Assembly (NCBI GenBank): GCA_964035545.1
Contig: OZ037766.1
Span: forward strand, 16,606,722-16,670,721
Origin: Bugula neritina
Taxonomy: Eukaryota > Animalia > Bryozoa
Direction of reading: 5' to 3'
DNA length: 64,000 nt
Shown here: positions 1-64,000 of the stretch, one piece after another
How positions within the stretch are numbered: position 1 is the first letter of the stretch
Layout: each line of letters starts with the position of its first letter
Program-made: the position numbers and the translations under genes
The notes under the pieces: model-generated
Seen by the model: the letters and a program-made list of their open reading frames with translations, nothing else
What the model was told of the DNA's origin: nothing
Databases searched by the model: none

Positions 1-545
1 AAACTTCTTATTGGCTACATTCTTTTTCACAAAATAAAGAGCAGCTCTTTTATAATAAAAATGCTATACATATTTTCTATTTTCAACACATTAGGTTAGT
101 CATACATGTGGAATTAGGAAGCATGCATACTCTTCTAATATTGAAATTTAAAAGATGCTGCACAAATACGTCATTACTGCAAAAAAACTTAAATTAAATA
201 GAGATATAAAATATAAATTTCATAGTATCACTCTACTAATGTTCTTGTTAGCGTTAGGCTACAGTAATTTGGAACGAAGGTGGATAATTTATCAACCTGC
301 AAAGGCATTGTAAATTTCAAATACGAAGTTAACACTTACATACCGGACTAGCAAGTTTGGAAGAGTTTTAAATAGCAAAAATTAAAGAAGTTTGGGTTAA
401 CTGATCAAATGTGTTTACAGGGGCCAGGTATATAAATAAGTTTATAAGTAAATAATTCAGACTCTCATATTATTATTAAAATAATACTATTTCTGGAAGA
501 TGAATTGCTTGATTTACATAGTATTATAATTATAACCATACTCAC

Positions 546-3265
546 AAAAAGTGTCTTTTTAGGCTTTGGGTAACCTTCCAATATAGCATCTACTATGTCC
601 ATTGCCTGTAGAATTACAAAAAATAGGGAACGTGGAAAACATTTTGTAAGTGCCATATTATTTCTGTTGCTAACATTTTTATTTATGAGCATAGTAAATA
701 AACATTTTATAAGCCAAAATAATTGCGTTGTGGTAACACTGTAAGCATATTCAAGACTGCAATGAATGATGACGTAGTACAAGTAAGATGATACAAGCTC
801 AATAGGTTATTTACAGCATAGTGCACGCATCAAGAAAAACTGAGAAAGTAAGCTTTGTAAATACAGGATATAGGCTCTTTGTGTTGAAAATTTGAACATA
901 CATTTGATGAATGGCAAAGTTGCAAATTATATTAGAGTTGCAAGAATCCAGCCTGTATTTGGCTAAAATTCTCTTGTTAGAACCAAAACTGTTGCTGACT
1001 TTATAATAATTCCTCACCATTCTTTTTCGTTTTCTCCAAGCTTTAACTTTCAAATCTTGAGCAGAATATACCTATAAAACGACATAACAAAATTTTTTTA
1101 TATAATTTTATATTTATTTTGTAGAAAAAAGAAATCATTAAAATACATGATTTATATGTTGGCTCACACACCTTATTCTTTACTTCCTTGGTTATCAACA
1201 CTGCACCATTTCGCAACTTGTTCAACTTTTCTGACATGTCTTGGCACTAAAAAATATGTTTGCAGTTTTTTGTGTCATATTAGAGGCTGCTAGGTCCAAA
1301 CCATATCAGCATTTTAAATTGGTTCACTATGGTAAGCATTGAAAAAAATTGCACAACTACTACTTTATTAAACTTGAGAATATTGATTTTTTTCACAATT
1401 TGGCATATCATTATTATACTGAATTCACCATAAAGCTTGGGTTGAATGTAAGTTGTTGCGTAGGGTTTGAAAAAGTAGAATCCATATCGTGTAGCAACGA
1501 TCAGGAAAAGTATAAGAGCTTAGTTTGATATAAAACCTTGTGCAGCAGAAATATTATATGTCTACACACTAGCTGGATATCTATAGATATTTTCAACTTA
1601 TACAATTTCAAATGAAATATAGCCCTTGAGAAAACAACCCTAACAGTCTTGCTATTGTTGTGTATGGATTTCCTCAAAGCTATCAATTAACTAAGCATAC
1701 TAAAATGTACCTCAACCGTTATTTTCTGTAAGTTTGCTTTTGCTTCACACAAAGTCATATTAGACAGAAGTTTTTTGTGTTTTTGTGTTAAAGAGTTAAC
1801 TTCAGTCTGCAGAGTCTCCGTAGCTTTACTCATAACTTCTATTTTTTCATCCATCGTAGCCATTTCCTGTTTATCAGCAGTTGGGACATTTTCCTAAAGA
1901 GAAAGGTACAACATACATGGTATATTGCACAACATAAACATCTCAGAATACGTCTATTAAAACTCAATAATTTGCTGGAAGTGTTAAAAAGTGGCTGAGA
2001 ATTTTTAATACTTTTAATCTGTCCTAAGCTGGTAAAAATGCCTTTAGGTTATTTATTGTAAAATGCCAAAACTGTAATTTAAACTAAAAAAAACAATAAC
2101 CCGGTTAATTTAGATGATTGGCAGAGAAGCTCTTAATGTGTTAGTATAACATTCAAATTATAAAGCTGATCAAAATGCATGTACTTTTTGTTGGAAGTTT
2201 TATTAGGCTAAGATACTACTATTACATCATGACTAAAAAAAGTTAGTTGCTGTCAATATGTCAAAAGACTAGCTTATTTCACATTAAAAACAATCTTGAA
2301 TTTTAGATTCTATAATTTTGTATAGGATTAACAAACGTGATTCCATACTCTTCAGAAAATAGCCTTACAGTTGTAGCATTGAATACAAAACTGCAGTCAG
2401 TATATGAAACGAAATTTATATATTTAATAAAAACTACAAAATTCCTTAAATTAACAATTACCTGATTATACACGTAGACTTTTTGTTTACCATAAGATTT
2501 TTCTTTCACTGATCCCTTTTCCACCAGATTATCGAGAGATTTAGTGACAAGCTGAATAGACACACATACAGATCGACAAAGTTTACTTGTCTCATTTTTG
2601 TATAAACATTCTAGAGTTTAAAAACTAGTTGACATCGATACAAAAAATGCACTATAACAGTCAATAAGATTATGATGATGAAAATATATTAAAAAAGGCG
2701 AAACTCTTACTGTTTTTCCAAACTCCTTGTGCATGTTATTTAAAATATCTACAGCACTATAAGGCCTATTTTGTGCTTCCAGATATGACAAAATTTTAGC
2801 TGGAGCTTCTCCTGAAATAAATTATATTGGGTTATTAATTGATTGGGTTATTGGGTTTTTCTACTAAGCAAAAAACACATTACTTTTATTTTCAAAACGT
2901 CAAACTTTCACCAATGTTTGCTTTAGTAACGCGAAAACTATAACAGTAAATAGTTGATGTGCATTATTTATAGAGCTTTACAAGATACAAATAGTTTCTA
3001 ATTAGTTAATATTCATACAACAAGATTTATAGTCCAGGGAAAACAATGATTAGTGAGAAACTGCACACTTGTTTTTATCAAATATTTATAAAAAGAATTT
3101 AAACCACAAAAACATAAACTTAAGGCCTTTAAAAATAACAGATATTTAACTTTTTTTAAAATTCTTCGAAAGCAAATGATATTAGAAATAATCTAATGAT
3201 ACTATCTGCATTAACTTTACCAGTTTAATCTGCACATTACCTAAATTATCTTTGCCTTTACTCAT
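546..3265 (-). CDS. PSMC3IP: Homologous-pairing protein 2 (HOP2/TBPIP); 7 coding exons in the window, final exon lies left of position 1
   Basis: Exons 3241-3265, 2711-2811, 2462-2551, 1711-1893, 1172-1246, 1018-1071 and 546-605 have GT-AG boundaries and join in frame (196 codons): MSKGKDNLGEAPAKILSYLEAQNRPYSAVDILNNMHKEFGKTLVTKSLDNLVEKGSVKEKSYGKQKVYVYNQ...KAWRKRKRMAMDIVDAILEGYPKPKKTLF. The QNRPYS, KEKxYGKQK, WRKRKRM and DAILEGYPK motifs are diagnostic of HOP2. An acceptor near 3281 implies an upstream non-coding exon. Confidence 0.95.
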
Positions 3266-5221
3266 CCTTCAAGCATTTATCTAAAAAAGTTAAATTACTA
3301 AAATAAAATAAATGTTTTTATTAAACAACACTGCTGTTGCAATTAGTATGATTATTGCTAAGTTCTATGGGTTGCTAAACAAAATGCTATGATTACATAA
3401 AGAATCCTTGACAAAGTTAACTTATGCGGTAAAATATTTATACAGTATATATCTAAGTTATCATCTATGTAATGTTTGAGAGTTGTATCCCAAGATAATT
3501 TCGCATACCAAATTTTCAGCTTATGCAGATAGCGTGTTTATTTGGCATTAGAGTCCGTGGTATCATAAACTAACTTTTTAGACTTTTTCTAAAAAAGTAT
3601 TAGTAGCTTTTTTGGCACTTGCAGAGAAAAAGGCTTAGGGTCATCCTAAAGGTTTATCTCATATTGCTTGCGAAATCTTACTAAAAAGTAATAGATCTCA
3701 GGATATTGGTTTTTGAATAGGATCTTCGGTAATTTTTCTACTTGGTTCACGGACAATATTTTAAATAATGATACCCTTAACAATATTTACTTAATCATTA
3801 CTATCATCAATATCTTATCATTATATATAATCATCAGATAAAGAAACAACCACAGTCCATAATGATAATGACAATGTAAAATTAAACAGAACAGTTATAA
3901 GTCACACTTGATGTTATGTAAAAAATAAGTATAGTTACAATTTCTAGCATCAGTAAATAGACTTAGTATTACTAATAGCAATAGTAATACTAATACTTAT
4001 ACAAATAGTTATATCAATTCACTAAGCCAAATTAACTAAAAATAAACGTAACACTAATAGTTATAGTAATACTAATAGTATATTGTAATTGCTGTGGGAT
4101 GTGTGTGTTACTATATATCCATTAGGTATATGCAGCACTTGCGTATGAAACAGGACTATATTATAGTCTGAAAAGTGTTATGACATTCTCTTTGTTATGC
4201 TCAGGCTAACATTGTGAAATGCCGCATTTCTTCGGTGATGGCGCAGGATACCGCACCAGCCGCCGCAGTCCCTACCGCCAGAACTCACCAGCCAATCAAA
4301 TGACACCTTCCCTTTATAAGGAAGGCCTTTCAGCGCCGAAGAGGCCTGGCAAGCCATACGACAGGCCTATTACCACCATCTCGCTACTCCGAAACCGTTT
4401 TGACAAACTACAAGAAGAGTGGTCTGATGAAAAGGTGATGCAGGATCCAGAGTCCGTGTGTGTGCCTTTGCAACCTCTGAGATCGTCTCAGACCGCCCAA
4501 ACTCATGGCTCAAAAAGTGTTACCTGCAGAGGTCGAGAATGCTAAGAGAACTAGAGTACAATCCTATGGTAGTAGCTTTTTCTTGCCAGGCAAAATTTCT
4601 GGCAAAGCTGCTACTTTTCTGCTGGGTTCAGGGTGTACTACAAACCTCTTAAGCCGCCGATTCTTTGACACCCTCAGCATGAGAGACTGGGCCGGCCTGG
4701 CATGTTGACGGACAGGTTGTGTATTTCCTTCTATGGCATTGTTGAGCTGGCTGGCAGAGTCCGCGATCAGGCGATCAGCGAGATGTTTATCGTCAGCCAA
4801 CTCAAGGAGGACGCTATTGCCGGAATGCCATTCTTGATACAACCGACTTTAGCAAGTCGGCAGTAGTTATGGCCAGGCGAGAGCTAGCTTGTGTCGACAA
4901 GTTTGGCCCACTGGGAGTGGGGGAGGGGTGTTCAGATAGTGCGAAGCTGCACGATACCTGGATGCTCCCGGGCCACAATTCACTGCAGGATGAATTGTAG
5001 CTCGGAGTCGTGGAGGGTGCTCACAAAAAGATCCAACTTGCAAATAGCCTAAACCGGCTAGACCTGCGGGGGGGGGGGTCAATTTTGGTGCAGTGAGTAG
5101 ACCTCTTCACAGAGTCGGTGGCATTACCGGCTGGTGCCATGGTGGGCAAGTTTCACTTAGTACTAGAAGAACATGTAGGACCGTCGTTAGGTGCAATGAC
5201 GGAGGGCCCCAGTAGACCCCC

Positions 5222-5619
5222 TGAAGCGAAATTAGCGCTAGTTTGCTCAGCTATTTTAGCTATATTAAAAACGTACAAAGATAAGCTTTCTACAGCACAG
5301 CCGGTGCTCACTAAAAGACCCCTGGCACTTGGCAATAGTTGGTGCTAGTGGACTAGTTGTAATTTTAAGAGAGCAAAATAAGTAAGTCATTTATATTAAT
5401 TATATTGTTTCTTTTTTGTGGATCACAACTGTTTTTTGTTTTCATATTGTTTATTTATGTTTATGCTGATCATGTAAGTTTGAATTGCAATTTTAGTCTT
5501 GACGATGTCAATAGAAGTCCATCAGTGTCAAATGAGACCAGCCAATGTATGTTAGAATAAAATATAATAAAGGACATCAGTGAAGAATTATTGCTCAACT
5601 CGCAGCCTAGTTCACTACA
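5222..5619 (+). repeat. BEL/Pao 5' LTR with TATA-like box (~5261), internal GT-AG intron (5382-5496) and AATAAA signals (5556, 5566)
   Basis: Direct repeat of 12105-12497. Ends TG(A/T)AG...CTACA. Donor GTAAGT at 5382, branch-like CTGAT at ~5466, acceptor TTTTAG ending 5496. Confidence 0.9.
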
Positions 5620-6535
5620 GTCAAGATTATTTGTAACCAAGGCAAGATTGTCTTATTGAGCCAAGGCAAGATAATTCCTAAAGACAAGTCAAAAATAACT
5701 AAGAAAAATAATGAAGACCTGCTGGACCAGTAGAGAATTTTGGAACTGGAATTGTCCATACATACCGATAAGTTGATGTAGGGATAAAGTAAATGAATTC
5801 CGGTGATGCACCCAAAAGAGAAGTCCCTCACAGGCCAGCTAAGTCAAAGTGTTATTCAAATTATATATTCAGTTATGATGAATACAATTGCAGCTAGGAA
5901 CATTCAAGAAGTGCATTTGATGATGTGTGTATAAATTGATTAGAGTTAATAGTTTCTACATCAAGCTGGAACATTGGCTTTAGCTTTTAGCTTTTTGTAG
6001 CAAGTTTTCAACATATGTGTTTGGTCATAACATTTTTCTATATGCAAGAAATTAGGTTTTGGTATTGTTATTTGTTATTCTGTTATAGTGCAGGCTAAGT
6101 TGTAGAAAGCTTTATCTGCAAATCTTGTTGATTTGGGTGCTTTAAAATTTAAGTCAAACCTTTGCTAGTATAGGTATCCGTGCTAGGATTTTGTCAAAGC
6201 TCTCCAGAAAGCTTTCCAGTCTCAAACATAAAACAGCATTTCCTTGTTACTTTTTCATTGTCATAATACGTTGTCTCATTTTTTTTGTTTTTGTTCTTTC
6301 ATCTATATTGTGGTATCGAGCTATAAATTGGTGATTTAGCACATGCACTTAGGTTAATTTGAAAAGAGGTTCGTCTTTTCACCTTTTGTGTGTAAATGCA
6401 AAGCCTTGTAAAATTGTTTTCTTGTTATATCCGACAATATCTATTGTGATAATTTTCTTTGTGGTGGTAGCATTTTGATAATTTTGTTAATCTCTATTGA
6501 TTCCGTATAACTTTTAGTGTTAAACACTTCAATAT

Positions 6536-9500
6536 ATGAAGATGAGTGATTTATACATGGAGGCACTCAACTGCCTGTCGGTGAAACAACTCCGGAGCAA
6601 ACTAAATCACTATGGGATGCGGGCAACTGGCAACAAAAAAGAGTTAAAGCATCGACTACTCGAAAAGTTTGAAACTCACCAAACACGGGTGGAAAAAAGT
6701 ACAAATGATAAGTCTAAGGTAGAAGTAAGTTCACAAGAGTGCACACCTTTAAATACCGAAAAATGAAAAATATTCCAACCCACGTGACCACAGCAGGGCT
6801 GCAAAAGCTAAACGAAAAGCTGAATTACAAAAACTAATCAATGAAATGAACAGCTTCAGTGACGAGGACTCGTCAGACATCAAGGAACAAACTTACTACT
6901 TGCAAAGAGCTTGTGCTTATGGGAGTCATATGATGTTCGAAAAGTTACCAGCGCCTACTCCACCTGTATTTGGTAGAAATGTACTGGAATATCACGACTG
7001 GAAAGTAGCTTTTGATGGGCTGATCGGACACCTGCCTTTACAACCAAGCCAGAAATTCTACTACCTCAAGCAATATTTGAGCGTGAGAGTACTCAACGCT
7101 GTGAGTAGTTTCTTTTTAACTAACACTGAGAAAGCATACATAAAGGCACGAAACTTACTTGATGAAAGATATAGATATCCTTATTTACTCTACAGAGAAA
7201 TACAAGCAAAGCTAAAAGATTGGCCAAGGATAGCTAGCCGTGACAATGAAATTCTGCGTGATTTCTCAGACTTTCTAACCAAATGTCTCACATTAAAACA
7301 GGAAATAAAATCGTTGAACTACTTTGACAATGTTTCTGAGATTCTAGAGTTAACTCAAAAACTACCAGAATGGGTCACCAACAAATGGAACGATAGGGCG
7401 TACGATTACAGGGACGAAAATGGGGAACACCCTGACTTTGAGTGGATCGTAAAATTTCTACGAAAAGAGTTAGATAAGGCATGTGATTCTGTGTATTCAT
7501 TAGCAGCAGTAAGACAAACTACTGAATCTAATAAAAGGAAAGATATTTATACCAAGGCAATATAAGAAAGGAAGTCTACAATGATGAACAACAATTTTGA
7601 TGAGAATACCTCAGATTCAACTAAAGATATCTGTGCATACTGCAGAACAGACGGACACAATCTCCCGGAGTGCACGAGGTTTACAAGGATTTCAATGTCT
7701 GAATGACAAAATTTCATAAAAGTTAATGGATGGTGTTTTGGATGTCTCATTGAGAAACACCACTCAAAAGAGTGCAGGAAGCGTGAAACCTGTGTTATTT
7801 GTTCAAAGAAACATCCTACGGTGTTGCATCAAGAAGATCGGCAGGAGGAACATGAAGCTAATACAAAGGCTACAAAGATGGAAACTAGTTCACTCAATAC
7901 TGAATCAAAACATGTGGGAATAGACAATTCCATATATCGATACTGGTCAATGATTGTGCCAGTGTTTTTATCTAGTGAGAGCAATCCTTCAAAGGAGGTT
8001 TTAACGTATGCTTGTTGGACATGCAGTCAGACACAACATTTGGTGTTTCTGACATAATAGACAGAATTGGAGGAAGATACCAAAACACATGACTCAAGCT
8101 AAGCACCATGACTTCGAAGGAAGAACTTGTTCACAGTTATGTTTATAGTGACTTACAGATTAGAGGTTATACAGGAAAGAAGATAGTGGATCTGCCCCCT
8201 CTCTACTCTCAAGAATACATTCCAATAACGGAATCCCACATACCTACTTATGAAAATGTTAGGCAGATTAAACATCTTAGAAACGTAGCTCCTTTTATTT
8301 CTCCTAAGCTCGATCGTGGATTTGGTCTACTCATTGGCTATGATTGCTCTCAAGCACTTCTCCCTAGACAGATTGAGAGTGGGAAAAATGGTGAACCATA
8401 TGCTATAGAGACAGATTTAGGATGGAGTGTAGTTGGAACCAGCAACACTGGCCTCCAAGATAGTACATTTCATAAAGCTGACACAAAACCCATCAAGACA
8501 GTTACAAACAGCAATGTTTGTTTTAGAATTAAATATACAACTAAGGAGGTAGTTGCTGCTCAAGATATTTCAAAGATTTTGAATTAAGACTTTAAAGACA
8601 CAAATGAGCAACCGTCATCAAATTGTGGAAAATTAGACAAGGTGTGGCAAAATGATATTAGGTTCATGAAAATCATAAGCAACAACATAAAACAAGATGA
8701 GTCTGGTTACTACACAATGCCCCTACCCCTCAAAGACAAGTTCCAACTACCAAATAACAGTTGGGTCGCAGAAAAAAAATTTAACGGCCTCTTAGAGCGA
8801 TTGGAAAGAGACGAGTATAAAGAGAGATAAAGACTTTATGCAGGGTCTGGTCAACAGAGGAGAAGCAGAGCTTGTTGAAGATGGTGATTCAACTGATTTA
8901 GTATGGTATCTACCTCACCATGGTTTTTTCATCCTAAAAAACCCGATAAAGTGCGTGTGGTATGGGACTGTAGCGCAAAATGCAATGGGTTGTCTTTGAA
9001 CAATATATTACTACAAGGACCAGATTTAAACAACACACTACTTGGTGTCCTACTACGTTTTCGGCTAGGAGAAATAGCTCTAACCTGTGATATTGAAAAA
9101 ATGTTCTTCCAGTTTAGGGTACCACCCGAACATAGAGATCTGCTACGGTTTTTATGGTTCAATGAAGATGGGAAAGTATGTAATTACAGAATGAAAGTCC
9201 ATGTGTTTGGAGCTGTCAGCTCACTCTCTTGCGCAATATATGGACTTAAGAGACTCGCAATGGACTTCAGTGCTAAATACCTCAAGCACAGGAGTTTATA
9301 CAAAACAACTTCTATGTAGATGATGTTCTATTGTCAACTGACTCAGAAGAAGCTACAAAAATAGCACAGCAGTCAATAGAGATGTGTCAAAAGGCAAACA
9401 TTTGCTTGTGTAAATTCATTAGCACTAGTAAAACTGTATTGAAACAAATACCTAATTCTGAACATGCCCACGAAACACCGACTCAAGAACTACTACCAAA

Positions 9501-11909
9501 CATTAGCTCGGCTTTGGGAGTAACATGGAATATTGACAATGATGAATTTAGTTTTTGACTTGAATTACGGGATATACGTTTGAGAAGGAGAGGAATTCTC
9601 TCAACAGTTGGTTCGATATATGATCCTTTAGGGCTAATCTCACCTGTTCTCTTGCGAGCAAAGCAAATTTTGAAAGAAATTTGTGAACTAAGCAAAGAAT
9701 GGGACGATGAGCTACCAGACGACATTAGAGAAAAATGGCATAGATGGAGAATTGACGTAATTGCACTAAATGAAGTAAATTTTCCAAGATGCACAAAACC
9801 AAGGGAATTTGGAAAAGCAATTATTCAGGAGCTGCATCATTTCACCGATGCTAGTTGGAGTGGTTACGGATGTACCTCCTATTTACGTCAAATAAATGAA
9901 GAAGGAAGAGTTTTATGCTGTCTGTTAATGGCTAAAGCACGGGTTGCACCATCAAGGATTACCACAGTACCTCGCTTAGAATTACAAGCAGCGACTGTAG
10001 CCACTCGCTTGAGTAAATTACTTCGACAAGAAAAAGTCCCTACAACACATGAGATATTTTACAGTAACTCTGAGATAGTATTAGGCTATATAGCAAATGA
10101 AGCCAAAAGGTTTCACACGTATGTTGCAAATCGAGTTCAACAAATAAAAAACCACACTGACATGTCCCAATGAAAACATGTCTCAACCAAAGATAATGCG
10201 GTGGACCTAGCCTCTCTGGGAGTAACAGTCGACGAACTAAAACAGTCAATTTGGTTTCAAGGACCAAAATTTCTTCAGTCGACAACAGTCAAATACATAT
10301 CACTCACAAGTCGTGCAGACACCAAACTTATAGGAGATCCTGAAGTAAAATCTACTTACATTCATGTTTTGCAGTCCAAAAACCCAGCAAGGACAAGGCT
10401 CGTGAAAAGACTTAAAAGGTTCTCAAAGTTGCACTCAGCAGTTCGTGCAATTGAAGCACTTAGAAAAATTAATTAGGAAATATCAACAGAATGGTAAGGT
10501 ACCAAAATTAGTTCAGTCCACTAGATTACAGCAAAGCTAGAACATAAGTCATACGGGCATTTCAACAAGAAGTTTATAACAAAGAAATAAATATCTTGTT
10601 GAGCGGTAATTCGCTACCTAAGAAAAGTCGCCTAATAAGGCTAAACCCATTTATTGACAACGATGGTATTCTTAGAGTTGGTGGGAGACTTTCAAAGGCT
10701 ATTGAACTCTCTGATGAAAAAAAGAACCTCATCATCATTCCAAGAAAAAGTCATCTCACTACATTGATAATTAGAGACTGCCACGATTTACACCATCAAG
10801 GGAGAGGGATAACAATATCTTCAATCTGTGACAAAGGATATTGGGTAGTTGGTAGTACTACTGCAGTAAAATCTTTTATTTACAGTTGTGTGGTTTGTAG
10901 AAAACTACGCCATAGGCCCCAGCAACAGAAAATGGCCGAACTTCCACAAATTAGGACCGAAGCGGCAAGCCCATTTACACATACAGGAATAGACTGCTTT
11001 AGACCGTTTCAAGTGAAGAATAGAAGAAGATATTGCAAGATTTATGGAGTGATATTTACATGTTTAGCATCAAGAGCAGTCCATATTGAAATGCTTGATG
11101 ATCTCAGCTCAGATTCATTTATTAATGCCCTACGTTCTTTGATAGCAATCCGTGGGCAGGTGTCGACGTTAATCTCAGATCAAGGCACTAATTTTAAAGG
11201 AGCTAGCACTGAACTAATTAAAGCTCTCAAAGAAATGGATGATTGTGAGCTTAAAGGTTTCATCTCTAAACATATGATTGATTTCAGGTTTAACCCACCT
11301 ACAGCTTCACGTATGGGCGGAGTCTGGGAGCGCCAAATTGGGACTGTAAGAAGCATTCTGACTACCATGTTGACCCAGCCAATACACCCACCGAACAGCA
11401 CAACTACGCGAGTATTCCTTTATGAAGCAATGACTATTGTAAACAGTCGTCCACTTTCAAACAGCACGTTAAACGACTCAACTTCGCAAAAACTACTCAC
11501 TCCGAATGATATCTCAATTATGAAGACATCCGTAATAGTACTGCTGCCCGGAAAGTTTGACGAGAAATAGCCAAAAAAGAGATGGCGCTATGTTCAGAGC
11601 CTATGTGATACTTTCTGGAAACGTTGGAAAGAGGAATGCATTTCTCAATTACAAATGCGTCAGAAGTGGCTTTCACTGAAGCGAAATTTGAAGGAAGGCG
11701 ATTTGGTACTAGTCAAGGATGAAAATGAGTACCGGGGTAATTGGCCTGTTGGACTTGTGAAAGGTGTTTTCACAGAAAATGATGGGTTAGTGAGACAAGT
11801 TAAGATTGCTACAGCTGGAGCAACAGATTCCAGAGCGAAACGAATCGGTGATTGCCCGCTACTAGAAAGATCCATACCAAAAAGTGGTTTTGTTAATAGA
11901 GAGCCCTAA
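6536..11909 (+). pseudogene. Disrupted BEL/Pao gag-pol with an N-terminal SAP-like motif
   Basis: The chain of ORF fragments from 6536 to 11909 follows the order Gag-PR-RT-RH-IN. LSVKQLRSKLNHYGMRATGNKKELKHRL fits the SAP helix-loop-helix pattern. Confidence 0.9.
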
Positions 11910-12104
11910 AGATAATTAGATTTAGTCAGATGAGTAATTGTATATAAAGGCTACTTTTTAGCGATTTGTTTGTTAGATATGTTGTTCTGTCTTTATGTGT
12001 TTTGTTTTGTTCTTTTTTTTGTGTTGTAAAAAAAATTTTTTTATATATAATTTTGAAAGCTGTTCGTCAAATGTTTGAGAAATCGAAGCGATTTCTGGGG
12101 GGTG

Positions 12105-12497
12105 TGTAGCGAAATTAGCGCTAGTTTGCTCAGCTATTTTAGCTATATTAAAAACGTACTAAGATAAGCTTTCTACAGCACAGCCAGTGCTAACTAAAAG
12201 ACCCCTGGCACTTGGCAATAGTTGGTGCTAGTGGACTAGTTGTAATTTTAAGAGAGCAAAATAAGTAAGTCATTTATATTAATTATATTGTTTTTTTTGT
12301 GGATTACAACTGTTTTTTGTTTTCATAATGTTTACTTATGTTTATGCTGATCATTTAAGTTTGAATTGCAATTTTAGTCTTGACGATGCTAATAGAAGTC
12401 AATCAGTGTCAAATGAGATCAACCAACGTATGTTAGAATAAAATATAATGAAGGACATCAGTGAAGAGGTATTGCTCAACTCACAGCCTAGTTCACT
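12105..12497 (+). repeat. BEL/Pao 3' LTR, lacking the terminal ACA
   Basis: Starts TGTAGCGAAATT and ends ...GTTCACT, then runs straight into duplicated target sequence. The same intron is at 12265-12377. Confidence 0.9.
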
Positions 12498-13579
12498 GTA
12501 GGGCCATCGTTAGGTGCAATGACGAAGGGCCCCAGTAGACCCCCCATGGGCGGTAGCGGACCAGTCCCAGACCACATCGCAGACTTGTACACGGATGCCT
12601 GTGATGGCTGCACGAGTAACAGGGAATGCCTGGTGATGGCGCAGTTACTTTGTGAGTACAAGGGCGTGTTCAGCAGTGGGGACAATGACGTGGGACTGAC
12701 CAAGGCTGTTCGTCATGAAATTTCCCTGGCTGAGGGGACGGTCCCAATCCGGCAACCCATGTGCAGGTTGGGCCCGGAAAAGGTTGGTACCGCACCAGTC
12801 GCCGCAGTCACCACCGCCGGAAGTCACCAGCCAATCAAATGACACTTTCTTCTTATCAGGAGGGCCTTCCGACGCCCATCCTTATTCTACATATGGATAT
12901 AGTGTAAAACTCACTTTTTTGTACTGAACTCTGACTTGTATGCTTTGTATACTTTATGTAAACTTCTTTTGTAATTAGTCTTATAAGTATATCTGTTCAT
13001 CCAACCTTAATAACTACTCGGTTCTCTCACATAAACCTCGGAGCTAGGCTATGCACTAGCAGTCTAAGCACACAATAAAACGCATTTGTAGTAGCCAGTT
13101 AAGCTAAAACAATAGTAATAGACAGTAGTAATACTAATAATAATAGTAATAAGTAATAGTAATATTAATAGCTATACAATTACTATTACTATTAGTATTA
13201 TTACTATTATTATTTTTTGTGATTTACTTTTACAGTTTTAGTGATACTGTGTATCTGTATGGTCATAAATATTAAATTTTAAAAGAAAATTGCCGTAATT
13301 TGGTTTTCATGAACTTTAAATTCTTATGAACAGATTTAAATTCTTATGCCAATTTGGTTCAAAATTCACCACTTAGGTAGGGCGTGCCTCATATCCAAAC
13401 AAAAAAATTTCCCCCATACAAAAACATACAAAAAGTAACTTTTTGCTCTCTAGATCTTAGAAACCAATAACTATACTATACTACGAATTAGTATAGTATT
13501 ATAAATAATAATAATAATTATAAACATAATTATTATTATATTGTATTGTTACTACAACACAAGACTCTAGTTGTCCGTG

Positions 13580-14602
13580 ATGGCTGGTGACCGGAACACT
13601 CAAAGCCAACCACAACCAGGATCACAACAGTCTCAAAATGACAAAAACAAAGACTCGACCAACCCAGAATGCAAAACTTGTAACAATGTCGATTGCTATG
13701 TTACCAACACAAGGGGCCTTTCTCAAAAATTTGGTGCTAAGTGGATCCAATGTGATTTTTGTGATGATTGGTTCCATGGTACCTGCCAAAGCCTCACCAA
13801 TTCAGATGTTGCTACGCTAGACAAAATGGATGAAAAGAATGTGAAATGGTTCTGCAACACATGCCTTCCAGTCATTGAAGCTTCTCTTCAAGGCCGAGAC
13901 AGGGTGAACAACAACGGTGAAGACTCTCTTGCTCTTCACAGCCCCCACTCAAGAAAGCTGAATAAAATTGAAGACATAATGCAACAAATTAATGCAAAGA
14001 TTGGAGCAACAAACACTGCCCTTGAAGAAAGAATGACAAAACTAGAGAAATCATATGCCGACGCTGCAAAGTCAAATACTGAAAACCTGAAGAAAGGGAT
14101 GGAGATCAGCGACAGTGCTCGAAACCTGCTGAAGAAGAGTATTGAACAACGGGAGACTGAAAACAGGAAAAATAATGCCGTTCTTTATGGCATAGATGAA
14201 CAGGAAGGTAAAAGCGCACTGGAGATGATTAAAGACCTAATGACAAGTGATACTTTCCATGCAACTCCGAAACCCCTAAGAGCAATATGCTTACAGACCT
14301 CAGGACCAGTTGACAAAAACAAACCAAGGCCGATTAAAATAGAATTTCCAGACGAATATTCAAAGTGGGAATTCCTAAAAAGAACAAATGCTACACTACG
14401 TGGACGCAAGATCTACTGCAAACTTGATGAATGCAAAGAGATTCGTGACCAGCAGTATGCCCTTCGGCAAGAGATAAAGCGAATGAAAGGGGAAAACAGT
14501 GACACTGACCAAGAAACTGACTACCGGATAAGAAATATGAGAATACAGACAAAATCTCCTTCGGGGGAATGGCGATACATGACCAAACAGACCAGTGTTT
14601 AA
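13580..14602 (+). CDS. LINE ORF1 protein: PHD finger, coiled coil and RRM-like domain
   Basis: C4HC3 pattern CKTC...WIQCDFCDDWFHGTC...WFCNTC. RKNNAVLYGIDE...RPIKIEF is typical of CR1/L2 ORF1p. First ATG at 13580. Confidence 0.9.
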   Translation: MAGDRNTQSQPQPGSQQSQNDKNKDSTNPECKTCNNVDCYVTNTRGLSQKFGAKWIQCDFCDDWFHGTCQSLTNSDVATLDKMDEKNVKWFCNTCLPVIEASLQGRDRVNNNGEDSLALHSPHSRKLNKIEDIMQQINAKIGATNTALEERMTKLEKSYADAAKSNTENLKKGMEISDSARNLLKKSIEQRETENRKNNAVLYGIDEQEGKSALEMIKDLMTSDTFHATPKPLRAICLQTSGPVDKNKPRPIKIEFPDEYSKWEFLKRTNATLRGRKIYCKLDECKEIRDQQYALRQEIKRMKGENSDTDQETDYRIRNMRIQTKSPSGEWRYMTKQTSV

Positions 14603-17338
14603 AATTCTTTCTTGCCAATGTGAGATCTCTCAAAGGCAAAACTATTGAACTATCATCACAAACATGTAATTCCGACATAATCTGCCTGACTGAGACACAC
14701 ATAAATCAGATGATACCAAGTCACACCATCTTTGATTATAACAACAAAAGGATCTACAGAAAGGATCGTAATGTAAATGGGGGTGGGGGTCTTAATTGCC
14801 ATTAATGACAACCTGCGCTCTACCCAAATTAACATAGAAGATACAACTAGTGCCGGGATCATATTTGTAAGAATAGAGGAGAGCTTAATTGTCGGATGTT
14901 ACTACAGACCCCCACATGATAGAGATGTATCCATATTGAGTAGCAACCTAGAATTATTAACTCAACAGTTCCCCAATGACCACATCATCTTAGCCGGGGA
15001 TTTCAATCTCCCCCACATTAATTGGCACACTTATCAACCCAAACTGAAGGCCCAGGATAAGGTCCTTCATAACTCATTCCTATGTATGTTGAACTTCTAT
15101 AACCTAAGTCAACTAACAACCTCACCAACCCACATTCATGGCAACACGCTCGACTTACTTTGCACCAACTCCCCCCAAGACTTAACATCCCAAGACGTAA
15201 TCTTCCCAGGGCTAAGTGATCACGCCATGATAAAAGCAAATATCCGATGGAACAAAGCAAAAGACCACCATATAGTAACCTCCAAAACTGTCAAAGATTA
15301 CCACAGAGTAGATATCAACAAATTCCGGGAAGATATGCAAAGAACTAAACATGACCTAGATGAATTGGATGATGTACAGGAAATGTGGGATCATTTTTCA
15401 TCTAGTCTACATCAGGCCATATGTGACCATGTCCCAACGAAAGTACTGTCGTCTAAGCTTAAAAATGAACCTGTTTGGTTTAACAAAGAGTGTAGACGGA
15501 TATCACGTAAAGAGAGGAAAAGCTATAATCACTACAAATCAAACGGGGACTTATTCAGTTATGCGAAATACAAGGAAATCCGGAAAACAGCTAAGAAAGT
15601 CTTTAGGATGGTAAAAAGTGAATATGGTCACAATAAAATCATCCAACCACTCCTAGAAAGCAACAGTAAGCCCTTTTACCGGCACCTCAAAGGAAACTCA
15701 AATAACAAAAATCGCATAAAACTCAAAATGACTGATGGTACCCTTAATGCAGATCCAGCAAACTGTGCGGAAACCTTCAACAAATTCTTCCACTCCCAAT
15801 TCAACAGTGGGCACCAACTGACATCACTTGGTCCCAACTCAGCAAACATAGATAATCCACCAGATATCGACAGCAATGGTATTGCCAAGTTAATACAGAA
15901 CCTCAAGCCTGGAAAAGCTCCAGGTCCAGATGGCCTGAGGAAGGCAGATCTGATGGTTGATCTCCCACTAATATCCGCTTGTTTTGCGATCATATACAAA
16001 ACCTCTATGAATCAACAGAAGCTTCCCACCCAGTGGAAAGAGGCGTATGTGACCCCTATCCATAAAAGCGGTGCAGAGGATTGTGCTCAAAACTATCGAC
16101 CCATCTCACTCACTAGCATCCCATGTAAAATGGCAGAACATCTCATCCTACGTAAAATACTTGCCAACGTTGACAATGTACTGAGCACAAGACAACACGG
16201 CTTCCGCCAGGGCTTGTCCTGCGAGACCCAATTATGCGCCACTCTCCATCAGATACTGAACTATGTCGATAAACATAAGGCTGTTCACGCAGCAGTCCTA
16301 GATTTTACAAAAGCATTTGACCGGGTCCCCCATGCCCTTCTAATGGAGAAACTACGAACAATTGCACCAATGGAAGACTATCTGCTCGGATGGGTACACA
16401 ACTTCCTCCTAAACCGATCTCAGAGGGTCGTACTCGATGGCAAAAAGTCAGAACCACTGCCAGTGACGTCTGGGGTACCTCAGGGCTCTGTGCTCGGTCC
16501 CATACTGTTTCTCGTGTTCATAAATGATCTCCCTGACTGTGTTGATTGTGAAGTTGGTCTCTTCGCAGATGACACCCTCCTCTACCAGCCTGTCTCAGAT
16601 GACCAAGACAGACTAAGGTTTCAAAGGAACATAGATGCAGCAGGAAGCTGGGCTTCAAAGTGGGGTATGGAGTTCAATGTTAAAAAGAGCAAAATTATGG
16701 CATTCAAAGAGCAAGATATACCAGCACACTACACGTTAAATGGCACAGTTCTAGAACAGGTGGACAAATCAACATACCTCGGAGTGACTCTACAGGCCAA
16801 CCTGAAGTTTGATAATCATATCCAGAGCAAAATATTGCTAGCAAACAAACAACTGGGGATGATGAAAAGGGCTTTGTACTGGGCACCCGAAAAAGTGAGA
16901 CTCATGGCTTACAAATCCCTATGCCTTCCTCACCTAGACTATGTTTCTGCTGTTTGGGACCCCTATACTACAAAAATAAATTCCATCGAAGAGGTGCAAA
17001 CACGGGCAGTAAGAGCCATAGCTAACATCAAGGGTAGAAGAGGAGTGCGAGAAGCAAAAGAAAGACTGGAGCTGACCGCCCTCGATGAAAGAAGAACTCA
17101 ACGGCTAAGACTCCTTATGAGGATACTCCAAAAGGAAGAATATCACCCAGCACTCTCTGCAGCGTATGACGAACTAATAAATACCCCGGGAAGTTTTATC
17201 CAAACTAGGGCCCAAACACTAGGACAGCCAAGATCAGTCAGCACCAATAATAACTGCTATTATAACAGGTTCTTGCCACGGACAATCCGTGACCTTAAAG
17301 GGAACAATCCTTGCAAGACTAATTTACACACAGAATAA
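14569..17338 (+). CDS. LINE ORF2 (AP endonuclease plus reverse transcriptase) with one +1 frameshift in a G run at ~14779-14789
   Basis: Endonuclease motifs ANVRSL, CLTET, RKDR..GGGVLI, GDFN, LDL and SDH. RT motifs KAPGPDG, NYRPISLTS, DFTKAFD, GVPQGSVLGP and FADD. ORFs 14569-14805 and 14777-17338 join if one G is removed. Confidence 0.92.
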
Positions 17339-17509
17339 TCTAAACATTGACAGGTTAACTTACCTGTACTAATAAACAATATTGCAACACACACTGCAAC
17401 CAATTTATGGACTATTGTATGCATTTTACTTTCTGACCAACCGTAAACATATGAGGCATGCCGCTTCTGCTACCTAGTGGTCTAGCATGATCGTAATCTG
17501 GAGGTAACT

Positions 17510-19150
17510 GGAGGTAATACTAATACTAATAGTAATAGTGAATTAGTATTACTATTAGTATTAGTATTACATTTACTTTTAGTTCTACTATCAGATTTAA
17601 TATTAGTATTACTATTATTGTTACTACTATAACTATTACTATTAGTATTACTATTACTAGTAATGATTAGACTTAGTAGTACATTTTTATTTTGATTTAG
17701 TTTTATCAAATATCAATCGATTCACTTTTACTTTAGTTTTACAAGCTGGTGATTAGTCTAAACTTAAACATTAAAATTAACAATAATTATAAGTACAGTT
17801 GTAAGACTAAGTAAGTGTGAGCCTGAAAAAATACATAAAAACTACCTTTATTTTTCAAGTTCAAAAGATAACCGCCAAAGTCAAAGTGACCTACGGCTAC
17901 TACTACTACTACTAGTGCACCTAAACTTGTTTAGGATAATACTGATACTATTGATACAAGTTTAATTTTTAGCGGTAATAAAACACACGATTAATTTTAA
18001 TCGAAAATTTGTGTTTATATTTATGATGTTAACTTGTGATTTGTAAGACTATTTGTGCTGGAATTATTCTCGCAAGCCCCAGTTCTATACTGAACACAAC
18101 TCCCAAGACAAGCTGTACAGAAACGTGCGTTATAATTTTTATAATATTGACCCTTAACCCCTAAGCAACTCCCGAAAAAATTCAACTAGCAACAATTCCA
18201 GTTCAATGAGTGTAATTGTATGTAAATGAAAAAGTTTGGCCACATGTGAAGCTAAGGCAAGAAAAATCACCTTTATCATGATCATGGTGATAGTAACGTA
18301 GGATAGTGCTAAAGCTGCTATTATATATTTATTCATTATTATATTTATTGTAACACTAACTTTTACTTTTACTTTTAGTTTTACCTTTAGAATTACTCAA
18401 TTACTGAATTAGTGTTTCTGTTAGTGTTACACTTAGTTAACGTCTACTTAGTCTTACACTTAGTCTTACGGTTTAAGTTACTGGTTAGTCGTAGTGTTAC
18501 TGATAACATTAATATCATTATTAATTCATAGTATTATTTAATTGTACATGTATGATGTAAACTAATACTAATAGTAATAGTAGTAATAGTAATCTAATAG
18601 TAATTCTTGCAAATTCAAAGTGAAAGCTCTATCACTATGTCTAAACTCTCAAGTCCTAAGCATAAGATTAAGCTTGGCAGACTCAGAGTGAAAGTCGGCA
18701 TCAGACCCACTCTCAGTAAATGTAGTTGTTATTGTTAAACTTAATGTAATGATAAAGCTCTACAGAATGAGAATTGGGGCTTTAAAATACAAAGGAAAAT
18801 AAACAAATTATCAATAATAATTACTATTACTACTAGTACTCTACTAGTATTAGTAATAGTATTACTATTACTATTCGTATTGGTATTACTATTCGTATTG
18901 GTATTACTATTACTATTAGTCAACTAATAAAGTAGAAATTAAAATTAATATTTCTTTCTAATTCTATTAGTATTACCAGTACAAGGCCTACTACTAGTAC
19001 TATTAGTAGTGCTAGTATTAGTATTAGTAGTGACTAGTTCTTTACTAGTCACTACTAAATCAAAATTTAAAGTCTAAATAGTAAAATACTCTAAGACTAC
19101 TTTGATATGGTACCTAGTACTTAGAGTTAGTTCGTTACTGAATTACTATT
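17510..19150. repeat. Patchy hexamer-lattice tracts (17510-17740 and 18350-19150); similar tracts at 3960-4090 and 13110-13220
   Basis: AGTAAT/ACTAAT, ATTACT/ATTAGT and TTTACT/TTTAGT units. Confidence 0.75.
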
Positions 19151-19189
19151 AGTTATACTAATTATAAATTTAATCACAGCTATTGATCC

Positions 19190-20470
19190 CTTTGACTGAC
19201 AGGTACATTTCTTGTAAGATATTGAAGCACTTGGTACTGAGAAATCTGCTAGAAAAAATTTGTGTCACCATGCTATGACCTACTCTATCTTACAGATACA
19301 CTCCAAATTGTTCATGCAGCTGCTTTTAACTTTACTAACGCATTTGATCAAGTGTCCTATACCTTTCTTATAAAAAGCTGACAGAGACTACATATTTGGA
19401 TGAATACATCCTACACTGAATAAAAAGATTTCTGTTCAGTTGAGCGAGTGGGGCTACAAGTTAATGCCCCAGGCTCGTCACTAGTTACCTCAGGTGTGCC
19501 ATGAGGATTGGTTTTAGGGCCAATATTTTTTCTCACCTTCATCAACGACTTATCTGACTGTCTTGACTGCTCGTGTGCCTTGTTTGCTGATGGCACCCTT
19601 GTTTACCAGGATATAACCTCATTAAGTGAGTGCCGAAGGTTTCAACGAAACCTAGAACCACTTGGCGCTTCATCAGACAAATCAGACATATAATTCAACA
19701 TCTCTAGGATCAAAGTCATAAGCTTCAACTTTGTAGGTGATAATCCCAAGTACATGGTGAATGAATTACTCAGACTATTATGTAGACTTAAAAAATACCT
19801 GGGTTTCACACTACAGTCAGGCTGCAGATTCAATAAACACATATCAAAGAAAATACTAGACACTAGAAGACGGTTGGGTATGGTTAAATGAGCTTTTTAC
19901 TAGGCCTCTGAATGACCAGAGTTGATTGCATACAAAGCACTGTGTCTACCACATCTTAAATTATATGCTATAGCAGCTTGGGGCCTGCAAGAAGGATATC
20001 TCTGACTTGGAAAAGGTACAAGTGAATGCTTCAATGATACAACCCCTTGAAAAAAAGAAAAGCCAGATATATTAGTCTTCTTTCAAAGATTTTGGTACAA
20101 AATGAACAATATACGGCTATCAGCTCTGCCTATGATGATCTGTTGACCAACTAAGTATAAGCATTATATAGACTCGCTCTCAAGCGAGGATACAGCCTCG
20201 ATTAGTGAGGGCTAGCAGTACCAATTACTTGAATAGTTTTCTCCCAAGGACTCTTGGAGGTCTAAAATTGGTACAATCAAAGCAATAGCTCAAAAGGTTT
20301 CGAGATTGCGCTCTCGACATAGGCAGGATTAAGTTCCTATTCAGTTGATACAGCTCAATGAGTACTAACTGTTTGACTATTGCCCAATGGCTGCCCAACA
20401 TGTTGTCCATATGCGGCACACCTCTTCCTCCCTCTAGGGCAGTCCAGTGTGATGGTCAAGATCAATATGA
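19190..20470 (+). mobile_element. Degenerate, 5'-truncated CR1/L2-type LINE
   Basis: Broken RT (VTSGVP*GLVLGPIFFLTFINDL..LFADG) and a 3' UTR clearly homologous to 40620-40770. Confidence 0.85.
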
Positions 20471-21497
20471 ACAATAATTTTTATCAGTAAATCACACTAG
20501 TCGGCATTTGAAACTTTAGAAGCATCTTAATGAGAATATAATTATAAAATTCAAACATTAAATATAAATAATATTTATATCTAATTTTCGAATTTTATAA
20601 TATAATGATTATCAAAATGTCTAGTTATTAAATTTGATGAGCTTTAAATGTTATAATAATGCTATCACAGCATTACTATTAGTATTAGATAATAACTATT
20701 GATATTGATTTTTCCTATAAATTGAAATTATGTATTAAATGTAACACTAATTATATTTAATTTTGTATCAGGTTTGTTTTATATCAACATTGGTAATATA
20801 TTTAGTATACAGGCTGAAGTGGTAGCATAATCGTATGATTGTTTTTAATGGCATACAGTAGGCCTACAATAAACTCATTCATAAAATATATTTGAGTTGT
20901 TTAACAATTTATACTGCAATGCACCTGCCCTTCCCCTTACAGAAAAAAAAACTTTTAAATATACTTATGCTGAGGAAGCTGCAAAATCTGTAGTTATGAC
21001 TACTTAAGGGATTTTATATTGTAAGAAACATCTATATTTACAATACACCTGAATTGAAGCAGATTATACAAATTACTCGAGTTGTGTTCTCAACTAGTGG
21101 ATTGTGGCCTCAGTAGCAGGAAAAGAAAAACGTCACAAATGTTGAACATAATATAAAGTTGAGCCTTTTGAAGAAGGAAAATTCATACAACCTGATCCCA
21201 AATTGATGCAACTCATGCCTGTGGCAATGCTATTACTTTGTACACAATCTATGGATGTGGGCTCTGAACAAATGAAACATGGCAGTTTAGAAGTAAAGTA
21301 TGCATAAATTGATGCTTACAATCCACAAAATCGACCAAATGTAAAGCGGGGGGGGGGGCTGTAGTGCAATTATGTGTCTCCTCCTATATAGGAACTTATT
21401 ACTTTTAGCACTTTAACTTTAAAGTAAAATATTTAGTTATTTAACGACTATTGATAGTTGGAAGAGGCATTACAGCGTAGAAATGCAAATGTAGTTA

Positions 21498-21940
21498 GCG
21501 TAAGGCCACACGACGCGGGCTACCCCGCGTGGGTTCAAATTTTTGAAAACCCATCTCCAGAGCGACCTGCCACACAATGCATGTGGTGTGGGTGTGGAAA
21601 TTTATTAGCTAATAGTCTTGGAGTTTAATTTTACTGCTCACCTACAGACGTTTGTTTTTAAATTTACGTCATCGGCAAAGTGACTTTAGATATTATAAAA
21701 GCGGAAATGCAAACTATACAAAACTCTTTTATTTCAGTTCGCTAAAAGCTAAAATGTGAATTGACATAAAAAAAGTGTGCTCGCTAAATGGTAATAAGCC
21801 AACTAAATCAAACCACACGAACTTTCTGCACTTGCTGCTCAGCATGTTATCCGCATGAAAATCACGTCACGCTCCATTTTCGGGCTAAATGGATTTTCTC
21901 GTATGTCCCGCGCGGTAACCCTCGTCGTGTGGCCTTACGC
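21498..21940. mobile_element. PIF/Harbinger (Tourist-like) MITE, 443 bp
   Basis: 27-bp TIRs GCGTAAGGCCACACGACG(C/A)GGG(C/T)TACC with 2 mismatches. TTA TSD at 21495-21497 and 21941-21943. Confidence 0.9.
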
Positions 21941-22271
21941 TTAGTGTTTCTTTTGCTACAGAATGATATATGGGGGTGGCAGAAAACTTAAATATCATTA
22001 CCATATACCTGAAGGATGCTAAAATAGCATGCAACTAATAAGTACTGTTGGTTTGATTTTGTCTACATTTAGGACTTAGGTAATCAAATTATGATTTATA
22101 GTATTAAATTAAAAGTTTTCACATGATTTATAATTTGTTCAATCTGCATCTACAGTACCCTCTGCAGGGCACATAGTCTTGATTAAACTTTTTATTACAT
22201 TTTAAGTGTATCGATGTTTGTGCATAAGATTTATTTATTGTAGTATTTTTTGTAGGGAATGTCTAAGAAGA

Positions 22272-23951
22272 ATGAGGTGTTTTCTATTAGGAAGGAGAGT
22301 TTGTAATTCTGTCATTAAGCGATATTTTAACTGTAGCAGTGTTGCCACCATGAGTACTACAGTGAGTAGGCAACACTCTGTTTATGTAACCAGAAATGTC
22401 CCAGAATCTGGGATTCAACTGCTAACCTCTGCTGGACTCAAAGTCACTCAGTGGAAGCATGATGCTGCTGTACCAAGAGAAGAACTGCTAACAAACATAT
22501 CACAAGTAGATGCCTTGTTTTGCCTGTTGACTGACAAGGTTGATTCTGAGCTGCTAGATGCTGCAGGTATTTATAGTTAATATATTATTGAGCAACATTT
22601 TATATGATTATTATCAAGATAATAAAATAAAGTAATTTATAATTTCTAATGTTTGCTAAACCTCTATAATGCAATCGGAAATATTTGAAGGTTTTTGTAT
22701 GATAGCATTAAATAGATACTGAGGAATCGCAATGGGTTGGTATTTAGCATTGTTTTTGCGAGATTTTCAAATGCTGCTTCCACTTTGATTTTCAATCTAG
22801 GTGGATCTTTGAAAGTGATAGGGACGATGTCAGTCGGCCATGATCATATAGACATGGAGGAATGTAAGAAGAGAGGCATACATGTAGGATATACACCTGA
22901 TGTTCTAACTCATGCTACAGCAGAACTAACTGTTGCTCTTTTACTAGCTACATCTCGCAGGTTGATGGAAGGTATGCATAGCTTAGACCAACTTTTTTAT
23001 ATTTTAACGTCTTAAACCATTTTGTAAAAATACAGTTTTGCTATGTTACATATTGATCTCATATTGATATAGTTGACAATTTTATTATTGAAGGTGTGCA
23101 AGCAGCAAAGGATGGATCTTGGGGTACATGGAAACCTACATGGCTGTGTGGCCCATCTCTTCAAAACTCAACTGTTGGCATTTTAGGTTTTGGTAGAATT
23201 GGGCAACAGGTAGGGAAATTAAAAATAATGAATATTTAGTGCTCCATTCATCATAGTAGCTAATGTTAATTTGTCCTTCCATGCTTCATAATCAAGCCGA
23301 AAATTTTCTACCCAAAATTTGTTAATATTATAATTTGCAAAAATTAAAATTTAGAGAGTTCAAGTAAGGTTAGACTTTAGTTTTGTTTAGGAGCTTGCTG
23401 AATTCACTAGTATTTTACATTTAGTTACTTTCTCAAAAGTTATTTTACATCAATTTGCAGCTCTTAATCAAGTCATGGTATTTTAGGTAGCCAAAAACCT
23501 TAGTGGATTTGATGTTGGTAAAATAATATATACTGCAAGGACTGAAGTTGCTTCTTATGCCCAAAAGGTAGAATTCGATGAGCTTCTCCTACAATCAGAC
23601 TTTCTCATCATTTGCTGTGCTCTCACTGATTCCACAAAAAATTTATTTGACAAAAATGCTTTTTTAAAAATGAAGAAAAGTGCTATACTAGTGAACACAT
23701 CTCGAGGCCCTGTTGTAAACATGGATGACCTCGCTGAAGCCTTAGAAAACAAAGAAATAGCTGGAGCTGGCTTAGATGTAACCGTCCCTGAACCTATTCC
23801 TCTAGATCATAGCCTGCTAAAACTAAATAATTGTGTGGTACTGCCACATATAGGAAGTGCCACAAATGAAGCACGCTCTGCTATGAGTAGACTCACTGCA
23901 GAAAACATTATCGCTGCCCTCAATAATCAAAAGATGCCTGCAGAGCTATAA
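22272..23951 (+). CDS. GRHPR: Glyoxylate/hydroxypyruvate reductase (348 aa from ATG 22272; 322 aa from ATG 22350)
   Basis: Exons 22272-22566, 22801-22971, 23094-23209 and 23487-23951 join in frame. Motifs [66 protein letters not shown] and LPHIGSAT. Confidence 0.95.
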
Positions 23952-24728
23952 CCTGCCTAATTACTTTAGTTTTAGCTGTAATGTCATTTAAGTTACTTAC
24001 GCTGCTTGCTTAGTGCCTTAGTATATATTAATAGATGTTATTTTAAATTAATCAATTAGCTTTAATAATTATCAATAAGGTAAAAAGCCTTTTTCATCTT
24101 TCTTTTATTTTTGCCAGAAATTAAATAAAGTTGCAAAGTAACAGAACCCATAAAATAAATTTTGCATGCAAGCATTGCTAATTTAAATTATAGCACCAAC
24201 AATGATAGTATATTTAAGTATTTCAAATAATATGGAAAAAATGTGAATGTCAAAGATACAAAAATATTGTTTGTATAATACTTAATGATTGTTACAGCCA
24301 AATCTGGATATCGATTAGTATCAATTGGTGTGATTAAAAAAACCATAATATATAATTTATGTTATAAATGTCACTATTCAAAAAAACAATACCACAACTC
24401 TAGAATGATCACAACTATGAAAAAAATTTAGATTGACTTGAAGATTGTATACCTGAGGGCTAGAAATATTTTGCTATGAAATAAATGGTGACAAGTTTTG
24501 AGTAAATTTAGTAGATGTGGCTACCAGCAAAATAAAGCAAGATAAACAGCAAAAGGAAATCTAACAGATTTAAAACAAGGAGAAATGAAAGTTTTTATAT
24601 TCGAATGATGTTGAAGGTGACAAAGTATGGTAGCATTCAAGAGATTCAAAGAGAGAAGTGTTGAACATAAGAAATTAGAGAATGCGGCAGCTTCCATAAA
24701 GGATTTGTCGATTTTTAACAGGAACAAA

Positions 24729-34242
<9,514 letters not shown>

Positions 34243-34419
34243 TATGATTTTTCACAAACCAGTGTCATTCCATCAAATTGATTAGTCTTAGGTCTAAAAA
34301 ATGAATTTATGCAAACAAATACTGAACTTACTTTCAATAAAATCCTTATACTCAAAGAATGATTAATTATGCTTAGATCACAATATTTATGAAACTTTGT
34401 TTTGTAGTCTATAAAATGA

Positions 34420-36110
34420 CTATAATGCTATTATAATATAATTAATATAAATATAACTATAACTATAAGCAATAAGGATGTAAAGATTACTATTAGTGTT
34501 AGTATTAGTTATACTTATAATAATAGCAATACTCAATTTATACCAGTTATAGAAGTAATGATCTAATAGGTAGTAATAATACTAATGATACTAAAAGTAC
34601 TGCTAATACTCTTTTTCTGAAAGTTAATACAGTAATAGCAATCATAATCTTAATAGTAATATTTTAGATTACTACCAATAAAGTAATATTTATACGAATA
34701 GTTATAGTATTAACTACTACCAATATTAATTGCAATAGACAATCATAATAGACACAGTAATACTTATACTATTAGTATAACATTTACTTTTACTAATGGT
34801 ACTACTAGTAATAGTAATTGATTAGTAATGGCTAAGTAATGCTTTAATATCAATGGCAATATTCATAATTATATAGTAATAGTCATAGTGAGCCATGAAT
34901 GAAACATATCCTAAATCTCATACAGTCATGGTCACTCATTATCATAGTGATAGTAATACTAATAGTTATTCATATTAACATTCATGATAATTTCATATTG
35001 ATATTCACATTAAGTTCAGCATTAAATGTGACATTGGCACGTTTTGATTGTGATACAATAATAAATGTATGGTATTGGTATAACAGTAGCTGCATGTGTA
35101 TCATTTTCACTTTCAGTATAATTATTCTTGCTTTTATAATTATACTCAGTATGGCTAACATTCACTATAAACCATTACTCTATAGAGTCAAACTACAACT
35201 ATAAGTACAACTCAGTATGAGTATTGCTATTAGTAAAGTATTAGTATCAGCATGCCGTAGGCGTAGAAATAAAAAGCAATAAAAATATAAATTATAATAA
35301 TACAATGTCAGTATTATAAATTAATATTAATTAATAATTATAAATTAGAATATTAATATCACCAATTATTAATTACAATCACAATTATTATCAATATGAA
35401 TATGACAATTAATATGAATATCAAATCAATTACTTTAATTTTAATGAATTATGAGTTTATCATTATGAATATTTTTCAGACAATCACAATGTGAATGTCA
35501 ACATGAGTTTCAAATTTAATACACACAGTGATAGTGATACTAGTACTGAGTATTAGTATTACTAATAGTAATAGTAATACTACTAGTCTAATACTAATAG
35601 ACATACTCATAGTGATAGTATTACTATTAGTTGTACTTATAGAGTTATACTTATGACTTATAAGTTATACTTATATTTTTAGTTATAGTCATACTGATAC
35701 TCATACTTATACCAGTTATAGTGATACTGATAATGATACTGATAGTGATAGTCATACTCATAGTAATAGTGAACAATTATACTTATACTTATAGTTATAG
35801 GCTTATACTTATAGTTATAGCCATAGTCATACTCATACTCATAGTGATTGTGAAACTGAATGAGATTGAGAATACCAGAATACCAGAATAGTGAATGGTT
35901 ATACTTATAGTGAATGTAATACTAATTATAGTGAGTTACTGTTAGTGTTAGTCATTCGATTTTGTGATTTGTCAAACCTAAACAGTAAACACTAAAACAG
36001 TAAACTTTAAGTTAATACTAATAGTAATACTAATACTTATAGTAATAGCTAGTGCTACAACTAGTGAACTACAAGTCTAGGAAATACTCAATAGTCATAG
36101 TGTTACTAGT
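34420..36110. repeat. Degenerate hexamer-periodic low-complexity tract (A-S-T-N-A-T)n in the probable first intron of TESK
   Basis: 35681-35850 parses as AGTTAT AGTCAT ACTGAT ACTCAT ACTTAT ... AGTGAT ACTGAT ... AGTCAT ACTCAT AGTAAT. Confidence 0.85.
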
Positions 36111-36166
36111 ATGAACATGAATATATCTAAAACAACTCAAATAATCCTTAATACCAAATAACTTAC

Positions 36167-36370
36167 AGCCTCAACCTTGTTGCTTTAATATCAACATGTT
36201 CATATTGACTGCTGCTACAGCAGCACAAATGCGGTATTTATGTACACCAGTACTCCAGAGGTTTTCAGAGCTGTTCTATTATTACTATTAGTACGAAGCA
36301 TAAGCCATTTGCAGACGAGTTGCTGCACATTTTGATTGGTCCTTTTAAGATCGTTACCTGATTGGTTAAC
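36167..36370 (-). promoter_or_regulatory. Probable TESK non-coding first exon and promoter with two CCAAT boxes
   Basis: Minus-strand donor GTAAGT at 36166 can pair with the acceptor at 34294-34295. ATTGG (CCAAT on minus) occurs at ~36336 and ~36361, 25 bp apart. Confidence 0.5.
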
Positions 36371-36599
36371 TATTAGCAATAATGGTTTTTCCATTGCCCA
36401 CTATCCATCTAGCATACTGTGTTTTGTAGTATAAAATTAAATATATGCAATACAGTCCTATATTATAGCTGAATGAAAATAAATTTACATAAGTAGTAAA
36501 ATTTGGTAAGGCAGAGTCGATACTTGACTTTTTTTAAACATAATTCTTCACCTACCTCTTAATTGAGTCCGTAACATTACTTACATTAGCAAACTAACT

Positions 36600-37578
36600 T
36601 TGTTATCTATATCAACGACTTACCACTAGGTATCGACTCGCAGATCCGATTGTTTGCAGATGATGCATTGCTTTTCAATGTCAGAGAAAATAAAAATCAG
36701 CTACAACAAGATCTAAACACCGTGGAGAAATGGTCCCATACCTGGCAGATGTGTTTTAATGCAGCCAAATGCTCAGTTATATCAGTTGGTGAAAAAAATT
36801 CTGATATAATATATACTTTGAATAATACTAGATTAAGTAACGTAGAATCACATCCATATTTAGGTATTGAATTTAGTTATGACATGAAGTGGACCAATCA
36901 TATAAAAAAAATAATAACCAATGCCTATAAAAACCTGGGAATGATAAAAAGAGTACTAAAATCTGCAGACACAAAAACTAAGCTTGTTGCATATTACAGT
37001 TTAGTGAGGTCAAAGTTGGAATATGGTTGTCAGGTGTGGGATCCTGTTTTTAAAAAAGATATTAAAATTATTGAAAAAGTTCAAAATAAAGCATTGTGTT
37101 TTATTTTTTCTATAAGATCACAAGTAAGCTACAGTAATCTACGAGAAGCCACAGGAATTAAATCCATGAAAGACCGTCGAAAAGAATTGCGGCAAAAACT
37201 ATTTTTCAAATGTATAGAAAATAATTTAATAAATCAAGGATATGTTGCTCCACAACCTCCAATTAATACCAGACAACACTCGAAGTTTTTCTTGCCTGCA
37301 ATATCTTCAAAAGTATATTTTCACTCTTTTTATCCCCGAACTACTAGGGAGTTGAGAGATGGAATTTAGACTAGAGTGTTGGTTTTTAAATGTTTTTTAC
37401 TTACATTTTACTACGAAACTCTATAACTAAAGAAAAATAAAATAAATGAACGATATAATATAAAAAAGAATATATACGTATTATATGCATATAATTATTA
37501 TGTATATGCATATATCGAGTTCCCATGCATTCACCCTCCAGGGGTTCTTAGTGGGAAACTCCCCCAAACTGAAAACTG
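36600..37578 (+). mobile_element. 5'-truncated young CR1/L2-type LINE with an intact RT C-terminal half and a 9-bp TSD
   Basis: Open frame YINDLP..IRLFADD...FYPRTTRELRDGI. 3' stem GAGTTCCCA...TGGGAAACTC and AAACTG tail repeats. AAACTAACT at 36591-36599 and 37579-37587. Confidence 0.9.
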
Positions 37579-38109
37579 AAACTAACTAGTTTTTTAAGGT
37601 TTAGTTTGAAAAATATAATATTATCATTTATTTGCGTTTATTGCACACATTTTATGCACTGGGAGAGTCGCTAAGTTCTAACGATTAGACTTTAGAGTCA
37701 ACATGTGTATACTTTTATTTGTTGTGCCCTGGTCGCTGTATACTGTATAGTGTATAGGTTAGCGATGAAGAACTAGCATGTGGTTTTATTTACGAAATGC
37801 GGACTTTGTCGCTTTAGCAGATTTGTTCAGCCAATCAAACTGATCAGTAACTCGCACACAGATAGAAACATCTCTCGTTCTAACTAGAATTCTTAGGAAA
37901 ATGTTACGGCGCTTCTATAATAGAGTGGAGTTGTCACCTCTAATGACTTACGAATGGTGTGAGCACCACTGAATGCATTCAGTTTCTTATTCCATTTCAG
38001 TGGGGCGGCAATGTTTTACATCTTCATAATGATCATGCCTGCAAATTCAGGCGGAAATTTCTATGCATATATAATAAACGAGCAAATTTGACATAATTAT
38101 TTTAATAGT

Positions 38110-38640
38110 AACGCTAGTAGTAGTATTCTGTTACCCTTACAGTTACTGTGTTAGTATTACTATAACTATTGCTATTGCCATTGGACTTGGAGTTGGTATT
38201 ACATTTACTACTATTACTATTAGTTACTATTAGTATTACTATAACTATTACTATTAGTATTACTATTACTATTAGTATTACTATAAGTATAAGCATAAGT
38301 ATAACTATTACTATTAGTATTACTATTAGTATTAGACATTATAGTGATTATACACTTACAGTCATTACTCATTACTCATTAGACTTAGTATTACTAAGGT
38401 TAAGTAATACTAAATCTAATACTAATAGTATTACTATTACTATTACTATTAGTATTACTATTAGTATTAGTATTAGCTTAAGCTTAACCTTTGCAATAGC
38501 CAATACTAATCATAATGTTCAATAGTTTTACTTATAGTAATACTAATAGCAATAGTAATTGGTATTAAACTCAGTATTACTATTAGTATTAGTATTTAGT
38601 AAATACTAATAGTACTAGTACTACCAGTACTGAGTACCTC
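38110..38640. repeat. Same hexamer lattice, mostly in the reverse orientation (ATT ACT ATT AGT)
   Basis: ATTACT/ATTAGT/ATAACT/ATAAGT units; these produce the spurious ITISITI ORF. Confidence 0.85.
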
Positions 38641-38849
38641 TATTATGTCTAGTTCTACTGTCACACTCACTGGGAATAAAAGTATGACAATCAGTACCAC
38701 AATGACAAGGTCAATGGTAGTGTTGTTACTGATTATCTTTATGAGTAATCATTATCATGGTATTGCCATTGGTTGCATTTACTTTTAGTTTACTATTGTC
38801 ATTGCCCATTGACATTGTGACTGTAAGTTAATATCAGTATCACTATCAG

Positions 38850-40770
38850 TGTGCTCACCTCTCATCCTAAGGGATGCGCAGACATGCTCAATCATCATTT
38901 TCACAGACAGTTCGCCACAGGTCATCAACTATTCATACATAGCTCTAGCATCCACACCGGAGTTCCTGATTTATTTGCCTATAGAGTAGCGAAAAGGAAG
39001 GTGTCCGGTAAAAATAGAACAGGTAATAATGGCGCAAATGGCCAATTAGGTAAAAATGGCACATTTTTATTATTAGGATTTACAAAGGGAGGTTTAGGTT
39101 TGAGAATGGGGTTTAAGTTTCAAATTGGGGTTTTCAGGTTTAGGGTCTGGTTTGGGAACTTGAGAAAATTCAACATCAGTGTACCATTTTTATCTACTTT
39201 ACCATTTTTGGCGTTATTACCTGCGTCATTTTTACCGATGCCATTTTTATCTAAAATCGAAAAGGATGCAAAACATGAAAAATACGGACAGACTCCAGGA
39301 TGGCCTCAGCTCTTCACAAGTCAGGGGTCGCGGACAATGTCAACAACTATCGACCCATTTCACTGACAAATGTTCCTTGTACAATGTTGGAGCATTTTGT
39401 ATTGAGAAACCTGTTGAAAAAATTGACAACGAGCTAAATAGTAGGCAGCATGGTTTAGGAGTGGCCTCTTTTGTGAAACACAAATCTGTGCAACTGTGCA
39501 CTATATACTCCACTCTACAAATACACTCCAAACTCGTCAGCTGTTCTGAACTTCACTAAAGCATTTGATGGAGTGCCTCATGCCCTTCTAATGAAATAGC
39601 TTTCAGAGATTGCAGATATGCATGAATACACCCTTCACTGGATAAATAGCTTCCTAACCAATCGTACACAGAGAGTGGCTTTGCAAAGTCACATCTCATA
39701 TTCGTTGCCAGTTACCTCAGGTGTGTCGCAATGATCAGTTTGGGGACCAATACTCTTTATCATTTTTATTAATGACCTACCTGACTGTTTTGATTGCTCA
39801 TGTGCTTTGTTTGCTGATGACACCCTTGTCTACCAGGAGGGCTTCAATTGGTGACGGCAGCAGGTTCCAGCAAAATCTAGATTCTCTTGGTGCGTGGTCA
39901 GAGAAGTGGGGTATGTCATTCAACATATCTAAGAAGAAAAATAAAAACTCTGTAGGATATACTCCCAACTACACATTGAATGGATCAGTGCTAGATCATG
40001 CAGACTTTACAAAATACTTGGGTATCACACTGCAATCGGAGTGCAGGTTCAACAAACATATATCAAATAAAATACTATATACTAGAAGACAATGGGGTAG
40101 GATTAAAAGAGCTCTCTACTGAAACCCTGAACGGGCACTATTGATTTCATACAAAGCATTGTGTCTACCACATCCTGCTACTCGAACTGGGCAAAGCGGC
40201 GAATAGGTGGGAAAAATTGTGTCTACCACACCTTAAGTATGCCAATGCAGCTGGAGACCCAACCTGCAAAAATGATATTTCTGCCTTAAAAAGATACAAG
40301 TGGATACAGTGCAATTCAAAACCAATGTTGAAAGCCGTGAAGATGTCGAAAGTGCCATAAAAAACTCTGCTTACAGCCCCTTGAATAAAGAAGGATAACC
40401 AGGCGTATTGATCTCCTTATCATGATTCTGGCAAAAAACATCTGGTTCTCAGCTCTGCCCATGGTGGCCTGCTGAACAAACCAACAAACAGCACTATACA
40501 TCCTCACTCCCAAGCAAGAGGACAGCCCCGTTCAGTGGGTGCTAATAATACCAAATATCTGAACAGTTTTCTCTCAAAGACTATCTAGGATCTGAAAATT
40601 GATCACAATCGGAGACCTCCACATAGACATGATTAAGTTCCTGTTTAATCAATACAGCTCAACCAGTACTAACCGTATGACTATGGACCAATAACTGTCC
40701 AACATATGACCCATATGTGGCACACTCTTTCCTTCCTCTAGGGTGCAGTTCAGTGTAATGATCACTTCGA
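38850..40770 (+). mobile_element. Degenerate CR1/L2-type LINE (same family as 19190-20470) containing nested insertions
   Basis: Broken RT motifs (FTKAFD.VPH, FINDLPD..LFADD, KYLGITL, IKRALY) and a shared 3' UTR. Confidence 0.85.
38999..39258. mobile_element. Small fold-back non-autonomous DNA element with an 8-9 bp TSD
   Basis: Arms are built from inverted GGTAAAAATGGCAC-like units around a GGTTTAGG-rich centre. (C)GAAAAGGA is duplicated at 38991-38998 and 39259-39266. Confidence 0.7.
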
Positions 40771-40904
40771 GTAAGTTTGAGTAATAATAATCGTGAAAAT
40801 AATCGATGATGAATGATATAAGTCATCGACAAGTTTACCCTGTTTTTCAATATCAATATCATTATGATCATAATTTGAATTAATATTTTTAGTATTATAA
40901 TATG

Positions 40905-41075
40905 TTAAGTAAACACAATGTCATGGGTTCAATCCCTGACAAAGGCCATTGGTGATGTTAGGAAGAGCATCCAGTCATAATTGCTCATGTGCCCCATTTA
41001 AATAAGTCCTTAGCCCGCTTTAACATAAACCCTTTCCACCAGGGGTTTCTCACAGGGATAGCGACTATAAACTTG
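40905..41075 (+). mobile_element. Degenerate tRNA-derived SINE
   Basis: Pol III B box GGTTCAATCCC (~40926) followed by GGAAGAGCATCCAG, which resembles the RTE-derived body motif GGAAGGGCATCC of bipartite SINEs. No A box is recognisable. Confidence 0.5.
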
Positions 41076-42672
41076 CATGAGTTGTTTTATAGTCGCGGTG
41101 ATTGTACTGATATTACACATTGCTGTTTTCATTCACTGATTTAGCCATTTACTAATAGTAATTAACTTAATTTTAGTTTTGACTTATATAAAATTGAAAT
41201 AATTTATTTTCATGCTGTTGACTGTGAGTTTGACTGTGTGAGTAAGTTTGACTTTCACTTTGAGCTTAAGTGGTATACCTTATTATTGAGTTTATTATGC
41301 TGCCATAGTGATTTATTAAGTAAATTACGATTGTTGTTGCTAATAGTATCGGTGACACAAAGTCCTAAATTTAATTTACATAATGATATTTATATTGATA
41401 TTACTTTAATGTTCGATAAATTTAAATTTACGATACTGATGGAGTAAATGCTAATCTTATATTGATTTTTATAAAATAAATTAAAAAAATACATGCTACC
41501 AATACAATATAACTTTCACACTAATCCGATCACTTGCAGTATTTGCTTGCATAGCAACTGAGTGTAAACTGGCTTATATCTTGACCATGACTACTGCATT
41601 ATGACTTCCAAACTAATCCAGGGCAGATATGACTGAAAATATAGCTGACTAACAGTCCACAGTACACCAGAGCATTGGCCTAAACTTGTCTTATATAGTG
41701 TAGTGCTTTTTCAGAAATCTAACATTTTATTAGTATTATACTTCCAATAATTTTTTAGGGGTTGTCTGCTAGTTTGATGGATAAGCCATAAGGTTAAGCT
41801 TACTTCAACTGGCACTGCTATGTGTGTAGGTGCTGTTGCTGTAATAAATGTTGGTTAAAAAATTTAGCCCTTGATAATTTTTGTGAAACTAAGTCGTATT
41901 AGGTAATAGGTACAGTATTTAGTGCCAATATCTAAGTTATTTACTAATGTTTTGTGTGTTCAGTGTGGTTAGAGATTCTGTACTGCAAAAATTACCAAAT
42001 AGTAAATATTATCATAATTACATATATTTGTTTTTTCATATATGCATGTTCAATTTATAATATGAAATTGATCCCTTCACTCTAATAACAATAACGTAAT
42101 AAGTTGAACTTGGTACAACAGGTTAAGTTAAAATTTACAAAATTATCAAACCCTGTTAACACCTACAAAGAAGCTACTTATGATAATAATTTAGTACCAA
42201 AAACCTGGAAGCAAACTATCTTTATGCCATAAACATTAGATGCTTGCTTCATGTTTAAAACTGTGAAAAAAGGCAAAGCTTGTTAAATTATGTGCTAAAA
42301 GTTTTGAATATGTAAACTATACTAAGTTTAAAAGATGCGGGGTGTGAGTTGTCTAAAATAATGCATTTAAACGTAGAAAGTTAATAAGACAAAGAGAAGT
42401 TCACCAGCGAGCATATTTTATCAAGATTGAACATAGTAATGTAGAAGGCATGAATAAACTAGTGGGTGTGGGCGCAGGGTCACCAAGACCTCTTCACACC
42501 CAAGTTCGTTTAAGAAGGCATCCAGCAACAATAGCCAGGTGCCAAATTCTAATGTGGCTACTAGTGCTACTGCTACTACTGCTAGTACTACTTGTTGTAA
42601 CACTTTGCTCATACAACTATACTGTCTTTCTAGAATATTGTGTTCTCCCGTACACATAGCTGTGCTATTGCT

Positions 42673-45600
42673 ATGTCACAGAATCTTAACTTTGGTAAGT
42701 GCATGTAATCATCTTAACCTTGTCATAGTTAATTTATGTTATTTTCATAATTAAGTTTATAATCCTTTATTTATATATTTTCATTTACTGTAGACTTGCA
42801 GTCACATGCATTTTTTATATTGTCAAATGTTATAAACTTGGTTGAGCTTTTCCTATTTGGTTACAGCATCATTAATAAGAATTACATATATATTTCTAGA
42901 TTTTTCTACATTCAATAAAAGGTATTTATAAAATAAGTTATTTTTTTCATAATTTTCAATGCTTATTGATAACTTCTATTGCTTTATTCAATATTTTGTT
43001 TCTTTAATTATAGTACCACATTAAGATATTTTAATTTTTTATGAGTAGAATGATGATGCCTAATTTTTGTATATTGAATCAATAAGTTTGGAGATGTGCA
43101 ACATAGTAATACAGAACTTTTGTAGATTTGAGTTGCTAATTGTTAATAGTTGTATAGGGTATATATGGTTTAACTATCTTTGCTCTCTTATGCTGTTCAG
43201 GTGAAGGCTTTCCTCTAGCAAGTAATAGCAACACTAACCACAAGGGCACTCAGCAATGGCAAAGGGGTTCTTCATCGAAGTTGAGTGTTGAGGAGCAATG
43301 GAAAAGGCAGCAACTGTGGTTAGAACAGCAAAAGAATCGGCAACAAAATTTGGAAACGGATGCTGTTCAACCTTTGCGGGATAAAGAAATGGAGAAATCC
43401 AGATGGGATCAAACTGAATCCCAGAGATGGAATGTTGCATCACCCTGGCACCAGATGAGTTCTCAACCAATGCAAAATTTCTCTGGATCCTTCTCCCAAA
43501 GCATAAAACACCCATTACGGCACGAAAGTCGGTTTCAGGAAAAGTTTGATTCACCAATTTTATCAATGCAAAGGTAAACTGAAGGCATTAAATTTATTGA
43601 AATAGCATAGGAGGTAAATAGTTCCCAATCAAAGTTGAATTTTTCCTCTTTCAGTTGCATAGCAATGGAAATTTGGAATAGCTCATCACACGATAGCATG
43701 TCTATTCTGAAAGTAATTCTGAAAACTTCACTATAATCATAAGTATTTCAAGATTTACAAGTGTAATCATTTTGGCTTATTGCTTCATTTTCAAGAAAGG
43801 GACACATATAACATTATTGATAATTTTCAATATTTATATAAATACATATAGATCTTATTCTCTATTATATGGCTTCAACTTATTGGGTTTGGCAGTAGTT
43901 ACCTCATTTATTTTAGGCACATGAATGAGTCTCAAAGAAATCATATCCAAGGCAAGCAAATTGTAAGTTGTTAAAACTGTAATCTCTTTGGCTTACTTCA
44001 CTGATAATTCTATGTGTATTGTGTACATTGTAAAGAATTATTACAATATGTATTTTATATACTAGGTTTTCTGTGCTTTGTTAATAAAAAGTACTTTGAA
44101 AAAATAAGGCAACTATATAATTATAATGAATAAGTTTTACTGTGCACATAACATGTTGGCTAATTGAGTCGTATAGAGAGAATAAAAACGGTATTTACCT
44201 AAAATGCATGGGCTGTTTAACTTCAAGTTTTCCATAGCTTTTTCTTTGAAAAGTTGTATAGCCTATAATACTACAGCAACTGCTTTGTAATTGGAAATGC
44301 TAGTAGTGGAAAAGCTATCTCAATGAAGACAATTCTCCAAATGAACTGATGATTGGAGTTGAGCATGTTGTATTGTCTTTCCTGGTTTTTTATATGTATA
44401 TTTTTAGTTTACAAGAAACTCGGCTGATGAAGGTGTCGTTTCAACTTTCTTTACTGGAAAAGGTATTTATTACATTTTTTTATTTTTGCAATTGAATATA
44501 TTTTGCCCAAATTCTGGTTATGCTCCAGGCTCCAGCTTACACAAGTGCTTAGCTGGGATTTAAGTTTTGTTTGAAGGTATTTTAGAAGTTTTAATCAAAG
44601 TTGTCAACAGAGTTTACTAAATTTTTTATACCCTTTAATTTTCTTTTTAGTGAAATTATAGCTAATACTTAACATTTGAAAGGGTGTGTAAAAAGTTTGA
44701 GATGTTGAAATATTTTAGTATGCAATTGTGAAAACTAAAGGGCTTACTACACTTTTTGTTGGGACATTACAGGAGTCGGGAATGCTTTTCTCTAATTCAT
44801 TATAGCTTTTCATGTATCATCACAACTATGCCAGCTATATTATGCTTTTTCTACATTTTCTACACCTAACTTTTTGACGGGTATAAAAACCCAGCATTTT
44901 CACTTATCTTTACACTTGCAACTTGCAACTACACTTATAACTTATGTAACGGTTTTTCACATTGCTATTTTCTTTCAGTCTGCGGCAATAAATATATATA
45001 CTAAAAACACAACAGTTTTGCTTTCATTAGAGTGTCTTAGACTCCAAACTTTTAGATTCTCTAGTTGATTATCTCATTGCTGTGCTATGCATTTTGTTAA
45101 CTTGTTTTCGGCCAATATGTAAATAATGCAGTTAATTTATGTTGCACTTCCATCAAACTATTGATTTTCTTTGGGCAAACTTACATTGTTGAATATACAT
45201 AATGCATTTGCTATTATATATTGTGTATTTATTGAGACAATTTGTTCCAGATATCTATCATTTCAGCTGAAATGCTCACCAGTGCAATTGTCAATTCTGT
45301 TGCAGCTAATACATCCGCCACCTCTTTTGAAGCTCCTAGTGCTATGAATAACGTGCCAGCTCCGTTATCTGATACTTACAACCCTGCTGCTCATGCTTCA
45401 ACTACTCTGACTCAGGTCAGGCATACTCGAATCAAACCTGTTAGTAATTTGACTCACTCAGTCACAAATATGGAATCTCCAAAGCAATTGAAGCATACTT
45501 CTACTGATGCCAATCATGGTGATGGCTGCTCTAGTGTTGCCATGGCTACTAAAGACTCTTTTATTACTACTAAAGTTGAAGAGGGGTATTCTGATTGTTC

Positions 45601-48600
45601 AATAGACTCTAAAGTTAAATCTAGAGTTTTACCAGTTCAATCAGTCTTGCCTCTAGAGATGTCATACAATAATGAAATTGAAACGAATCATTTTTTATCT
45701 ACCACAACTGAAAATTCTGCTATGGATGTGCAAGATCTCAACGTGGCGTCTATTCCATTACCACCTACTACTCGACCCTCTGCTCAGCTGGTACATGCAG
45801 ACGAACCAGCTATGAAATCCCAGTCATTTGGTGCCTTAACTGTAGACTCTGTTCGTGGCTGTAAGTCAACTAAACCAGTCACTCAAGCAGTTCTTGTGCA
45901 GGCAGTATTGCCAAGTCTGGCTGGCATCACAAGGGTACAACCAACAACACCTTCTACAACTGTAGTTACTAAACAGAAGAACAAAACTTCCAAAACAGAT
46001 AATTGCGGTGATTTGGAGCTGAAGCTAGTAATTTGGGAGTCATACAAGAAATACTTTGCTTATGTAAGTCAGAATTAACTTTCAGGGTTAGCCTTTTTGT
46101 TTTTAAAATATCTTCAATTGATGCTTCTAATTCCCAATCAAAATTTCAAATTTATAGTAAATCTTCATTCATCTGCAAAACTTCAGAAAATATTAGCCAG
46201 CAGTTTGTAGGTAGCTAAGACAGTGCAAAACTGTTCTTGAAAAGTTTTATTCAAACTTGTTTACACAAGCTTTATGAAAGTGATCAAATTTTCAATGTGG
46301 TTAGAATACGTTAGAATACTTTTATGGTGCAAATATTTTTATCTGCTTCCTAACAAACTGACTTTCGGTTGCCTCACCAAAACTTATATCGTACACCATC
46401 ATTAGTCTGCTAACAGATCTTTTAGATTGATGTTATCAATTTTTTGTTGTAATTTTTCAGTTTATTCAGCATGATGTTAGTTAATCTGTACTACAATGGC
46501 ACATCATTGATATAATGATATTATTCTCAATGTATTGCTTCCTGCTCTACTGTTTTTGGTTGACTATCATATTTTTAAACAATTTAATTTTAGATACCCC
46601 TGGAAAAAGCAGAGGATTACTTCATGGGGAAGCTATACAAGATTATAACCTGCCGTTTAAACCCTGCAAAATTTCAGCATTCTGAAATTTTGAGTTGTTC
46701 GGTAAATTAGTACAGAATGAAATGAAAACTTGGTGACATTTTTATTGGTTTAAAGATTCACAAAGTTTGAGATAAAGTTTGTTTTTTTGCAGTTTTAATA
46801 ATATTTTATATATTATGTTTCTTCATAAATTTGGTTATTGTTAAGAAGCTTTTGCACTTAGGTTGAGGCTAATGTTAAAATTCTGTGAAGAACAAATTTT
46901 TTACCTAAAACAAAACGTTGGCATATTCCTAGTGTGGTATTTCCTTTTATTATATTTTAGGTCTGCAAAGTAAAGATTTGGACGCTTGATGTGTATTTTT
47001 GGCATATCGAAACTCTTTCACATATGAAGGTATATTTTTTCACACTTGCTTACATCCCTCCTGTCAACAATTGCTTGCAGCATTATGCAAGCAATTGAAA
47101 GACTTAAGATGTATTTTAGCTTGTAATTGACTTTGCTTTGACAAAATCAATTCAAATCTTCTGTTGAAAGCAAGCATAACTTTTCATCATCATTTTGGTT
47201 GAGTGAACAATGAAAATATCCAGTAATAGTTTCGCCAACAGTAATTATTTCTTGTCTAAACAGCAAAGTTAGAAACATAAGTTTATTTCATTTTTTTTTT
47301 CAAAGCAATGTTGAATAAAAACTATGATATTTAATAAAATGGTATGAAAATTGGAGGGATTTAATCTATAATAGTAGTTATTACAATCAAATTAATATTA
47401 TTCCCCTTAACAATTAGCTCAAACTTCTGTTGCAAGAATTCATATGCATAAATTTGCAATTTTATATAGAAAATGATAAGTAGTTTTAGTTTCAATTTAT
47501 ATCAATTAACAATTTTTGTTGTATTTTACTCTTGTATATCAACATTCTGTTTGTGAATTTTCCAGAACGTTAGAGACAAGCTAGTTTCTGAACAAAAGTT
47601 TGGGTTAAAAGTAAGTTTTTTATTTTTATGGCTTTATTTGGAGATCAATGCTAAGATTAATTTAATTGTAGTTTTTATTGTGTTCTTTGGTTGTCTTATT
47701 TTTACATAAGAATAATTTTTATGCCACTCTAAATAATTCAACTACATCTAGGGATGGCATTTTAAGATTGTATTGAGTATAGATTCAGATCAATTATCAT
47801 GTTCAACTTCAAAAGTATGAGTGTGACATTCTAATATACAACTGTTATTTCAAAATACACCTGAATTAGTGTTTTATGATTGCTTATTGCACAGTATATT
47901 ACTTGTTATAGGATCTCAGGCTTTATGCTATGGACAGAAGAGGGTTTTGTGAGGTTTGTATCCTATTACTGTGTGTGTGTGTGCATACTCATGCATATAT
48001 AATTTTTTTAAATTACTGAGATAATGGCCTTTTAGCAGTGACTTGTTGCATAGATAATGGTTGCATAGGGCTACATATGTCAATATGTATGTTGCATGCA
48101 TGCTGTAGATTTTTTCTAAATCAAAAGTGGAAAATATGTGATAGTATCTAATGATTTAGGTATGTAGTATAATGTTATTGGTAACGTATAATTGCTTTTA
48201 TAGCTTTGTGTTGATACAAGTTGGGACACATCTTGTACAGATCATGTGAAATCTGAGGCTCATAGTCAACGAAGGACGGTTTGTCTAGTACTTCACTGAA
48301 GTTATCATCAATATGATTTTATTTTATTCTCTCTACAGAAACATAAATCTTAAGACAATTACTAGAATTAATATTTATTGTTTTCAAATTTTGGTAGACA
48401 CACAAACTCTCATTAAAAGTATTGTCAATATGTTTTGTAGAAAATAAAAAAGTTTATAGCTAAAGCAGCAGAGCCGTTCAGTGGTAAGTTGTTAATAATG
48501 AGAATAGTAGATTATTTTATTCTATGTGAAAAACATTTAATGATTTTTAACTTTTTAAATTGGTTTGATTTTAACTTTACAAGTCTTTTTAATCTTGTAA

Positions 48601-51600
48601 GCTCTATTGAAGATCATTACAAATATGTTTGTGATTACATACACGTTTAAATATTTTCATATCATAATCTAAATTAGAAAGGCTGAGGATTACATAATTG
48701 GAGTTGAAATGCTGATTGGTTTAAGTAGGCTTACAATAAAGATGTAGGCCTACTGAATTTTGGTTTTAGCTGGTCAACTCATGGTTTTTGTAGCAGTCAG
48801 TTACAGCATATGTTGTACCTTAGAACTGTGGTTGCTTACATGTTGTTATTTATATTTTATTGGCAGATTCAGCAGGTGCTGATGCACAAAAGTTTGACTA
48901 CAGAGATGTCCAGGTTTAAATTTATTTTCTATTAAAAAAAATACTTAAAACCGAAGCGTTCTATATTATTCTATTGATTGAGTTTACAGTTTTAGTGTTT
49001 CTTAAAGTTTGTCTGAATTTTGCTGGTGTGTTGAGCTTATAGCATGTGTAGATATTTAGCTGAAAACCTACACTAATACTATGCTGAGCTAGTCAGTTGA
49101 TTTGTGGGTTGTACTGACTGCTATCCACGCTCCCTTACATAGATTCCTGTCCTTGGTTCTTTCAGAGGTTTAGGGGCATGATTCGGGATCAGATAGAAAC
49201 AATTAAATTCACAGAGCCTGAAGATTTGAAATTCACTTGCAAGGTAATTTTGTTTTAAATTGCTTTACTGTTAGTCTAAGATTCATTTTAGATGTGAATC
49301 TCTTTATGTGTTTGTGTAAATTTGACCTGAAGTTTGGATTGTCAAATTTACTATGTAGTAAATGTTGGTTTTCATTTCTGTATTAATTGCTTTCAATTGT
49401 AGTTTATTGACTGCAATTCTTTGTTATTGCATTATGTAGTGACATTGTGCCATCACATAACGTGGCCTTGTTTTATTGTTTGAATGCTGTGTTACAGTGC
49501 AACTTCATTATTAACTTTGAGTCTTGACTTAATGTTAAGGCTTAAAGCAAACAAAGAAGATATTCCATTTGTTGAGGTTTGTTTTTTGCAAAATGTTGAA
49601 ATATTTCTTGAAATTGTAATTTTAATTTATGCTTTTCTTCATAAAGCAATTGAAGTTTTGTTTATAAATTTACTTTATGTTCACAAAAATCTGACATTTG
49701 TTTAATGTTCATTTCCGTGTTTTGTTGTTTTGAATTTGTGTATTTTTAGTAAATTTATCAATGTGATAAGTTTTTTTTGTAGATTTGTTGCACATCAAGC
49801 CCACCTACATTTGATTCTCTATCCAGCTACATAGAACATGTTGAATCTCCTCACCATATGCGAGTAAGTATATTTTATTACTCATTGATCTTGGTATGAC
49901 TAGTGGTAAACAAACCCATGTACAGTGTGTGGCAATTTAAATTTGTGATTAATTGCAATAAATAATTTATAACTTGGTTTTCAGTTTTGCTATTCATACT
50001 ATCCCAACATACTATCAATTTTTTTTTTTCAAAATTCTATATGTTGTTTATTTCTGTAGCACAGCAAACTTAACGTTTTTGTAATCGCAGTAGAACTACT
50101 TTCTTGTTTCTTGTTATTTTTAGCATGCTAGTTCTAGTTATTTTTAGCATGCTAGTTCTAGTTACATAATATGCAACCCTCAAATAAGTTAAAATACTCA
50201 ATCTTTGCAACTTCAGATGGTAGACCAGGCCAAATATTTTATAGGTATATTTGCTATATATTTTATAGACTTTAATTCAAGTTTGTCAAGCTAGTAATAT
50301 TTCAGTATTTTTAGTATTAGCAGTATTTTAGTACTGCCTATATTAGCCATGAGCTTTCACATGTAACTACCCTATTTGGTAAATTGGCTACTTTACAAAA
50401 GCTGCATCTAATTGGAGTTTTTCCCCCATTTGTTGAAAACAAAACCGACTGCCTGCTATTTTTCTCTATATGTTTTTAGAGTTTTTCACTAACATTTATC
50501 TCTGTTGTGGTTTAAATACTCATTTTCATTGCTCTTCTGCCAAAGTAGTGGCTTTCATAAAATGTTGAATTTATTTGTTGTGGAGAGTTTGTTTTCAGAT
50601 TCAATGTGCCTGTTAAAGGATAGTCTGATTTAGTCACACGGAGCATAGTGAAATTCACTCTATTATTGTCATAAGTAATAGCTCATTTTTTTTTCTTTTA
50701 ATTTATCTTTTTAAACTTTGTGTTTTAGGCACTGTTCTTTAAGATTTCAGCCTTTTATACAGAGGGATTTGGAAACCTCGTGAGTATTCTAGCTCTATTG
50801 TAAACCAATCTTTTCGTTGTTAACCTCACCACTATTATAGTCAAACTTGTATTTTTGCCATACATTTAGTTTGTTGTTGGCCATATAGATATAGGCTACA
50901 GAATCAAGCTTATCAAGAAGAGTAATGGGACAAACAACTTCAAATCTTGTGATAACTAATCCACCCTGCACTACTTTGCCATCAACTACATCCAATTGCT
51001 CTTTGACAACCTGCTGTTATAATATATCATGTGTCTGTTTTAGATTAGAATAAATGACTACAACAATCTAAGGTACTTTTGTGAGGTGAGATTACTTTTC
51101 TAGACCAATGACTATGTTTACACTTTTCTTTTTTGGCAATCACTCTGAAAATGACTAAATGTTTCTTTGAGAATTTAATTGTGCAATGAAATTTATAACA
51201 TGTTCTTTATATGTAATCAAGACCATATATGTATGAAAACATTGAAAGCCAGCTAAATTAAGTTGGCTAGTGGAACTTTTACGCATTATATGTATACTCA
51301 TTTTATTAATCACGCAAAGTTTTGCACCCTAATCATCATTTGGAAATGAGATGTTTTTAATTTCTATAGATCTGTCCAATTCGTCAGCCAGCCAGTACTT
51401 TTGAACCCAATACTCTTCAAAAACATCTTGCCTCTGCCGAGCACAAAACTAATGTCCAGGTATGTTTATCATTCAATTTTAAATTATTCAAAATTTGTTC
51501 TCAAAGGTATTATACCAAACTAAATTGAGACTGCAGAATCCTCTCTCAACCTTTTTTGCTATGCATAGTTAGAATCAGCACATAAATTTATCTTCTACAG

Positions 51601-54600
51601 TAACTTTTAAGGAATTTTGAGCAAACTTTAATTTTTGGTTACAATTTTTTGATGCGTACTGAATAAAGTATAATGACCCAATTACAGCTGCCAAACTTTT
51701 GTTTATTGCCATTGTGACTATTACAATAGTTTGAAATTCCATCACCATTTATAGTTATAATAAGGATTTTGTAATTGACAATTCTTTGTTCTGAGTAATT
51801 AAAAGAAATTCATAATACTTGAAGGGTAAAAGTTATCAACTTGTAGAAAAGGAATAATAACATAAACAAGTTGACAAGATTCTTGAACATCATTTTTGGT
51901 CTAGTAATTTGTTTTTTTTTTCAGATAGAATGATTTTCTATGAATATTGTAGTTGAAATAATGTTTTCTGTTCTTCACTAATGTCATGTTGCAGATTCTA
52001 TCTAATATCTGTTTGATGAGAGATTGTAAAACTCACTGCCTTTGTCCATTGAGAATGTCTAAAACAGTAGACGCTGCTGGAGACAACAATGAACTCTCAG
52101 ATTCAAAAGTTGGTAAGTCAATTTCAATTTAGTCTATCCTCTATTTTTCAAGGAAATTTTTTCTATACTTTTAAAAGCAGTTTATTATGTTATTAGATTA
52201 TAGGTTGCATAGATCTATCAATACTTTTCAAGTCTATAATAATATCAGTAATAGTTTTATTTATTTTTTAACATATTTTTTGTTGATTGTGTTAATGAAT
52301 AACAAAAAAACATGTATTAATTTGTTAGGCATAACTAAAAATTTTCTTTGGATAAACTTGACTATTGTTAGACGCAATGCCGTGATGCAAAACAACTGTT
52401 ATATGTGTACTATTGTTCACATTTTTAAACTCTAGCAGTAACTCCTTCATTATGAAATTTGGTCAACATACTCCATGACAGCCGTTTACATACATCATAC
52501 AAACATCTCTACATATATTTAAATATGTTTTACCAATTGGTTACAGAATTAAAATCATTATCAGTAATTATAATTATAATCATAATAATTATTTAGAAAT
52601 AAACCCAATCTACTGTGTTAAATTTAAAGTTCTATTTAAGCTTCATTGGCATTGTGGTAATCCAAGACAATGTAATAATTAATTTTTATAATTTTCATTA
52701 GTATGAATATTGCTAGTTTATGTGTTATATAACTCACTTAGTTAGTTATTGTGAAAAACTCAACTCAAATTTGTAGTGTTTACATCTTTTTATATTACCA
52801 AGCAAAATTTTCATTTAAACTTCAATATGTTGTAGTGAAAGATCCTAGTTCTACTTGTCCAACAGCCGCTGCAGAAGTACTTTCTAAAGCTGTTGAAGTA
52901 AGAAATAGTTTTTGTGTTATTCTTAATTTAAATGTTTGTAGTAGTTAACCTGACAAGAAAGTAGTTACATGTTATACAATACTCAAATGTCTTTTTTGTG
53001 ACAATTTTTTATTAATATTTAGCCTATTTACTCTACTTGAATTTTTGTTGCCTTACAAGTGTGTCATGTTGAGTTTTTGTAAGCTGTGTCTGATTATTGT
53101 AGATGGTCAAGGAAAAGTGTGCTGATGAGGAAGCAAGTGGGACAGATCAGCCTAAACAGCTAAAGATTTGTCTCGTAAAAGAGTCCACAGGTGACAAATC
53201 AACAGCATCTGGTGGTAGTATTGTAACCCATCTTACATCTGGCCAGCCGTCTAGCACTACATCACTTGCGCCTCACCCAGGAATGTCCAAGGCAGAAACG
53301 AATTCAACAACATTTAGTGCTATGAACGAATTAGGAGGAAGCAAGTCTGAATCAGAACATTCTAGTACAGCGAATTTAACTGATACTATAGCTGGCCCCA
53401 ATGTCAAATGTAATGTTGACAAAAGCTCCCAATTGTTGATTGGTCATCTGCTGAAATCAGATGATAAAATTGTTTCACATGCAAATTCTGATTTAGATTT
53501 GCAAAACAATCTAGAGAAAAAAAGAGAAGATGAATCTAAATCCCCCAATGAAACTAGACATATGTTACGAAGATCATCTTCACCCAGTAGTAGTTCTAGT
53601 GTGTCTTGTAGTTCTTCAAGTAAACGATCAAGAGAGAAAGAAAGTACATTGAAAAAAAGAAGTCATAGGCCGAAAAGAGAAAGATCGCGGAGTAAAATTC
53701 GTTTGAGTCATAGAAGGTATCGATCTAAGCATACACGATATAAATCTAGAGGCAGTGAATCTAGATCTGAAAGCAGGAACTCTAGATATAAAAGCAAACA
53801 CTATAGATATAGAAACAGGTACTCTAGATCTAGAAGCAGAACATCTAGATCTCGAAGCAGGGTCGCTAGATCTAAAAGCAGGAGCTCTAGGTCTAGAAGC
53901 AGAGACTCTAGATCTGGAAGCAGAAGCTCTAAATATAGGTACAAGTATCAAAACCGAAAATCCAAATATAGAAATAGAAGATCCAGGTCTAGAAGTAGAA
54001 GACGACAGCACAGGTCACGTGGTAGATCAATTTCTTCGAGTCGCATGTCTCAATCTAGAAGTGCAAGATCTAGATCTATATCTAGTAGTTCTAGATCTAG
54101 GGGTGCCAAGTCTAGGTATAGATATAGATATCGAAAATCTAGATCGATAAGTAAATCTGCCGAATCAAGTGATAGTTCATTGTTGAGGATGGTTAAAGCG
54201 AAAAGTCCTTCTTTAGAAAGTAAACCAAAAGCACAATCTTTTGTCAATGTCAGACAAGCTAATCAAGCTTATGAAAGATCAAGTTTATCTCCATTGTCGC
54301 CGTCTGAAACTGGCATTTCCAAGTCTCCACTTGGTGATAACAAGTCCGGCTCATCTACTTTTAATTCTGTTCACAAGTCTACTATATACAAATGTGGTGC
54401 TAAAACAGTAAGTTTGAGTGCTAAGCAAGTTACGCATAAATCAACTAAAACAAGCTATTTGTTTTCTAAAAGCAAAAAATCAAATAAAGAAAGGGATTTT
54501 GATGATGACACTAGTCAATCTAACTCACCTACGTCGAAGCTAATTTCCAGCAGTTTCCCTTTTTCATTTAAAAGCACAATTTCAGACCGTTTTACCTCAC

Positions 54601-56732
54601 CGCCGGTGTTTAAATTTCATCAAGATTCTACATTTTGTCCAATCTCTTCTGAAGGACAACAATTAGCATTGCGATCATTGTCCCCAATGTCATCGGATGT
54701 AGTTTCTCAAACTGTGAAAAACGCTTGGAGATTCTATTGCGCTCGTTTCCATGATACTCAATCTTTTAGTTCTGACATTGTTCTACAAGCTCAATTAACC
54801 TATCTCAAATCTTACTCTGGATTTTTTGCCGAAGATCCTAAATTTGAACACTTATTTCCTAGTTTATTAAAGCCTTGTGACCTAAAAGATGCAATGCAGA
54901 AACACTTGAAGAAGTATTTTTTGACTCCTGAAGTTGTAATGCAAGCCAGAGCTGCCAGTGGTATAGAATCAAGTAGTATTACTGCATGGAGGCAAGAAAT
55001 GATTCAAGATATTATGCCAAGTAAAAGTAGCAATAGCAATGTTGATGCTGCAGTTGGTATCCAGTCGCTCATTCAAGCAGGCAATATTCCTCAATTATCA
55101 ATAAATGGAAACAATGTTTATGAATGTAGTCCAGTTTCTATTCAAGAAATTCCAAAGATTAAAGATTTGGGTTCGCCAAAAACACACACCAATATTTGTC
55201 CTGGTGATGTCTTTCCATCTTTTAATATGAATCGCTCGGTGGAGATACCATTCTTGAATGACAGTTCCGAATACCCTCCACCTCCAGCTTCACTCCAAAA
55301 AAATCATTTCGGAGTGAATGAAGATTTGTCACTTACAAAGTCTTCCACTCCAGAGCTTCCAGCATCTTCGATAATTGGGAAAAGTGATGGCTTCGAAAAG
55401 GAAGTCATCATGCATAATAATGCAGTTAAGAATGTTGAATGTTTAGATGGTGAATCCTTTCCCGATCAATCCATGAAATTAAAGGAGAGATCTGAAGTAA
55501 TAGAATCGATGTTAGTCAACTGTTTGTATGAGGAGGAAGAACTACTTAGTAAAGCTTCTTCTCAAAATGCTAATACTAAAGCTGACCAAGGTTCATCATC
55601 TTCTCTTCAAGTATGTCCATTGAAATTTATAGGTTTTTTTATAATAAAGCTACTTTCTTGAATTCTAGTCATAAACTAGCCTGATTAGAAATAAAACTAA
55701 TTTTTGAGAAGTTTTACCCTCCCAGTAAATGCTTTTTATGATATAGTGTGGCTATTTAATTAGTTGTACCCCGAGGTCTGATTTTTCCATTTTATTCTTT
55801 TACAGGAAGACATGTGTGTGTTCATTTCTAAAATTATTGAAGGCATTATCAGGATGACATCATTGGTAAGTCTGACATACATATGCCGTACATATAGTAT
55901 AAAATGGTTCTATTGTTCAAATTTTATTTGCAACATTTTTGAAATGCTGAATTACAATAGTGCATTTATAAGCTAGTCCAAAAATGTTTTAGACCTGGAA
56001 ATATTTTGCTGTCTATTTCGTGCACTGGATACAACAACTTAGTTGAGTCCATTGCTAATTTTAATCCTATTTTTTATACAATTATTTTATGGGTTTATGT
56101 TATACTAAACAATTTAGTTATAATCAAGGCCATGACTTTAATCAACATAATTGTGGTAAACAACATGGTGGCTATAACTCCTAATTTTGAAGCAATAACT
56201 CTCTAATACTAAAGGCAGGTCTTTACTTCTACTGTTATCATTACTACCTAAGTTTGTTCCCTGCTAAATATTTAAAAATAAACTTGTGAAACGAAATAAT
56301 TCTAGTGTTCTCTTGGGTAAATTTAGGGATTAAAGTGAGCGTATTTTTAATCAATAAGTTTTAAAAATTAATCTGACTTTCAAACTGCTGGTTGACCATT
56401 TTCACTTAATTAGCCAAATAACATTTGCAATTCTATTAGTAAAACATTACATATTTAAATTTTATTGGTTTTTTATGTTGCGTGAAACAGTAAGGATACT
56501 AATATTGTAGTTGGAAGAATCGGAGCTGAGAAAAGAGCAGCAGTTAATGCATACTCGTATGGTAACGTCAAGTGGACATATGCTCATAAGAATGGCGCAA
56601 TGTCAACTCAACAATCCCCAGATGTTGGCATCAAATTTTCCAGCAGCTGACGCTGAAGCAATAAATATGTTGGCAGCAATTGATGAGCGTGTCATTGAGC
56701 TAATTGCTGGTACACCCCTACTTAACAGCTAA
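42673..56732 (+). CDS. Large (~1677 aa) protein with four U1/matrin-type zinc fingers and an Arg/Ser-rich domain; probably a nuclear RNA-binding factor
   Basis: 22 GT-AG exons in consistent phase: 42673-42694, 43201-43573, 43917-43962, 44408-44462, 45267-46063, 46594-46701, 46961-47029, 47566-47610, 47912-47953, 48204-48278, 48441-48483, 48867-48913, 49166-49243, 49783-49863, 50729-50779, 51044-51085, 51370-51459, 51995-52112, 52836-52897, 53103-55610, 55806-55865, 56511-56732. Fingers are CSVC..HIETLSH, CELC..HVKSEAH, CKIC..HVESPHH and CEIC..HLASAEH. The RS tract is at ~53620-54150. Confidence 0.8.
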
Positions 56733-58297
56733 TCATGTAGTTGCTTCAATTAATCACAAAAATTGTTAATCTGTCAGTAGCTTAATAGTTAGCACAGCAT
56801 TTTAGCTAAATATTTCTATTAGAAACAAACCTGTTTAGTTCATTTTCAAGTTCTATTAATTTTCTTTTCAATTTCTTATTTATGCTTTATAATTTTCAAA
56901 AGTTACTCTTCACTGTCCACTTTCACCATGCGGTTTTTGTTCAATGATAGGAACAAAATATAACTGCTGCATTCCATTATACAAGACAGGCTAGTTATCA
57001 ACATTTTGCTCACACGTTGCTAATATTATAACAACAATAACCTGAAAAAGCACCCGCCACCCGATCATGAAATGCAGGAGAAAGGTGAGAAAATAATCTA
57101 AAAAAGCAAGATGGCGTATTATTGTTGAGGCTGCCTTCTGTCTTGACTATATGGACTCATTGGTACTAAATAATGACTGTCAGATCATGGTCATTCAAAT
57201 GTTCTTTTCCCCTTATTTGCTAGTGCTACATATTGCCTAATAAATATGATGTATAATCATTCTATAAATAATGGAATATAATATATGCATATTACATATA
57301 AACCAATGACCTGGTCATATTTTCATTTATTTTTCTTAAATAGAGTTACTTGCTCATGCTACTCAATTAAACTTGAACTATAAATTTTGAGCAGTAGATG
57401 CTTTCCATGTGTCCCTGTTGGTTGATTTTAATTAAGATTTGTGCCCACCATGCCAGCACATCTTTCAACCTGGTTATTAACAGCACATTCATAGCAAATT
57501 TTACATAAAACCCAAACTATGATATATAAAATTGTGTTTTCATGAAATATAAATGTGTATGCTTAAGTATTGTATCACGGATTAATTTTTAAAAAGAAAA
57601 ATGCTTCTTCTGGTATATTATACTGAAAAAAGCCAACCTGCAAGGCTTTTTGTGCTACTTTGTCTATTGAGCAATGGCTGCAGTAACAACTATGACTTGG
57701 TGCTGTCATCAGTCCAATGACTAATCAAACGGCATAGGAAGTTGATCACCTATCATGCTTGAAAGCTGCAGTCACTAGCCCCACTAGTCAATTGATATAT
57801 CTACTATAATGGTCAGGTATGAGTAATGCAGCATGGATGCACAATTAACTTTTTTTCCAAGCTGAAGAAAACGTTTCATTACATTTACAATATAAAGGTA
57901 GCTGGCGATAATTTTCAATGAAATGTCAATAAATTCTAAGATATTTTCCAATTTTGTACTTGAAGCTTTATGGCATTTTGATTCTAACAAGACATTTTGT
58001 TTATTTTAAACCCTCAATTATGTGAGCAAAAAACTGTTTAATTCCAGATAAACGACCTCCACCAATATATTTCATTTAGATGACTCCCAACTGGATGACT
58101 TGCATTTAAAGGCAACTTTATTTAACAACATTAAGAGTTAAAAAGATTAATGATATTTGATACTAAGTTGCAGTTATTTTGGTTTTATAAGTTATAGAGC
58201 CCATATGATTGTAATTTTTAAGTCATTATTGTACAGTTTTGAAGCTACGCTCACAAGTGTCTAGCTGAAGACATGTAAACACGCCATATGCAGAGAT

Positions 58298-61200
58298 CTA
58301 CAGCTGAAACCATGTGCTCCTGAAATAAATTGTTTTTTAAGAAGCATTTTTGTTGCAAGTAAGAATTAATTCATAGTTTAAAGTAACCAAACATATTTAA
58401 ATATCATCTGCACATATATTAAATAACAATACTTGGGGTCGTTAAACTGCAGAATTTCAACTAATGATCCCTGAAATATTTGAGGTCGTCTCACTGGAAT
58501 TTGGTCATTTAAACGGGGAGCGTCTATCTGGAATGACACTATAAAAGTTTGCAAATTATTTATAAATGATTCAAAATTTTCATAACCAATTAACTGCAGT
58601 AGATGTAGAAGTGTTTTCATGAACTGATATATTTATTTCAACACATGATGAGATCCACACTAGTCAATGCATAAATATTTTAAATGCACAATATAACTTG
58701 AAAAGGTTTGAAGTTAAGAACAATTAGCTTTAAAGGTATATTACATAAATACAAAGATCAAAACTGCTGTCGTTTTGTACATTGATAGTTTCATATACAA
58801 AATGGGCATTTCGTACACAAAATGAATAAAAAATTAAACTCCAAATTCCAAGCCCCATACATCAAATAAAAAATTATAAACATCAAAAAATATGTGTTTT
58901 ATGTTGATTTGTGATATTATTTCAGCTATCGTGAAAAGACAGAACGTGCTCGAGTTAGTTGATAAACGTAAGAGGCCGAAGCCGTGATTTATTACCACAA
59001 TATATATACACGAAAATACTAAAACTATTACAATAAGTGATACAATTAATTATTAAGATTATGACAAAAAATAGTAAAATAATAAAATAACAAATTAGAA
59101 ATAAATGTTTACATGAACACCGAACATCTCCCACAGAATAGAAAAAAGCTATTTAGATATGATTGTTTTAAGAGGGCACATAGTCTGCCATCCAACTAGG
59201 TGGCTTCCGTTCTCTGGTTGAACGTCTTAGATTGTCGCTATGATTGGCGCTCTCGGTGGTGTCAACCTGGGTACTACTAGCGTTTTGTTTAGGATCCTTT
59301 GGTGTCTCAGGACTCGCTGGCTCCGTGACGAGTGGTCTGATGTCTCGCCGGTTTCTCCGAAAGAGGTTGTTGTTAAGTTGTATGGCATAGGCTCTGCTAC
59401 TCAATTGTTTGTTAATTTGCGCCTCCTGCCATTTTCTCCGGTGCTGACTCCAGTCTCGAACCAAAACTGGTTGCCCTTCTTTCAGCACTGCCAAATCTCT
59501 TGCACCGTCATTGCATCTCTGCTGCAGTTTTTCATTGCGGCCCTGCTTTTCCCACCAACCTTGGTTGTTCTCTGTTTCTGGCCGAACTTGTGGGAGTACT
59601 GACCTGGTGGGTCTTCCGATAAGTTGCTGAATTGGGCTGGCCGTCAGGCCTTCTTTGGTGGTGTTGAGATGTTCCAGTAACGCAAGTTCGGGCTCTTCAC
59701 ATCTGCGGAGTATACGTTTGGCTATCTTCACAGCAGACTCTGCCTTCCCATTGGACTGAGGATGATATGGAGAGCTGGTGGTGTGTGTGAAATTCCATGA
59801 TTGGCTGAAAGTGGAAAACTGGTGCGAGGTAAACTGTGGTCCGTTGTCAGTGTGAACCTGTCTGGGTATTCCCAGGCGTCCAAAACAGCGCTTTATGGAG
59901 TTGATAACAGCCTCTGCTGTTTGGTTGTCCAGTCGGTCATATTCAAGGTAGTCAGTCGTATAGTCAACAATAGTAATGTAGTGAGTGTGATTGTATTCAA
60001 ACAAGTCAATTCCTACTTTGGTCCAGGGTTGTTGGGGAACTGTGTGGAGTAAAAGTGTTTCCTTCTGTTGCCGGGGAGCATCCAGTTGACATTGTCGACA
60101 GTTAGCAATATTGTTTTTGATGTCATTGGTGATGCCAAGCCAAAACACTGTGTGGCGGGCACGTCTTAGTGTGGAGTTAATCCCATTATGGCCGGTGTGA
60201 AGTAGTTGGAGAAACTTTCTCTGGAGTGTCTTTGGAATAATGGCTCGTAGTCCTTTGTAAACAATGCCATTGTCAATAGATAGTTCGTCCTGAAAGTGTT
60301 TGTACTTGTCGTGAGTTGTGCAGTTGGCAATGTTCCAGTCATGTTTAATAAGGTTTGTCAGTGTCATAAGTTCATTGTCCTGTGCAGTAGCAGTCCTAAT
60401 GTTGTCAATTAAGTCGTCACAAACAGGAGCATCATTATTTTGAGAGTCAATGTGAAAAATGTGTTCTGGTAGTTGTTGATAGTTGGGGGAGTCAAAGTAT
60501 GAGTCTCTTGAGAGTAAGTCAGCCGTGATCTGTTCAGCACCCTTTTGCCAAGTTACCTTAATGTTGGGGTATCTTTGTAAGTGAAGAAGCATAGCCTGCA
60601 ACCTCCGAGATGCCTTATGAATGGATTTCCTGAAAATAGATACAAGGGGTTTGTGGTCAGTTTGGATAGTGACAGCATGGTGACCAAAGATATACTGGTC
60701 AAAGCGTTCAGTGCCAAACACTATGGCAAGGCACTCAAGCTCTAGTGGCACATAGTTCTGTTCCGATTTTGTTAAACTGCGAGATGCATATGCTACAGGC
60801 TTGCCTCCTTGCATGAGTGTTGCACCCACACCAGCATTTGAAGCGTCAGTTTGTATAGTTACTGGCTTGTTGCAGTCAAAGTATTGTAGAGTTTCTGAGT
60901 CAGTTAGTAAGGTCTTCAGTCTATTAAAAGCGTTCATTTGGTCGTCAGTCCAGTGAAAGTCTTGAGCATTGTCTTGTGTCAGTAAACGTCGTAATGGTTC
61001 AGATTCCGATGCTAGGTTGCTAATAAATTTTGACATGTATGTGATGTGACCAAGGAATCGTTTTACTCCCTGTGGAGATGAGGGAGGTTTCATCTTAAGA
61101 ATGGCTTTTACTTTGTTAGGATCTGGTTTAAGTCCATTAGTTGTCAGTATGTGTCCAATGTAAGGTAGTTCGTCCTGAAGGAAGCGGGATTTTTCCTTGT

Positions 61201-63510
61201 TCAGTCTCAGTCCTGTCTGTCGAGCACGTTTGAAGAGCGCTTCAAGGTTTCTATCATGCTCTTTCCTTGTGCTTCCAAAAATTAGGATGTCATCTGCAAC
61301 TATGGTGATGCCATCAAGACCAGCAAGATTTTCCGTGAGCCTTCTCTGAAACTCCTCCGGCGCTGATGCAATTCCAAAGGGTAGCCTTAGGTACTTGTAC
61401 TTTCCTATGGGAGTCCAGAAAGTTGTCAAGTCTGTAGATTCCTCAGCTAGGGGAATTTGATAGAAACCTTCTTTGGCGTCACACAAGGAGAAAAACTTGG
61501 CACCGTTGAGTTGTGGCAAAACATCTTCCAATGTTGGCATGACAGCGTGGTTTCGTTTAATTGCTTGATTGAGATTTTGCGGATCTATGCAGATGCGTAT
61601 CTTTCCATTAGGCTTGCGCACTGGTTGTAGATGGCTTATCCAGTCTGTAGGTGCTTCTACCTTAGCGATAATTTGACGTTGTTCTAGTTCAAGAATAGTC
61701 TTGATGAGATCTGATTTCATCGACAAGGGCACCTTCCGCGGTCGGACTTGCACTGGTACAGCTTCAGGTCTTAGCTCTATCCTATATTCCTGTTCAAACT
61801 TTCCAAGTCCGGTAAATATGTCATCAAAGTTAGTCAGTAAAGTCTGAAGGTCTGGGTCAGTAGTGGCAAAGTTTACATTCTCGCTTTTGGTGCTGGGCAT
61901 TTGTAATAAATCCAGGTGCAAACATGATTTCCATGACAGCAAGCTATGTTGGGTGGTTTCCACAACTAGGAATTTTAATGTAGTGTAACATCCTTGCTTG
62001 TTTAGTATCTGTATCCGTGTCCACCCTAGTGGTGCACACTTGCTCTGGTCATACAAAGTTAGTACAGTATCAGTCGGTGTAAGTTTCGGTCTACCTAGCT
62101 TGTCGTAGTCGATCGTATTCAAAGTATTGCATGATGCACCAGTGTCAAGTTGGAATTCAATGTCATAAATAGTATCTGCTTGCTTAGCAGTGAGCATCGC
62201 TAATAATTTACGATCTCGTACAGTAGTGGAGATAGTACTTACATGTTGAGAGTCACTGTCTGAAGAGTAATTCCAGGTGACTTGATTGGCTGTTTCGGTT
62301 GAGTCGCGATAATGATGCATGCGTGACCTGCAGTATGCAGCAAAGTGGTTAAATTTCTTGCAATGATTGCACTGTTTCCCATATGCTGGGCATGCTCGAG
62401 GTGGGTGATTGCCTCCACAGTTTCCACACCTAGAAGCACCAACTGATTTTCTGACGTTGGGCTGAGAGTGAGTGTGTGAAAGTTGTCCTCTGTGTTTATC
62501 AGTGTTACGAGTGTCATTAGAGTGATATTGATGAGTCGGAGGTCTATGTTTTACCAAGTTCACTTGTTCGAGTCCATATGTGTTATCCTTAGTCATAGTC
62601 TTGTAGTCAATAGCCGATGCTTCTTCTCGTCTGCAGAGTTCAATTGCTTTGTCAAAGTCAGTCAAGTCAAACAGTTTCTTTCTAATCTTGTCACTTTCAA
62701 TTCCCAGTATCAGTGCCTGTAGTATCAGTCGGTTGTACATGTCTTTTAAGTCACATAGTCCTGCAATGGTATGTAGTTCAGTCAAAAATTCGTCAATAGT
62801 TCTATTTCCTTGCTTACAAGTCAGTAGTGAGTGAGTCTTAGCCACTAAGTTTATTCTTGGTTTGCAGTAGTCATCAAACTGCGTCACAACTTTGTCATAG
62901 TCAGTTTTGTCATTGTTGTCAGTCCAGTTGAAAGAGTCGTATATTTGGTTGCCTCGGCGACCGATAGTTCTAAGTAGGTATGCAGTTTTCACTTTGCCTT
63001 CGGCTGTATCTTTCGATGTGGCCGTTAAAAAAAAGTTCGAAGTCACGTTTAAAAATCTTCCATTCCTCAGGTAAATTCGGTCCATCTGCTAATGGTTTTG
63101 GCGCTAGTAATTGCTCCATGTTATTTCAGTGTAATATTAATAATAATTAGACTCGGGGCACCATGTTTTATGTTGATTTGTGATATTATTTCAGCTATCG
63201 TGAAAAGACAGAACGTGCTCGAGTTAGTTGATAAACGTAAGAGGCCGAAGCCGTGATTTATTACCACAATATATATACACGAAAATACTAAAACTATTAC
63301 AATAAGTGATACAATTAATTATTAAGATTATGACAAAAAATAGTAAAATAATAAAATAACAAATTAGAAATAAATGTTTACATGAACACCGAACAATATG
63401 TATTTTAGTTAAGTTATATTGATGTGTATGAAATGATTGGAGAAAGTGTACCGGTATAAGAACCGATGGCCTGCCCATAGATCCACTATGTAATCTCCAC
63501 AATTTGTATG
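58298..63510 (-). CDS. Possible last three exons of an unidentified gene entering from the right
   Basis: Candidate exons 63452-63510, 58433-58527 and 58298-58319 splice in phase to YKLWRLHSGSMGRPSVLIPIDAPRLNDQIPVRRPQIFQGSLVEILQFNDPKSTWFQL*. No homology recognised. Confidence 0.35.
58895..63395 (-). mobile_element. Very recent full-length Ty3/Gypsy (Mag-like) LTR retrotransposon
   Basis: 232-bp LTRs at 58895-59126 and 63164-63395, identical by eye, with TG..CA ends. TSD ATATG at 58890-58894 and 63396-63400. PBS TGGTGCCCCG (63163-63154, minus) matches the elongator tRNA-Met 3' end. Short purine tract GGGAGA before the 3' LTR. Confidence 0.97.
59168..63119 (-). CDS. Gypsy single-ORF Gag-Pol; likely true start ATG 63119 with a +1 frameshift in a T8 run
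   Basis: Two CCHC-type knuckles (CGNCGGNH..C, CNHCKKFNH..C), protease LDTGA, RT VADD, RNase H TDAS and integrase H-H-C-C plus D,D(35)E (GIDLF, TDNG, AESAV). The Gag-like N-terminus MEQLLAPKP...EEWKIFKRDFELF lies in a different frame. Confidence 0.93.
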
Positions 63511-64000
63511 CTAATAAAGTCTTGCTTTGCTATTTATGAAACAATTACCTAATTAAATTATCATCAAAATACATTGTCTTTATTACTTTAATGGGAGTGA
63601 GTGATTTAAAATTTTTTTCTAAAAATTCAACTTCCCCTTATATGATCATAAAATCAAAGCTGCTGAGGTTTTCGCTAAACATTTTGGGCCTTTGACAGAG
63701 TTGAAAGCACCTTTTGATTTCTTCTAATTAAGCACTGCAATTGCAACAAACTGGCATTTGGCAGAGATACTTATTAGGCTTATGTAATGTCATTTAAACA
63801 ATTCATTTGTCACAATCAGAGTTATTATTCCAGAAACCTAGAATGTTGAGTCACGTGATCTACTCTAGTGCATGTGCGATCACATGATTCAAGTGATAAT
63901 TTGCATAACATAAAAATCGTTTGGTGTAGCACCCCAAGTTTGGAGTCCCCGAGTTCAGTAATTGGAGGTCTCGAGTTTGTGTTGGGATTCAGCGTTCGGA

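What the first reader, a model, noticed from the sequence alone, without database searches (positions are those of the whole stretch)
5376..5632. BEL/Pao element appears to build its own RT primer by splicing an intron in its LTR
Seen: after the 5' LTR end (..CTACA, 5619) there is no TGG tRNA-type PBS; the next bases are GTCAAGATTATTT (5620-5632). The LTR contains a canonical intron 5382-5496 (GTAAGT...CTGAT...TTTTAG), conserved in the 3' LTR (12265-12377). Joining the exons gives AAATAA|TCTTGAC (5376-5381 + 5497-5503), an exact 13-nt reverse complement of 5620-5632. Its 3' C pairs with the first base after the LTR, where a primer 3'-OH must sit. Unspliced RNA gives only a 10-bp helix containing a G-U pair. 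Known: Tf1/sushi-group Gypsy elements self-prime using the first ~11 nt of the transcript annealed at the PBS and cleaved, whereas BEL/Pao elements are usually described as tRNA-primed. Inference: this is tRNA-independent self-priming in a BEL lineage, where the primer is completed only after splicing. With the TATA-like box at ~5261 the primer would be a ~100-nt spliced 5' fragment. I am not aware of this being described, but I cannot check the literature.
Basis: partly seen in the sequence, partly recalled or inferred. Interest (0 to 1): 0.93.

Follow-up and report, generated by a model that had tools for sequence, protein, structure and literature searches.

The report
Spliced self-primer in BEL/Pao retrotransposons
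A dead BEL/Pao retrotransposon copy shows a design shared by relatives from bryozoans to fish: removing an intron inside the long terminal repeat joins two short RNA pieces into the exact complement of the primer site, so these elements most likely prime their own reverse transcription instead of borrowing a host tRNA.

Summary
The element (5222-12500) is a degenerate BEL/Pao copy. Its LTR carries a GT-AG intron (5382-5496). Joining the exons gives a 13-nt exact complement of 5620-5632, ending at the first base after the LTR.

- The intron is real. At least five solo LTRs elsewhere in this genome lack exactly these bases and have 5-bp target duplications.
- Six loci carry spliced exon 1 plus the junction fused directly to the reverse complement of the LTR end. 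This shows that DNA synthesis started from the junction:primer-site duplex.
- The same layout occurs in 9 of 9 BEL/Pao elements tested: two Watersipora elements, a hemichordate, a starfish, a sea urchin, a teleost, two metagenome contigs and this window. The first 10 pairs are kept throughout, and seven of them vary by compensatory changes.

No tRNA-type site is present, and no paper in the searchable library describes this. The ICTV profile calls the family tRNA-primed.

Splicing in RNA, the transcription start and the cleavage step therefore remain inferred.

First-stage readers flagged the same idea at several other places in this genome.

The parts
5222..5619 (+). 5' LTR (TGAAG...CACTACA), 398 bp
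   Evidence: Alignment with the 3' LTR. Borders are fixed by solo copies with 5-bp target duplications.
5261..5270 (+). TATA-like box. The start site it implies, near 5290-5300, is inferred and was not tested.
   Evidence: Sequence. Canonical TATA boxes sit 130-180 nt upstream of the donors in the Watersipora relatives.
5376..5381 (+). Last 6 bases of LTR exon 1 (AAATAA). This is the 5' half of the primer complement.
5382..5496 (+). 115-nt GT-AG intron inside the R part of the LTR (GTAAGT ... CTGAT ... TTTTAG)
   Evidence: Sequence. The intron is conserved across subfamilies of 76-95% identity. Exactly these bases are missing in intron-less integrated LTRs L039, L040, L044, L050, L055 and L059.
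5497..5503 (+). First 7 bases of LTR exon 2 (TCTTGAC). This is the 3' half of the primer complement. The predicted cleavage that leaves a 3'-OH falls after C5503.
   Evidence: In the fossils this C is followed directly by the complement of the LTR end.
5556..5571 (+). Two AATAAA signals (5556-5561 and 5566-5571). They place the intron in R and leave a short U5.
   Evidence: Sequence. Relatives have the same order: acceptor, then AATAAA, then the LTR end.
5620..5632 (+). Primer-binding position (GTCAAGATTATTT). It abuts the LTR, has no TGG, and is the exact complement of the spliced junction.
   Evidence: It is conserved in the other copies that keep internal sequence: L006, L011, L025, L027 and L055.
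5633..12096 (+). Internal region with broken gag-pol frames: DUF1759 at 6846-7565, Peptidase_A17 at 9580-10173, integrase at 10596-11570, DUF5641 at 11655-11909
12097..12104 (+). Polypurine-like run GGGGGGTG just before the 3' LTR
   Evidence: Other 3' LTR copies (L008, L017) and relative L092 have the same feature.
12105..12500 (+). 3' LTR with the same intron at 12265-12377. The last 4 bases are ambiguous: CACTGTA here against CACTACA in the 5' LTR.

Best explanation
Active members of this BEL/Pao lineage prime minus-strand DNA synthesis with their own transcript, and splicing creates the primer sequence.

The proposed steps are:
1. The LTR-derived 5' leader (R) contains a spliceosomal intron.
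2. Removing it joins the last 3-6 bases of exon 1 to the first 5-7 bases of exon 2.
3. The joined stretch pairs with the 10-13 bases that directly follow the 5' LTR.
4. A cut after the last paired base (C5503 here, in a conserved AC|G context) leaves a 3'-OH opposite the first base after the LTR. By analogy with Tf1, the element's own RNase H would make this cut.
5. Reverse transcriptase extends that end into U5.

Shown here:
- The complementarity, its anchoring at the LTR boundary, and its covariation across families.
- Precise removal of the intron in integrated copies.
- DNA fossils in which synthesis began at the end of the junction.

Inferred:
- Splicing of the RNA in vivo in the relevant cells.
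- The cut and the enzyme that makes it.
- The length of the primer.
- Whether priming is in cis or from a spliced partner RNA.
- That the intron protects DNA intermediates from snap-back.

The window copy is an old, inactive example.
For: **1. Exact complement.** The 13-nt complement is anchored at the LTR boundary. It was reached in at most 1 of 3000 shuffles.

**2. Intron-less LTR copies.** Five are solo LTRs with 5-bp target duplications (L039, L040, L044, L050, L059) and L055 is a sixth. They come from several subfamilies and lack exactly the GT..AG interval.

**3. Fossil junctions.** Six loci (L055, L025, L047, L053, L057, L008) carry exon 1 plus the junction followed at once by the reverse complement of the LTR end.
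- Three of them are bounded by 5-bp target duplications.
- In L025 and L057 the forward LTR keeps its intron while the inverted arm is spliced. This is what is expected if a spliced RNA sat on the primer site of a template that kept the intron.

**4. Same layout in 9 of 9 BEL/Pao elements**:

| Element | Source | Anchored helix |
|---|---|---|
| L096 | Watersipora | 12 bp |
| L095 | Watersipora | 10 bp |
| L098 | Glandiceps | 10 bp |
| L101 | Patiria | 10 bp |
| L099 | Astyanax | 10 bp |
| L097 | Lytechinus | 10 bp, with a terminal G-U |
| L100 | metagenome contig | 11 bp |
| L102 | metagenome contig | 10 bp |

- In the eight elements tabulated before L102 was fetched, pairs 1-10 are Watson-Crick or G-U in all eight. 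Seven of those ten pairs show two to four pair types.
- In L102 exon 2 gives only 5 bases, so unspliced RNA could form only 6 bp.

**5. Independent splice-site ranking.** Donors picked by complementarity rank 1st-3rd of 24-110 GT sites when scored on intron-side bases alone. This holds in 8 of 9 elements.

**6. No tRNA signal.**
- There is no TGG after the LTR.
- The 13-mer sits in no tRNA.
- Rfam finds nothing in the region.
- The site differs between families while its partner changes with it, which a conserved host tRNA cannot explain.
Against: - No RNA evidence.
- Minimum-energy folds of the spliced leader contain the helix in only 2 of 6 elements.
- A capped primer of about 100 nt has no obvious stop signal for plus-strand strong-stop synthesis.
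- Keeping the intron in progeny requires that the templating copy of R stays unspliced. This means differential splicing or priming in trans, and neither was shown.
- The inverted arms of the fossils reach LTR base 1, beyond any plausible start site. A further snap-back or a DNA-level template switch must therefore be assumed.
- Taken alone, L095 and L102 are not significant in the any-GT-AG shuffle test (82/1500 and 138/1000).
- L098 has a weak donor.
Confidence: 0.72

Rival explanations
1. Self-priming occurs, but from unspliced RNA. Exon 2's first bases, plus the AG of the acceptor, pair with the primer site for 6-10 bp. The intron is only an ordinary leader intron, and the exon-1 match adds nothing.
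For: Exon 2 alone gives 5-7 anchored pairs in every element, and the intron's terminal AG often mimics the exon's terminal AG. Unspliced runs are therefore 8-10 bp in most elements (worked out). Tf1 manages with 11 bp (own knowledge).
Against: - The spliced helix is longer in 9 of 9 elements.
- Every position where exon 1 and the intron end differ matches in the spliced form.
- L102 would have only 6 bp if unspliced.
- The fossils contain the spliced junction, never the intron end, next to the complement of U5.
Confidence: 0.1
2. The junction:primer-site helix is functional but is not the primer. It might mask the site in spliced mRNA, or help packaging or dimerisation. Under this reading a host RNA, such as a tRNA fragment, primes on the unspliced genome.
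For: The ICTV profile states that Belpaoviridae are primed by host tRNA-Arg or tRNA-Gly (PMC8742986). No biochemical data exist for these elements. The host's full tRNA set could not be examined.
Against: - The helix always ends exactly at the LTR boundary, which is the place fixed by the primer's 3' end.
- The site lacks TGG and differs between families in step with the junction.
- The fossils show exon 1, not tRNA sequence, copied next to the site.
- The 13-mer lies in no tRNA.
Confidence: 0.1
3. The match is chance, or a by-product of a low-complexity, AT-rich LTR.
For: The window's helix is AT-rich. Long LTRs give 10-nt split matches in 5-14% of shuffles (L095 and L102).
Against: - Shuffle counts were 1/3000 and 0/1500 for the window, 7/1500 for L096, 20/1500 for L098, 11/1500 for L099, 0/1000 for L100 and 9/1000 for L101.
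- The architecture is the same in all nine elements.
- The best independent splice sites coincide with the sites picked by complementarity.
Confidence: 0.02

Closest known systems
Tf1/sushi-group self-priming (Ty3/Gypsy; Levin laboratory work, cited in PMC5443660 and PMC3601003; the details given here are from my own knowledge)
   Same: - The primer is the element's own transcript, not a tRNA.
- It pairs with the bases that abut the 5' LTR.
- A cut at the end of the duplex must free a 3'-OH.
- The helix length is similar: 11 bp in Tf1, 10-13 bp here.
   Different: - The superfamily is different (BEL/Pao).
- The pairing bases are not the first bases of the transcript. By inference they lie about 90-150 nt in.
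- In the DNA they are split by a 55-402-nt intron, so the primer sequence exists only after splicing.
tRNA-primed BEL/Pao as described by ICTV (PMC8742986)
   Same: The gene content is the same (DUF1759 gag, Pao peptidase/RT, integrase, DUF5641). So are the TGT..ACA LTR ends, the polypurine tract and the 5-bp target duplication.
   Different: None of the nine elements examined has an 18-nt tRNA-complementary site or a TGG. The site is complementary to the element's own spliced LTR.
Read-through of the tRNA primer, and snap-back self-priming of strong-stop DNA, in retroviruses (snap-back is reviewed in PMC6088434, which I listed but did not read in detail; the rest is own knowledge)
   Same: The palindromic 'LTR - primer site - inverted exon 1' units look like plus-strand synthesis that ran on into the primer and then folded back.
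   Different: The sequence copied is the element's own spliced leader rather than a tRNA. The products were integrated with normal target duplications.
Retroviruses with the major splice donor inside R (own recollection: deltaretroviruses and foamy viruses; not checked here)
   Same: A splice donor lies inside the LTR-derived leader.
   Different: Here the acceptor also lies inside the LTR, and the exon junction itself is the functional sequence.

Membership tests
BEL/Pao (Belpaoviridae) | Pao-type peptidase/RT domain, DUF1759 gag, integrase and DUF5641, in that order between LTRs | tested here: met
   Pfam hits in order along 6846-11909. The frames are broken.
BEL/Pao (Belpaoviridae) | Priming by a host tRNA through an 18-nt site complementary to tRNA-Arg or tRNA-Gly (ICTV profile) | tested here: not met
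   There is no TGG after the LTR, the 13-mer lies in no tRNA, and the site is complementary to the element's own spliced LTR. The host's full tRNA set was not available.
Self-priming LTR retrotransposon (Tf1 type) | The element's own transcript is complementary to the bases abutting the 5' LTR | tested here: met
   13 nt here and 10-12 nt in eight relatives, always anchored at the LTR boundary and only after intron removal.
Self-priming LTR retrotransposon (Tf1 type) | The pairing bases are the first bases of the transcript | tested here: inconclusive
   TATA boxes lie 110-180 nt upstream of the donors, which suggests that they are not. The start site was not mapped.
Self-priming LTR retrotransposon (Tf1 type) | RNase H cut at the end of the duplex frees the primer 3'-OH | not testable with these tools
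   There is only indirect support. AC|G is conserved at the predicted cut, and DNA fossils begin exactly there.
Self-priming LTR retrotransposon (Tf1 type) | Membership of the Tf1/sushi clade of Ty3/Gypsy | tested here: not met
   The domains are BEL/Pao.
Spliceosomal intron | GT..AG borders, a pyrimidine tract and precise removal | tested here: met
   GTAAGT and TTTTAG borders. Removal is precise in six integrated copies. Donors rank top on intron-side consensus.
Spliceosomal intron | Spliced reads in RNA | not tested

The most novel reading that the evidence does not exclude
Splice-junction self-priming is not a quirk of one bryozoan family. It is the normal, ancient way in which a large BEL/Pao clade starts reverse transcription, in lophotrochozoans, echinoderms, hemichordates and teleosts. 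That would contradict the textbook description of the family as tRNA-primed. The LTR intron would then serve as a switch. The primer exists only in RNA that has passed through the spliceosome, and the two halves stay apart in DNA intermediates, which would otherwise snap back. The palindromic by-products in this genome show that such snap-back does happen.
Probability: 0.55. Interest if true: 0.92.

Novelty: new variant of a known kind. Interest (0 to 1): 0.88.

Why it matters
How reverse transcription is primed is a defining trait of every retroelement family. Only two solutions are established for LTR elements: a host tRNA, or the transcript's own 5' end in the Tf1/sushi group.

A primer sequence that is written in two pieces and assembled by the spliceosome would be a third solution. 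It would:
- tie retrotransposition to nuclear RNA processing;
- explain why automated tRNA-site searches fail on many BEL/Pao elements;
- correct the description of Belpaoviridae;
- give a simple sequence rule for annotating these elements and predicting which copies are competent, namely that the junction complement abuts the LTR.

The integrated palindromic by-products also offer a rare natural record of a reverse-transcription intermediate.

Tried and rejected
**Steps that were blocked**
- More genome sequence. The other places flagged by first readers could therefore not be checked.

**Searches that led nowhere**
- L092 (63% identical integrase, ENA contig) is the closest public relative. 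It has the same polypurine tract, the same donor/acceptor layout and the same TCTTGAC exon-2 start. Its 5' LTR and primer site are not on the contig.
- The site predicted for L092, GTCAAGACTATTAG, occurs only at chance level in this genome.
- Gag-based searches for the 5' part gave contigs that stop short of the site.
- Logan contig L091 holds only 30 nt of LTR.

**tRNA rival**
- ARAGORN found no tRNA in the 18 loci that carry the 13-mer.
- It also found none in the roughly 350 kb of this genome that I held.
- The full tRNA set was never compared.

**Other negative or weak results**
- Rfam gave no match in 5100-6000.
- Minimum-energy folding of the spliced leaders was equivocal: the helix appeared in 2 of 6.

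**Literature**
None found a paper on BEL/Pao self-priming or on an intron inside an LTR that serves priming. The BEL/Pao survey PMC3118150 does not mention primer sites at all.

**Joined exon sequence**
I sent no joined exon sequence to any search tool. The one exception is the 13-mer, which equals window:5620-5632 on the minus strand. Joined leaders were built only inside my own scripts, for counting pairs and for folding.

**Rejected ideas**
- Trans-spliced leader acceptor: the complement needs the cis exon 1.
- Start site at the junction: this would give a first exon of only 6-7 nt.

Full report
**The observation**

- AAATAA is at 5376-5381 and GTAAGT starts at 5382.
- TTTTAG ends at 5496, and TCTTGAC is at 5497-5503.
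- The LTR ends CACTACA at 5619, and GTCAAGATTATTT is at 5620-5632.
- The joined exons are the exact reverse complement of those 13 bases. The 3' C of the joined stretch faces the first base after the LTR.

The 5' LTR is 5222-5619. The 3' LTR begins at 12105 after a GGGGGGTG run and carries the same intron at 12265-12377. The LTRs are about 95% identical and the internal frames are broken, so this copy is old and dead. Pfam finds DUF1759, Peptidase_A17, Integrase_H2C2 and DUF5641 in order, which makes it BEL/Pao. An anchored complement this long across any GT..AG split arose in 1 of 3000 and 0 of 1500 dinucleotide shuffles.

**The family in this genome**

The genome is 216 Mb and holds at least 48 matches to the LTR.
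- Most are solo LTRs with TG..CA ends and 5-bp target duplications, which fixes the LTR borders.
- Donor, acceptor and both junction halves are kept across subfamilies that are only 76-95% identical.
- The few copies that keep internal sequence (L006, L011, L025, L027, L055) have the same bases after the LTR, or one change.
- Within this family there is therefore conservation but no covariation.

**The intron is real**

I searched the genome for the 13-mer, which is the same as window:5620-5632 read on the minus strand. It gave 33 hits against 39 for the reversed control, so the word is not enriched overall. The context of the hits is what matters.
- Six are LTR copies in which exon 1 runs straight into TCTTGAC with the intron missing to the base: L039, L040, L044, L050, L055 and L059.
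- Five of these are solo LTRs. Four have clean 5-bp target duplications, and L044's is only approximate.
- They belong to more than one subfamily.
- Spliced transcripts of this family were therefore reverse-transcribed and integrated repeatedly.

**Fossils of the priming duplex**

Six further loci (L055, L025, L047, L053, L057, L008) contain exon 1 and the spliced junction followed at once by TGTAGTGAAC.., the reverse complement of the LTR end.
- Read on the other strand, each is 'LTR, primer site, inverted exon 1'.
- L055, L025 and L047 are complete units bounded by 5-bp target duplications (ATTAT, ATTAG, GCAAG). Their two arms are 97% identical.
- In L025 and L057 the forward LTR still has its intron while the inverted arm is spliced.

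The simplest reading is that a spliced leader RNA sat on the primer site, and that plus-strand synthesis ran on into it. This would be the counterpart of read-through into a tRNA primer. The arms reach LTR base 1, beyond any likely start site, so a later fold-back on the element's own exon 1, or a DNA-level template switch at the 13-nt inverted repeat, must be added. That part is inference. Either way, DNA synthesis started exactly at the end of the junction:site duplex.

**Relatives elsewhere**

The window's integrase piece finds one close public relative, P0121 at 63% identity. Its contig L092 shows the same polypurine tract, a GTACGT donor and an acceptor followed by TCTTGAC, but it lacks the 5' end.

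I then took BEL/Pao proteins on long public contigs and cut out whole elements. In every one an intron inside the LTR, once removed, yields the complement of the bases that abut the LTR.

| Element | Source | Anchored helix |
|---|---|---|
| L096 | Watersipora | 12 bp |
| L095 | Watersipora | 10 bp |
| L098 | Glandiceps (hemichordate) | 10 bp |
| L099 | Astyanax (teleost) | 10 bp |
| L097 | Lytechinus (sea urchin) | 10 bp with a terminal G-U |
| L101 | Patiria (starfish) | 10 bp |
| L100 | metagenome contig | 11 bp |
| L102 | metagenome contig | 10 bp |

- In the eight elements tabulated before L102 was fetched, pairs 1-10 are all Watson-Crick or G-U. Seven of the ten pairs show two to four pair types.
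- L098 and L101 differ at pair 3 by a single compensatory change.
- Exon 2 supplies 5, 6 or 7 of the pairs, so the helix truly spans the junction. In L102 unspliced RNA could make only 6 bp.
- The base after the helix is always G after AC.
- Shuffle counts are 7/1500, 82/1500, 20/1500, 11/1500, 0/1000, 9/1000 and 138/1000 for L096, L095, L098, L099, L100, L101 and L102.
- Scored on intron-side bases only, the donors chosen by complementarity rank 1st-3rd of 24-110 GT sites in 8 of 9 elements.
- In each element the acceptor lies 59-176 nt before the LTR end and upstream of an AATAAA, so the intron sits in R.

**Rivals**

- A host tRNA is unlikely.
  - There is no TGG after the LTR.
  - The 13-mer lies in no tRNA.
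  - Rfam finds nothing.
  - The site changes between families together with its partner.
- Unspliced self-priming is possible in principle, with 8-10 bp in most elements. Against it, every base that tells the two forms apart favours the spliced form, and the fossils carry the junction.
- A structural role without priming does not explain why the helix always ends at the LTR boundary.

**What remains open**

- I have no RNA data, no start site and no proof of the cut.
- Folding predicts the helix in only 2 of 6 leaders.
- The intron must survive in the templating copy of R, which calls for differential splicing or priming in trans.
- A long primer poses a problem for the second strand transfer. 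The palindromic by-products may be the visible cost of that.

**Literature**

- The ICTV profile states that Belpaoviridae are primed by host tRNA (PMC8742986).
- The main survey of the family never mentions primer sites or introns (PMC3118150).
- Six of the eight searches I ran looked for BEL/Pao self-priming or a priming role for an LTR intron, and none found it.
- Self-priming as such is known from Tf1/sushi elements, so I class this as a new variant of a known kind.

**Earlier notes of this scan**

First readers flagged the same idea at several other places in this genome. I could not fetch those places, so the support given here comes from other DNA.

**Handling of joined sequence**

Joins were made only inside scripts, for pair counts and folds.

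Noticed in passing
window 5175-5221 and 12497-12544: The element is flanked by a 47-nt direct duplication (44 of 47 identical) instead of the family's usual 5-bp target duplication. The last four bases of the 3' LTR are either replaced or mutated (CACTGTA instead of CACTACA). This suggests an aberrant insertion, or recombination between two nearby insertions.
   Followed up: partly
window 13571-17338 (+), and probably upstream of 5175: The BEL element sits inside a LINE-like element. Its ORFs have a PHD finger, an endonuclease/exonuclease/phosphatase domain and RVT_1.
   Followed up: partly
window 58895-63395 (-): A young Ty3/Gypsy-type element has identical 232-bp LTRs and an intact 1305-aa pol ORF. 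Its primer site, TGGTGCCCCGAG.., is of the tRNA type and lies next to its 5' LTR. It serves as an internal contrast to the BEL design.
   Followed up: partly
L055:1367-1776, L025:1501-1990, L047:1346-1566: Palindromic units made of 'LTR, primer site, inverted spliced exon 1 back to LTR base 1' were integrated with 5-bp target duplications. Their arms are 97% identical. They seem to be dead-end products of reverse transcription that integrase could still insert, because both ends mimic the LTR's left end.
   Followed up: yes
L008 (G000:C1:15966902-15967562, minus strand): A rearranged element in which pol is cut off after the Pao peptidase domain. The break is joined to LTR exon 1, the junction (one base changed), 7 bases of inverted LTR end, and then the normal 3' untranslated part, polypurine run and 3' LTR.
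   Followed up: partly
L095-L102 and window 5497-5510: The predicted cut site is conserved as AC|G, most often AC|GGTG, and the first two bases after every LTR are GT. This holds from bryozoans to fish. It may be a recognition signal for the cut.
   Followed up: partly
L100:140-330 and 6958-7142: In this metagenome contig the 3' LTR is followed again by the primer site and leader. The arrangement is either tandem or derived from a circle.
   Followed up: no
whole genome: The genome holds many apparently intact BEL/Pao copies in several families, with open frames of 1900-2123 aa. Several loci have identical domain-match scores and open-frame lengths, so BEL/Pao may still be active here. The best named protein matches are from the bryozoan Watersipora, and one related ENA contig is labelled BRYA16, so the host is probably a bryozoan.
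   Followed up: partly
window 53103-55661 (+): An 852-aa ORF has no Pfam match.
   Followed up: no
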